Translations under genes and position numbers: made by a program
NCBI RefSeq assembly: GCF_963676685.1
Contig: NC_092348.1
Location: 13,764,001 to 13,828,000 of the forward strand
Direction: 5' to 3'
From: Mytilus edulis
Taxonomy: Eukaryota
Length of the DNA: 64,000 nt
The notes under the pieces: model-generated
The model's input: only the letters and a program-made list of their open reading frames with translations
Database searches by the model: none
Told to the model about the DNA's origin: nothing
Part shown: in pieces, positions 1-64,000 of the stretch
Layout of the letters: each line of letters starts with the position of its first letter
How positions within the stretch are numbered: position 1 is the first letter of the stretch

Positions 1-78
1 AAACACATAGGTTACATCTGTGATATTCCACTTCTTCTTTTTCCGAGTCATCGGACCCTCGACTGTTTCCTCCTCCAT
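1..78 (-). CDS. Possible first coding exon of a gene running off the left edge (MEEETVEGPMTRKKKKWNITDVTYVF...)
   Basis: ATG at 78-76 stays open to the window edge and is preceded by a TTTCAG acceptor-like site (CAG at 91-89). Too short to identify. Confidence 0.3.
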   Translation of the reverse strand, partial: MEEETVEGPMTRKKKKWNITDVTYVF

Positions 79-1795
79 AAGATATATGCTGAAATTTTAA
101 AAGTAAATGTATTATATTCAACTAAAAAAAAATGTAGTTGAAAAATTGACATTGCACTAGCTCCCAGTAACTACAACTACTCCTAAGTTAGATCGGTATT
201 TCATGTCTTTTTGTCATATGTGTTCGTGTTTTATACTAGCAAAACGCCATGAGCATAGTAGCATAGCCACTCGAAAACATTTTTTTAGAAGGGACCAGTG
301 GTCAGAAGGCTTTAAGCTTTAAGATTATTCATTTGTTTTTCAAACAAATGCTGAACTTTTTTTGTTTTGTAAGCACAAACCTATAAAACCTACTGTATGT
401 CTTTTGTTGCTACCTTGCTGCCATGCTTTATTTGCTTTTGTGGTTTAAATTTGATCTTGTTTTTTTATTCCTTTTGTATATCACATAACATGACTGGACA
501 TAAGGAGAAGACTTTTTGTTATCAGGAGGGGCCAGAAGAATATATTTTTTTATTTTCTTTACGTGGCATAATCGTGCGAAAATTTGTTTTTCATTGTTGA
601 ACAATAATCGTTTTCCGGTAAATTATTCTTCAGGACTCTAATCCACCACTCCCCCTTCCCGAGAAAAAAATAAAATTATTGTTCCCAATACTAGAAAAGA
701 TTTCTAATGACAGATTGATAGGTAACCGTCTGCTCAATCAATAACATCTGAAATTTGTCGAACGATTGAATTTCAAAATAATATACATGTTCGCATGGTT
801 AATGAAACTTCTTATATGCACAAATGAATTGAAATACATGAAATTGGAATTATCTGTACAATGAGAATAATATATTGGCTTATGATGGTAAATTTGCAAC
901 GTGTATATTAAGATTTACATACAAAAATATGTTTTAAAACATGATAATTGTTTTTTTAAAACGCAATATTGTCACAACGACTCGTACAGTATAAAACAGT
1001 GTAACGACAACGAAGCGTGTAGAGTTGAAAATTAAAGATGCACAAAGAGATGCACTTTTCGTTGTCTACATAGCATGTATATCTACAACTTTAAGTGTTT
1101 TGTTTAGGTAAAACGATAAGATTTTTAGAAATGTATATTTGCAAAAATAAAAGATGCGAGAAACTTAGAATTTATAACGATTAAAAATAGAAAACATGCT
1201 TTTACTATTGCCAAGGTCGTGCTTTTCGTTAATTTTAGCCTTTAGAAGAAAAAAAGTATTTAAAAAAAATAGCAATACAATATAAGTGACATATCATAGT
1301 ATATATCGAAGCAAAATATCATGAGAAATAGTAAAGATATTCATGAGTTTGTTCCTATTTTGTTTGTGTTTGAAAAATTTATGTTCGACATTCTGATTGT
1401 ATTTGATTCAATTTCTTTTATTATGCCTCTTTATGATTTCTTCGTTTCCCAGCCCTGTCCTGAAAGAATTACGGGTGAGTTTCTTCTCCTGTTTGTACAA
1501 ATTTGTCGAGATTTAACGACGACAGCTACGAACTCTTTTTTCAAGATGAGTCACAGTACAGCACGAAAAGTAGCTTTTCGATATAAAAAAATGGAAGCAT
1601 ACGCTAAAACTTTATTACTTTGGGATTCTATACAGCATATGTTGTTAATAGTGGACAAAACAATAACCTAAAACATGTTATTTTTTTGTTATATTTTGGA
1701 GTTCAGTATGACGTCCATTATTACTGAACTAGTTCATCTAATTTCACATTCTGATATACATATGATGTTATTTCCTTTTAAAATCTTGTATTTTT

Positions 1796-2470
1796 TGATT
1801 GGGTTTCATTAATTAATCCCCCAGAACTCGAAACTTGTATCCGTCTTATTTTCAATCTTCGAATTTGACAACCCCCCCCCCCCCCCCCCCCCCACACACA
1901 CACACTTTAACAATATACCATCTTCACCTTCATATGGGATATACATTTCCCAAATTATTCGGTGTGCAAGATCTTGCAGCTGTTACTCAAGACTTCACAA
2001 ATAATACACAATGGTATTGAAGCATAGATTCTTGGTTCTGACCTTGTTTATCACCTTAAAAACGTGTTTTAGTATGTTTTTCTTTTTGAAAATCGGTCAA
2101 TTGACTAATCAATGTTTTCTGATATCCATCTGACGTGGCTTGGTACTTATTTATCCCGTAAATTTTTGTGTCATTGTCTTTCATTTATTGGTTATGTGCT
2201 ATAACAATATGCATTTTTGTGCTTCTTTGATTGTTTTTAAAGTTACTGACATTAGAACACAATGTTATCTGTTGTATCGATTTTATTACATATTATGTCT
2301 GTTTTTTTCACATATTGTTGTGAATACAACGAAAGTGTATGCAGCTGCAATACAAGTAAGAGGTATGGCTAGCTATAAAACCAAATTATATAAACCACTT
2401 TCTACATGACTATTAAGTGAGGAATGTGAGAGTTGTAATCCATTCGTTTGATTTGTTTTTCTCAGAGGGA
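1796..2470 (+). mobile_element. Decayed 3' fragment of a Penelope-like element (RT C-terminus and 3' UTR)
   Basis: DWVSLINPPELE and SPSYGIYISQIIRCARSCS motifs match the PLE RT C-termini seen at 52600-52800 and 23500-23650. Confidence 0.7.
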
Positions 2471-3046
2471 TTATTTTTATATATTTATTATTTTTGTGCT
2501 TCTTTGATTGTTTTTAAAGTTACTGACATAAGAACACAATGTTATCTGTTGTATCGATTTTATTACATATTATGTCTGTTTTTTTCACATATTGTTGTGA
2601 ATACAACGAAAGTGTATGCAGCTGCAATACAAGTAAGAGGTATGGCTAGCTATAAAACCAAATTATATAAACCACTTTCTACATGACTATTAAGTGAGGA
2701 ATGTGAGAGTTGTAATCCATTCGTTTGATTTGTTTTTCTCAGAGGGATTATTTTTATATATTTATTATTTTTGTGCTTCTTTGATTGTTTTTAAAGTTAC
2801 TGACATAAGAACACAATGTTATCTGTTGTATCGATTTTATTACATATTATGTCTGTTTTTTTCACATATTGTTGTGAATACAACGAAAGTGTATGCAGCT
2901 GCAATACAAGTAAGAGGTATGGCTAGCTATAAAACCAAATTATATAAACCACTTTCTACATGACTATTAAGTGAGGAAAGTGAGAGTTGTAATCCATTCG
3001 TTTGATTTGTTTTTCTCAGAGGGATTATTTTTATATATTTATTATT
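2213..3046 (+). repeat. Tandem triplication of a 277-bp unit (PLE 3' UTR-derived)
   Basis: Near-identical units start at 2213, 2490 and 2767, which explains the repeated ORFs at 2140/2417/2694. The paralog at ~34350-34640 has a single copy. Confidence 0.95.
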
Positions 3047-3349
3047 AATTATTTATTTAATAACTCAAAATATCTATTTAACATGGTAAATATACTTTTT
3101 ACAGAAGCACATGTATTTTTTTGGGGTAAAACACGGTTTTTTGTTTACATTAACAATGTATTTCATTGGAGGGAATTTGTCGCACTGCAAATTTAAAAAA
3201 GGTATTCTATGTATCGTATGATTTTGGCTCGTGTTTCTTTGTGCTTGCTGTTAACTATAAATTAAAATACAATTTAAAATGTTATTATTCTCAGTTCTGC
3301 TTTACTCTGCGTAACTTACTCCGTACTACTGCCTTGCCTGTATTATAAC

Positions 3350-4510
3350 CATGACAGACCACCGTTTCGAAGACGAATTACTACTACACGAGGTCATAGC
3401 TCTCTTAGTTTTTAACAGAGAAGCTGCATTTTCTAGTTTAGTTTGCCTGCATCAATACCGTCGACAGCAACCAAACAAAGAGCGTTACAGCCACAAATAA
3501 GTGACAGCCCCTTTCAACTGTTTAAGTAGTACTTCGATTCTAAAATATTTGCAATGGAGAAACAGTTAAGTGTCGGGCAACGACTCCTTAGCCATTTAGT
3601 TGAAAAGGGAGGCGTCAGTGGAAATAAGGAGTGAAGGTAATAAAATCCAATGTACTTTCAACTCCGAAGTCCTTGCTGACCAACATAGCTGCAAAACGTT
3701 TTTTGAAAGATTTTTTTTCTATAGATTTAATTTCTGGACTTGTCTTAAAGTTGAACAAAAATAAATAAGCTTGAACAAAAGAAATAAGCTCATCAGAATA
3801 GCCGATAAAGTTGGACAACAGTTCGTGAATACGAGAGTGACGAAATAGCATCAGATTCAGATGGCAAGAAAAGATTACGCCAAGCTGAAAGCAGAGCACT
3901 CATAACCATCAAGGAGAAGTCGTACTAAAGCTTATGCTAAGCCTTCAGCTACTGTTTCTAGACCTATTATAAAACTGCAGATATGACTCACCAACAGTAC
4001 ATCCAGTCGCCCTTTCGGAGAAACAGTCGCCATGAGTCGACTTCCTATGAAATGTGTAGCGAATGCCACCAATTTGGACACTGGAGGACAAGCTGTTCCA
4101 ATAGAAGCAGCAAGCAATTTACACCAAGGAACAACACAGCAACATAAGATAAAAGATAAGTATCTTAATATAGTAGATGAATATTGTAAATATGGTGCAC
4201 ATGAATGGGCACATGAATATACCTTTCGAACATGTTCAGTATTTTGATAAAGTTGAGTTTTCAAAATTCGCCAAAGGCGTCAAAAGTAGTTTATCAAATG
4301 TAGCTGTTGAGAGTACATTTGAGCAAGCAAATTTATAGTTAATATTATAAAATCAGGTTATATGATGAATTCCTTTTGTGAGTTTACCACCCCGCAATAA
4401 TAAATCTGCAGTTGCTATAAATTCTGATTTTGTAAACGAAGCTGTTCTAGAACTTTCGAAAAACGGATGCGTACACGAAGTACCATTCCAGCCTTTGTAG
4501 TGTGACTGTC
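3350..4510 (+). mobile_element. Decayed Ngaro/DIRS-like YR retrotransposon fragment (gag zinc knuckle and start of RT)
   Basis: CX2CX4HX4C knuckle CSECHQFGHWRTSC at 4055-4096, followed by IIKSGYM and FVNEAVLELSKNGCVHEVPFQP, typical of the N-terminus of DIRS/Ngaro RT. Frameshifted. Confidence 0.7.
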
Positions 4511-5331
4511 TGGTGAAACTGGGGTAACCTTCAAAACATGGGAATAAACATTTACATAAAACTGGGGTAGCTTTAAAACCTGTTCTGCAACTGTCATATT
4601 TCGTGAAAGTGCATTTTGGCGGTTATTTTGACTAACTCAATGTATATAAACTGGTGGATAACTTCTCATTCAGATGCCTAATTAAGACGACTGGACGAAA
4701 TACATTTACCAGAATTAAGTTTGTTCATTTTTCAACACCTAAATATTAATAAATTGTTGTAATATATGATATTTAAAGACTTTTAAAAGCTTGTCTGTTT
4801 TCATTCTTCTGTTCGCCATCTTGTCTGTGTACATCGGTGCACATGATCACAGAATTAGCCAATAAACGTTGATCTTGCACAAAAAATATCAATACAACCT
4901 TTATTACGGTAGGCCATTCGTAACATGATTATAATAGAACCTCAAGTATCATGTTATTGATATAAAACCATGTAATATAAAAGGGCATCATATTTATTTA
5001 AAGCATGATTTCTGAAAAATCAAATTGAACATTTACGGATATATTAAAGAAAAAAAAATGGTTTGTGGAAGCTGGATTTCTAGATTAACAAGGATAACAT
5101 TTTATATTATTATAATATTGATTTCATTATTCTCAATCAAAAACTCCGTCAAAACTTTGGGTATGAGATTTTTTTAGAATACACGCTGAACGAACATATT
5201 AGATTACTACAAATTATCTCCCCTTATACGCTTATAAGTAAACAACAATCAAACATAAATAATTAGTATTCTTTGGTTAAAATGGTCTATATATTACAAT
5301 AGAGTACTTTATTTAACAATGAATTGTATGT

Positions 5332-5988
5332 ATGAACTCCACATTATCTATTAATTTTAAAAATTCTAAAATGAGTACAAAACAAATTTATAACATTATT
5401 ATAAACGAAAACAAACTGGACAAACCTATAGGAGTTATAATGTGGGAAAAAATGTTTGCCAAAAACCTGTACTTCAAACTAGAAAATTGTTTCAACTTCA
5501 TTTTTAACTACTTACCTGACAATAAATTGAAAATGTTTAGATGGAAATTAATTCACTTTATACTTCCATGCAATGATTTATTAGTTAAATGGAAAATACT
5601 CACAAATAATAAATGTAATCATTGCAGTATAAAAGAAGATTATGAACATCTTTATTTTTCTTGCAGTTACAACAGCAATTTTTTATCAAAAATATCCAAC
5701 CTTCTTAAATTTATAGGTTTCAATGAAAGTATTCTTAATATAGAAAATCTTGTAGTAGGATATAAAATAAATGATGAAGCTTACTATGAAATTAACTTTC
5801 TTTTGACTGTAATATTTTTTTCTATCTACAAATCATATTACATCTCTGACTCAAGAAGAACAAAAGTAGATATCTTTAAAATATTCAAGGCAGAAATAAA
5901 ATCTATAGTTGAAATCAATAATATAATTAAAAGAAAAACCAGTAAATTGATTTTAAAAACCCTAAACTACATAAATGATCATAAATAA
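5332..5988 (+). pseudogene. Tx1/L1-like LINE ORF2 C-terminus (zf-RVT zinc-binding region)
   Basis: FRWKLIHFILPCNDLLVKWKI...KCNHCSIKEDYEHLYFSC motif. An AATAAA at ~6622 followed by poly(A) at ~6642-6663 may be the element's 3' end. Confidence 0.8.
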
Positions 5989-7319
5989 TAACAAGGATTT
6001 GTACAAATATCCCTGAGATCACATGACCCAAGTATTAAGTCACATGACTTGAGCATGTCAGGTGACATTAATGTACTTTAATACCACGTGTTAAAAAAAA
6101 AGATAATAATGTATCATTCAATATTGTATAATACACACTTTTTTGTCTTCTTTTTTTACTTTATACCTTATGTGTTTATCTTTGACAACTATGTGTAGTG
6201 CACTCTGATGTCGTGTATAATCATGTTTACCCGAGTAGTTTAGATACATCAGTCTAAAATACAACAGGTTTCAAATAAGTTAACAGTTACACTTTTATTA
6301 TGATTCAAAACATCACGAAAATTATGATCAACTTACCTTTTAAATTAGACAAACTGTCTAAGTATTGTGAATTAAATTTATCCAAATCACAAAGATGATG
6401 ATGGCAAAACGATGCACATTTATCTAATATTAAAAAACACTATCGGACGGAAGTGAAATATTCTCCGGTAAACATGAAATCATTTAAAATATTGTAACAT
6501 TGTAATGTAACATCAATTTACTTTTATTAGATATTCTCCCTGGATACCTAATAACTAATATATCAGGGATACTTAGTGCAATGCTGTACACTAAGTAAAT
6601 TGTTAACAGCAATAGAGTGCAATAAAGTATATTATCCACGTAAAAAAAAAAAAAAAAAAAAAAATAAATTTTAAAAATCACATTTAAAAACTATACCGAC
6701 TGCGTACTTTTATTCTACAATCTGGTGAAAGACAGCAAATGTATCTTATTTCTAAATCTTAAGCATATTCATACTTATTCCAAAACAAAAGATATTTTTT
6801 AAATAAAACAATTGATTTATTAATTCAAATTACTACTTTTATAGTCGACATGGCATCATATAAAAAATGCAGCTATAAACGCAACGACAACTACACAAGT
6901 GAAAGCACTATTGACACCCTTATTAATATTAAGATGGGCTAGGACTATTCGACTGCGCATAATTTCACGCATGAATTACCATGCACACGAAAAGTTCACT
7001 TTTATTTTTTTTAAATATTTTGATTGATTAAAAATTTCATTGTTTGGGTTTAAGGTCAAATATTTTTTTCCCCCATTTCGGTGACCTATGTTTTTTATGT
7101 GCTCATTCTTTGAAACAATATTTCAGCTTTTTATACCAAGTGTTTTAGAACTTTTTTTTTTATATTCCGATAAAAATATGTCAACACCTCTATTTTCCCC
7201 ATCATTTCTTTGAAAAACTGTCCCTTTTACATACCTCTTTAAATGTAATGTTTTGAGCTTAAATGGTCCGGGACCCCCTATTTTTTTCGACCAATTTGAT
7301 TCACTTTCTTTAATGATTA

Positions 7320-9510
7320 AAATAACAAAAAATACGGCACTTCTGATAAAAACATCGAATAGGCCCGAGCCACCTTAAGGCAAAGAAAATAAGAAAGGCT
7401 GTTGTAGATGTGCTCATTGACCACGGCGACTTCTTTACCCACAGCATTTACCTCTGTCGAGGCTGTGTGAAGTTTACGGAGACAAACTTCCTTGACGACA
7501 CGCAAATGCCAAGAAAACAAAACAAGATTGATTTGTCAGAAGAAGCGGTGCAAGCATTTTTTTCGCTTTTAGAAAGGGCTGAGTGCTCTATTCAACAGCA
7601 ACAACAACTTGTCACAGCAATAGGGAAATGCCAAAGCAGAGCCATATACGAGGATTCGAAGAGTATTGGTGGAAAATTTAAAGATGATGAATACCTGGAA
7701 TCTTTCAGCGTTACAGGTAAGTTATGAATGATTATGATTACGATAGGATCAACAGTATGTTCTTGCTTATTTGATTTATTGTAAATGAGAAGTGTCTCAT
7801 CTTTCTGTTTGTAGGACTAGGCTACTTGGAAGGGAAATATACCTTACATAACAATGAATTCACGGTTCAACTAGCAAGCAAGCTAACCAAAGATATTACC
7901 TTTGCCTACACACTCGTGAAAATCGGCTGTAACAAATACAACGGAGTCTATATATATATATTTAGAAAAAATTATAATTATAATATTTTCAGTAACCAGT
8001 TTATAGAAGAGCAACTGAAAGTTGTGTGTGGTGGATTGGTGTTAATTTTGAAGATGGAAACATGGATGGGAATTTCAACCCACATGATAGGTATAAATAT
8101 CGTCCGATTATAGTCTTTTAGAATTTTTAAACATTTTTGGGATGTACGATGTTGAGTTAAACGTAGAGTAGCATATGTGATGTACATGCTTTAAAAAAAC
8201 CAGTTGGAATTAATGACTGAACTTGCTACATGTGTTTTGGTTTTTATCCACCAAATCTTATACAAATGATTCATATGCAGAGGCGGATTTAGAGGGTTTT
8301 TCAGGGCGCCCAGGCCCCCCTTTTGTGGTAAAAATTTGATTATATCAAGAATCACTGAAGCATGACTGGAAGTAGGTCCCCATTTATGATAATTTTGAAA
8401 GAATTTGGTTTCATTGACATTCATACAACATCTTCTTATTACATTTTGATAGTTAAAAGATTATTTTTCTGTTACAGGCCTAGGTCATTGTGAAATAAAT
8501 ATGGTCAAAGCTCTGGGATGTCGGGCTCATAGACCTAGCATAGATGTTAGGATCTGTATCCATTAAAGCCCTACAAGCGTGCCAAGGTGCAACTAGTAGT
8601 TGATAAACATTTAAAGTTACTTACCAGCTTGAATCGAACTTTTTAAAAATAAAAATTAACTTTTAGAAATGTTTTTTCTTTTTCTTTATAATTTCAATTT
8701 TACAGAGAAAAACAAAAATACAAAAGGGAATAACTCTTTTTTAGATAAATTTAAATAAAAAAAAAGTGCATGACGTAAACTTTATACTTTGAATTGTTTT
8801 TGTTGATATTTTGTAGATAATTTAAGTTTCTATTGTGAGATAGTAATGTTGTTTAATATTTTTACAGATCATCACAAGAGCTGGCAAATCCTGCAAATAT
8901 TTATGTTTGCTATGGCACAACGTATTGCACAGAACGCAATATCAGTAATAAGAGATATAAAAGGCATGCATTGGGAAGATTATCAAAAGCAAAACTACTC
9001 CAATTTTACAACAGTATAGTAAGATCTATTATGGAGTATACATGTCAAGGAAGCTGTACAAAGAAAACGCCTGTCATAATGCCTTGGCTTACCAGGATCA
9101 GGTAACGAAACATGAACAGTATAATTTCAAGTGTGATTATGACAAGTGCAACAAGACATGTACGTTCCAAAAAGGGCTAATGCACCACATATGAAGTGAA
9201 CACAATGGGAAAACCTGTGTATGTGAACTATGCAGATAAACTTACACATATAAAACATCTGTGGGGTAAAACAAAAATCTTCGTTAAATTTATGAAATGC
9301 AGTTACTCCTTCTGTCTCCTTGGTGAGATATTATCCCCGATTTCAATTTGGGATTTTTTGTTTTCCTCGATTCCATGTCGAAATGACGTGATCTAAAATT
9401 AAATGAAGACTTTGACACATAAAAAAAGTCTAATTAAACTCTTCATTTAAAAGAAAAAAAACTCTCCCAATTAGGCAATATATAAACCAAGTGAAGACAA
9501 GATGAGTAAG
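7320..9510 (+). pseudogene. Spliced, decayed transposase-like gene (possibly Academ/DUF6589-like) with C2H2 zinc-finger remnants
   Basis: Exon-like blocks bounded by GT/AG: 7410-7717 ending ...FSVT|gtaagt; GLGHCEINMVKAL after ttacag at ~8477; DHHKSWQILQIFMFAMAQ after ttttacag at ~8868; finger remnants FKCDYDKCNKTCTFQKGLMHHI*SEH and CELC at 9120-9260. The family assignment is an inference. Confidence 0.5.
8275..8390. mobile_element. MITE fragment with GGCGGAT-type end
   Basis: Starts atgcagaggcggattt and has a GC-rich core. A related opposite end (ctggatctgccactg) lies at ~39700. Confidence 0.4.
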
Positions 9511-9593
9511 GTATTGTAGAGAATATTCAGTGATTGCAATGACGATAGATAAATAAATTTGCAGATTCTAATGTTATATAGCAAAAAATAATG

Positions 9594-9744
9594 TTTTTAT
9601 TACATTAAATACCCCACCTTCATAAATTTAGATATCAGTCCACTCGCTGCATTATTCAACCGGAAACCAGCCAGAAAAAGAACCATGACCCCGTGACCTC
9701 TCCTACCTGACACCTGTGCGTCCTAAACCTTCATCATTTTTTCC
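9594..9744 (+). repeat. DIRS left inverted terminal repeat
   Basis: Reverse complement of ~14703-14845 (e.g. gatatcagtccactcgctgcattattcaaccgg / ccggttgaataatgcagcgagtggactgatatc). Confidence 0.95.
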
Positions 9745-9897
9745 GGTTCATCAACGCATGCTGCACGCTTTTGAGGAGGAAGAAAAAGTTTATCTTTTGC
9801 AAACAAGTTGTTTATTATATATATAGAAATTTAAATTGATATTTTTGTTTATTATAAGTATATTTAGATAAATTTATCATCATTTTATCTGAATATT

Positions 9898-11620
9898 ATG
9901 GATAAAATTCCAGCTTCGGCTACCCAAGAGGTAAGTGACAGTCAAATACACACTTCCAACAGTAATTTGTTGTCCCCTTGGCGTTCGGACACCTATTCTG
10001 ATGACTTTTGGGATATAAGTTTGGAATTTCCAGGTGTTTCAGGTGTTGGTATGGAACAGGACTCAGTACCGGTTCCTGTCAGGACTTTGCCGTTCACTCC
10101 TGGTGCCAGTCAGTTGAGGCTATCTAGCTAACCTAGCAGGGTATCACATACCGTTACTAGGCCTGCAGAGATACCAACGTCTCCTGTGTCTTGCAAGACA
10201 AGCAGGCAGGAGACTCTACCAGCTGGCATCAGGAGTGACCCCTTTTCCAGGACTAGGTGGCCCATGAATTTTGTCTACCCTCCCATGCCTATGGGTATGC
10301 CCAACTGGCCGCCTTATCCCCAGCCCTTTGACCCGTATTCGGCTCAATCAGTTTGGTCTGGTCAGGGATTTGGTGGTAGACCCTCTTCAGAGTCATCCTC
10401 TTTTAAGGATGAGATGAGGAGTCTTACCACGGTTATACACAAGATTCAAGCTACTGTTAATGCTAAGTTCTTGGAGTTTGGTAACAGGCTTGATCTGATG
10501 GAGTCTAGGGGTCTGTCTCAGGATCCTGCACAGGACCCTCCCAGACCTCCTAGACAGTTGTTGGAAGACGACTCGGTGTCTTTGGCTCCTAGAAGTCAGG
10601 AAGGTAACTTTTTGGATGACCAAGGTGATATTTCAGATGTTGACAGTGTAGTAAGCACAGAGGGAGATGCTTTCATTCCTAAGGAGCCTTCTTCAGGCAA
10701 CTCGGATTGCCTTAGGAGTCTTGGTCTACTCGATTCGCAGGAATATGTCAGATATGCCCATGTCGTCGCCACCTAGGGTTTCTTCTACTCCTTCGGATTT
10801 CATGGCTTGCTCAGTTATAGTCAAGCCAGAGTCTAAGAGGTATTATTCTTTTAGGGTCACTTTACAACTGCTTTGTATTTTGTAAACTCTTCTCTGGCTG
10901 AGAATCTTGCTAACACTAGCAAAACTGGTGGAAGTAAGTTCTTTGGTTTCGGACCTGCCTCTTACCCAGGGAGATGTAGATCTAAGGACTTTGAGATCCC
11001 TGGATCTTCCTTGGGTATGTCGGCTCCTAATTGTGACAGGGATTTTTCTAGTTTACTTGGTTTGAAACCTTTGGATGGCCTCAGACTTTCTCAAGCTTCT
11101 TATGTCAAGTCAGAGAATAATCTGAGGTGTTTCACTTTTGTTCGTGAGACAGCTGAGCACTTTTTGTCAGCAGCTGGGTCTCTTTTAAAGAACAAAGGGG
11201 AGGAATTTTCAGACTTGAGGTCTATGCTGCTTCTGGTAGACAAGAGTCTTGATAAATCGACTGTCTCTGAAGCGCTTCAGCAGAGACTTGTCAGTTCTCC
11301 TTTGTCTAAGGACAAGTTATTCTCTGTTTCCTTAGGGCAGTTAGACAAAGGAGAACTGACAAGGACAAGTTGTTCTCTGTTTCCTTAGAGCAGTTACAGG
11401 AGGAGTTGAATAAGGCCCCTCCTGTGGTCAAGGTGGGTGTGAAGGTCACTGATGGGTAAAGATTTGTCAAGACTACTCAGGTTAACAATCCGTCTTCTTC
11501 TCATCAACCCAAGGCTTCTACCTCTTCTTCTTCACAGCCTACGCAGAGACCAGCTTTTTCTCTTACCAACTATTCTAGTGGGAAGAAAGCTAAAGTTGTT
11601 AAGGGAAAGAAGCAGGGTAA
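9898..11620 (+). pseudogene. DIRS ORF1 (gag-like), fragmented
   Basis: Overlapping ORF pieces 9898-10131, 10186-10776, 10667-10885 and 10873-11388 lie between the left ITR and the RT. Pro/Ser-rich. Confidence 0.7.
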
Positions 11621-11689
11621 GTGATGTGTTGTCCCCTCCGTTGAATCGTTCCCCACTGGAAGAGGAAAACTATACTTCTCTTCCTCATC

Positions 11690-13490
11690 TTCCAGTGGGG
11701 GCAGGCTGTCCCACTTTCTAGATCAATGGGCTCTGATAACTTCAGACAAGTGGGTACTTTCGATTTTACGGAGGGGATTGGAACTTCAGTTTATGGAACA
11801 GCCTCCTCTCTCTCCTGTTCCAATCAATCTGTCAGTTACAAAGGATTCTCAAAAGAATCAGTTGTTACAAGACGAAGTGAACATATCTTATTCAGAAGGA
11901 TGTGTTGGAGGAGGTCAATCCTCCTTTTCATCTAGGGTTTTATTCCCGGCTGTTCTTGGTTCCCAAGAAGAACGGGAAAATGAGAACAGTTCTAGATCTT
12001 TCTGTTCTCAATCAGTATCTAGTGGTCCCATATTTCAAATTGGAGACCAACAGGTCTATCAGGTCGACTATTCATCTAGGAACTTGGACAACCTCTCTTG
12101 ATTTGATGGATGCCTATTTTCACATCCCAATTTCTCACTAGTTTCGTCATTTCCTGAGACTGGTTTGGGCAGACAAGGTTTACAGTTTCAAGGCTATGCC
12201 TTTTGGCCTGGCTATTGCACCCTTAGTTTTTACCAGGATTTTTCAGACGGTGGTGTCTTATCTTCATACTCAGGCAGTACTCATTCACTCCTACCTAGAC
12301 GATTCTCTTATCAAGAATCATTGCCGATCTCTTTTGGAGGAACACACCAATTTGTCTATCCTTTTACTCCTGAGACTGGGTTTTTTGATTCATGGGGAAA
12401 ATCAGAGATAATTCCCAGTCGGAGTTTTTAATTTCCTGGGAGAACATTTTCGGACAGATTTGGGTCTAAAGATTCCTCAAGAAGAGAAGGTAGTCAAGGT
12501 ACGTAAGTTAGTCAATGCTCTGACTCAGTTTTCATCTGTCCCAGCTCGTCAATTGCTTCAGCTGGTGGGTTTCTTGATTTCGATCATGGACGTCATTCCA
12601 CTAGGACGTCTACACATTCGTCCAATCCAGTGGTATCTGTCTGGCTTCAGGAAAAACATCTTCTGAAGGGAGTTTTGTTGGATCCTCCAGACCCCAGCGT
12701 AACTCTGTTCACAGATGCAAGTCTGATGGGTTTGGGCGCTTATCTGGAGGGCAGGACAGCATCAGGCCTTTGGTCAGGTCAATCAACACATCAATTTGCT
12801 AGATATGAGAGCTGTGTTTCTTTCTCTCCGTCAGTTTCAGGCTGTGATTCAGGGTCAGTCACTACTGGTTGCCACGGACAACTCCACAGTAGTGGCTTAT
12901 CTTCAGAATCAAGGAGGGACCCATTCCTTTTCTCTGTATCATCTGAGCAAGGAAATTCTTCTTCTGTGTCACAGTCTCGATATAATTCTGTCAGTGAGAC
13001 ATGTTCCAGGCAGTCAAAATCTTCTGGCGGATGCTCTCTCCCGTTCCCGTGTTCCAGTGAACACAGAATGGGAAATTCATCCATCAGTGTTTCAGGAGAT
13101 CATTCTTTGTTGGGATCGTCCTCATATAGATCTTTTTGCCACCAGTCTGAATCACAAGTTGGAGACTTATGTTTCTCCCATTCCAGACGAGAAAGCCTGG
13201 GCAGTAGATGCTATGACCCTATCTTGGAAGGGAATGTTCAGTTACATGTTCCCTCCTTTTCGTCTTCTTTCAAAGATCTTGCACAAGATTCAGAGGGATC
13301 TTTTCAAGACCATTCTTATTGCTCCGGCTTGGCCAAGACAGTCTTGGTTCTCAGAACTACTACTTCTGTGTTGTGCGAAGCCTCTCCGTCTTCCTATAAG
13401 AGAGGATCTACTGTCTCAATTCAAAGGAAGAAAACTTCATCAGGGTCTAGAGAATCTCCATCTGCACGCTTGGTTGCTGTCAGGAATTCC
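11690..13490 (+). pseudogene. DIRS RT / RNase H / DNA N6-adenine methyltransferase-like ORF, fragmented
   Basis: RT: GFYSRLFLVPKK, LDLMDAYFHIPI, MPFGL, YLDD. RNase H: LFTDAS, TDNSTVV, NLLADALSR. Methyltransferase-like: IDLFATSLNHKL...AVDAM...YMFPPF. Confidence 0.93.
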
Positions 13491-14557
13491 CTCAGAAAGG
13501 GAGGCTTTTCTGAGGGAGCAACCAAGCGTATCTCAGGATCAGTCAGAAAATCTACAGGAGCAGTGTATGACTCCAAATGGTCAATTTTCTGTACTTGGTG
13601 TCTGTCGAAACAGATTGATCCTAGCACAGTTACTGTCCAACAGTTAAGGGATTTTTTCCTTCATCTTTTTGAAGAAAAGGGTTATTCTCCTTCTTCTATA
13701 AAGGGATATAGATCTGCCATAGCCAGAACAATATCACTTTCAGGAGGCTCTGATTTTGGTGACAATGAGTTTTTGTCTTTGTTGATAAAAACTTTTGCCT
13801 TAATAGACCTCGTCAAAGGCGTTTGGTTCCTTCTTGGGACTTAGGTTTAGTTTTGAAGGTTCTTCAGTTCCCGACTTTTGAACCTTTACATTCAGCCTCC
13901 TTGAAATTTTTATCTTATAAATGTTGTTTTCAGATAGCTTTGGCTACTGGTCGCAGAAGGAGTGAGATTCATGCCTTGTCAATTTCCGAGTCTTGTCTCC
14001 GCTTTGCGGCTGATAAGTTTTCAGTTACTCTTCTCACTGATCCATCTTTTCTAGCAAAGAACCAGTTACCTGATAAAGGTTCTGGTTTAATTGTTATTCC
14101 TGCGTTACCTCCAACGGCGGATAATCAGGTTTTGTGTCCAGTGAGAGCCTTGCTTGTTTACCTAGCTTCTTCAGCTAATTTAAGATCTGCTGGTTCTTCT
14201 AGGTTGTTCATTCCTATTAAAAAAGGAATTTCTTACATTTCTGCTAAAACCATTTCTACCTGGATTTGCAATACTGTCATTTTGGCTTATAAGTCTGCTT
14301 CTTCTGAAGTTTTAGTTAAACATCAAGTTAAAACACATGAAGTTAGAGCTTTAGCCTCTTCTTGGAACATTTTTAATTCCTCCTCTATGTCCGAAATCAT
14401 GTCAGCTGGTTTTTGGAGGTCTGATAGTGCCTTTTATAACCATTATTTACGTGCCATGCCTCTTCATTGCGACAACCTCTATTTTTTAGGGCCTTTAGTT
14501 GCTGCTCAACAGGTTGTTTTTCCTCCTCCTAGTGATGGGGATTCAGCGCTTCGTTAA
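13480..14557 (+). pseudogene. DIRS tyrosine recombinase (one frameshift near 13790-13825)
   Basis: SIKGYRSAI, ATGRRRSEIHAL, LCPVRAL, HEVRALASS and GFW...FYNHYL supply the catalytic R, HxxR, W and Y residues. Confidence 0.93.
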
Positions 14558-14564
14558 ATTCTGT

Positions 14565-14661
14565 TATCTAAATTTATGAAGGGGAGGTATTTAATGTAAT
14601 AAAAATCAAATTTTTAGAATTAAAATTTAGTTTTGTAAATTAAATACTCACCTTCATAAAT
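14565..14661 (+). repeat. DIRS internal complementary region (ICR)
   Basis: The first half is the reverse complement of the left end (9594-9634) and the second half the reverse complement of the right end (~14823-14883). They join through AAAAA at 14601-14605. Confidence 0.95.
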
Positions 14662-14702
14662 CAGAGGTCCCCCCTTCATCCCCTTAGTGCCTAGCGTTTT
14701 AA

Positions 14703-14883
14703 GGAATAAATGGTGAAGGTTTAGGACGCACAGATATCAGGTGGGAGAGGTTGTCACGGGGTCATGGTTCTTTTTCTGGCTGGCTTCCGGTTGAATAATG
14801 CAGCGAGTGGACTGATATCTAAATTTATGAAGGTGAGTATTTAATTTACAAAATTAAATTTTAATTCTTAAAATTTGATTTTT
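14703..14883 (+). repeat. DIRS right ITR with 3' extension
   Basis: Inverted copy of the left ITR plus an AT-rich extension ending tgattttt. Confidence 0.95.
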
Positions 14884-15599
14884 CTTTGTAGAAGAATACT
14901 ATTGCTGCGATGTGGAAGAAAAATATACCTTTTGCTACTGAATGTTGTATCAGTTCCTTTGATGTGGGTAGATAATGTGTGACAAAACTGTGTCTGCACT
15001 AGACAAAAAAAAACCAACATATAGCACAGATAATATATTAAAAAAATAAAGTTACTTAGAGTGTTAAATAAAAAAAGTTTTAACAGAAGGGTACATTATA
15101 TTCTTAATGTCGTTGACATGTGGTTGTCCCGAATAGTATATCAATATTTGTATAAATTATTATAAAAAATTGCAAACTTACCGCATGTTGAAAAATATTT
15201 CGATCACGAATGATGTTTACGCGTTAGTGGTAACCTTTACACAACTTTTTTAAATTAATTATACCGTTAACAGAGGGTTCTGACAAAATCAGTTACTATC
15301 ATGAAAGACATATTTTATAGTTATCTTCTTTTGGAGTTACGATAGTCTTCCGTAAATTTTCAATGGCTATTATTTCGGTAACAAGGTCACATATGATATT
15401 AGAAACACACACATACAACATCGTGCATACCAACCTAGCGGCTGAGTAATTCTTTAAAAAAACGCGTGTACATGGAGAAATTACAAAAAGACGATTGTGG
15501 GCTCCGCCATGTTGGGATCACCATAACTGCACTTACATTGATGAGATTAACACCAGTTATCGTTTCCTAATATAGATGAAAGTAATGTTCTTGAATTAA

Positions 15600-15930
15600 A
15601 AGGAAATACGATGAACATTTGAATTTAAAAATAAAAGGAAATTTAAGTTCAGAGGTGATGATGATGAGATCCATTCTTAAAAACGTGACAGAACATCTAC
15701 TTGTTGACACGGAACAAGATGCAAAAGTGCAGAAATATATCAGTGTATTGCGTGACAACGGGGCTGTTATAAACTCTCAAATAGTTATCGCTGTCGCAAT
15801 GGTAATAATGAAAGGAACTGATTAAGACTTAGTTGAGTTCCGTTTTCAACTAACTAAAAATTGAGGGAAATCTTTGCTGCACAGAATGTATTTTGTGAAA
15901 CGTCGACTTTCGACTGCTTAAGCTTGTAAA
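15600..15930 (+). pseudogene. Pogo/Tigger-like (CENP-B HTH) transposase fragment
   Basis: DAKVQKYISVLRDNGAVINSQIVIAVA...LTKN*GKSLLHRMYFVKRRLSTA resembles the second HTH of pogo-like transposases. Confidence 0.65.
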
Positions 15931-15966
15931 AAGTTGAAAATTTCGAGGATTCCTACTCTCAACTTG

Positions 15967-16258
15967 GTTTCCTTTTTTGAGACGTATGGAATGGTATGAA
16001 ATTTGCTATGAGGAGACACAGAGTCATACTACTCTTTGAGCTGGGTACGGAACTGGCGTTCGTCATGTTGAGATGGACGTCAGAGAGGAAAAGCCTTTGC
16101 CTGTGAACTATGCAGAACAACTTACACATATAAAACTTCGTTTCCTTCTTGAGACGTGTAAAATGGAATTAGTTGCCATAAGGAATCACAGAACCATACT
16201 AATCTTTGAGCTGGGTACGGAACTGGCGTTCGTCAGATTGAGATGGACGTCAGAGAGG
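15967..16258. repeat. Two diverged ~120-bp direct repeats flanking a ~50-bp spacer
   Basis: 15967-16088 and 16140-16258 share ctttgagctgggtacggaactggcgttcgtca...gagatggacgtcagagagg. Confidence 0.85.
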
Positions 16259-16789
16259 GAACTCAGTTCGACATATCGCAATATACTATTGTCACTGCAG
16301 ATTAGATTGCCAAAGTAGTAACTACTAAAAAAATCGTCCAGGTTCCTACTCAGATGCTGTTCGAAGTCTCAGGTCAGCTGTAGTTATAAATGGTCAAGTT
16401 CCAGCTGATTCCAGTTGTACAACGGTTCCCCCACAAGACAAACTGAATGATGGATATGATGAAGACGTTTCTCCTATATTCAGCCAAGAGATAGTACATA
16501 TGATTTAGAAAACTCTCCTAGTTAACGTGAGAGCGAACTGGATCCTGATTCTGTATAAAAAGACAACTTGTAATGGGTCCCCCGCGATAATCGCGATAGG
16601 GGGTAAGAGGAAGACAATATTTTCCCTGGCAAGACAATCGTCAGCGAAGATAAGAGGAAGACGTGCGCGGGAGGTGGCAGGATGATGTTAGTATGGGTTC
16701 CTGCAAGACAAGCGCGGGAGGGGGCAGGAATCCACGGAGGATGAAAATGACTTTTTATCTGGTTGTGGCATATCCTTTAGTCCTGATAC

Positions 16790-17130
16790 GCTAGTCTATT
16801 GACAAGATTGAAAAGAAAAAACATTGTCTACCTGTTCTTAAACAATAACAATGGCTAGCCACAAGTGTAAAGATTTTGCCGACATTGGCAAATGTTTTCA
16901 GAAACAACATGTTTTTATCGACACTGAAGTAGAAATACTAAAAGTGAAGCAAGAACAGATTGATGATCGAGTTAAAATACTTGAAAACCAGGCCGAGTTT
17001 GCAAACGGTGAGCTGCACGACATTCATAACTCCAAAAACCAAACTTAAAGGCACAAATAGCCGAGGAGGCACATGAAAGTCTTAAATTGGAGGTGTGGAT
17101 TGGAAATGGAATTTAATTGTCCGTGGACTT
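16790..17130 (+). pseudogene. LINE ORF1 fragment (coiled coil plus NLIVRG motif)
   Basis: EVEILKVKQEQIDDRVKILENQAEF... followed, after frameshifts, by KWNLIVRGL. Confidence 0.55.
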
Positions 17131-17279
17131 CAGGTAACTGTTTGTGATACCCAAAAGATCACCCTTAACATAGTCTAGACATATCTTGGCATTGCACGAG
17201 GTCATGTTTTTCTCCGAATCTTTAAAACGTCTTAACACTAAATCCATTGGATGTGTACGATTTGATAATTAAGTCTTAG

Positions 17280-17778
17280 ATGCATGTTTTTTTATATGTT
17301 GTTAGTGGCTTTGAACTAGCTGTCAGTTACCTCTCAGATATGTACCTATTGTCTTTTGTTGTTTGAATGTGCAAGTACACGGCTACATTTACTTGTATTT
17401 TTACCCATCTGATGAGTTTAGCCTTTTTCAACTGATTTTATAATTCGTTCTTATGTTGTACCGTTATACCACTGTTCCAGCTAACATGTTTAAACCCGTC
17501 CCATTCTGGATGCATGTACAGAAGCCTGTAATGCAGTGGTTGTCGTTTGTTTATGTTTTACACAAGTCATTTGTTTTTCGTTCAATTTTGTACTTAAATT
17601 GGACTGTTTGAATTGTTTTTCATTGCTACTTCATGGCCTTTTATAACTTGCTATGCGGTATGGGCTTTTCTCATTGTTGAAGACCGTGCAATAACCTATA
17701 GTAGTTACATTCTGTGTCATGTGGTCTCTTGTGGAGATATGTCTTATTTGCAATCATATCACATCTTTTTTTTATATT
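17280..17778 (+). mobile_element. Non-coding PLE-type 3' tail repeat
   Basis: Ends gtcttatttgcaatcatatcacatctttttttt. Related tails occur at 18655-18730, 23710-23848, 25370-25650, 26450-26650 and 46550-46800. Confidence 0.6.
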
Positions 17779-17974
17779 GATAAAGAAATTAATCTATTAC
17801 AGATACTGATCTTATAAAACTTTTTTGCAAATGAAAAAATACATGTATATACATGAGTGTAATATGTTGGGTTTGTATCGTTTAATATATGTTATTATTA
17901 ACTGTATTTGATATAAATTGTGAATTTATAAAAGTACATTGGTCTGGGGGCCTGTTTTTTGTAAAATTGAATAA

Positions 17975-18420
17975 TTGATTGTTGGTTGCTTAACGTCCAG
18001 TAGCATATATTTCATGCCTGTTCAGGACGAGAACAAGTTAACAATAAATACAATAGGTACAATGTAGGTCTTGTTATTAATGCCATCCAGGATGTTGGTC
18101 AGGGAAATTTGGAATGCCACTGGAAAATGATGGTTTATTGGATAGGGACAGAAATTATGCTTTGCAACAGACCACTTACGGACTCCTCGAAGAGTTGTTG
18201 ACCGGACATGACTGCGAACTTGATACATCCCGCACAGCCATACGGACGCCCCACTTCGGCAAGCGTTTTACTGCCGGTCGAGAGAAGACCAAGTGACCAT
18301 ATTTCGTTACCCCAGTCACCCTTGGGCTGGTTTTAAAAAATAAACTGGATTTGATTCGCCAATGCAAGCACCAGTTTATCAACCACCATGACCAGCAGAA
18401 AGTGGTAAGCGAATAACATG
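17975..18420 (-). mobile_element. SINE-like element with CTGGACGTTAAGCAACCAACAATC 3' tail
   Basis: The same tail and body recur at 19835-19905 and 22595-22810 and end in (CAAT)n on the minus strand. Confidence 0.65.
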
Positions 18421-19220
18421 GACCTGAATAAAAAAAAATTTACCAGACAAAGAAATGATAGAACAAGCTATGGCCATACATGTGAATCTCCGAACAGGAG
18501 TACAGTAATCCGGTTTTTAGGAGTCCCTCCTGTCCACCCGTTAAAGACAAAAAAAAACTCCGGTGCCTTTTTTACGATTTTGTTTACAAATTTGTTTTTG
18601 AGGTCGGAAAAACCCGAGTTTATCGAACGTATCCGGTGAAACTGACATTTCTATAATGGTTTAATTTTTAAATTGTTATTTGGATGGAGAGTTGTCTCAT
18701 TGGCACTCACACCACATCTTCCTATATATATTTCCTAATCGCGACACATGTGGAGATTTTAATCTTTACCCAAGGCTAATTAACAAGTGATAATAGTTTG
18801 ATTGACCAAAGGTGTTGGTATATTAATTACTCGATGTGGCTTCTGTTTATGACACACGCCAAGGATGATACCGGTAAATACCGGCATTGATAGAAAAGTG
18901 AAATGCTGTTGTCAAAACATTTACCGGAAGGTTCTGATGCCGAAGAAAACATTTATCGTAGATGAAAACACTGGTAAAAGGAATGGGTTCAGCTCAATGT
19001 GAGCTGTTTGCTACACGCGCCGACAAAAAAATCATATCAGCAAAATCTTTGGTTTTCACACCATTATGTTTTCAAAATGCCAAAACGATATTCATCTCTG
19101 TCTTCATTGACACCAGTAGCAAAATATCAGAAATATTTGACAAAGTTCAACAATTCTTGGAAAGCTGACTTCAAATGGTGCCAACCCAATTCCAAAGTCC
19201 AAAACCAGGAAACTGCACCT

Positions 19221-19732
19221 CTAAAAGATATATTATGATGGCCGTAATGACATTACCATACATAGTGAGACCCCTTTTTACAAGCAGAAGCATGGATCCG
19301 TTTCACCAAATCTATCTGTAGCATCTATGCTCACTGAAACCAACCACTTTGACAAAGTTACACATGCTGACTGTTTTTGCCGACTTCATTGCTGACCCAA
19401 ACATACTGTCTCTGTTTACCAACATAATGCAGACGTTGAAATTCCTAACGTAGTCAAGACGAGAATGATAATACACTAAAAGATATATTATGATGGCCGT
19501 AATGACATTACCATACATAGTGAGACCCCTTTTTACAAGCAGAAGCATGGATCCGTTTCACCAAATCTATCTGTAGCATCTATGTTCACTGATACCAATC
19601 ACGTTGACAAAGTTACACATGCCGACTGTTTTTGCCGACTTCATTGCTGACACAAACATACTGTCTCTGTTTACCAACATAATGCAGACGTTGAAATTCC
19701 TAACGTATTCAAGAAGAGAATGATGATACACT
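19221..19732. repeat. Tandem duplication of a 255-bp unit
   Basis: ctaaaagatatattatgatggccgtaatgac begins at both 19221 and 19476, with few differences between copies. Confidence 0.95.
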
Positions 19733-19953
19733 TATATCATTTTATATGAACAATAGAGGCAAAGACTCCATATTACCAACTAACTACAGAGGAATTACAG
19801 TAACATCTGCCCTCAGAAAAATATTTGAATATGATTAATTAATTGTTGGTTGCTTATCGTCCAGTGGCATATATTTCATGAATATTCCGAACGAGAACTA
19901 TTTGAATATGCAGTAATGAACAAAATGACAGAACTAATAACAACTAATCGCAC

Positions 19954-20335
19954 TAGACGAAACACGCGTCTGACGTAAATACAAAATTTAATCCTGGTAT
20001 CTATGATGGAGTTTTATTTACAACCACTGGGTAGATGCCACTGCTGGTGGAGTTTTAATTTCCCGAGGGTATAACAGTAGTCATCACTTCTGTGCCGACA
20101 TGAATTATCATTGGTATGGTTATATTTATAAATTAACTGTTTACAAAACTTTTCAATTTTTGAAATACTAAGGCTTTTCTCTACCCCGGGAATGGATTAC
20201 ATTAGCTGTATTTTGCAAAACTTTTAGATATGTTGGTCCTCAATGCTTTTCAACTTTGTACTTTATTTGGCCTTTTTAACATTTATGAATTCGAGCGTCA
20301 CTGATAAGTCTTTTGTAGACGAAACGTGCGTCTGG
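19954..20335 (+). mobile_element. Non-LTR retrozyme monomer (362 nt) bounded by hammerhead ribozyme motifs
   Basis: GACGAAAC at 19956 and 20318 gives a period of 362. Partial hammerhead at the left end, full hammerhead motif at the right end. Confidence 0.85.
20295..20335 (+). ncRNA. Type I hammerhead ribozyme, core-mutated (CTGATAA instead of CTGATGA)
   Basis: gcgtca-CTGATAA-GTC ttttgta GAC-GAAA-C gtgc G-TC^tgg. Confidence 0.8.
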
Positions 20336-21099
20336 TCTATTTACGAAGAAATAGTCATGTCTGACTGTGTATATATGTAATTTTATTTACTCTGTGAAAA
20401 GAAAATCTCATGACCATGTCTCCATTGACTCAAAATTACAGAGACACCATGAAACCTTTCGTGACTGCCTCATCTGTTTTGGCTGCACACCAAATAAACT
20501 CGTTGACAGTATGCTGGTGAGTTTAGACTATGCCCAGCAATTGTCATGTTTAAAGTAATATGGCAAATTTGACTCGCCTTTCCATGGCATCGCGCGGAGC
20601 AAGTTTAAACAAGACCCTGCAATTGTTCATTTACTCGTCATGAATACAAATAAATCAAACACACCTGAAACCAACGAACACTACAATGCTATTCTCTTTC
20701 CCGGTTAAATTCAACAAAACAACGAACAAACAACAAAACCAAACAATATAAGACTTCGAAAATTCTGAAATGAACAAGAAATAAGCTTGATAATGACTAC
20801 AAATGACTTTCGCTAAATCACCTAATGTGGGCAACTAAAAACCACAGGAGTGACGATTAATAAGTGACAAATATCCTGACTTAAAATCCGGATAAATAGC
20901 ATATATTTAGCCAAATATCCATCTTCCTACGAATTGACTTCAAAAACAAATTGGGTCGATTGAAGGGCTGTACCTTTATAATACTTTATAATAACTGCAC
21001 GTGCAAATAATGCTGTGCTTTTCATATAGGACATAATAGTGTATGAAGTTCAGGAGTAACTGCATTAGTAATGAGATTTGTCTACCGATTCAGCAGTGG

Positions 21100-21440
21100 G
21101 GTATTCGTTGGAAGTTGGTTAATGTCAGCAGCTATTGATTTAGATAATTTAAGTTTTAATGTTGTCTCCAGACATTTCCCAATTGCAGTAGGTTTTGAGA
21201 TGTTGGTAGACCATATGTTAGGATGAGTTGTATAAAAGTTCTTACTAGTTGTATAGTAGTATTAGGATCAAGGTTGTCTGTCCATGCATACCAGCTGACA
21301 TTCAACTGTCGGCAGCTCTTCTTAATTTTGTGATACTTTGTTTGAAAGTAGCATATTGTGGATTTTAACTCGTTGTTAATCTTAGGATACCCAAGTGTAG
21401 AGATTTTTCGATAACTGGCGTTGTATTGATATTGAAACAT
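21100..21440 (-). pseudogene. LINE RT C-terminal fragment
   Basis: NLDPNTTIQLVRTFIQLILTYGL resembles the post-RT '...PILTYG' region of non-LTR elements. Confidence 0.45.
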
Positions 21441-22594
21441 TTTTATAAATATGCGAAACTAGACCGTCTGTAGTTTTTGTTTTTTTGCGATTCGAAGGCT
21501 GTACGTATGGGACTACACTTTTCGGAGCTTATTCACTAGATATTGTGATTCATGTGGATTTCACTTTACAAATATATACGTTACATAGATCGGCGCGTAA
21601 TTAACCTCCCTGTTGAACGCCTTGTAGAATTGGAAATTTTTTCTGAGATTTCAGTTTACCATTGCCTGATAAATTTCTTAACAGCCTTTTTAGTACGACT
21701 ACATCGAATGATGGTTTTGCATCAAAAAGGTATATACAAACGGGTGATATTTTGTGATATACTTCGAAAATGATGGCTGGACTTAATCTTGATGTCTTTT
21801 TGTAGGGTTGACTGTAGCTTTTAATAACCTTATCTTAAGTCTTTTCGTAAGATGAATTCACTGATTTCCAGTAGTATGATACATGTAAGAACTATTTTGC
21901 ATCATTTTTTCTCCTTTGTTTTTAAATAAGGGTGACAATAAAGTGATTTTGATAACTCTAAAAAAAAAAGAAAAAAAAAGAAGTAAAATCACAAAAATAC
22001 TGCACTCCGAGGAAAATTCAAGACGGAAAGTCCGCAATTAAATGGCAAAATCAAATGACAAAACACATCAAATGAGTGGACAACTGTCATATTCCTGACC
22101 TGGTACAGACATTTTCAAATGTAGAAAATGGTGGATTGAACCTGGTTTTATAGCGCTTAACCTCTCACTTGTATGACAGTCGCATCAAATTCCGTTTTAT
22201 TTACAACTATGCGTGATCAGACATAAGTAAAATAGTCAAAATATGCATGTGGGTACAGCAGTCATCACTGTGTTACAATATTAAAACAAACAAAATTTAC
22301 AAAAAAAGCACAAAGAGCATCTATCAAATTAAAAACAAGAACTATCTTTAAAAAAGATATCCGACGTATTTAAATTTGAGTATATGTTTAAAACTATTAT
22401 TTCGATAACCTTCAGAAGCACAATGACTTAATGATGCAGGACCTCTTTAATTAAATCTTCAGTATTCTCGGTCCTCGTATCTTTCTAAATCTGTTTACAT
22501 TCACCAAAACCCCGCGGAAATCTCACATGCGTACTGACTAGGTTCTAAAAGTCATGCAAGTTCGTACAACAAAGTTTACATTAAAAATTATATA

Positions 22595-22810
22595 TTGATT
22601 GATTGATTGTTGGTTGCTTAACGTCCAGTGGCAAATATTTCATGCATATTCAGGACGAGAACAAGTTAACAATAAATACTATAGGTAGGTTGTTATAATA
22701 AAGGAAGATGGTCGGGGAAATTTGAAATGCCACTGGAAAATGAGGGTATATTGGGTAGAGACAGAAATTTTGCCTAACAACAGGCCACCTACGGACCCCT
22801 AAAAGACGTT
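22595..22810 (-). mobile_element. 3' fragment of the SINE family seen at 17975-18420
   Basis: High similarity to 17975-18190, with a (CAAT)n tail. Confidence 0.7.
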
Positions 22811-23109
22811 ACATGACAGCAGTTTGTCCAATCACAGAAAGGATTTTCAAGCATGCATATTCTGTTGCCATAGTTTAGCGTCCTTAAGTTCAAAGGGCAC
22901 AAACCATAACTATACCGACTATGTCGGAAAACAATCATTGCTTCGCGTGTCTGACCTCAGAAAATATAAACGGGACATGGGAAGAAATTATGTCGTTCAA
23001 TGTATATTAAAGAAACTATATAATTTCACATGGGGAATGGTTGTATACAGGGTTAAATTATCAAAAGTTATGTTAGAATTATCCAGAATTGCTTTTACTT
23101 TACAAAACA

Positions 23110-23708
23110 GACCAGCAAAAGGATAGATAATACAAACACATTCACGGGATGTATAAGTACCGAGCCACGTCATATGGATATCGGAGAAAACAAACCAAAC
23201 AGTAAATGTAATCTAAATAATAAAACAAAGGCAAATAAAATATCAATATAATACGTTGTTAAGGTGATAAACAACGTCAGTACGCAGAATCTATACATCA
23301 AGACAATCCTGTATTATTTGTAAAGTTGATACGGAATATTCATCAACAAGGTCTTGGTACCTTCCGATAAACTTATTTAGAAAAAGGACGAGACGTTCTT
23401 TGACATACCTCTGGTTCATCATCCTTCTGCTCATACACTGGTGACGTTTAACAAAGTCTTGAGTAGGAGCTGCAAGCTCTTGAATTTGGATTAAGTTGAG
23501 AAATATATATCAAATATGCAGGTGAAGTTGGTAAATTGCTACTAAGGGGGGGGGGGGGGGATTTATAATTTGAAAAATCAGGCAGAGGAAGCCGTGTCTG
23601 TTGTTTCTTCTTGTTTTAGGGGAAATATTAATGGAACCCAATCAGAAAAGTTCGGATTGGTAATGGAAAGAACATCATCAATATGTTTGAAAGTGAAATT
23701 AAATAATC
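23110..23708 (-). mobile_element. Naiad-type PLE, 3' part (continues at 31572-32960)
   Basis: FKHIDDVLSITNPNFSDWVPLIFP RT motif, collinear with 52300-52840. The junction ...aaataatct|ggcttct resumes at 31572. Confidence 0.85.
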
Positions 23709-23848
23709 TATGGATATAGGAAGATGTGGTGTGAGTGCCAATGAGACAACTCTCCATCCAAATAACAATTTTAAAAAGTAAACCATTATAGGTCAATGTA
23801 CGGCCTTCAACACGGAGCCTTGGCTCACACCGAACAACAAGCTATTAA

Positions 23849-26800
23849 GGGCATACGATACGGTAGAGATCCCTCGTTGATTTTTTCCTAAAATTTTGAT
23901 AGTAGGTCAATTTTAATGTGTACTTTCCAAATATGAAAAGAAAAAAGTACCTTCATGACTTACTTTTTGAGATAATTTGGTTCGAAATTTGCATATTTGG
24001 AAGAAAATTCCCGAAAATTCATAAATAATGACTTTTAAAGAAAGTAACAATACTTTTGAACAAAAAGTCATAACTTAACCGGGTTTTTTGTAAAACGTTC
24101 CGTTGATCCATGGCATCTACGTGCTGAAACAAGTTTAAGGTTAAACCAAATTATCATTTTCCGGATTTAGATTGATATATGCGAAATAAAGAAATTGACC
24201 ATATTTTTGCGTCTTTTCGGAAGTGCAGAAAAATAATTGATCGTTGATTTTTTCTTGAAATTTTTGCGGAGTATTCTTGAAACAGTACTTGATTGATTGC
24301 AAAAGAAAAAAATATGGGTCCATGTGCTTGTTTTTTCAATAAAAGCTATATACCTTAATTTTTTACGACGTCTATAAGTATGGCGCTAAATTACGTTATA
24401 TAAAGTTTAAATCGCACCAACGTCGTGTAATCATTCCCGCCGTACACGACTATGCTGTCAAGTATATGAAGGCGTTTTCCAAAGCGTTGATACTTATCAT
24501 AAAAATTCATAAGATGGTTATTCGTAAAATCGCTAAACATTTGTGCTAAACATGAGGCTAAACATTTACGAAACGGAATTTGGACAGGAACCTTTTCATA
24601 ATAAAAAAAGGATATAAAAAAAGGATCCTAGCAGATTACTTTGTCAGATGTACGGCAAAACAGAAAAATCTTAAAGAAGTATACAGGTGCAGACATTAGT
24701 TTTAAATTGCTTCATGTACCGAAAGAGGATAGCCAACATTATTGCAAAGGCCCTAACATGGCAAAATGTGAACCAACTATAAATTAAGTGAGGTGATACC
24801 ATTAATTAACAACCGTATTACCTTCCACAATGACAAAACTTGTCAGCTTTAAAAGGCCCCGACGTAGTTGTATTTTTTTTTTTTACATTCAAAAGATAAT
24901 AATCTTTCAAATTTAGATTATAAGGAGTACTTCTTGTTCTATAGTTTGAGTTGTTTTGTGCAATTTCATGTCATAACTGCCTCAGTCGACTGAAAACGAA
25001 GTTGTAGTATAACATTTCATAGGAAGTACAGCAGCTAGTATTAGAGAATAATATTCAAGGATTTCTTTATCAATAGATAAGTTGCATTACCTTTCATACA
25101 GCGTAACTGTATGAATATTTGCGTACTTGTTTGTCTAGAAGTAGAGCTATATTGAAAACACTTTTTTTTCTTTTTCTGTCCGATCGTCTAACTATAATTG
25201 TGTTACTTTTCTCAGAAACAACGCTACTGCATGACTTCATATTTTCTCATCAGCTTGACAGCGACGAGTTTTAACGTGTGTACACTTTCTGATCTGTCTG
25301 TCTGTCTGCAATTAGTGTACATTTGTCGATACTTCAATTTATATCTCTAAGTACAAAAGGGAGATGCTTATACAAATAAGAAGACGTGGTATGATTACCA
25401 ATGAGGGAAATCTCAACCAGAAACCAAATGACAAAGACGTAAACAACTATAGGACATCAGACGGCCTTCAACAATGATTAAGACCCATACCGCATAGTCA
25501 GCTATGAAAAGACCCTACATGACAAATGCAAAACAACTCAAACGGGAAACTTACGGCCTGAGTTAAGTACAACTTGAAACAATGAACGAAATACAAATAT
25601 GATATACAATAACAAACGACACCATTGAATTGCCAGCCCTTTTAACAGCATGTGAACGGACGTTTTCTTGTTTTGGTCTATAACATCCAGATTGATATAC
25701 ACAAAAAATAAACCAATTAAACAAACTAACGTGTGACAATTCTGCATCTATTGGCAATATTTTGCTTAAATGCAAAACAAAAACAACACCAATGGAATTT
25801 TTTTAAATCTTTTTAACGGACTTTTATTGACACCTTTTCTACATACACATATACACATAATATCATATATTTTTTTTAAAATCAATTAAACTCTGCAATT
25901 TCTGTATGTACCAAGGCAAGTCCAGGACAGGATAAGAGACTTCTTTATTTATAATTTTATTTACGAATAGGGGTGTTGTACGACCTTGTCCACCCATGAG
26001 GGTCTCGCATATGCAGTCGGTTTTGTTATTTTATAGATTGTCTGTTAAATTCGGCCGTACATTAACAATTCACCATTCAATTTGCGGTCTGCCCAATGCT
26101 ATACAAGAAGAAAAAAATAAAGGCACAAACTATTTTGATTCTGATTATCTTTCAATTCAAGATTGTATTATTGACTTCATTATCAATGAATGAAAATAAA
26201 TGTTCTCGTCATGAAAAATATTGCACACCTGTACCCCATGCCGTAGTAATGACTTTTGTGTATGGATTTCAAATCTTCCAACACTAGACCCGATTCGGCC
26301 ACCCTACGCGCCATATATTTTGTTAAAATTTTCTTGTTAATCACGGATACATACGTTTTCTCATTTCTTTTAGTTTCATTAAAACAACATGCTGATATCA
26401 TAAATGTTCAATTAAATATTTGCTGCTGGACGTTAAGCAGCAATTAATAGATACAGGAAGATGTGGTATGAGTGGCAATGAAATAACTCTCAATCCAGGT
26501 AACAATTTATAAAAGTAAACCATTATAGGTCAAGGTACGGCCTTCAACACGGATCCTTGGCTCACACCAAACAGCAAGCTATAAAGGGCGCTAAAATTAC
26601 TAGTGTAAAACCATTCAAACGGGAAAACCAACGGTCTAATCTATATAAAATCTATACTCATAATTAGCTATTGCAGCTTTTGTCATGTTTGTGCTGATGG
26701 CAAAAATAGCAGGTCCTTTTGTTCCGTAATGTGTCTTATTTCATTTTGTAAAAATATTATTCAGCATGTTACAGTTTGAGCAACGAATAGTAGGATAGCT

Positions 26801-27300
26801 CCGAAATCCTTGCAATTTTTCTTTCTCTTAGTACGTTGACCAGATTTCGTTTGGCCGTGCAGTTTTGGCAGTTATTCAGTGCTTTTGCCAGACTAAAAAG
26901 CTCCACAATTCTTCTTCCGTCTTTCCATGTTATACTGTCAGAACTCTCTTCTGTGTCTTTTACCTTTTCTTCAATTCGTCATGCAAAGTTGTATTTGATT
27001 TATTTGTGTTCATCTCCAGTATTTCCTTTGATCTCACTGCTCTTCGGCGGATTTCGCCGTCTTTTAGAAACGACATAGCCGCTTTTTTAGCAGGTACTTT
27101 TTTGAAATTCGCGCAACCTGATTATGACATCAGTGAATATTCCGCGAAAATATGAATTCATTTAAAGCGTCGTCGCGAAATGTTAACGTTCTTATTAGAA
27201 ACATCGCGAAATTACAACGTTCTGGTTACCAACGTCGCGAAAACAACAGGAAAAGTTTTGAAAACATTATTATCTGCCCCTGCTACTGTATCGTATTCCC
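23849..27300 (-). mobile_element. Kolobok DNA transposon, internally deleted
   Basis: 18-bp TIRs GGGCATACGATACGGTAG / CTACTGTATCGTATTCCC (2 mismatches), TTAA at 23845-48 and 27301-04, RR...YY termini, and a transposase remnant inside. Confidence 0.85.
26665..27076 (-). pseudogene. Kolobok-type transposase N-terminal zinc-ribbon region, frameshifted and truncated
   Basis: ATG at 27076; WKDGRRIVELFSLAKALNNCQNC...GFRSYPTIRCSNCNMLNNI...GPAIFAIST. Confidence 0.75.
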
Positions 27301-27304
27301 TTAA

Positions 27305-30300
27305 CCCTTTCAGCGCCGAGACGTTGTTTTTTCACATGATTACGTTGCCATACATATTTCAATGACGTTACTAAAATGATACGTAACGTAACGTCAACAC
27401 ATTACCGTATAAGCACATGCACGCTATCCTCCGTAATCGATTAATTGGACATCTCATATATTCGGGAAATTTCCCATATCTCCGGCCACATTTGAATTAA
27501 CTTGAGTTCACGTAGCGAATGCGTATTTCCAGTGATTTTTGTTTAATTTCGAAGTTTTTTTTTTATTCTTTTCTAGAATACTATTTAAAACACCCGACAA
27601 TATGGAAATAAATGAAGATTCTTATAGCATGATGAATATCATTATCAAACTATAGCTCAATATCTGTATTTTGATGTAAAGAGGGTGGTACGTGTAAAGG
27701 GTTATTTTCGTGCAACATGTTTTGACATTTTTTTTCCACGTGCAGCCGTGATAAAGGTTGTCGTTATTCATCGTAATTTGTGAAATCGGTAAAAAGATCA
27801 ATGTGCAAGAAAGTTTTAATTGTTCGTTCATCGTTAAATGGCAATTTTATGTCGCCTTCTTTCGTGTAGTTAGGGGAACATGGTGTAACTCATGCATTTT
27901 ACCCTCACAACTTTCGTGAAACTTGTATACAGTGTTCTACAAATACCAAAATCAATTGTATGTTTATACTCTATGATAAGAGCCTACCCCTCTCTTTACG
28001 CCCTCTATAAAGCATCATCAAATGTAAGATTTGATATCATCGAATGATTAAAAAAAAACGAAAAGTGTTCTCAGTTTCTTCATACTTGGCGCGGGTCTGT
28101 TTTTTTCTTAAGCACCATCGATGAAGAGTTCGACTGAACACTTTGCAGATCTTTGCATATCACCACAAAATTAGGGATACCAGTATATAGCATTGTTATA
28201 ATTCAACCATCAGATAAGTCTCAACTTATTGAGTAATAAATAGTTTAGCGGCAAATATTTCACGAATACACAACACTAACTTATCTTTTTTCTGATGTAT
28301 AATCTGAAATAAGTTTGCTTTAACATTACAATTGTGTGACTTCTCTTTCATTTTGATTTGCCGGTTTGGTTTTGAAGAATGTCACTTTTCTGACTAGACC
28401 AGTACATGTAGTTGAAAATATTTAGCATTCATTTTGCTTCTTTTTTTATATAGCCTAAAATTATTTTATTTTTTGGTATTCTATAATTCAAGTCAATTAA
28501 TGTTTTACATGTCAACGGCATGCAAATTTTCATAATTTCACTAAATATTTATTTATGAAGCACTTGGTGAAAATTTAATGTATTAATACCTGTGGTTCAA
28601 ACTGTCTTGACCTTTTTATAGAGTAAGCCGATTTTTTTCCAGATACTATTTCTAAAAAGTGTACAATTAAAGGTACAGTTTTAAGAAATACTTTGCTGTG
28701 CTAAATACATGTCTGACCTAACCTCAGTTTTGTCATGAAATGAGGCCTGTCGCTCAAATAATTTTATGTTTCTTGTTGCGATCATTGACATTGAAAATCA
28801 TATATGAACCCCTTTTTCATTGGTGTGATTTCGGCAGAAAATGAGGAGAAACTATCTCATCGTAAATACACATTCTTTTGGCAAGGGTTTATTTAGGAAT
28901 TTCGTTAAATCGATATAGCCCTAAATGCTTGAACTATTTTCCTTCATTGATTCTTACATTAAGATGTATAGTGTCTAATTACTAGTACATGTACACAGTT
29001 AGTTTGAAGTATGAAATAAAAGAGGTAAATGTTGGTACCAATAGTTTACTCCAATCATAATAACGGACAACGTACTTTCCTTTTTACTGAGATTAATTCT
29101 TCAAGTAATGAATTTGATTTTAATAAATGCACAAATATAATCACAAACTGGTCGACTTACATTAAAAGCCCTTCTCTAAATTTTAAAAAGAGATCCATGC
29201 ATTCCAGACTCAGTGAAAATGAGACTTTAACTCCAGTACACAAACAACTTTACAAAGATATATAGAGGTCAACTTACAGTCTAAAAAAAAGATAGTCGGA
29301 AATATGCATTATACGATATTTCAAACTCTAAAAGCAAAAGTATAAATCGACTGCGAATAAATTATTGGAGGCTACACATATTTGTTATACCATTCACTTC
29401 CTAAATTAAAATTTAGAAGTCTGATATTAACGAACACAACCGCTTAGACAATAAAAACAACACCAACTCAAATACTAACGAAAACAACGACTGGACTGGG
29501 ACAATAATGCCTCATTATATGTTATTATATTTTCATCTTTTTTCCTTAGCTCTATTTGATTATATCTTAATCTTTTTCATATTTAGTCATACGAAGTAGC
29601 TAGATTGCAGTCTTGTTTAGTCTTTCTTGGTAACGAAAAAAAAAACCGATTCAAAATTACGACAATAATGTAATAATTTTAATGGATCAGATGGACTGAT
29701 CTGCATGCTAACTTCTGTATATAAACAAGTTTGTATATCAATTGCGTGTGTTAGGTTTGAATTGTCAGTACTAGTATTAGCTTGTATGTAATTTATATAT
29801 AGAGAATTATGCACTGTCGTCCGTGTTTATATATTGTTTTATTCTTTAGCTGGTTTTTTTAACAATAATGGTTGTTAAAATAAACAATTCAGAATCTTCT
29901 TTTGGCACCACTATTATATTTGAAAGAGTTCGTTATAATAAGTCATGATAGCTGTACGTATGGTAACAAATTAGTCACTTATAGCCACCAAAGTCATCGG
30001 AACAAGGCTATAAACTACGGGTCGTCGTACTGCCTTATACAATAGTTATGTATATATGATCTCCCCCACTTTTGGTTGGGTTGATGTTGCTCAGTCTTTA
30101 GTATTCTTTTCTGCCTGTGTAAATTTAACTTGTCTTTTGGTCAGTTTTAGTGTTTTGCCATGGCATTGTTAGTTTGTTTTTGACTTGTGAGTTTGACTAT
30201 CTCTTTGGTATCTTTTACCTCTCTTTATGTATGCACGATTGGTCACTATATAATTCAATGTGAAACATGTAAAATGAGATGAGCATGACATGTCGGGTAC

Positions 30301-31423
30301 CAGTTTAATATTAGAACAGATAGAAAAAAACTTTTAAAAAAGCTTGACTTGTCAAAATTGGACCAAGCACCAAAAAAAACCCAACACAGTAACAAAGGAC
30401 AAAAATAAATCCAAAAATACGCAGTAAGTGATGGGTAAATCAAAATACGATCTTAACTCAGAATTGAATATGTATTCTAATATTGAATTGACAACAAAGT
30501 GAGACACATGGACACATAAGGCGGAGTATGCAGATTGTATGCCATAATTAAGTATTAGAATGATATAAAATACAAAAATCCGGGTCAAGTTTATTTGGTT
30601 TTCGCAGAAATTATTTTAGAAGACCGGCATTGTCAAAATTATTCATTATAAGTTATAACTTAAATATTGGTTGTTTTTAAAACTAGTGAAGTCAACCCAT
30701 GTTTAAGCCAACCCCAGATGGCTAAATTTCTCAAGAAATATGAAGGGTAAAATAGTGCATTTAAAAAGAGATATTCCCGGATTCTATATACCGACTATAT
30801 TTGCAGAGCTAACCTTCTAAATTTAAACTAACAGTTTTATTGAATAAATTAATAAACAACAAACTATTAAACAAATTATCGAATGATTTTCGATCTGTAA
30901 CACTTCACATTGTAAAAATCGGTAAAAACTCCATGATTTTACTGCAAAACGTTTCCAGTAATATCAAGTACCTGCCACTTTTATACGCAGAAACGTCACA
31001 CACACTGACACAGCATCAGTTTTGATGACGTCATTCAGATAAACGTTACAATTTAAAAATAAAATAACAACTTTTTTTTTTTACAGTCAACCATGTGAGC
31101 TAATTTCATTCAGTTAATTTAATAAATAAAGGCATACAGAGTTTATAATTGGAGTATAGATTGTGTAAAAAGTTGCAAATTATCTCAGACAAAAATAGTT
31201 TCAACCCCAAAATTCAATATATAATTTGAGACTTTTATGTTTATTCTTGAATAACAGAACAAAGTCAATTATTTTTTCTTTAAACCTAATATGGTTTCGG
31301 CAGTCAAATGAAGTTTTTTATATACGTTTTTAATGCTTCGTATGTTCTACTGAAAAACGACAAAAATGTCGTTTTGGCGTGCTAGCGGTAAACGACAAAA
31401 ATGTCGTTTTGGCGCTGAAAGGG
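27305..31423. mobile_element. Non-autonomous piggyBac-like element (~4.1 kb)
   Basis: TIRs CCCTTTCAGCGCC / GGCGCTGAAAGGG with TTAA on both sides. Subterminal tandem aaacgacaaaaatgtcgttttggcg x2 near the right end. No transposase ORF seen. Confidence 0.88.
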
Positions 31424-31571
31424 TTAAGGGCCCCAAAATAACTAGTGTAAAACCATTCAAACGGGAAAACCAACGGTCTAATCTATATGAAAAAACGAGA
31501 AACACGTATAAATTACATAAACAAACGGCAACTACTGTACATCAGATTCCTGACTTAGGACAGGTGCAAAC

Positions 31572-32960
31572 TGGCTTCTTTTGTCTTCCTGTTTTTGACA
31601 AGCATCTGAAGGAACTCCGATTCATTTGAAAATAAGAAGAGGCGCACAGTTCGTTTCCTCAGGAATGCCGACAATTTGTTGAAAAGTTTACATCACAATT
31701 CAACAAATATGTTGTCGATAAGAAATTCCAGCATACTGATCACTTTGTTTTACCCTTTTGTTCACTATTAACAAAAATATGCCTTATGATATCCCAAAGT
31801 TATAAATTTATAGCGTATACTAGCTACCATTTTTATGTTGAAAGGCATTGTGGATTATTGGTAAAGTGAACAGGAGGGAATTTCCTCTTTTCCTAATGTA
31901 AAGGTTCCGATCTTACGGGTTTGAAAAGACGGAAAAGAGCTACATCACAAATAATACTGACAAGTCTGTATATTGAAGAACATGCATTGATACATCCTTT
32001 GTCAAGTGCATATTTAAGAAAATTAACAGGCAGTGAAAAAAAGAATAGTTCTAATTAAGGAATGACTAATATTTTTTCTGTCTGAAGAAATAACATAAAA
32101 AAATTGCACACTGAATAACGCGCGTAGCGGGTTATTTAACAGTGTGCACCACATTTTTTATGTTATTTCGAATATACAGAAGAAATATGACAGTCATTTC
32201 TTATAATTTAATTCTAAATTCCATTTTAAACCGTAGAAAACCATGAAAAAACGTTGATGACGTCACGGTCACATGACTAAATAATGTCTATGGGCTGACA
32301 ACAAAATAACGTCAGCCAATCAGAAGACGCGTTACATCCAAAATTAAATTATTGTAATATAACCCTTGTGGATGATGGCAGATGTGAAAGAAGGTAATCA
32401 AAGCTCTCAGAGGGCGATCTAGATTTGGAAGAATTAATTTTACATTAGGCTGATGGTAAAGTTTTTGCCCATGACTACGTTGTTGTCGTAAGGTTGTATT
32501 AACATTTCCATCACTGCAGGCAGGACTTGACAAATTTCCTACTCCTTTGATGTTATTATTGCAATCATATGGCATTGCATATCCCTTATCTCTCTTTACG
32601 GAAAGGAGTACTTAGTGCAGTGCTATTTGTGTGGTGATAAATTTTCTCGCTGATACGTACTTTCATAAATAAAGAAGGATTATGGTTCGGTTGATTAAAA
32701 TGGTTATAAAGGACCCTTAATTGAGGATTTATATTATCAGACCGGTGTTGATTCATTCTTTGACGCAATGTCTGACGAGTTAACTAACATAAAGTAGTCC
32801 ACACAAAGTACATTCGATTCCGTACACGACAGTGTCCGTTGAACAGTCCAGAGGCTCGGGAGATTTAGTATGATATGTTTTAGACGTAAAGTTACTTGTA
32901 AAATCAGGAGTCGTGATTAATATATAACATGTCTTACACGTGCTTTTTTCCCCATTTTAT
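31572..32960 (-). mobile_element. Naiad-type PLE, 5' part with N-terminal GIY-YIG endonuclease; internal deletion in the RT
   Basis: CKTC...LDCSTDTVVYGIECTLCGLLYV...LRQRMNQHR (32950-32745) lies upstream of RT motifs on the minus strand and is collinear with 52840-54780. Confidence 0.88.
32055..32352 (+). mobile_element. Hairpin-type non-autonomous insertion without TIRs (family member 1)
   Basis: Absent from the sister PLE at ~54465. TTAAG start, hairpin 32056-32203 with apex GCGTAGCG, and an end reading ccaatcagaa...aaattat. Confidence 0.8.
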
Positions 32961-33434
32961 GTTTACAAGAATAAATGATAGTTGTTGATTCACTTGTAGC
33001 CTGTGTCTTTAAACAGTGAAAACTATTGACTCATCATGGCTTTAATTTATGAAAAGTATCTGCATTTTTATTATCTCTTTCAAATACGTCGTTGTTAACA
33101 TTTAAGATATTTATGCATTTGTTCCCATTTTTGTCTGTGTTTGAAAAATTTCTGTATGTCATTCTGATTGTTATTGATTTCTTTCATTATGCTTCTTTCT
33201 AATTTCTTCGTTTCTATGCCTGTCCTGAAAGAATGACGGATCAGTTTCGTCTCCTTATCTCCTTGTCAAGATTTAAGACGACAGCTACTAATTCGTTTTA
33301 GAGATGATACCTTTGATAACTATTTAGAGATGAGTCACTGTACAGCAGGAAATGTTGCTTTTCAATATAAAAATGGTATCCTAGTAGCATACGCTATTAA
33401 TTTATTACTTTGGGTTCCCATACGGCAAATGTTA

Positions 33435-33629
33435 AGGAATGTATCTCCCTCATGCAAAGCTCCGATTCCTTTCACGGATTTGGCTATACTTTTTGGACCT
33501 TTTAGATTATAGCTCTTCATCTTTTATATAAGCTTGGGATTTCAAATATTTTGGCCACGAGCATCACTGAAGAGACATGTATTGTCGAAATGCGCATCTG
33601 ATGCAGGAACATTGGTACCGTTAATGTTA
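33435..33629 (+). mobile_element. Truncated retrozyme insertion flanked by a 7-bp direct repeat (AATGTTA)
   Basis: Absent at the paralogous site (~1640). AATGTTA at 33428-34 and 33623-29. Contains an intact hammerhead. Confidence 0.85.
33561..33604 (+). ncRNA. Minimal type I hammerhead ribozyme with intact core
   Basis: Stem I GCATCA/TGATGC; CTGAAGA; stem II GACA-tgtat-TGTC; GAAA; short palindromic stem III T-gcgc-A; predicted cleavage AUC^ after 33598. Confidence 0.92.
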
Positions 33630-34800
33630 TTGGTAATAGTGGACAAATCAAAAGCAAAAACATTCTATTTTTGTGTATATTTTGGAGTTTAGTATGACGT
33701 CCAGTATCACAACTAGTATACATTTTAGTATGGAGGCCAGCTGAAGCACGCCTCCGGGTCAGGAGTTTCCCTGCTGCATTGGTGACCTTCAGCTGTTGTC
33801 TGCCCTTTAGTCGGGTTGTTGTCTCTTTGACACATTTCCCATTTTCATTCTCAATTTTACACGAATGAAAAAGTGATCAGTACGTTGATTGGGTTCCATT
33901 AATTTATCCCCCAGAACTCGAAACTAAAGAAAAAGCAGACACGGCTATATCTGCCTTATTTTAATACATTTTTTTCGAATTTGACATACACGGTCATCTC
34001 AGTACTACAATCTATAACAAACGAGACGATTTTAATTTTTGAAACTATTAATTTCCTTCCACTTTATTATTAATATACCAACTTCACCTGCATATGGGAT
34101 ATACATTTCCCAACTTTTTTCGGTATTCAAGATCTTGCAGCTGCTACTCAGACTTCACAAATAGCACACGTTGTGACCTTGATTATGATCTTAAAACGCG
34201 TTCCAGTATTTATTTGTCTTTTTGAATATCAGTCAATGTTTGTTGATATCCATCTGATCGACGTGGCTCGGTACGTGTATATCCCGTAATTGTGCTATGG
34301 TAAATTTTTGTATTCTTGTCTTTCATTTTTTGCTTCTATGCTTTGTCAATATGCCTTTTTATGCTTCTTTGTTTGTTTACAAAGTTATTAACATTATAAC
34401 ATTAAAATATGTTGGCTGCTGTACCTATATTTTGACATTTTTACCTATTATATTATGTCTGTCTGTTTTGTTCACAGATCGTTGTCATTACAACGAAATT
34501 TTATGCAACTGTGATACAAGTGAGAGGTTTGGCTACCTATAAAACCAGGTTTAATCAACCATTTTCTACACAAGTATTAAGTGAGGAATGTGAGAGTTGT
34601 AATCCATTCGTTTGATCTGTTTTTTCTCAGTGTGTTTATTTTTTCCTCTTGATTTTTGAAGGCTATTTATTTTAAGTGGATTGAGAAACAGAGAGATTTG
34701 GTTCCGAGAGTACTACTTTCATACTTAGCTTTATGTCGTCGTTATTTTTTTATTATTCATTTTATTCAAATTTTAATCGAAAAAATTAACTCAAAATATC

Positions 34801-36977
34801 ATTCTAATATGACGTGCTTCTTTCGCTTTGTAAACAACACCGTGATAAAATTCTCGATATATCTATACTTAGCGCAGACTCCAAGATGTACACAAATGGC
34901 TGTTTAAATATGCCTCCCACGTAAATCCACATGTATCGTAACCTATGTGTAAACGGTTGTGGATTTCGCTGTGTTAACAATTACACTTGAATAAAACCCT
35001 ACAGAACATTTATTCTGATTCTGATGCATAACAAAAAGAATTTACACATTAGAGAACGGAAAAATGGACAAAAACAAAATAAATTAAAATTCCGCGAAAT
35101 TCCAGTAATGATTTTTGCGCATTAACGTCATTTCAAAACAAGACGTCATACGAATGAAAACGTCAAAGCTGAAGGTTTTTCTATTGCGTTTACCTTCTAA
35201 ACTCGGATACAATTGCATTAAAATAAAGTATTGAGGTGGGTGTTGCTTGTTTTCTGTTCTATTGCATTATTCGCACATTTACTGATTTCAGCAAGTCAAC
35301 ATGGCGGCTCCTTGGTTACAACATGTCAACAGTGAATTTGAAAGTAGCTTACGATAAAAAATGTATTTCAAGAATCTTCTTCTCTGAAACTACTGGGCCA
35401 AATACTTTCAAACTTTAACTGAATGTTCCTTAGGGTATCTAATTTATAAATTGTATCCGAAGTTTTGATCTATCAACAAACATGGTCGCCATTGCTAAAA
35501 ATAGAACATAGGGGTCAAATGCAGTTTTTGGCTTATAACTCAAAAACCAATGCATTTAGAGCAAATCTGACAAGGTAATATTGTTAATCAGGTCAAGCTC
35601 TATCTGCCCTGAAATTTTCAGATGAATCAGACAACCTGTTGTTGGGTTACTGCCCCTGAATTGGTAATTTTAAAGAAATTTTGCTGTTTTTGGTTATTAT
35701 CTTGAATATTATTATAGATAGAGATAAACTGTAAACAGCAGTAATGTTCAGCAAAGTAAAATTTACAAATAAGTCAACATGACGGAAATGGTCAGTTGAC
35801 CCCTTTAGGAGTTATTGCCCTTTATAGTCAATTTTTAACCATTTTTCGTAAATCTTAGTAATCTTTTACAAAAATCTTCTCCTCTGAAACTACTGGGCCA
35901 AATACTTCCAAACTTTTACTGAATGTTCCTTAGGGTATCTAGTTTGTAAATTGTATCCGAAGTTATGATCTATCAACAAACATGGTCGCCATTGCTAAAA
36001 ATAGAACATAGGGGTCAAATGCAGTTTTTGGCTTATAACTCAAAAACGAAAGCATTTAGAGCAAATCTGACGTGGGTAATATTGTTTATCAGGTCAAGAT
36101 CTATCTGCCCTGAAATTTTCAGATGAATCAGACAACCTGTTGTTGGGTTGCTGCCCCTGAATTGATAATTTTAAGGAAATTTTGCTGTTTTTGTTTATTA
36201 TCTTGAATATAATTATAGATAGAAATAAACTGTAAACAGCAATAATGTTCAGCAAAGTAAGATCTTCAATTAAGTCAACATGACCTAAATTGTCAATTGA
36301 CCCCTTAAGGAGTTATTGCCCTTTAAAGACTTTTTTCACAATTTGTTCATCATGTTGACTTACTTTTAAAAATCTTCTCCTTTGAAACTGCTGTATCAAT
36401 TTCAGCCAAACTTAGGCTAAATGAGTTTCAGAGTATCTAGTATAAATTTTATATTTTATTTCCTTGTATGTCAAGAAACATAGCTCCTATGGCTAAAATA
36501 GAACATAGGAGAAAATGATTATTTTTTTTTGGCTTTTGAAGAAAATAGGACGATCCAAAAAACATTTAAATAAATTGAAAAGCCAAAATAATCATTGATG
36601 AGAGATTTAACCAAAAGAATTAAGGTGAGCGATTCAGGCTCTTGAGAGCCTCTTGTTTTTCTAGCGGTTAGTTAAGAAATCACTCATGCAGGTTTATTAG
36701 CCGATTTGTTTTACATTTAACGAACAGTGGGTAAAATAGAACAGCCACACACAAGGTATACCCATCATCGCTTCAGTTTTTTAATGATCGTATTTGTCCT
36801 ATTAGAATCGAAATAATTCATGGAAGCCATAGATTTCTTGTAAATTTACACATGGCCTGGGCCGTGATATTCGTTAATTTTATCCCTCGCTAACGCTCAG
36901 GATAAAATTCGAATATCACGGCCCAGGTCATGTGTAAATTTCCAACAAATCTATGTCTTCCATGAATTATTTCTTAA
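34801..36977 (-). mobile_element. Hairpin-type insertion without TIRs (family member 2), containing a nested HINE
   Basis: Absent from paralog copy A (~3073). Termini ATTCTAATATGACGT...CATGAATTATTTCTTAA match the reverse complement of 50428-51051. Hairpin at 36810-36973. Confidence 0.8.
35370..36657 (+). mobile_element. Helentron-associated (HINE/DINE-like) element carrying ~500-bp tandem repeats
   Basis: Units begin at 35373, 35873 and 36371 (third diverged). 3' end is ggtgagcga, the hairpin aggctcttgagagcct, then cttgtt. Confidence 0.75.
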
Positions 36978-37189
36978 TTTGAGCATGGTAAATATATTAA
37001 ATAATAGCACGGAAGCACATGTATTTGTTTTGGTAAAACACGTGTGTTTGTTTACATCAACATATGTTTTAGAATACCTGTTATATTTGCTGTTTGATTT
37101 AAATGTCATGTAATTTATAATGTTATTATTATGAGTTCTGCATTACGCGGACTAGCATACTGCGTGCTACTGCGTTGCCTGTATTATAA

Positions 37190-38150
37190 CCACGACAGAC
37201 CACCGTTTCGAAGACGAGTTTCCACAACTCTATAAGTTCTTAATAGAGAAGCTGCATTTCCTAGTTTGCCTGTACCAGTACCGCCGACAGCAACCCAGCA
37301 AAGAGCGTCACAGCCACGTGCACAAATAAGTGACAGCACATTTCAACTGTTTACGTCGTACTTCGATTCTACAATATCTGCTCTGAAGAACGAGTTGAAA
37401 AAGGAAACGTCGGTGCAACTAAAGAGTGAAGCCGAATCCAATTTACTTTCAATTCCGAAGTCCTTGCTGGTCTACATAAGTGCTGATTTGTTTTAATGCA
37501 TATTTCTATTATGTCATTGTATAATGTTCAATCAGTATGTGACACAATAATAAAATAAAATAAGACTACGCTAAGCTATACGCAGAGCACTCACAACCAT
37601 CAAGAAGAAGAAGAGTCGTACTAAACCTTACGCTAAGCTACTGTTTCCAGACTTCCTACTAATAGTCTAGATTGCCTCATCAACAGAACAACCAGTCGCC
37701 CTTTCGGCAATGTGTTAGGAATGCCACCAATGTGGACACTGTAGGACAAAAGTCCCAATAGAAGCAGCAAGCAATTTACATCAAGTAACAACCAAGCAAC
37801 ATAAGATAAAAGATAAGTATCTTAATTTAGTAGATGAATATTTGTTGCATGGGCACATGAATATACTTTTTGAAGATGTTTTAAAAGTATTTTGGTAAAT
37901 TTGATTTTTTTAAATTTGCCAAAGGCGTCAAAAGTAGTTTATCTAAAAATGTAGTTTTTTGGGAGAACATTGGAGCAAGCAAATTTATAATTTAAAATAA
38001 TATAAAATCAGGTTATATGATTCCTTTTGTGAGTTAGCCACCCCCTATGAAATTCCACAATAATACATCTGCAGTTGATAAAACTGATTTTGTAAACGGA
38101 GCTTGTCTCTAACTTTCGAAAAACGGATGCGTACACGAAGTACCATCCCA
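37190..38150 (+). mobile_element. Ngaro/DIRS-like gag-RT remnant (paralog of 3350-4510)
   Basis: Degenerate knuckle at ~37713-37755 and IKSGYMIPFVS / LSKNGCVHEVP motifs. Confidence 0.65.
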
Positions 38151-39846
38151 GTATTCAGACAGTATCAACTGTTCAGGGTTTGCTCAATAAAGCATTTAAT
38201 TATAGTATAGAATTAAGATGGGCAAAAACAGTTCAATTGATGCATATGTTTTGTGATGGAGATAGGAGTTTCATAAGGGCAAATTATAGTCGCAGGAAAA
38301 ATGGGGCACTTATATCGCCGACTTGGGTGAAGATTAAGTCACCATACACCACAAAGACTAAGTGTGGGCTATTTTCTGCATCAACTGAGTCGTCCAATTT
38401 TAAGATACTCTATTATATTAATTTGCAAGTATACAAATTGTAAACTAAGTTTACAATTGTGTTCCAATAAATATGAACAATATATTTGACTGAAATATTT
38501 GCATCAACGGAGCTTTATTTTGATATTAACTTACACACCAAAATGCGGCTTTCAAGCCATAATGAAATCTATTTATTTGAAATACTAAAGTAACTTTACT
38601 TTATTTGAAACATTTTAAACATGGCTAAAAGAATAAATAAAGTTACAAGTACCTGCAGCGGTGACTTTAGTCTTCCGCCCTCCTGGGTGTAATATTGACA
38701 AGTGACTAACTCGAAAAGTGTTATATTAGTACATGTGTATATATATATGGGTAATATTGCCGCGCTTTGAGTTCATGCATAACTCATGCCATTTGAATAT
38801 AATACATATCATTTAAATAATAATAAAGACTCGCTTTATCTTTCTATTGTACTAATTTAAATATTCAGTACGTAAAGCCAAACATAGCGTACAAAGCTAG
38901 TTTGTTTCAAAATACGCAGCGAAAAAATACTAGTCATCAATCGTCAAGAAACATGTGTATGAAATATGAATATGATATGAATGTGAAACATATAAAACTG
39001 AAAACACAAATAACACAATATGGTAAATAATGAAACAAAATAGATCCATATATCCGGTGCCACACACCCACTCCTGCAAAAAGTTTCGTCTCGAAACTAT
39101 CTCTAAACCAATATATCAAACCTATGACAGTTTTGAAATTTGGGCAATCTAGATGTGCATGCGGCAAACGCCTCTATACCATATAGCAATGACCAAAATT
39201 CAGGACACTTCAATAGGATTCACAAACAAATAACAACAACAAAAGATATCAAATAGTCAAATAAAATTAACAAAAATATCCCACATTACTATAAATTGTC
39301 GTTGACAAACGATCAATCTAAATTCTTGCTGATGTACCTCATCCACTAATCTGTTGTACAAATATCTAAATTTCCCACTCATACATATAAATATACATCA
39401 TTTAAATAATAATAAAGAATTAGGTCCAGTCCATATGCATACTTTTTTAAAATACGCATATGGTCTGAATGTACACTTACGGTCTGCCAGATTACAAGAC
39501 GTTGGTCAAGTTTATTCGATACCTTGAAATGTATATCACAGATCAACATAAGTTAAATTGTAATTGAAATAAAAACTTAATGTTTTAACTTTTAACTATT
39601 TAAAAGTTAATCTCCTGTACAATATATCACGGAAGAAACTGGACATAAATTATATAAATATATAAGTGCCCCCCCCCCCCCCCTTTCAAGAAAAGTTCTG
39701 GATCTGCCACTGAATGATGTATGAAAGCTTCTAATTCCCCTAGGTAAATCCGGCATAAATCCAATTCAAAAAGTCAAAAGGTGATTTTTTTACTGAAGTT
39801 ATCCATTTATCTTCCTTAGAAGTTACAGACTAACTCTATTTTAAAG

Positions 39847-40071
39847 TTACATAAGACTTCTTACAGCAACAGGTAGCAGGATCGTTCCATAGCCCGTTGG
39901 CAGCATGACCGTGATGATAACCATACAATTGTTGTGCCCCAAAATACTTTGTGTTTGCTCACAATTTAGCCCTTGAACTTTGTGCTGATTCAAAATTTCT
40001 GTTAATGCGTTTTCGAAATCGTCTTCCCATCCTGCGTCGCCATCTTTAAAACATTCTGAGGCCGTTTTCAT
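39847..40071 (-). pseudogene. RecQ-like helicase motif I fragment
   Basis: LNCEQTQSI...VMLPTGYG resembles the Q motif plus the LPTGxGKS Walker A. Frameshifted after TGYG. Confidence 0.5.
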
Positions 40072-40211
40072 TAGGACGGTTTTGATTGGTCAATATAAAT
40101 ACTTTCTGCGGTCAAATATTACGTAATGAAAGGTCACAAAAGTGAAAGAGACAAGGGTAGTTGTTAGATCTCAAATGTAGTATAACGTAATAAGATCAGT
40201 ATTTTATTAGA

Positions 40212-40505
40212 TTGGCACATTCTGTGTCACTGAACAAAGAAACAACACCAGGAAACACAAAAAAAGAAAGAAAGAAGACAAGAAAAGCTGCTTATAAGGC
40301 TGCAAGAACGGAAGGAAACAAAACTTCTAGTGATTCTTCTGAACAACAGGCATCAAAATCAGCAGAAGCAAATACAAATTCTTCATCAACTCAACCTGAC
40401 ATTTCGAAATTTTTAACCCCCAACAATAAAACAAAAGCAGCCAAGGAAAGAACCCCACCTACTCCCAATCAACCAGATGGGAAAAGACAATCAGTACATC
40501 TATAA
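40212..40505 (+). pseudogene. Probable Tx1/L1 ORF1 C-terminal fragment
   Basis: Basic, low-complexity tail ending DISKFLTP...ERTPPTP, followed by a long AT-rich spacer. Confidence 0.4.
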
Positions 40506-42009
40506 ATTATAGAACATGTATGTTTATTTGTCTTGTCTATTGTATTTATGTTTGTGTGTATCATGTATTTATATAAAGATAATTGAATGGAATAAAGATT
40601 CAAAAACAAATGTTACAAGAGTAGATATGAAAAAAAGAAAAGTAAAACTTTTCAAACATTGTATTATAACATATATCGTCATGTTAATGTTACTATTGAC
40701 AAGTATCTTTGATAATACCAAAAACAAAAAATGATAGAGATAAATCAATTATATTAGAAAAGTTAAACTGTATGAGTTCTATTTAAAACCTTTCAGGATT
40801 ACAACTTCTATCTATAGTAGATGTATTCGAAAATATCAAATCAAAAGAAAAGATTTACCTACCATAACATCTCTTCACACCATAAATCATATAAAGTAAA
40901 TGACAATAGAAAAAAGAAAAATATTATGAAAAAAATAAATAAACACTGTCAAAATGTTACGAAAAACAAAACATAAAAAACAAGCAGTACTTTACTAGAG
41001 TTTCATAGATTTGAAATTTTTTCACATTACTTAGTGAGAAAACTAGAGACAGATTATTATTTTTCTCAGTCAAAACCATACATTTGTTTTAGTTTGTAAA
41101 CAGCAAAAAATGTGTCATTTTGTAATTTCAGTTATAGTTCTGTATACAATGTATGTTATATATTTCAAGTATGTAGTAATTGTGTATGAGTATGTATTAT
41201 ATGTTGTTTCAAAATTAACATCTCGATATCGGTCAAAATACAATCGTGATACAGACTATAACAATATTGTTATAATCCAATTACAAAAAAAGAAAATTGT
41301 TTAACGTAATTATTTTCACAGGTAACACCCACGTTAAAAAAATACAATTAAAAGTAGGAGAAATAAAGTTTACTTTAAAAATGCTACCCAAACGTAAAGT
41401 ACGCTCACTAATTAAGCGTAATATAAAAATCGAATATCCAATCAAAAGTGTCAAATTGAGACACTATTTTTCATAGTATATGGTTAAACCATGTTCTATA
41501 TTTCGTCACGCACAATTAACTTTGTATTGTACACAACTATCTATTCAATGATCAATAGGTAATTACAAGCAAGCAAGTCAAATTCTGTTACTACTTTAAA
41601 AATATGTCCATGCAATTATTTCACCCTTAAGCCATTCAAACAATTAAAATTCACAAACAGAAACAACATTTATTTATCTATATACGCTTCTGTTTTTAAT
41701 TTTAAATGAATACAATTACTTTTCATTTACAACCTGAAATCATTTATTCCATTAAAATTTTAATGAAACAATCTATTAAAATTTGACTTTCTCACAAAAA
41801 AGATTAAGGTGATGCCTAAAAATCATACATAATAGCAAGGAATCTTCAATGAGTCGATCTATAAATTTTAAATATACGATAATAATAATAATAATATTAC
41901 TTCAATCATCTATTTATTGATAAGAGGATTTTCAATAAAGAACATGAGTCTCACAAACACATAGTTTTAAAGATTAAAAATACACAATTTGAAAAACGTT
42001 AAATGTGGT

Positions 42010-44050
42010 TTACATGTCAAATGACATAACTTTGACATCGAAAGAGACCACTTTCAAACGCTCTACGCTCTTGGGTACATGAATGATCAATTCGTTTTCA
42101 TCATTGTAGAACTGCACTTTTTGGTCCGTCTGGCGCAAACAAAATACATTGCTAATTGTAGGTATATTTTCCGTGTCATCAGATACAGCTGGAAGAGGGG
42201 GTTGTAATGCGTCACTTATATTTCTGCTCATTTCTATGCTCCGTCTTTTGTATGTCTAAACCGCGTTACTACGATGACCACTGCGTGATTTGACAGCCGA
42301 TTCATCAACACCACTATATTATAGGGTTGTTACACATGAAACCTTTCCGGAATGGTTTGAAATATAACGGTTTGAACAATCTATTCCTGCTTTATCAAAC
42401 ATAAGTTTCATGTAAGTAGACAGTTTATTCACGCCAAAGACTTGTGCAGAAAATTTATTTCCCTCGTTTTTCAAACTAATTTTCCCGATTGGCCTTCTGT
42501 AAAAGGCCCCTTCACTCGAAATATATTTCAAATATGTGCTGAACAGTTTAACAATGTATCTTGGGTTTGAAGTATCTTCCCAATGAGTATTTTGTGTCGG
42601 TTCAATTTTGCGGTGATTGATTCCCCCTTGTACATATTTGGATACCCTACCGAAAAACTTCAAACAGCGTTTGTTTTGCGTATAATCAATAAAGATTTTA
42701 TATTGTGAGGCATCTAAATCTCGGTGTTCGTCAATTTCACGGAAACCGAAGAGTTTACAATTGTAATAAAACACTGCAAAACTTAGGCCCTCAGATGTCG
42801 TCATGCTAAAAATGCCTTTCTCCCATAAGATCCTTTCGTCATCAATAGATACGGGATCTGCCCTCTTATGAATTCCTACCAAAAGTTTTAAAAAAATCTG
42901 ATAAAAAAAGAAAACTGAATTTGAAATACTTTTGTAGAAAAGGGGGGTGTATTAAGGTTTCTTCAAATACCATTGAATATTTGAAGTAATATTTAATTGC
43001 AAAAGTACTTTTTATCTGAAACATTTGACTTTTCCTCCTTGAGCAAACACATATACTAAAAATGTTATGACAGACGGACCAACGGACGACAAACATGACG
43101 GACGACGAACAGTGACAATTATCATATGAAAAAGGATAAAGAGTATATTTACACAATAGAAATAAGATAAAACAATGGGATATTAAACAAATACAGTTTT
43201 GATAATTTTAAGAAAAATGAAAAACAAATCATAAATAAATCAATGAATTCGGCACACATCAAGTGTACATTGTTACTTGGATGGAGAGTTGTCTAATTGT
43301 CAGTCATACCACATCTTCCTATATCTATTAGAGTAAATGTTTTTGAAAAACTATAATTACGATGATGTATAAGACAAGCATGCATTCTCAACAAGATAGT
43401 ATGTCACTGCTTTTTCTTGTCAATTTTGTTTTAAAAATTGGATCGCATTTTGAATGTGCATGTAATACTTTTCACTGGATGTTTGGCAACATCAATTTTT
43501 TTTTATGCCAAAGCGTAGAATAGGTGTTTAATTTTTATATTTATAATATAATTTTAAAAAACCATATGACTTACCAATACCATCATGGGTTAATTCTTTC
43601 ATTCTTGCATCTAATGCCTTCTAAAACGTCGAAAACGTGGAGGTATTTTTTTGCAAAAAAAATATTTCAGAACGACCATCATCTCTTAGGTAACGCTGTA
43701 GTCCATTTGTCAAGTTAATGAGTGTATTATGTGGATATGGGGACCCATCCTCGCGCCTGCATTCCATTACAAATCTAGACATCCAGAAGTCCATCTGCTG
43801 TAAATCTGCAGATTTCATTTCAACCGGAACACATGTATAATGTTCAGTAGCGGTTATAGGGTTACAGTTTCTGTTTTCAGCCCATGTTTTCCAAACATTT
43901 ACACTCCAGTTAGTAGAACTTTTAGTTTTTGCTGGTATTCTGTCACTTATGCGCTTTTCAAACTCTGTGGTTGAAACTGGATTTGAAAATCTATTCTTAT
44001 TGTCACTAAAAACCAACTGTTGAGTTTGAATTATATCCAAATCTTCTAAT
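42010..44050 (-). pseudogene. Crypton-type tyrosine recombinase (DUF3504 / ZMYM-QRICH1-like), two exons, decayed
   Basis: Exon 1 (~44040-43575): IPAKTKSSTNWSVNVW...FVMECRREDGSPYP...GLQRYL. Phase-1 intron from GT at 43574 to AG at 42877-76. Exon 2: GFR, NHSGK, SGHRS and TYKR motifs. Confidence 0.88.
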
Positions 44051-44289
44051 TCCCATTCCGTATCGTGTTTTGAAATTATTTGAAAATCTGAAAATCAGGC
44101 AGATCCATACTTTCTGACTTAGCCACTTTCACCTGTTTACAACTCGCATATCAAACTGTGTTTAAACACACAAACATTTTTGTGATTACAAGTTACCACC
44201 ATTTGTGTTCTCTTTATTTTACTAGCATTGTTTAGTTGGATTAATATTGTTCACTCAATTCTTTACCATAGCTTAATTATAATGCTTTT

Positions 44290-44530
44290 GTTAAATCATT
44301 TAGATGATTGCAAAGAAATGATAGACTGAAAACTTTGATTGTTTTTAATCATTTAGATGATTGCAAAGAAAGGATAGCTGGATTACGTTGATTGAATTTA
44401 ATCCTTTAAATGATAGCTTGAATACTATGATTTTTTTTAATCATTTAAATGATAGTTTGATTAATATGATTGATTTTAATCACTTCAATGCTTTCTTAAT
44501 TAGTATGAGTGTTTTAATCCTTTAAACAAT
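44290..44530. repeat. Degenerate AT-rich minisatellite
   Basis: Recurrent tttaatcatttagatgat / tttaatcctttaaatgatagc motifs. Confidence 0.6.
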
Positions 44531-44745
44531 TTCTAATGTACTATGATTCTTTTTAGTTATTTTATTGATTGCATCTTCAATTACCAGCTGGATATCAGTG
44601 TACGAAACTATTTTTCAGTCTTATATTCACTTTTTGAAAGAACAATGTTCTCTCTTTTAAGGGAATGTCTGAATGAATTGCACAATTATTATTCTAAAAT
44701 GTTCATACATTATTTGTTTATTTTCATAAAATAATGCTACATTAA

Positions 44746-47700
44746 CACTGTGTCTAAACCACACCGGCAAAATTTGCTCGGACTCGATAGTATCTAACAT
44801 CCGGCACAATGACGGAACACCAATAGACAAAAGAAAGGTAGGTTTCTCCTTATTTTTTTATTTTTTTTATGATATCGAAGAATATATATACATATACAAC
44901 TATTTTCTATTGTGAGATGCAATATTTTCTACAACCGTTCTATATTAACGGAGAAATAATTTATTAATTATGCGTTACCTTTTTTTCTATGTTTAGCTTT
45001 TCTTTTACTATACTGAATACTGTATTCCTTTATTTCCAATTTGAGGGAGTCCCACAGAAGTGTAGGATCTATTTCATTTTTTCCTATCCCATTACTATGT
45101 TTTTTGTATAATTTTATTTATATTGCCTTCGTATTCTTGCTCGTTGAGAATACCGTTGTTAATATTCCATTACCCCGGGCCTCTTGTTTCAGATGATACA
45201 GATTGTAACTGTATTGATACTGCTTGGTGGTCAGTACTTTTAAAAAGAATAGGCCTAATATCACATGACTTTACGTTTAACACGAAATCTTTTTTAACTT
45301 GGAACTTCTTCTATCAATATAAGCTTAATGTCATTAGTGTAAACGCTTAAGGCCAGTCACTCATTTACAAAATGTATTAATCACTGTGTCTAAACCACAC
45401 CGGCAAAATTTGCTCGGACTCGATGGTATCTAACATCCGGCACAATGACGGAACACCAATAGACAAAAGAAAGGTAGGTTTCTCCTTATTTTTTTTATGA
45501 TATCGAAGAATATATATACATATAAAACTATTTTCTATTGTGATATGCAATATTTTCTACAACCGTTCTATATTAACGGAGAAATAAGTCAAAATGCATG
45601 TCAAAATGACGAATTGAGTGAACCTTGCCTCAAAATTGTTTAATTTCTCGTTAAATTGTTCACATTGTACGAAAAGAAAGGTACGGGAAGATAGATATTG
45701 ACACGGAGATTGCAAATTTAGTTATTATGAGCATCTCAATAATTGTATTTTTGTGTATGGAACGAAAGAAAAGGGTCATGTCAAATTAAAATAAACCGGT
45801 TTCGTCAATGTTGTTACTACACAATCACCCGGTTTCGTCTATATATATCACCCGGTTTTGTTTTTTTTTGGTTTTTTTTAACAAACAATTTATGAAAAGA
45901 AACTTTGGCACGGATCTGAACATTGTCTTTCGAGAATTTAAAAATATATTTATTGTAAAGTAAACTTGGCGTGTTAAAATCTATTTTAAACGGGCACTTT
46001 TGGACATAGTTAATTATGATAATACACATTTTCCTAATGAAACTTCAAACTAATTTTAAATGGAATACAAATACCGAATAGCAAACACTGGTATATTTTC
46101 TTTGTTTATAATAGTAGTATGTAAAGATGAAAAATAAAAGGATGTGTTTTGATTGTGCCATAATTTTAATTTACTATACTATACTGTTCTGCACAAATTA
46201 ATCATGCATGCAGTCCTGCCAGATTTTCTGGTACTATATATACTGTGTTACTTGCGCACTAAAGCGAGTTTTCACACTTAAGCATCCATAACATAACAGT
46301 GAGATTTGTAACTTTCTCCCCGTTTCTGGTAGGCACATTTATTTTCATAGGCATGTTTTTCACATTATTTTTACAGTTCAAATTCATTTTTTGTACAGTT
46401 CAAATTCAATTGAAACTTCAAGATAACTTTCGAAAACAATATCTGACATTTTTGTATTTTCAATGTGAATAAAAGTTGGTTTGCAAAACATGACCGTCAT
46501 TTATATATAGGTCTTATTAAGAAGAAGTGACGGTAACCACTTATCCCATAAACATTGACAATGAGACAACTTTCTTTTAGACACAAAAATTATGTTGAAT
46601 TAATCAAGTTTAGGTCAGCGTATGCCTTAAACAATGAGAAAAACACACAAATTGCATGAAAGCAAGCTATAACAGGGCCCTAAATTATAAATGTAAAACA
46701 ATTCAAACAAGAAAACTACCTGCCTATTTTATGTTCAAAACGCATATGGTATAAAGCAACCAAAGACAACCATGGAATTACAAGCGTGTGATTCGGGAAT
46801 GGACTGAGTCAAAGTGTTGTCGCTGACACAAACAGTACAACAAAAGTACAAATAATAAAAAATGATGAAAAAACCTTAACTCGTCCGATGACAGAGCCTG
46901 TATAGTAAATGCGCGATGTGTGCCAAAACTTGTATCATAGTTAAAATTATCCCTTAACGATTGTAGAAAAGATTACATACATAGAATGATTAGATTACTT
47001 ATAAAGGTGTCCATCCTTTTGTGCGAGAAAATGACATATCAATTGTGTGTTTCGATTTTTAAGACCGTAAACTTTAATTTCAAGTTTATACATGTTCAAT
47101 ATATTTTCCCATAACTCATATAGAACACGCATATTTAGAGAGCGTTAATCTCAATATGCTGTTAAAAAATTTCGGAATGCAACGTAAATTAAAATATTTG
47201 TGTTCTATAAGAGTAGGAATTCAAGTGTTTGCTTATTATTTATTTGAATCTGCGACTCATATAAATAATAAGCCGTTGTCAGGTGAACGAACTTGTTTTC
47301 CAACGACCCACAAAACTCCTTTTGAACGCTGAAGTTAAATAATCAATTATAATGTAATGCGATTATGATTTTTTTTATTTGACCAAACCGGGTTATGCAT
47401 TTTGAAATCTATGACGAAACCGGGTTGTATACATTGACGAAACCGGCCAGTTCCATTTTGACATGACCCATTTCCTTCGTTCCATACACAGAGATACAAT
47501 TATGGAGATGCTCATAGTAACTAAATTTGCAATTTCCGTGTCAATATCTATCTTCCCGTACCTTTCTTTCCGTACAATGTGAACAATTTAACGAGAAATT
47601 AATCAATTTCGAGGCAAGGTTCACTCAATTCGTCATTTTGACATGCATTTTGACTTATTTCTCCGTTAATATAGAACGGTTGTAGAAAATATTGCATATC

Positions 47701-47863
47701 ACAATAGAAAATAGTTTTATATGTATATATATTCTTCGATATCATAAAAAAAATAAGGAGAAACCTACCTTTCTTTTGTCTATTGGTGTTCCGTCATTGT
47801 GCCGGATGTAAGTTACTGGTATCGAGTCCGAGCAAATTTTGCCGGTGTGGTTTAGACACAGTG
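44746..47863. mobile_element. Non-autonomous DNA transposon with CACTGTG...CACAGTG ends, ~470-bp TIRs and ATTAA flanks (Transib/RAG-like or Chapaev/CMC-like)
   Basis: TIR copies at 44746-44959 (partial), 45382-~45860 and ~47400-47863. ATTAA at 44741-45 and 47864-68. Confidence 0.75.
44964..45381 (-). repeat. 418-bp inverted duplicate of 47864-48281
   Basis: ORFs 45123-45350(+) and 47895-48122(-) differ by one residue. Both segments are 418 bp. Confidence 0.95.
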
Positions 47864-48595
47864 ATTAATACATTTTGTAAATGAGTGACTGGCCTTAAGC
47901 GTTTACACTAATGACATTAAGCTTATATTGATAGAAGAAGTTCCAAGTTAAAAAAGATTTCGTGTTAAACGTAAAGTCATGTGATATTAGGCCTATTCTT
48001 TTTAAAAGTACTGACCACCAAGCAGTATCAATACAGTTACAATCTGTATCATCTGAAACAAGAGGCCCGGGGTATTGGAATATTAACAACGGTATTCTCA
48101 ACGAGCAAGAATACGAAGGCAATATAAATAAAATTATACAAAAAACATAGTAATGGGATAGGAAAAAATGAAATAGATCCTACACTTCTGTGGGACTCCC
48201 TCAAATTGGAAATAAAGGAATACAGTATTCAGTATAGTAAAAGAAAAGCTAAACATAGAAAAAAAGGTAACGCATAATTAAGAACTACAATTAAAAATAT
48301 TAAATGAAAAATCTAATAATGAAGATAATGATTCTATAAAAGAAAAAATATCCACTTTAGAGAAAGAGCAAGAAAATCAATATTAATACAAAGCAAAGGG
48401 ATTTCAAGTAAGATCAAAACAAGAGTGGGTAGAATAGGGAAAAAAATAATGCGTATTTCCTAGGTCTTGAAAAATCTAAACAAACGAAAAAGACTATACT
48501 TAAACTGAGAAACAGATCAAGATAAAATATTAAAGCTTGAAAGAAATTTTTATGCTAATCTATACGACACTAAACAGAAACCGGATATAGATGTT

Positions 48596-49039
48596 AAACA
48601 AGAATGTGTCCAAAGTACACGGATGCCCCACTCGCAGTATCCTTTTCCATGTTCCATGGACCGTGCAATTGGGTAATAATCTTATTTGGTATTAAAATTA
48701 GAAAGATTTTACTATAGGGAACATATGTACTAAGTTTCAAGTTGATTGGACTCCAATTTTATCAAAAACTACCTTGACCAAAAACTTTAACCTGACACTC
48801 CCACTTTCATTTTCTATGTTCAGTGGACCGTGAAATTGGGGTCAAAAGTCTAATTTGGAAAATTAGAAAGATCATATCATAAGCAACAAGTCTACTAAGT
48901 TTCAAGTTGACTGGACTTCAGCTTCATCAAAAACTACCTTGACCAAAAACTTTAACCTGAACGGACAGACGCACAGACGAACGGAGCCACAGACCAGAAA
49001 ACATAATGCCCCTTTACTATCGTAGGTGGGGCATAAAAA
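48596..49039 (-). mobile_element. HINE/DINE-1-like element with two ~165-bp internal repeats
   Basis: Sub-terminal inverted repeat atgccccac/gtggggcat, terminal hairpin with cttgttt end, and ACGG/ACAG microsatellite. Inserted in an A-run of the LINE (DVK|KYISE). Confidence 0.8.
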
Positions 49040-49430
49040 TACATTTCTGAAACAAAACGTAATTATAAACTATCAGAAGAAGAAAGTAAGTCTTGTGACG
49101 GAAACGTAACGCTAGAAGAATTAACCATTGCAGTCAATAACCTAAAGATAAAAAAAATGTCCTGGAATGGACGGAATAAGTATATATTATAAACTTTTAT
49201 AAAAAGTTTTGGGAACTTCTTGGACCGCTGCTTGTAAAAAATTTTAATTTTAGCTTTGAAAATAAACATCTGCCATTACGCAAAGACAAAGTTTACTGAA
49301 TCTAATCTATAAGAAAAATGATATTTTAGAACTTGCAAATTATAGACCAATATCATTATTAAATAGTGATTACAAAATACTCTCATACCCTCTAGCTTTA
49401 AGAATAAAAAATTCTTACATTTAATCATTA

Positions 49431-49796
49431 ATAATTACATTAGATGTATGTTTCATTATGATACGTTATTCTGATTGGCTAACTGCACATCACCTGTTAT
49501 TCCTTAAGCAGTTGTATCACACAATAAAACTTATCATTCATGATGACACGAGGTCCCATAATAAAGTGCACATGTAAATTAAATAAAAACTTGATGTAAA
49601 TCGTGTTTTCGTGACCCTAGCTAAAAAATGTAATTATAAGTATTAAATGCTTCTTTTTGTAACTTCATAGGGTTGTAAAAGCGTTGACCGTGCGCACATT
49701 TTTAGAATGAAGCGCTTCCGCGCTTCATACAAAATGTACTTCGGTCAACACTTTTACACCCCAATAAAGTTACAAAAAGAAGCATTCAATTCTTAA
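49431..49796 (-). mobile_element. Hairpin-type insertion without TIRs (family member 3)
   Basis: Removing it restores LINE codons LIINADQTGYIKNRF with only AT shared. Hairpin 49637-49795 with apex GCGGAAGCG (minus strand). TTAAG start and ccaatcagaa...taattat end. Confidence 0.82.
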
Positions 49797-50427
49797 ATGC
49801 TGATCAAACAGGATACATAAAGAACAGATTTCTAGGTTTTAATTTACGCCAAATACATGACGTAATAGATAACGCAGATAAGTTTTATATAGAAGGAGCA
49901 ATTTTATTCATAGATTTTTTGAAAGCTTTCGACACATTAGAATGGAATTTTTTGTATCATACTTTAGAATATTTTGGTTTTAATAAACCCTTCATAAATT
50001 GGATAAAAACCTTGTATACAAATATAAATGGTTCTATATTTAATAATGGTTGGATATCTGCTCCTTTTAGAACCCTAAGAGGTATCCGGCAGGGATGCCC
50101 GTGCTCTTTACTTTTCGTAATGTCAGTAGAAATAATGGCTAACCAACTAAGGCATAACAAAAATATAAGAGGCATAGAATTAAAAATTGATAGTAAAACA
50201 CATTGCGTAAACATCACGCAAGTTGTTGATGAAACAACTCTATTCCTAAATTCTAAAGAAGAAATTCGAACAGCATTAAATATAATCGAAATCTTTGGAA
50301 CTTTTTCTGGATTACAACTTAATAAAAATAAAACAGAAGGAATTTGGATTGTAAACTAAAGCATTGTAGAGATAAAGTAGATGAATTTAATTTCACAGAC
50401 AAACCTGTAAAAGTGCTAGGTATATAT

Positions 50428-51050
50428 TTAAGAAATAATTCATGGGGGCTTGAACATATCGTGATTTTACCACGGGTTGACCCTTTATGATAAATATTTT
50501 ACCCCTGAGCGATAGCGAGGGGTAAAATATCGGCATAAAGGAACAACCCGTGGTAAAATCTAGATATATTCAAGCCCCCATGAATTATTTCGATTCTGAT
50601 AGGACACATACGGCAATTCTTTTGGATCGAAGCGCTCTAGGTGTAGGCAAATATTTGCCGTTCCCATAAATAAACGCACTAATAAACTAGCGTAAAAGAA
50701 CGGAGCAAACTGCATTAGTGACATGCTTAAACTATTTAAAATAATGTATTTAGACAGTTTTGGATGAATTTGAATGATAATTTATTTATATGTCTTATAT
50801 GATGTACAATAAAGGGCTTTTGCCACATTTTAGCATCATTTGTGTATGTTTCCTTGTGATGATTTTCGGATTCACAAGCGTGTATTTTCCCGTAAAATGC
50901 TTACATTCTAACGTCATTGTTCTATGACGTCGGGTATCTCATTCTTAAAAAAGCATATGACGTGGGAGTACAATCCGAACAGCACTGGCAATATATTCAT
51001 ATTTTACCACGGGTGTGTACTCGAAGCGTTTGAAGGACGTCATGTTAGAA
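50428..51050 (+). mobile_element. Hairpin-type insertion without TIRs (family member 4)
   Basis: Removing it restores LINE codons VLGIYFGINKK. TTAAG start and hairpin 50432-50591 with apex GCGATAGCG. Confidence 0.82.
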
Positions 51051-52149
51051 TTCGGCATTAATAAAAAAGATTGTGAAAAATTGAATTGGGATACTAGATT
51101 TGAAAAGAGTCGAAATCTGATTACATCGTGGAAAAAAAGAAACTTAACCATTTTAGGTAACATTGTAATAGTTAAAACTCTCATCATACCACACTTTAAC
51201 TTTTTAGAAAATGTTACAGTTTTAAGTAACTCAAAAATACTTGATCAAGAAAGAGAAATCTTTAGTTTCATATGGAATAGTAAGAAAGACAAAGTTAAAA
51301 GACATACTTTGGTAGCAGATTACAACCAGGGAGGGCTTAATATGACCGACATAAAAAGCTACCTCTACTCTCTTAAAATAAGATGGGTCTCTAGATTGCT
51401 ACAGGCAAAACAAGAAAATTGGAAATTGATACCAAAGCTATTTTTAAATAAGTTAGGAGAAAATTTCCTCATTTTTAGAATGAAGTTAAACAACCAAATT
51501 TAAAAAAAAAACTGGATCACATAACTAAGGATATTCCAGAATTTTACTTAGAAAAAATAAAAAGTTGGATTTTATTTCATGAAACGAACAACACAGAATT
51601 TCAAAACTTTGTCGAGATAAGAAAGCAAGTTATCTGGGGTAATAAATTTATAAAATTTCAAAACAAGCCGCTTATTATGCATAACTGGATACACAGTGAT
51701 TTCATTTATATTAATGATATTATTGACGATAATGGAAAAATTGCCCAAGATAAAATATTAAAAAACTGCGAAACACTAAAAATTGGATAGCAGAAATTTT
51801 AAAAGTCAAAAACTAAATACCAACCTCATGGCTGAAAGCTTTATCAACGGAAGAATCCATCAAATCAAAAGTAAATTTTAATAGATTATTTATCAATATA
51901 AACAAAGAAAATTGTATACGTCGCATATGACACATATTCAATGTATATACAAACAATTTTAAAATTTCACATAGGCAATGTTAGCACACAGGGTTAAAAA
52001 TTAAAAGTATCTAAGAATTAATTTCAGAAATAGACCGAGATTTAAAATAGTCCAAAAGTTATATAGAAATTATAAGAATCCACAAATAGTTCATTCCACT
52101 ACGGGATTGAATAATTTGACGTTTGTGGTTCAACGTATTTTTTTGTAAT

Positions 52150-54780
52150 TCATAGTAGAAATATATCAAAATTAGAACAATATCACACTGACGGGATCTT
52201 TTAAAGTACAGAGTCACGTTATAAGAACCAAAGAAATACAAAAAGTTGCATATACAAAACACACCAGCAAAAAATGAAAGACAATACAAACACATTGACG
52301 AGATGTTAAGTACCGAGCCACGTTAAACGGATATCACATAAAACAATCCAACAGTAAAAGTAATATTAATAATAGAACAAAGACAAATGAAAGAACAATA
52401 AAACACGTTGTTAAGATCATAAACAACATCAGTACGCAGAATCTATACATCAAGACCATCATGTATTATTTGTAAAGTTGATACGGAATATTTATCAACA
52501 AGGTCATGGTACCTTCCGAGTCTACTTTTTTAGTTAAAGGACGAGACGTTCTTTGACATACCCCTGGTTCATCAACTTTTTACTCAGACACTGATGACGT
52601 TTTACATAGTCTGAGTAGGAGCTGAAAGCTCTTGAATATCGAATAAGTTGGGATATGTATATCCCATGTGCAGGTGAATTTGGTACATTGCTACTAAGGT
52701 GGGGGAAATTTATAATTTCAAAATTAAAATGTTGTTTCTTTAATTTCTAGTTCTGGTGGATATATTAGTGGAATCCAATCAGAAAAGTTTGGATTGTTTA
52801 TGGAAAGAACATCAATATATCTGAAAGTGAAATAAATAATCTGGCTTCTTTGATCCTCTTGTTTTTGACAAGTGTCTGAAGGAACTCAGATTCATAAGAA
52901 AATAAGAAGAGGTCGGCAAGAAGAGGCGCACAGTTTCTTCCCATAGAAATGCCGACAATTTGTTGGAAAAGTCTACCTCCAAACTCAACAAATATGTTGT
53001 TGATAAGAAACTCCAGCATACTGACCACTTGTTCTTCTGTGTAGCATGTTTTACCGTTTTGTTTGTCACTATTAACGAAATATGCCTTATGAAATCCCAA
53101 AGTAATAAATTTATAGCGTATGCTACCATTTTTATGTTGACAGGCACTGTGGATATTTTCTTTTAGGCGATTTTTCAATTTCACATGGGGAATGGTGGTA
53201 TACAGGGTTAAAAAATCAAAAGTTTGATAGAACTAATTTCAGAAAAAGACCGAGATTTAAAATTATCTAGAAGTTCATTAGAAGTTTTACGAATCCACAT
53301 ATGGTTAATACCACTACGCGAGTAAACAGTTTCACAGTATTTCTGAAGACCCTCTTTCACTGCGGACAGAATTTTAGTCAATCTAATGGACAATTATTTA
53401 GTGGAACATGAAGATGAGCCAGCAATATACCGTTGTTTTTACGAAATTTTATGAAGCTTTGGTATCCAAATACAAACAAGGTAAGTCCTCCGATTTGGTG
53501 TTCAATGTAATGTTTATTGCAGCCATGAATGACTTATGATTTGCTAAAATCTCATCCTTGTCAGATGATATGTCTTTGTATGTGGGATTACCTGAGTGTT
53601 CCTTTATACCTAATTCTTTTACAAGACATTCGTAGTAATACGATTTACATACAAAGACAATATTATTTGAAGCTTTGTCCGCAGAAACAACAACATATTA
53701 ATTATGAAGAGATGATGGACATTTCATGGCCTCTTTGTCTCTGAAATCGGACTTTGGTCGATCGTTCACACAGTTTATCAACTTGTGAATGCGACGTTTT
53801 ATCAGAGACCTAATAGTTTTAACCCATTCTGACAAAGTGTCCAGTTCAACTTTTTCTCGCTTAGCCCTTGCTCTGGCGTAGTCCTCAATGGAATACATAA
53901 TTATTTTGAAGTTATGGTTCCAATTGATGTGTTGGGGTTCTCTAAACTTAGGACCATGAGAAATCACCTTTCGGAGATTTTTATGTTGAATTATGTTTAG
54001 ATGCCCAGTTATAAAATGACCAGAGGGGCTGTAATTATAAGGCGAGTGGGAACAGTCACATGTCGAAGTTTTTTTTTAGATATTGTTCTAAGTCAAGGTC
54101 CTGCAATACTTGTTTATAGTTAAATATTCTAGGTGCAATGGTTTTTGGTGTAACTGTAGGATACGATAGGAACAGACTGATTTTGAAAATAAATAGGAAT
54201 TTTAAATGTTACCTCCTTGTGATGTAGAACGTTGCAGATATTGATTGCATGAATTCCTCTATTGGCAAAGTCAACAGGAAGGAATTTCCTCTTTTCCTCA
54301 TATAAAGGTTCCGATCTTACTGGTTTGAAGAGACGGAAAAGAGCTACATCACAAATAATACTGACAAATTTGTATATGAAGAAAATGTATTCGTGCCTCC
54401 TTTGTCAAGTGCATAATTTTTCAAACGTTTAAGAAAATTAACTGGCAGTGAAAAGAGAATAGTTCTTATATAATGTAACCCTAGTGGATGATGAAGATGT
54501 GAAAGAATGTCATTAAAGCTCCCAGAGGGTGATCTAGATTTGGAAGACTTTTTTACATTAGGCCGATGGTAATGTTTTTGCCCATGACTACATTGTTGTC
54601 GAAAGGTAGTATTAAATAAACATTAACATCACTGCAGGCAGGACTTGACAAATTTCCTACTCCTTTAATATTATTATTACAACCATATGGCATTTCGGTC
54701 CCTAATACCCTTATCCGGAAATTTTCTCTATCTTTGCGGAAAGGAGTACTTAGTACAGGGCTATTTGTGTGGTGTATTCA
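52150..54780 (-). mobile_element. Naiad-type PLE (Cys variant), 5'-truncated and frameshifted
   Basis: GIY-YIG tail (HHTNSPVLSTPFRKDRE, PYGCNNNI) precedes the RT: HGPKFREP, ADKASNNIVFVCKSYY, TLYTTIPH, GISMGRNCAPLLADLFL, FRYIDDVL. Confidence 0.92.
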
Positions 54781-55059
54781 ATCTCTTTAAATCTGAATTT
54801 GACGAATACGTATGATCCTACAATCTACAAGAATATACTACAGTCCAAGTGCTTCAAACTTTAATTTTTCCAAAAGTAAAACACTTTTAAGATATTTCTA
54901 GGACACTTCAACTATTATGAATAAAAAAATTACCCACCTAATATGTTTAAAATCCAAATAAAAAAGATATCAAGTCGCCAAATTCATCATACATCCTTTT
55001 AGAAGCATCCTCTCAAGATTGGAACGTTGCTCAACAGTTTTTCAAGAAAGATATATACC

Positions 55060-55712
55060 TAATAAAAGAGGGGCGAAAGATACCAGAGGGACAGTCAAAC
55101 TCATAAATCGAAAATAAAGTGACAACGTCATGTCTAAAAATGAAAAAAGAAAAACAGACAAACAATAGTACACATGACACAACATAGAAAACTAAAGAAT
55201 AAGCAACACGAACCCCACCAAAAACTAGAGGGATCTCAGGTGCTCCGTAAGGGTAAGCAGATCCTGCTCCACATGTGGTACCCATCGTGTTGCTTATGTG
55301 ATAACAAATCCGGTAAATAGTCTAATTCGGTAGGTCACATTCATGAAAGGGAAGGGGATTGTAGTTACGACGTAAGGAACATATCCGATATTATTTGTGA
55401 AACGGTTATTCCATAACGGTCAACCAACTCGTGATGGCGTCCGTAAAATTTACGAAGGGATGATTTCAATCTCACCATTTGGAACTCTTGGTTTAATAGC
55501 TTCCTTGTGAGTAGCAATCCTCTATCAAGAAAAACATGATAGGAAATGCAAAGACGGGAATATCTTATCAATTGAGAGATATATACCCCGTATGCAGGTG
55601 CTGCTGAAATGTTGCTACATTAAAATGGAAAGTTTACAATTGGAAAGCTGAAATCATCTCTTATGGCGTAAAGTTTTGTTTTCAACCGACCCACATTGTC
55701 AATTTCTAGATG
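55060..55712 (-). mobile_element. 3' fragment of another PLE family (RT thumb and 3' UTR)
   Basis: RDDFSFPIVNFPF...PAYGVYISQLIRYSR...LRKFYGRHHELVDRY, then a gagcaggatctgcttaccctt tail. A degenerate copy of the tail lies at ~30055-30225(+). Confidence 0.85.
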
Positions 55713-55714
55713 TT

Positions 55715-56460
55715 TAAATTTTGATTTAAAATCTCGATAATTTCATTTGGATATCTGCAAAGAGCAACATACATATTAAGGGTTCTCTTGGAACGGAAAG
55801 TTTTATTGTTTTTTCAGTTTTAGCTTTTGGTTTGAGTTCAGCGCCTTACATTTACGACCTATGGTTAAATAATGGCGTGAAAAAGGAGTAGATATTATTA
55901 GTTACATAGTGTGCTAGTGACCTAATACGGTATATATGGGGTCAGTAAATTCCATATGGAGTGAAAGCGAAGAAGTGCTTTATCTAGATGATGGTATAGG
56001 TATGTCAGAAGGGTATTTAGAATGTCAAAATATATCTGAATTCGTAAAGTCCTCATTAACATTAGCTGGATTTTTGATAAATGAACAAACATCTATTTTT
56101 GATTTGATCCAGTTCAACGCTTGGAATGGCTCGGATCAATTTGTGATTATGTAAGCTTTGGTTGAGCTTTGTCTGAACGTAGATTAAATGATGCAAAAGA
56201 ATCGTTTGACAATATTGTGAAACAAAATCCCATTATAAGTCAGTTAGCATCGCCGTTCACAAGTAGAATTATTTATATGTTTCCAGTTATGGGCAATGTC
56301 ACAAGCCTAATGACAAGGTATTTATATTTTGCAATAATTGGATGGTTATTTAAATATTGCTTACGCTGAGTGTGTATTAGCAATGCTGAGATTTTGGTCC
56401 GACAGTTTGACAAATTTTAATCAGAAGAATTTTGTGAATGACACCTTACCGAACATAGTG
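55715..56460 (+). pseudogene. Ngaro/DIRS-like RT fragment
   Basis: FDLKS, FHLDI, GFSWNGKFY, LAFGLSSAPYI and VLYLDDGIG...LAGFLIN motifs. Confidence 0.8.
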
Positions 56461-57109
56461 TCGGACTCAATCAATCATAAACATCCATCGAGATGTAGAC
56501 TTTGCATATAGAACACTGTCTTTTTTCTTACAACTTTTGCTCCGTTATATAATTTTGACTACACTATTTATAGCGTGACCTTTATATTTATAAAACTGAA
56601 AATTGCTGTGTATGCAAAGTTATTTCATTTAATTGTATGCATATTGCTGTTATTTCATACATCATGGATAAAAATGGCTTTACGTTAATACAAAATTGCA
56701 ATATCAAAGCAATGGTTTTAATAAGTTAAAATTAAATTGAAAGAAACAGCTCACAAGATTGATAATTTTTTCCTAGTATTCATATAAAAAAATAGAATTT
56801 AAAATAGAAAGTTGTTTTAAATGCAAATCATGTTTTTCATATGGAACAAATAGATCAAGAGGTGTCGGAAAAAAAGTTTGATCTTAATGGAAGATTTATG
56901 TCGAGGCTCATTACGTATAAATGTCGTTTGGGAATTACATTTTTTTTTAAGTTTTCGCGAATTTATTTTGCAGGTAAAATCGGGTAAAAATATAGGTAAT
57001 GTTAATATAAAAAATTACAAATATAACTATAATTTGTTAATTTTCATAGTAAATATAACTATAAATTATTAATTTTGAAAATAACTCCATTTGGTTAAGT
57101 TTCATCCAG

Positions 57110-58140
57110 GCAAACAAATCGGGGAAAATCATCAGTATACGATTGCTTTACTTTCGATGACCTCTTCGGTATTTATAGAACAGGGAAATCTGGTGATCTA
57201 TTTTGGCGATGCACTGTTTTAAAAGGATTATTGCTAGAGGCAGAATAATTGACCAATATTCAATAGCCATTCTTAATGGTAACTGTGAACATAAACACAC
57301 GTCAAATGCTAGAAAACTTGAGATGTAGCATAACCGCGTGGTGGTAGAGTAAAAGTGATAGAATACATATAACAGTAGAGCGTAGTAAACTAATTAATAT
57401 AGAAGAAGGAAACCTTATTGGGAATGACCTGACAATGGCTATATAACGAGAAACGGCAAAGAATACCTAGATCTACCAAAGTAAAGAGATGAAATTCAAA
57501 AACACCATGGACGGATTAGAATTGCAAACTAACTAAAAGGAATCATTTTGTCCTTTAAACAGCAAAGACCACGGTATTGTTATTCTATCTTGCAATTATA
57601 ATCTTGAAGCATTATGCACAAAAGCTTCAGAAATTTTCAAAGACGGAACTTTTAGTTACTGTCCTAAATATGTTGAACAGCTGTATACTTTTCATGGATA
57701 AAAACTGGGATATTATGTACCACTAGTGTTTGATCTCTTGCCATCTAAATCAGACGATATTTACACTGTTCTGTCCGACATAATATCTTCGTTTTGTACA
57801 TTATATTTAAACCAAGGCTCGTTCATATTGGTTTTAAAATCAAAATGCACATTGCATTTAGTTTTGTATTTCCATCTACAAGAATAAAATGCTGTCGTTT
57901 TCATTTAGACCAAAGATGTTGGCGCCTCATTCAGAAAGTTGGGCTTAGTGTTGAATATATGAACAAATAATGCGAAATTGGATTGTAGTTGATGAAATTC
58001 TGTTTGGTGTGGATCTTTTTGATCCTACAACAGTTGGTGATTGTTTTGCAGAGTAAATGTTAAAAGATGTTCCAAATGATCAGCGATGTGCGAAGTTTAT
58101 AGATTATCTCGTCGAAACTTATATTTCACCAGAGTCCCCA
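57110..58140 (+). pseudogene. MULE/Mutator transposase remnant
   Basis: DGTFSYCPKYVEQLYTFHG...YVPLVFDLLPSKS at ~57642 and IKCCRFHL at ~57885, with many stops. Confidence 0.8.
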
Positions 58141-59049
58141 TTGCACCTCCAAGTTTCACTAAGAAGAGCTAAATGAACAATCCTTTCTAAAGAATCGCCA
58201 GAACTTGTTTCAACTCCGATAGTGATAACAACTACATATTCTTTATCAAGTTGGGCATTACTTCCATTGGTAGAATACACGGCCGACACTCGGCTAACCG
58301 AGAGTTTGGTCGGTTAATCTATATTGAGTATGCGGCTATATCGGCGGTTGGTCTGTTAATCGGGTTGGCTATACGTCTGTTAAGAGTAAAACACACAATT
58401 TAATGTTAAACTCTGTTAAATATACAGATTTTTGGCATATTATAAGAACCAAATCAAAAAAAGAAAAATGTCTGACAAAATGATATCTATCATAGAACAT
58501 TTTCCACCATTAAAAAAAATGCATAGCCTGCCCAGTTATTTTGGATAAAAGGCTAAAAAACATTTTTATATATGATTTAAAGGACACAAAATAGTACTTT
58601 GATTCTAAAAAAATAATTGTCATAGTTAAAATATTTCATAATTGTTATATAAGTTGAGTAATACCACATTTTAATGAATATTAGGGGAATACAGTCTGTT
58701 AATGGGTTGGACAATTTAAATCGTGTCAGTTAAGAGTTATTTAGCCACGACAATAGTCTTACTACCTTTAGTTTATATTTTCACATTGAAAAAAATGAGA
58801 TGTACTTGTGACAAAAAATTACAATACGGTGCAACAGTATCCTTATAAAAAGAGAACTTTTATTTAAATTTTATTTCTTTGCATTTCATTGAAGGGTGTG
58901 TCACTTCAATATAGCGTTATATGGACTGATTGGCCGCTCGAATTAAAATAAAATTGACAAAGTCGGTATACGTTAGTTGCACGCCATAGGAACGCTTAGC
59001 AATCGTTCAAAGCGCGTTGCATAAGTTTGTAGTACGTCGAAATACAAAG

Positions 59050-59390
59050 GTAAAATTGAGAAAGGAAATGGGAAATGTGTCAAAGCGACAACAACCCGAC
59101 CATAGAGCAGGCAAAGGCCACCAATGGGTCTTCAATGTAGAGAGAAACTCCCGCACCTGTAGGCGGCCTTCAGCTGGCCCCTTAAAAAAGATGTATACTA
59201 GATCACACAAGACTAACAAAGGCCATAGGCTCCTGACTTGGGACAGGCGCAAAATTGCGGTGGGGATAAACATGTTTATGAGATATCAACCCTCCCCCTA
59301 ATCCTCTAGCCAATGAAGGAAAGTAAATACGCTTGATGAACGCTACAATCCCAGGAAATTTGTATGCAGCATAAAAAACATACAACATAC
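59050..59390 (-). mobile_element. Solo PLE 3' tail related to the terminus of the 61575-64000 element
   Basis: Aligns with 61585-61940. Another short copy lies at ~33730-33858(+). Confidence 0.8.
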
Positions 59391-59562
59391 GCCAACATAC
59401 GTTTCTAGTACGCCCAATACACGCTTAAAGCTCGTTTTGCACACGTTACAAATATGATTGACAGTTTAAATGCATCCAAAATTACTAGCGTATTGGCAGC
59501 GTAAATGATTTTGAACACGCCAGTGCTATACGCTGATGTGTGACGCCGGTATTAGTTGTGTT

Positions 59563-59712
59563 TCCTCAATGCTTTTCAACTTCGTATTTTATTTGGCATT
59601 TTAAACATTTTTTTCGTCACTGATGAGTTTTTCGTACGCGAAACGCGTGTCTGGCATAAATATAAGGAGTAAATATAAAATTTCAATCCTGGTATCTATG
59701 AGGACTTTATTT
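59563..59712 (+). mobile_element. Retrozyme fragment with degenerate hammerhead (59615-59655)
   Basis: cgtca-CTGATGA-...-GAAA-cgcgt-GTC-tggca, with flanks matching the 19954-20335 monomer. Stem II pairs poorly. Confidence 0.75.
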
Positions 59713-60537
59713 CCGGTATGTATTGTCTTTTGTACCAAGTCATCATTCTCATTTTCTGCCGCCTAAATGTATCAAGTACGGAATGACCGTTGTTTTCTAA
59801 TCGTTGGTAAGACGTGGTTCTAAACAAGAAATTGACATTAGTAAGATTTTTTTATATTTGTGTTGATGAATTTGTGAAAATTTTATATTCCTGGAAATCA
59901 CAACAAATGCATAATATTAATTTTATTTTTCGAGTAATTATGTATTCCTATGATATCGTAAGTCATTTGGCCGACTCGCAGTCCGCAAACGTGCTTGTTT
60001 TTCTATTGAGTGACCTTCAAGGTGGTGTAGAGAAAGGTTGATGTAGAAAGGTTTGTCTATATTTGTTTGCATTATAAACATACATGTATTTCAGTTCATT
60101 TAATAACAAAAAAAATCAAAAGTGAAAACTAAATTATGCATATGTTACACATGGTCTTATAATATTAAACGTTTAATTTGAGTTTTCCGCGACTTATGAT
60201 CACTACAAAGTAAATAGCAATCGATTTATCAGTACTTTATGAAACGTGTGGGAACTTAATGTGATAATACAATGCATGTTATATCAGATGCAGCAATGCC
60301 AGCATATCACCATAGTTTATTGCAAATTAAGATCAAGTAGCAAATTTAAGTGATTAGATCACACTTTTGATTTTAAATCACGACTTTAAAAACAAAAAGC
60401 AATATGTACAACCAATAAATATCTGCTCACAAGATGAAAATACCATGCGTGGATTTACCGTTGATCTATTATGACTGAATTTGTAATTTTAATATATGAT
60501 TATAAAGAATTTTCCATGTTTTTTTTATTATTAAAGA

Positions 60538-60756
60538 ATGCATATTTGTGATATATGTGGTAAAAACTTCAAAAGAAAATGGAATTTAACAAGACACAAT
60601 AAGACACATGAATCAGCATATAACCAGCCAAATCATGTTTATAAGTTGTATAAATGTGAGAAGAATAATTGTGGAGCGGAATTTACAACTAATACTGGTC
60701 TTTGGCAACACAAAAGGAGAGAACACCTGCATAAAGTTGAGAGGGGACTCAATATG
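60538..60756 (+). CDS. C2H2 zinc-finger protein, exon A (fingers 1-2)
   Basis: CDICGKNFKRKWNLTRHNKTH and CEKNNCGAEFTTNTGLWQHKRREH. Phase-0 donor gtatgt at 60757; an acceptor AG at 60535-36 suggests an upstream exon. Confidence 0.8.
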
Positions 60757-61055
60757 GTATGTTGTAATAGTTGAAATCTGGTGTGACACATAAAACACAC
60801 GAAGTTTGCAGTTTGACGCATATTATCTAATAATATATACTAGTATATCAAAGACCAAATAGCTGATACATTGTAGTAACATAAGGGATACAATTCGGAC
60901 TAATTAACTGGGGTTAATTGCATTGAGTGACTATTATCCAAAAAATGTACTCTTCAGTTTGACAAAATGTCCATTCTATATATTTTATTTTCATATTTGC
61001 AGTATTCATAGTATCTAGTGAAAGATCAATTCAAATTATGTAATTTTATTTGTAG

Positions 61056-61206
61056 TGTCCACTGTGTGACAAGATATTTGGACAGAAAATCCATCTACAC
61101 GCACATATGACATGCCACTCGGAGGAGAGAAAGTTTATATGTGATCGTTGTTGTAAACCAATGAAGCACCAAAGAAGCTTAAAAAGACATTATGTTAGAT
61201 GTAAAG
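61056..61206 (+). CDS. C2H2 zinc-finger protein, exon B
   Basis: ttgtag|CPLCDKIFGQKIHLHAHMTCH...CDRCCKPMKHQRSLKRHYVRCK|gtgagt. Splice phases fit both neighbouring exons. Confidence 0.8.
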
Positions 61207-61369
61207 GTGAGTGAAAATGTGTAAACTACATTAACTCTGGTCAACAGTGATGAAAAAACTAAAAAAAAATTATATATTGTTTTCCAAAACATATTATATA
61301 TAATATTATAAAAACAGAGATATATATCACACAATGATAGGTACAGAATCATGTATCATATTTTTTTAG

Positions 61370-61725
61370 GTATTCAAGAGAACAAACAGTTCGCATGCAG
61401 TGTTTGTAAGAAGGAGTTTCAATCCAAGCAATATCTCAAGGTAAATTGCAAATCTGCACACCAAAAACCTGTCTTCCAATGTGACAGTTGTGGCGAAATC
61501 TTTAAGTGGCAGTCAAGCTACAACCGACATACAGCTAAGGGTCGATGTCATGGAAAGAAGACGGATAATACAGTTAATAAAATTAAAATTGAGAATGGAA
61601 ATGGGGAATGTGTCAAAGAGACAACAACCCGACCAAATAAAAAAACAACAACAGAGGGTCACCAACAGGTCTTCAATGCAGCGAGAAATTCCCGCACCCG
61701 GAGGCGTCCTTCAGCTGGCCCCTAA
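61370..61725 (+). CDS. C2H2 zinc-finger protein, exon C; last ~50 codons derive from the antisense PLE tail
   Basis: ttttag|GIQENKQFACSVCKKEF...FQCDSCGEIFKWQSSYNRH, reading through PLE sequence to a TAA at 61723-25. Confidence 0.75.
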
Positions 61726-62104
61726 ACAAATATATATTAGTCCAGTGATAATGAACGCCATACTAATTTCCAAATTGTACACAAGAAACTAAAATTAAAA
61801 TAATACAAGACTAACAAAGGCCAGAGGCTCCTGACTTGGGACAGGCGCAAAAATGCGGCGGGGTTAAACATGTTTGTGAGATCTCAACCCTCCCCTATAC
61901 CTCTAACCAATGTAGTAAAGTAAACGCATAACAATACGCACATTAAAATTCAGTTCAAGAGAAATCCGAGTCTGATGTCAGAAGATGTAACCAAAGAAAA
62001 TAAACAAAATGACAATAATACATAAATAACAACAGACTACTAGCAGTTAACTGACATGCAAGCTCCAGACTTCAATTAAACTGACTGAAAGATTATGATT
62101 TCAT

Positions 62105-62168
62105 CATATGAACATCAGGCACAATTCTTCCCGTTAGGGGTTTAGTATCATACCATCATAACATATAT
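62105..62168 (-). promoter_or_regulatory. Type II SECIS element
   Basis: Minus strand: atatgtt-ATGA-T-GGTATGAT-act-AAA-c-CCC-taac-GGG-aaga-ATTGTGCC-TGAT-gttcatat. It has the AUGA/GA quartet, an 8-bp helix II, AAA 12 nt after AUGA and an apical mini-stem. Confidence 0.88.
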
Positions 62169-62224
62169 AAGAAGAACATAACCCGTGTCATGCCAACAAC
62201 TGTTTTTAAAAAAAAATAATGTGT

Positions 62225-64000
62225 TTAGTTCCGATGCAAAGACCTTATCAGTGACTCAATATTAACGCCAAAATATGCAATCTTTAATGACTTGATAACA
62301 GTATCGTAATTATATCCCTTCTTAATAAGTCTATTCAAAGGTTTTGTAAGTTTCTGAGGTGAATACTGACACCTTTGTGCTTTATAAAGAATATTACCAT
62401 AAAAAATTGGATGTGAAATGCCTGAACGTATTAGAAGTCTGCATGTTGAGCTATATTTACGAATGATGTCTTTATACCGATGATAAAATTTAGTAAATGT
62501 TTTGACTAGTTTGTGATATCAAAAACCCTGGTGTAATAATTTTTCAGTAATACATAAATTTCTCTCGTTAAAATCTAAAACATTGTTACATACACGAGCG
62601 AATCGTCCAAGTTGAGATATATAAACACCGTAAGATGGTGACAAGGGAACGTCACCATCTAAAAACGGATAATTAACGATAGGAAATGAAAAATCATCCC
62701 TTTTATCATAAATTTTAGTATTCAGCTTTCCATTAGTGATATAGATATCAAGATCGAGAAAAGGGCAGTGGTCATTGTTAGTATTAGCTTTATTTAAAGT
62801 AAGTTCAACAGGATAAATTTCATTAATATACATACTGAAGTCGTCATTATTGAGAGCCAAAATATCATCCAAATATCTAAAAGTATTATTAAATTTGTTT
62901 ATCAGATGTTGTTTCGATGGGTCTTTGCTTATTTTTGTCATAAATTGTAACTCATAACAATACAAAAACAGGTCCGCAATAAGTGGTGCACAGTTAGTCC
63001 CCATTGGAATTCCGATAATCTGACGATATACGGAATCCCCAAAGCGAACAAAAATGTAATCTAGTAAAAATTCAAGGGCATATATAGTATCAAAGCATGT
63101 CCAATTAACATAGTTTTTTTGTTTATTGCTACTAAAAAATGACCTAAAAGAGTTTGAACATATATATTCACATTCTGATTTTTTGAATGCCCATTTAATT
63201 AGGTGTGTGAATTTTTTCTTAATGAGAATGTGAGGCAATGTGGTATACAGGGTAGAAAAATCAAAACTTTGAACAGATTCAAAATCACCAATATAAGCAT
63301 GCAATTTATCAAGTACTTCCAACGAGTTTTTGACACTCCAAAAGTAATTTATTCCACTATTTTTGAAGGCCTTATTTGAACAATTTATTATCAGGTTTTT
63401 AATTGTACCAAGTGTGCTGGTAAGAAGAATAGACAATTTAGTAGTTGAACAATGGCTTGAAGACGAAATAAATCTATATTTGTAAGGGGTTTTGTGTAGC
63501 TTCGGAAGCCAATACATAGTTGGGACTTTCATTGTATTTGGCTCTGCTTGTAAAGCGGTGGCTAAAAGTTTATGTTTGTTACAGATTTCGTTTTCTGAAA
63601 ATGGAGTCAGTTGGAATGTTGGTGAATTGGTGATTTCCTTTTTCAGAACCTAAATGTAAAATTTACGTCAAACAATAATAATATTATTAGCAGCTTTATC
63701 TGCCGGGACAAAAACAAATTCCTTGCCTAGTTCTTTTAGTTTATGTTTGATACGAGAAATAGGTTTATTGTGGTTATTGTTTATAGTAAAATGTTCTTTA
63801 AAATGTTGAATACGTATATCAACTATCTTCATTACTGAATTAAAAAAAGAGTCCAAAGATTTTTTGTCAGCTTTTTCCCGTTTTATCCATTTCATACAGT
63901 AAGTATGGAGTGAGTCGTGGATGATATTACGACACTCATTCCAATTAATAATTGACGGGGGACGATATTTAGGTCCTTTACTGAGGAATGATTTTAACTC
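62225..64000 (-). pseudogene. PLE reverse transcriptase with putative Sec codon (TGA 63670-63668) and two likely nonsense mutations (TAG 63652-50, TGA 62521-19)
   Basis: KGPKYRPP, DKAANNIIIV-U-RKFY, YWLPKLHK, FDFSTLYT, GIPMGTNCAP, FRYLDD and YDKRDDF motifs all lie in one frame. Confidence 0.9.

What the first reader, a model, noticed from the sequence alone, without database searches (positions are those of the whole stretch)
32055..51050. Four diverged TIR-less insertions share a TTAAG end, a long hairpin and a GCG-N1-2-AGCG apex
Seen: 32055-32352(+), 34801-36977(-), 49431-49796(-) and 50428-51050(+) are each shown to be insertions by an empty site (sister PLE, paralog or restored LINE codons). 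None has TIRs or a target duplication beyond a shared AT/TT of about 2 nt. Each starts TTAAG and goes straight into a 150-165 nt imperfect hairpin. The arms differ between copies but the apex is conserved (GCGTAGCG, GCGTTAGCG, GCGGAAGCG, GCGATAGCG). The far ends fall into two subtypes (ccaatcagaa...aattat and acgtcatrttagaat). Inference: a non-autonomous system recognised by structure, mobilised by a tyrosine recombinase (a Crypton gene lies at 42010-44050) or by an HUH rolling-circle nuclease. I do not know whether the apex motif has been described.
Basis: partly seen in the sequence, partly recalled or inferred. Interest (0 to 1): 0.7.

Follow-up and report, generated by a model that had tools for sequence, protein, structure and literature searches.

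The report
Crypton transposons with fold-back DNA ends
These four repeats are short, gene-less jumping elements whose ends match, closely for two and in design for the other two, Crypton transposons of the same genome, and their one-strand hairpin and single-point landing sites suggest that the Crypton enzyme likely pastes in one folded DNA strand, as bacterial integrons do.

Summary
Confirmed. The four stretches are abundant, sharply bounded, TIR-less families; all four empty sites exist; they are the window's only four long hairpins. They are non-autonomous CryptonA-type (DUF3504 tyrosine recombinase, YR) transposons: 6 of 18 loci of one YR clade carry both the TTAAG hairpin end and the TTAGAA far end of E2/E4 around the gene. 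No parent with both E1/E3 ends was found, and the window's own Crypton gene is from another clade. The apex is the known GCGNAGC/GCGNNAGC single-strand mini-hairpin. Best reading (about 0.6): integron/CTX-like recombination of a folded single strand, resolved by replication. Untested at the bench; not found in print in ten searches. The scan's notes hold this idea already (42 notes, at least 18 genomes; unchecked).

The parts
32055..32352 (+). E1, non-autonomous Crypton-type element (family about 305 nt)
   Evidence: 20 copies with identical ends; empty sister site
32056..32203 (+). E1 terminal hairpin; apex mini-hairpin GCGTAGC at 32122-32128
32203..32213 (+). E1 internal mirror R', exact reverse complement of the last 11 nt of the element (32342-32352)
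   Evidence: sequence
34802..36977 (-). E2, non-autonomous Crypton-type element (family about 940 nt; this copy carries a nested insert)
   Evidence: empty paralog at 3061-3162
36810..36973 (-). E2 terminal hairpin; apex GCGTTAGC(G) at 36888-36896
36801..36807 (-). E2 internal mirror R', complementary to the far end at 34802-34808
   Evidence: sequence
35366..36655 (.). unrelated repeat nested in E2, with a 500-nt internal duplication; absent from the family copy compared
49431..49796 (-). E3, non-autonomous Crypton-type element, 366 nt, inserted in a LINE
   Evidence: skipped exactly in 3 of 4 runs
49637..49795 (-). E3 terminal hairpin; apex GCGGAAGC(G) at 49713-49721
49627..49637 (-). E3 internal mirror R', exact reverse complement of the last 11 nt (49431-49441)
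   Evidence: sequence
50428..51050 (+). E4, young non-autonomous Crypton-type element, 623 nt, best copies about 99% identical, inserted in the same LINE
   Evidence: skipped exactly in 4 of 4 runs
50432..50591 (+). E4 terminal hairpin; apex GA-GC-GATA-GC-GA at about 50507-50518
50594..50600 (+). E4 internal mirror R', pairs with the far end 51044-51050 with G-T wobbles
   Evidence: sequence
42319..44094 (-). old Crypton gene (DUF3504 at 42319-42951, QRICH1-type domain at 43621-44094); same superfamily, but not the partner of E1-E4

Best explanation
The four insertions are abundant gene-less elements with Crypton-type ends, and a Crypton tyrosine recombinase likely moves them as one folded DNA strand. 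Shown: E2/E4 ends bracket DUF3504 YR genes elsewhere in the genome; in each family the last 7-13 nt (R) are complementary to the segment just behind the hairpin (R'); targets are TAW^T-N5-WTA; insertions have one crossover point with no duplication, loss or carried-over bases. Inferred: on one strand (exposed at a replication fork or as a cruciform) the hairpin folds, nucleated by the GNA/GNNA mini-hairpin, R' captures R, and the YR joins R to TTAAG, peeling off a single-stranded circle. In that circle the junction sits in a duplex with 7 nt opposite 5 nt, which would act as the donor site. The YR would exchange only that strand with a double-stranded 6-bp-spacer target, and host replication would resolve the junction, as for integron attC x attI and CTX phage. 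The donor copy would survive on the other strand, which would explain hundreds to thousands of copies. Odds: Crypton-mobilised about 0.95 for E2/E4 and 0.85 for E1/E3; folded single-strand integration about 0.6.
For: (1) Of 18 loci of the YR clade around L148 that were examined, 6 (L148, L175, L179, L185, L186, L187) show both the TTAAG hairpin start and the far end ending TTAGAA around the YR gene, 3 more show the right arm or R' plus the far end, 6 show one end, 3 show neither. L149 is 94% identical to the last 63 nt of E4. (2) Their ORFs pass the DUF3504 cut-off (4 of 4 tested); L175 has R, K, HxxR, H, Y in the alignment; its model (pLDDT 80.8) is closest to Cre (Z 16.2, rmsd 5.9, 262 aligned). 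(3) R pairs with R' across the joined ends in 15 of 15 families first folded (8-14 of 16 nt paired; own-family exact complement mean 8.9 nt against 4.4 for 210 cross-family pairs) and in 2 of the 6 families left out at first. (4) 86 distinct targets: T at -3 60, A at -2 80, T at +1 74, A at +7 52, T at +8 72, A at +9 51, and positions +2 to +6 unconstrained and unlike the donor; 26 right flanks picked without regard to the left end give T at +8 in 24 and A at +9 in 21. (5) 18 non-tandem copies of 90 have a spanning empty-site match; the best matches of 17 show no gap at the junction, one has a 1-nt gap in a T run. (6) Of 380 exact E4 right ends 14 are followed by TTAAG: 12 run into an E4 start, 2 are TTAAG(T/C) flanks without hairpin, about what chance gives; none is the permuted form (right end + donor spacer + target) that a second strand exchange resolved by replication would leave; 20 of 30 right-end-selected copies had a recognisable left arm and all 20 keep the 5-nt start. 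(7) Strand bias: G-A mismatches 39 against C-T 4 on the hairpin-first strand of 15 families; all four apices fit GCGNAGC/GCGNNAGC (PMC13037366). (8) Arms change in step between lineages: 17, 12, 17 and 16 compensated pairs against 4, 1, 2 and 0 one-sided changes in four comparisons.
Against: No circle, single-stranded or not, was seen; head-to-tail junctions in the genome (12 of 380) would confound read-based detection. No YR locus with both E1 or both E3 ends among the 100 ten-kb YR loci examined. No near-identical parent of E4: L149 lacks the left arm and is 79-89% alike there; L148 has Q at the first catalytic R and K in HxxR; several clade members have stops. G-T against A-C is only 12 to 6 (p 0.24) and computed fold energies favour the other strand in 2 of 15 families. 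The G-A count is mostly apex positions in related families, so not independent; six of the 15 families share one far end. Young copies show no arm homogenisation (1 compensated pair against about 0.3 expected in 88 copies), and E2 against E4 shows 7 compensated, 12 one-sided, 6 uncompensated. 4 of 21 families (B, C, Q, S) showed no R/R' pairing with the ends as set from two copies. The fold is nearer Cre than integron integrase (Z 16.2 against 12.2). The permuted-form test covers one family only.
Confidence: 0.6

Rival explanations
1. Classical Crypton model: the YR excises a double-stranded circle and integrates it by two strand exchanges through a mismatched 6-bp overlap; repair or selection keeps only one strand's outcome. 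The palindrome is then a protein-binding or cruciform element, or an origin for copying the circle.
For: It is the model in print (PMC3212892 and PMC13565253, passages). The target is a standard symmetric site with a 6-bp spacer. The fold is Cre-like and also matches Tn1549 integrase (Z 12.3), whose structures hold circular-intermediate DNA.
Against: 0 permuted junctions among 380 E4 right ends and 0 of 20 left ends; target spacer unlike donor at +2 to +6; in the double-stranded junction the W-T-R half-site lies 7 nt, not 6, from the cut and is not an inverted copy of R (sequence); it does not explain why R' tracks R family by family or the strand-biased apex.
Confidence: 0.22
2. DIRS-like splint: right arm plus R' act only as an internal complementary region that aligns the two ends of a released single strand for circularisation; the circle is then made double-stranded before integration.
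For: The layout is that of an ICR (DIRS ITR + ICR described in PMC13465315, passage); R' tracks R.
Against: Integration of a double-stranded circle would still leave both strand outcomes, which are not seen. No reverse transcriptase was noted between the termini of the long copies (frames listed; only the YR frames were scanned against Pfam).
Confidence: 0.12
3. An HUH rolling-circle enzyme (Helitron, Helentron, Replitron) moves these elements and the hairpin is its origin or terminator.
For: No TSD, a T after the insertion point, head-to-tail and 5'-truncated tandem copies.
Against: The long copies with the same ends code for a YR; the target has a second half-site at +7 to +9. The genome was not searched for HUH genes with these ends.
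Confidence: 0.05

Closest known systems
CryptonA DNA transposons of animals and their non-autonomous derivatives (Kojima and Jurka 2011, PMC3212892; read: abstract, parts 1-2 of 7, term passages; supplements not read)
   Same: YR of the DUF3504 type as the only identified catalytic domain; no TIRs; non-autonomous derivatives far outnumber coding copies; molluscs are listed hosts.
   Different: The paper reports no terminal repeats in animal Cryptons and holds the words hairpin and palindrom 0 times; here a terminal hairpin, an internal mirror of the far end and a symmetric target are evident.
Glomhoppers, fungal DUF3504 CryptonA (PMC13465315; read: abstract, outline, term passages)
   Same: DUF3504 YR with catalytic residues, placed in CryptonA.
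   Different: Boundaries could not be fixed there; hairpin, palindrom and circular occur 0 times.
Integron cassettes, attC x attI by IntI (PMC3458562; read: abstract, discussion) and CTX phage integration (named in that discussion and in PMC9345347; details recalled)
   Same: YR acting on a folded single strand with unpaired bases, one strand exchange, replicative resolution, duplication of the unit: the inferred working model.
   Different: Eukaryotic, self-encoded recombinase, many degenerate genomic targets rather than attI or dif; the folded site would form only after the two ends join; the enzyme's fold is nearer Cre than IntI. Works-like claim only, not membership.
Strand-biased circularizing integrative elements (SEs) of Vibrio (PMC9345347; read: abstract, outline, term passages)
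   Same: YR elements that make a circular copy of one strand and leave the donor in place.
   Different: SEs have four genes and no inverted-repeat structure was detected at their att sites.
Mini-hairpin DNA GCGNAGC/GCGNNAGC (PMC13037366; read: abstract, term passages)
   Same: All four apices fit the motif; it is stable as a single strand, nuclease resistant, and found at phage and plasmid priming origins and N4 promoters.
   Different: Not reported there for transposon ends in the passages seen; its role here is inferred.
Eulor5/Eulor6 and salmon Crypton-N1_SSa, CryptonA-N2_SSa (PMC5753468; term passages)
   Same: Short non-autonomous Cryptons recognised by terminal similarity.
   Different: The text has no 'palindrom'; its alignment figure could not be seen. 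That Dfam or Repbase entries describe these as palindromic is recalled, not checked, so the hairpin itself may be known to curators.

Membership tests
Crypton / CryptonA | Autonomous partner encodes a DUF3504-type tyrosine recombinase | tested here: met
   For E2/E4 ends:
Crypton / CryptonA | Catalytic residues R-(K)-H-R-(H)-Y present | tested here: met
   All seen in L175; L149 has K for the second R; L148 has Q and K changes
Crypton / CryptonA | No TIRs, no long direct repeats, no TSD | tested here: met
Crypton / CryptonA | Coding parent sharing both termini with E1 and E3 | tested here: inconclusive
   Not found in 100 YR loci; families N and O share the CCAATC...AATTA far-end design, L200/L203 share the TTAAG start and a CCAAT box
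Crypton / CryptonA | Placement in CryptonA rather than CryptonI, V or H by phylogeny with Repbase references | not testable with these tools
   No reference sequences held; assignment rests on DUF3504 and an animal host
CryptonF / CryptonS | 4-6 bp terminal direct repeats; GCR1_C or other C-terminal domain | tested here: not met
   No direct repeat beyond 2-3 nt likeness; no such Pfam domain in 4 ORFs
Helitron / Helentron / Replitron | HUH endonuclease gene between the same termini | tested here: not met
   Long copies hold a YR; the genome was not searched for HUH genes with these ends
DIRS-like YR retrotransposon | Reverse transcriptase/RNase H between the termini | tested here: inconclusive
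   2.8-4.3 kb long copies show only the YR frame and short upstream frames; the upstream frames were not scanned
Integron-type single-strand recombination (works like) | Only one strand is exchanged; folded strand is the substrate | not testable with these tools
   Genomic footprints agree; biochemistry needed

The most novel reading that the evidence does not exclude
Animal Cryptons are a eukaryotic counterpart of integron cassettes and CTX phage: their tyrosine recombinase peels off and pastes in a single DNA strand whose joined ends fold into a structure-defined recombination site capped by a mini-hairpin, making them a copy-and-paste, single-strand YR transposon class, with a compact recombinase that inserts into degenerate TAW^T-N5-WTA sites without scars.
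Probability: 0.55. Interest if true: 0.85.

Novelty: new variant of a known kind. Interest (0 to 1): 0.64.

Why it matters
A 2026 review states that the Crypton transposition mechanism has not been shown and assumes a double-stranded circle (PMC13565253). The end design and target found here give exact donor and target substrates with which to decide between double- and single-strand routes in vitro. If the folded-strand route holds, single-strand tyrosine recombination is not confined to bacteria and their phages, the high copy numbers of non-autonomous Cryptons are explained, many unclassified hairpin repeats of invertebrate genomes can be filed by structure, and the ancestral activity of domesticated DUF3504 proteins (ZMYM, QRICH1, KCTD1) becomes testable. 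If it fails, this is a useful but ordinary annotation of four Crypton families.

Tried and rejected
The window's Crypton gene as partner: rejected. TIR/TSD superfamilies: rejected by ends and empty sites. Carry-over of coupling sequences as in Tn916-type elements: not seen. Arm-to-arm homogenisation in young copies: not seen. G-T/A-C strand bias: not significant. L221 and L222, right ends followed by TTAAG, were folded as possible stacked hairpin elements or permuted products and are neither. A coding parent with both E1 or E3 ends was sought in 100 ten-kb YR loci and 30 short ones; the E1 copies next to YR genes in L157 and L266 are insertions, not termini. Families B, C, Q, S gave no R/R' pairing with ends set from two copies; for S the hairpin of L150 lies outside the shared stretch and begins with the complement of the gene-side end. 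The YR tree is the quick search only, with 2 of the fetched DUF3504 lineages per family at most and no outgroup; the careful search did not finish. Laid contigs cannot show circles or strand. Ten literature searches (listings and abstract starts only, except the papers named) gave no paper describing a Crypton terminal hairpin, internal mirror or single-strand route; Repbase, Repbase Reports, Dfam and subscription journals are not covered, and supplements of PMC3212892, PMC5753468 and PMC13465315 were not read and may bear on termini. Look-ups of earlier notes by sequence and by place returned nothing.
Full report
Setting. The window is G000:C5:13764001-13828000 of a 1.37-Gb animal assembly with 14 large contigs, about 33% GC, full of transposon remains. 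Runs that hold the DNA include mollusc metagenomes and earlier scan notes call it a mussel; the species was not pursued.

Observation. All four begin TTAAG and fold into long hairpins with the stated apices. They are the only four long hairpins in the window. Each is a dispersed family with sharp ends: E1 about 305 nt, E2 about 940 nt (the window copy holds a 1.3-kb nested repeat), E3 366 nt, E4 623 nt with the best 40 copies about 99% alike. Empty sites were found for all four: sister repeats in the window for E1 and E2 (register uncertain by 1 nt), and contigs of other runs that skip exactly 366 nt (3 of 4 runs) and 623 nt (4 of 4) for E3 and E4, with the LINE frame open across both joints.

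What they are. The genome has at least 150 DUF3504 matches (430 candidates, 150 scored). I fetched 100 ten-kb stretches around YR matches, chosen by hand to sample families, not at random. Many carry a roughly 150-nt hairpin at one end of the multi-copy unit. One clade has the ends of E2/E4: TTAAG plus hairpin downstream of the YR gene and ...ACGTCATRTTAGAA upstream. Of 18 loci of this clade, 6 show both termini, 3 the right arm or R' plus the far end, 6 one end, 3 neither. The last 37 nt of E2 match L148, L173, L187 at 95% and L180 at 97%; the last 63 nt of E4 match L149 at 94%. Four ORFs tested pass the DUF3504 cut-off, two also the phage-integrase cut-off; L175 shows the full catalytic set; its model is Cre-like. 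For E1/E3 no coding copy with both ends was found; neighbouring clades share either the TTAAG start with a CCAAT box (L200, L203) or the CCAATC...AATTA far end (families N, O), so they are filed by design. The Crypton gene inside the window has no close copy among the candidates scored and groups with family I, not the E2/E4 clade, in a quick tree.

The hidden part of the design. The last 7-13 nt of each element (R) are the reverse complement of the segment just behind the hairpin's right arm (R'). When end and start are joined and folded as DNA, R pairs with R' in 15 of 15 families first tested (4 non-coding, 11 YR-coding, picked because they had a hairpin and definable ends); the exact own-family complement averages 8.9 nt against 4.4 across families, with 15 of 210 cross pairs at 7 or more, mostly among the six families that share the TTAGAA end. 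Of 6 families left out at first, A and T also pair; B, C, Q, S do not with the ends as set. In E1-E4 the junction then lies in a duplex where 7 nt of the left-end strand face 5 nt of the mirror strand (sequence).

Target and crossover. 86 distinct targets (90 copies less 2 tandem and 2 with repeated flanks) give T-A-W^T-n5-W-T-A: two inverted TAW half-sites around 6 bp, of which only +1 resembles the donor. 26 distinct flanks chosen by the right end alone repeat the +8 T and +9 A. 20 of 90 copies had a spanning match; 2 were tandem self-matches; of the other 18, the best matches show no gap at the junction in 17. Tyrosine recombinases cut the two strands 6-8 bp apart (PMC3212892). With a non-matching overlap, two exchanges resolved by replication would leave some insertions with the donor spacer on the right end (inference). 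Among 380 exact E4 right ends, 14 are followed by TTAAG; 12 are head-to-tail E4 junctions and 2 are flanks without the sixth donor base or a hairpin; none is permuted. All 20 of 30 right-end-selected copies with a recognisable left arm keep the start. This test covers E4 only.

Strand. Across 15 families the hairpin-first strand has 39 G-A and 4 C-T mismatches, largely tandem GA pairs flanking the apex and not independent; G-T against A-C is 12 to 6, not significant; fold energies favour the other strand in 2 of 15. Between lineages the arms change in step in four comparisons (17, 12, 17, 16 compensated pairs) but not clearly between E2 and E4, and decayed relatives show almost only one-sided changes; young copies show no homogenisation.

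Mechanism. Best reading, about 0.6: excision and insertion of one folded strand by the Crypton YR, one exchange at ^, resolution by replication, as shown for integron attC x attI (PMC3458562) and cited there for CTX. Shown here are the end design, the target, the single crossover and the YR partner of E2/E4-type ends; inferred are the circle, its single-stranded state, the folding in vivo and the copy-out. Rivals: double-stranded circle with biased repair (0.22), DIRS-like splint then double-stranded integration (0.12), HUH enzyme (0.05).

Known and new. Non-autonomous CryptonA elements are known (PMC3212892). That paper found no terminal repeats in animal Cryptons; a 2026 paper on fungal CryptonA could not fix boundaries; a 2026 review calls the mechanism undemonstrated. 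Ten searches of the held library gave no description of this end design; Repbase, Dfam and supplements were not seen, and curators may know the palindrome (recalled for Eulor5/6, unchecked). My reading was noted, before the first look-up; the scan's notes then showed the same idea 42 times in at least 18 genomes, which is repetition by AI readers, not support. Verdict: real, a new variant of a known kind, interest 0.64.

Noticed in passing
window 9584-14886: DIRS-like layout: inverted repeats 9615-9697/14753-14835 (99%), a further inverted pair 14598-14661/14823-14886, and a phage-integrase frame at 13769-14557 below the Pfam cut-off.
   Followed up: no
window 44746-48284: Long inverted repeats (464 nt at 100%, 386 nt at 95%) with internal duplications, interrupting the LINE; a young foldback or TIR element.
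   Followed up: no
L213-L226: 12 of 380 E4 right ends run straight into an E4 start, far more than insertion at random target sites would give; in 6 the upstream copy is 5'-truncated. Self-targeting, concatemeric intermediates or later deletion: unexplained.
   Followed up: partly
L117: An E2 copy sits in an E1-like element at the border of its internal mirror R', as if the mirror were itself a target.
   Followed up: no
L191, L204, L262: YR loci with several related hairpins stacked around the gene, in both orientations.
   Followed up: no
L082, L083, L084: Three E3 copies on different contigs or places share both flanks, so E3 was multiplied as a passenger of another repeat.
   Followed up: no
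L133, L134, L138, L139, L146, L152: In families I, M, Q and T the hairpin lies upstream of the YR gene, in the other families downstream; I, M, Q, T fall in one branch of the quick tree.
   Followed up: partly
E2, E4 and clade R far ends: An ACGTCA motif lies about 10 nt inside the far end, and a CCAAT(C) box 30-45 nt inside the far end of E1, E3, N, O, L200; both resemble promoter elements (label recalled) and face the YR gene in coding copies.
   Followed up: no
window 35366-36655: Repeat with a 500-nt internal duplication nested in E2.
   Followed up: no

What the first reader, a model, noticed from the sequence alone, without database searches (positions are those of the whole stretch)
62105..63670. 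Retrotransposon carrying a selenocysteine recoding system (in-frame UGA plus SECIS)
Seen: the ORF track splits the PLE RT at a TGA (63670-63668) in DKAANNIIIV*RKFY. The sister PLE in this window has TGT (Cys, 53649-53647) at the same position in DKASNNIVFVCKSYY. About 60 nt after the real TAA (62225) lies a type II SECIS: AUGA at 62159-56, AAA at 62143-41, UGAU at 62117-14, and helix GGUAUGAU/AUUGUGCC. Established: Naiad-clade PLEs encoding selenoproteins have been reported (Craig et al. 2021), so the class is not new; as far as I know the function of Sec in them is unresolved. Inference: RT synthesis depends on host Sec machinery and selenium supply, a possible nutrient or redox switch on retrotransposition. 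This copy is probably dead (TAG at 63652-50, likely CGA>TGA at 62521-19).
Basis: partly seen in the sequence, partly recalled or inferred. Interest (0 to 1): 0.9.

Follow-up and report, generated by a model that had tools for sequence, protein, structure and literature searches.

The report
Selenocysteine-coding Naiad retrotransposon, dead copy
This is a broken copy of a very young, abundant and transcribed Penelope-like "Naiad" retrotransposon whose working relatives read four UGA stop codons as selenocysteine with the help of a SECIS hairpin behind the gene; such elements were already described in clams and spiders, so it extends a known oddity to a new host and family.

Summary
The in-frame TGA at 63670-63668 is present in 30 of 30 genomic copies. 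TAG 63652 and TGA 62521 are private to this copy, as is a third stop outside the window. The element is a 3.9-kb Naiad-clade PLE on the minus strand with a 1002-codon ORF. It carries four family-fixed TGA codons, each at a conserved cysteine: second Cys of the CX4CxxC finger, the Cys before GIY-YIG, first Cys of CCHH, and DKA+8.

A type II SECIS lies 55 nt after the TAA. It scores 28.7 bits on Rfam SECIS_1 here and 32.3 bits in other copies, below the cut-off of 35. Its structure covaries across families that are only about 41-59% identical in protein.

dN/dS between two TGA-bearing sister families is 0.04-0.11 on both sides of every TGA. Relatives carry only TGA, TGT or TGC at these sites. 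The host has tRNA-Sec and SepSecS, and the family is transcribed.

This matches the selenoprotein Naiads of Craig et al. 2021 (clams, spiders), in a new host that is probably a mussel. The set of Sec sites differs from the published ones. The proposed selenium "switch" remains untested. The scan had already found this family elsewhere in this genome (s1-830508, s1-837620).

The parts
61584..64000 (-). Part of the Naiad element inside the window. The whole element runs from window-equivalent 65497 to 61584 (3914 nt); its 5' 1.5 kb lies beyond the window end.
   Evidence: Ends were defined by alignment of 7 full-length and 23 5'-truncated copies. RNA read depth stops exactly at 61584.
62225..64000 (-). 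In-window part of the single ORF. It covers the linker with the GxKY and DKA motifs, the RT core with the YLDD motif, and the C-terminal region. The full ORF runs from ATG at window-equivalent 65233 to TAA 62227-62225 (1002 codons).
   Evidence: Translations. Homologs with an N-terminal GIY-YIG and a C-terminal RT.
63668..63670 (-). Family-fixed TGA, the predicted selenocysteine codon, eight residues after the DKA motif.
   Evidence: 30/30 copies carry TGA. 49/49 long homologs have Cys here. Relatives carry only TGA, TGT or TGC.
63650..63652 (-). Private nonsense mutation (TAG; 29 other copies have GAG).
   Evidence: All RNA reads carry the family letter.
62519..62521 (-). Private nonsense mutation (TGA; 29 other copies have CGA, a CpG transition).
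62225..62227 (-). True stop codon TAA.
   Evidence: 29/30 copies carry TAA. Homology ends here.
62105..62169 (-). Type II SECIS. It comprises helix I, the AUGA/UGAU core, a 10-bp helix II, an AAA bulge and a 3-bp apical mini-stem. This copy has two private substitutions (62169 C>T, 62126 G>A).
   Evidence: Rfam SECIS_1 gives 28.7 bits here and 32.3 bits in other copies. Covariation on 9 sequences. The own model R1 finds it as the only strong hit in the window.
61584..62224 (-). 3' UTR (641 nt), the most abundant and most highly transcribed part of the family.
   Evidence: It is 93% identical between sister families although dS is about 0.3.
52558..54374 (-). It is 33-39% identical, frameshifted, and has Cys (TGT 53649-53647) at DKA+8 and Cys in the CxC motif. 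It has no SECIS.
   Evidence: No SECIS_1 hit. The weak R1 hit at 52418-52470 lies in its coding C-terminus.

Best explanation
The window holds the 3' 2.4 kb of a 3.9-kb Naiad-clade Penelope-like retrotransposon. It has an N-terminal GIY-YIG endonuclease, a KR-rich linker, CxC, GxKY and DKA motifs, and a C-terminal reverse transcriptase. In working members of the family the single 1002-codon ORF is translated through four UGA codons as selenocysteine. The SECIS hairpin in the 3' UTR directs this with the host's tRNA-Sec machinery. All four Sec residues replace conserved cysteines: three in the Zn-finger-like motifs of the endonuclease and one eight residues after DKA. Shown here: the fixed TGAs, purifying selection across them, the conserved and covarying SECIS, the host machinery and transcription. 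Inferred: actual Sec insertion, and what Sec is for. My best guess on function is that Sec and Cys are largely interchangeable at these metal- or redox-type sites once a SECIS is present. That would explain why lineages flip between TGA and TGY, with a side effect of making protein output depend on Sec-decoding capacity. The window copy itself is a dead insertion. It has three private stops and two private SECIS changes, with about 0.4% private divergence.
For: 1. TGA is fixed in the family. The counts are 30/30 (DKA+8), 15/15, 14/14 and 12/13 copies at the four sites, while the three other stops of this copy are private.
2. Each TGA aligns with a conserved Cys. 49/49 long homologs have Cys at DKA+8 and Cys at the GIY-YIG sites.
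3. On 30 related metagenome loci the five sites hold only TGA, TGT or TGC, never another codon.
4. dN/dS between two sister families that both carry the four TGAs is 0.04, 0, 0.10 and 0.11 in the segments before, between and after the TGAs, with dS of 0.19-0.31.
5. Within the family, variants shared by two or more copies are 19 nonsynonymous to 27 synonymous. Singletons are 164 to 76. Fisher p = 7e-4.
6. SECIS: the Rfam SECIS_1 hit is on the sense strand 55 nt after the stop. Homologous hairpins directly follow the stop codon in diverged TGA-bearing families.
7. Covariation: 92.7% of cells are paired against 35-49% when partners are slid, 12 of 17 pairs change on both sides, and 0 of 500 shuffles reach this. 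AUGA, AAA and GA are invariant.
8. The all-Cys relatives L054, L059 and L067 have no SECIS.
9. The host has 5 tRNA-Sec hits over the cut-off and a SepSecS gene.
10. RNA-seq reads cover the ORF with a sense-strand bias and carry the family letters, not this copy's private ones.
11. The position and arrangement equal the published selenoprotein Naiads.
Against: 1. The SECIS scores below Rfam's gathering score (32.3 and 28.7 against 35 bits).
2. SECISearch3 and Seblastian could not be run.
3. The hairpin's folding energy is not unusual (z = -1.3).
4. No protein-level evidence of Sec insertion exists.
5. Two TGA-bearing relatives (L057, L064) show no SECIS in the 210-330 nt of 3' sequence that their contigs hold.
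6. The structure used for the covariation count was partly derived from the same sequences, although Rfam's model gives the same pairs.
7. The copies examined are the 30 most similar of thousands, not a random sample.
Confidence: 0.9

Rival explanations
1. The TGAs are ordinary nonsense mutations in a non-autonomous lineage. Cys-type Naiads encoded elsewhere copy that lineage in trans, and the hairpin is a chance look-alike.
For: Cys-type Naiads exist in the same window and in public data. The SECIS hit is below Rfam's cut-off.
Against: All four nonsense codons sit on conserved Cys codons and none elsewhere. The same sites are TGA in families only 41-59% identical. dN/dS is about 0.1 downstream of every TGA. 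The SECIS covaries. The all-Cys relatives lack it.
Confidence: 0.03
2. The UGAs are read through, but not as Sec. A near-cognate tRNA inserts Cys, Trp or Arg, or the Sec machinery inserts Cys. The protein is then effectively a Cys-type Naiad made at low yield.
For: Sec and Cys appear interchangeable in evolution at these sites. No protein data exist.
Against: A conserved, covarying SECIS after the stop codon in TGA-bearing lineages has no role under plain readthrough. The host has tRNA-Sec and SepSecS.
Confidence: 0.05
3. The UGAs act as real or regulated stops. They split the product into small endonuclease peptides, and the RT is made by internal initiation.
For: Gene callers do split the ORF at these codons.
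Against: The segments between the UGAs are 30 and 10 codons long and lie inside the GIY-YIG core, so they cannot be separate products. Most segments have no start codon. Selection is uniform along the whole frame.
Confidence: 0.02

Closest known systems
[quoted passage not shown] 2021, PMC8557442)
   Same: Same clade architecture. UGA at the Cys before GIY-YIG, at the first Cys of CCHH and at DKA+8. SECIS just after the real stop. Bivalve-type host. High copy number.
   Different: This family has a fourth UGA at the second Cys of the CX4CxxC finger, a site reported only for a spider family. It lacks the odd RT6(D) UGA of Naiad_Scon. The SECIS is 55 nt after the stop and looks type II (the paper reports type I, 1-21 bp after the stop). 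The host has 14 large chromosomes and is probably a mussel, not a clam. No direct sequence comparison was possible because the supplements are not held.
Naiad_Sdum and Naiad_Smim (Stegodyphus spiders; same paper)
   Same: Three or four UGAs at conserved Cys, including the CX2-5CxxC finger, plus a SECIS.
   Different: The paper infers an independent origin. Spider Naiads lack the IFD. The UGA is at the first Cys, or the first and second Cys, of that finger and not in CCHH.
Cys-type Naiads, such as the extended Penelope-2_CGi of oysters and the abundant Mytilus galloprovincialis Naiad counted by Craig et al.
   Same: Same domain order and the same CxC, GxKF/Y and DKA motifs. Same 5' truncation, partial tandem pLTRs and absence of hammerhead ribozymes.
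   Different: They have TGT or TGC at all these sites and no SECIS. The sister relic in this window and L054, L059 and L067 are of this kind.
Selenoprotein P, the classical multi-Sec protein (up to 132 UGAs in molluscs, Baclaocos et al. 2019, as cited in PMC8557442)
   Same: Several UGAs in one ORF are decoded with 3' UTR SECIS elements. This shows that bivalves can decode serial UGAs.
   Different: It is a host gene for selenium transport, its Sec residues lie in a Sec-rich tail, and it usually has two SECIS elements. Here there is one SECIS and the Sec residues sit at structural or catalytic Cys sites of a transposon enzyme.

Membership tests
Naiad clade of Penelope-like elements | GIY-YIG endonuclease N-terminal to the RT, with a CCHH motif inside the GIY-YIG core and an upstream CX2-5CxxC motif | tested here: met
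   Translation of the upstream 1.5 kb shows C-x4-*-x2-C, then *-x6-IIY-x3-*-x4-C-x3-YVGET, where * is TGA. Full-length Cys-type homologs hit Pfam GIY-YIG at residues about 86-169 and RVT_1 weakly at 653-809.
Naiad clade of Penelope-like elements | Diagnostic linker: KR-rich block, CxC motif, GxKF/Y motif, and DKA instead of DKG | tested here: met
   The KR-rich stretch, SCNCS, KGPKYR and PADKAANN are all present in the frame.
Naiad clade of Penelope-like elements | RT core with a catalytic YxDD motif | tested here: met
   RYLDDILAL and flanking RT motifs are present in the ORF. The pieces themselves give no Pfam or PDB sequence hit. 5530 homologs score E<=1e-30.
Naiad clade of Penelope-like elements | Insertion anatomy: frequent 5' truncation, partial tandem copies (pLTR), a short tail, and a body of 3.4-4.4 kb | tested here: met
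   Truncation points vary among the 30 copies. 5 of 7 full-length copies are preceded by a partial tandem copy and share a 48-nt spacer. The body is 3914 nt.
Naiad clade of Penelope-like elements | No canonical hammerhead ribozyme | tested here: met
   No hammerhead match at E<=1 in three full-length loci with pLTRs, and none at E<=10 in the window.
Naiad clade of Penelope-like elements | Phylogenetic placement within Naiads against reference PLE clades | not tested
   Reference Naiad, Chlamys and Neptune sequences are not held. Only unnamed homologs were used in the tree.
Eukaryotic selenoprotein gene (UGA recoding by a 3' UTR SECIS) | In-frame UGA aligned with Cys in homologs, with the coding frame conserved downstream | tested here: met
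   (only TGA, TGT or TGC at five sites). dN/dS is 0.04-0.11 on both sides of the UGAs.
Eukaryotic selenoprotein gene (UGA recoding by a 3' UTR SECIS) | SECIS element in the 3' UTR: AUGA...AAR...GA core on a stem-loop | tested here: inconclusive
   All core motifs and helices are present. Rfam SECIS_1 gives E 0.002-0.007 but 28.7-32.3 bits, below the gathering score of 35. Covariation across families is strong. SECISearch3 grading was not available.
Eukaryotic selenoprotein gene (UGA recoding by a 3' UTR SECIS) | Host possesses the Sec machinery | tested here: met
   Five tRNA-Sec matches at 77-79.6 bits against a cut-off of 47. A six-exon SepSecS match on contig C4.
Eukaryotic selenoprotein gene (UGA recoding by a 3' UTR SECIS) | Selenocysteine actually incorporated into the protein | not testable with these tools
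   This needs 75Se labelling, mass spectrometry or ribosome profiling.

The most novel reading that the evidence does not exclude
Four serial UGAs make synthesis of the transposon's enzyme depend multiplicatively on the cell's Sec-decoding capacity and selenium status. Retrotransposition of this very abundant, still transcribed family would then be gated by a nutrient or redox state, or confined to tissues rich in Sec machinery. A weaker version is largely supported here. After one SECIS gain, a whole clade toggles freely between Cys and Sec at five or more metal-type cysteines (0-5 UGAs per element, including a CxC site not yet reported). It also scatters thousands of ready-made SECIS elements through the genome.
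Probability: 0.2. Interest if true: 0.8.

Novelty: new member of a known kind. Interest (0 to 1): 0.5.

Why it matters
Selenoprotein-encoding transposons have been reported only once, as four families in two clams and two spiders, and the role of Sec in them is open. This family adds a new host lineage and is exceptionally tractable. It has thousands of copies about 99% alike, some of them still open-framed, and it is transcribed in public RNA-seq. A near sister family gives clean selection estimates. The relatives found here show a graded Sec/Cys mosaic at five cysteines inside one clade. That mosaic turns "why Sec?" into a comparative question and points to Sec-to-Cys reversions as well as gains. 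Practically, gene callers split these ORFs at UGA, so such elements are under-annotated in bivalve genomes. The 3' ends dispersed by 5' truncation are a large pool of SECIS elements that could seed new host selenoproteins.

Tried and rejected
- The first metagenome scan with P0002 found nothing. Alignment A1 was too diverse to search with. Alignment A2 worked.
The tallies therefore rest on the 30 best-matching copies plus 7 extended ones, not on a random or genome-wide sample.
- I used per-site tallies on natural copies instead.
- I do not name which copies are open-framed.
- Pfam on the ORF pieces gave nothing useful. The PDB sequence search gave nothing.
- A genome-wide Rfam SECIS_1 search scored only 130 of 47,381 candidates and listed one hit, so it gives no ranking.
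- The paper's supplements are not held, so there is no direct comparison with Naiad_Scon or Naiad_Mmer.
- The protein search gave no source names, so host identity was not confirmed by it.
- I rejected the weak R1 hit behind the sister element (52418-52470). It has no AAA and lies inside that element's coding C-terminus.
- L057 and L064 carry TGA at DKA+8, but no SECIS was found in the short 3' sequence available.
- L042, L043 and L053 have only weak or interrupted SECIS candidates.
- The extra TGA in L044 and L062 aligns with Q, L or D in relatives, not Cys, so I left it uninterpreted.
- Folding energy alone does not single out the hairpin.

Full report
**1. The observation**

On the minus strand, one frame runs from the window end (64000) to TAA 62227-62225. 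It is interrupted by TGA 63670-63668 (...PADKAANNIIIV*RKFY), TAG 63652-63650 and TGA 62521-62519.

It is the only Rfam SECIS_1 match in the whole window. It lies on the sense strand and starts 55 nt after the stop. The score is 28.7 bits against a gathering score of 35. E is 0.0024 in the 901-nt search and 0.17 for 64 kb times 4227 families. The sister element has TGT at 53649-53647 in ADKASNNIVFVCKSYY.

**2. The element**

The genome holds thousands of near-identical copies. The first look gave 4230 candidates for the 3' 1951 nt and 1859 for the 5' 1498 nt, and the 40 scored in each search are 98-100% identical.

Seven extended loci define a 3914-nt body, at window-equivalent 65497 to 61584. 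Only 64000-61584 lies in the window.

The copies show the classical PLE anatomy:
- 5' truncation points vary.
- Five of seven full-length copies are preceded by a partial tandem copy (pLTR), separated by a shared 48-nt tail.
- There is no hammerhead ribozyme.

The upstream 1.5 kb encodes, in the same frame, a CX4CxxC finger, a GIY-YIG core with CCHH, a KR-rich linker, CxC, GxKY and then DKA. This is the Naiad architecture of Craig et al. 2021. Full-length homologs hit Pfam GIY-YIG near the N-terminus and RVT_1 further on.

The ORF runs from ATG at 65233 to TAA at 62227, which is 1002 codons.

**3. Which stops belong to the family**

I tallied natural copies site by site and built no consensus.

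| Codon (window-equivalent) | Site | Copies with TGA |
|---|---|---|
| 63670 | DKA+8 | 30/30 |
| 64945 | first Cys of CCHH | 15/15 |
| 64978 | Cys before GIY | 14/14 |
| 65071 | second Cys of CX4CxxC | 12/13 |

Three stops occur only in the window copy: TAA 65191 (others CAA), TAG 63652 (others GAG) and TGA 62521 (others CGA).

The window copy also has two private changes in the SECIS, 62169 C>T and 62126 G>A. These lower the Rfam score from the family's 32.3 bits to 28.7. It is a dead copy with 0.44% private differences. The family median is 0.34%. Four of nine near-full-length copies have no stop or frameshift other than the four TGAs.

**4. The TGAs sit on conserved cysteines**

- An exhaustive HMMER search with the 424-residue piece between two TGAs found 2790 relatives.
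- All 49 relatives of at least 800 residues have Cys at DKA+8, and they have Cys at the GIY-YIG sites.
- Seven cluster representatives, 37-64% identical, end exactly at DKA+7.
- Others end just before the first Cys of CxC.
- Many RT pieces begin one to three residues after DKA+8.

This is what a gene caller produces when a stop sits on that codon.

**5. Diverged relatives with DNA**

A metagenome scan returned 35 loci. At DKA+8, 23 have TGA and 9 have TGT or TGC. None has TAA or TAG, and the frame continues with conserved sequence.

Across five cysteine sites only TGA, TGT and TGC occur. The sites are the finger's second Cys, the Cys before GIY, the first Cys of CCHH, the first Cys of CxC, and DKA+8. 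Elements carry from 0 to 5 TGAs in a mosaic. The CxC site is not among those listed by Craig et al..

In a quick maximum-likelihood tree of the RT part, all TGA-bearing loci form one clade (SH-aLRT 98), apart from the all-Cys ones. The closest relative of the window family (L056) has TGA at CxC but TGT at DKA+8, and their outgroup (L042) has both TGAs. This points to Sec-to-Cys reversions as well as gains. The tree is quick, rooted at the midpoint only, and the hosts of the contigs are unknown.

**6. Selection**

I compared a same-family contig with a sister family about 93% identical in protein. Both carry all four TGAs. The segments before, between and after the TGAs gave the following:

| Segment | Codons | dN/dS |
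|---|---|---|
| ATG to first TGA | 54 | 0.04 |
| First to second TGA | 30 | 0 |
| Third to fourth TGA | 424 | 0.10 |
| After the last TGA | 480 | 0.11 |

dS is 0.19-0.31.

Within the family, variants shared by two or more copies are 19 nonsynonymous to 27 synonymous. Private ones are 164 (including 19 stops) to 76, with Fisher p = 7e-4. The whole frame has therefore been under protein-level constraint in lineages that carry the TGAs. This excludes ordinary nonsense mutations.

**7. The SECIS**

Rfam finds homologous hairpins on the sense strand, at or just after the real stop. This holds in the same family, in the 93% sister, in L056 and in the family that is about 42% identical.

An alignment of nine of them keeps ATGA, AAA, GGA and GAT invariant while the helices change.
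- On the structure that Rfam's model also gives, 92.7% of cells pair, against 35-49% when partners are slid.
- 12 of 17 pairs show changes on both sides.
- No shuffle of 500 reaches the observed values.
- The 3-bp apical stem after the AAA bulge covaries (CG to GC), so this is a type II form.

A covariance model built from these sequences found further elements that were not in the training set: L051 at 62.7 bits, L055 at 36.9, and a weak, interrupted one in L043. In the window it gives one strong hit only.

The all-Cys relatives L054, L059 and L067 have no SECIS. Caveats are that the Rfam scores stay under the gathering score, SECISearch3 was not available, and two TGA-bearing contigs (L057, L064) show none in their short 3' sequence.

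**8. Host and expression**

The genome has five tRNA-Sec matches at 77-79.6 bits and a multi-exon SepSecS gene.

Three raw RNA-seq runs labelled with the same species cover the element up to exactly 61584. Depth is highest on the 3' UTR, which is expected from many truncated copies inside other transcripts. Over 63300-63850 there is a bias of up to tenfold for first mates on the + strand. In the usual stranded libraries that means sense RNA.

The reads carry the family letters at 62521, 63652, 62126 and 62169, so they come from other copies. No variant is listed at the TGA, although 52 rows were not shown.

Matches fall on contigs C1 to C14 only. One holder run is labelled a mollusc metagenome. 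I did not confirm the species.

**9. Comparison with what is known**

Craig et al. 2021 (PMC8557442) describe four selenoprotein Naiads, from two clams and two spiders, with three or four UGAs:
- In all four, UGA sits at the Cys before GIY-YIG and at the Cys eight residues after DKA.
- In clams, UGA also sits at the first CCHH Cys.
- In spiders, UGA also sits in the CX2-5CxxC finger.
- SECIS elements lie 1-21 bp after the stop.

The present family shares all of this. It differs in its combination of sites (clam-type plus the finger's second Cys), in the SECIS position and apparent type, and in host. It is a new member of a known kind.

The Sec/Cys mosaic suggests instead that the two residues are close to interchangeable once a SECIS exists.
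Noticed in passing
L041/L042, L044, L045, L049, L052, L053, L055, L056, L058, L060, L062, L063 (metagenome contigs): Related Naiads carry TGA at the first Cys of the CxC motif, a Sec position not listed by Craig et al. 2021. Some elements have five in-frame TGAs. L048 has only the DKA+8 TGA.
   Followed up: partly
L032, L034-L037, 48 nt just upstream of the full-length copy: A shared 48-nt spacer lies between the upstream partial tandem copy and the full copy. It contains a perfect 7-bp hairpin (ggaggca...tgcctcc). It is absent from the window copy and is probably the PLE 'tail'.
   Followed up: no
G000 C7:74.8-75.4 Mb and C1:49.15 Mb; C10:14.40-14.44 Mb: Five tRNA-Sec genes score over the Rfam cut-off, four of them within 560 kb. 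This is unusually many for an animal. In addition, at least 40 near-threshold tRNA-Sec-like hits form a tandem array with 895-bp spacing.
   Followed up: no
window 60538-60774 and 61351-61725 (+): C2H2 zinc-finger ORFs lie next to the insertion. The second runs across the element's 3' end at 61584, so the Naiad may have landed in or beside a zinc-finger gene. No RNA reads fall on 61300-61572.
   Followed up: partly
window 55482-55691 (-): A short RT C-terminal fragment is 54% identical to this family. It is a third Naiad-like remnant in the window.
   Followed up: no
L035 and L037 (tandem arrangements): In tandem insertions the upstream partial copy places a second SECIS upstream of the full ORF (two SECIS_1 hits per locus).
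   Followed up: no
window 61584-62120: The 3' UTR is 93% identical between sister families although synonymous divergence is about 0.3. It is also the most deeply covered part in RNA on both strands. It is constrained beyond the SECIS, perhaps for recognition by the RT.
   Followed up: partly
P0240, P0277 (public protein clusters): Two predicted relatives show W at DKA+8. This fits a TGA translated under an alternative code by the annotating pipeline, or a TGG variant.
   Followed up: no
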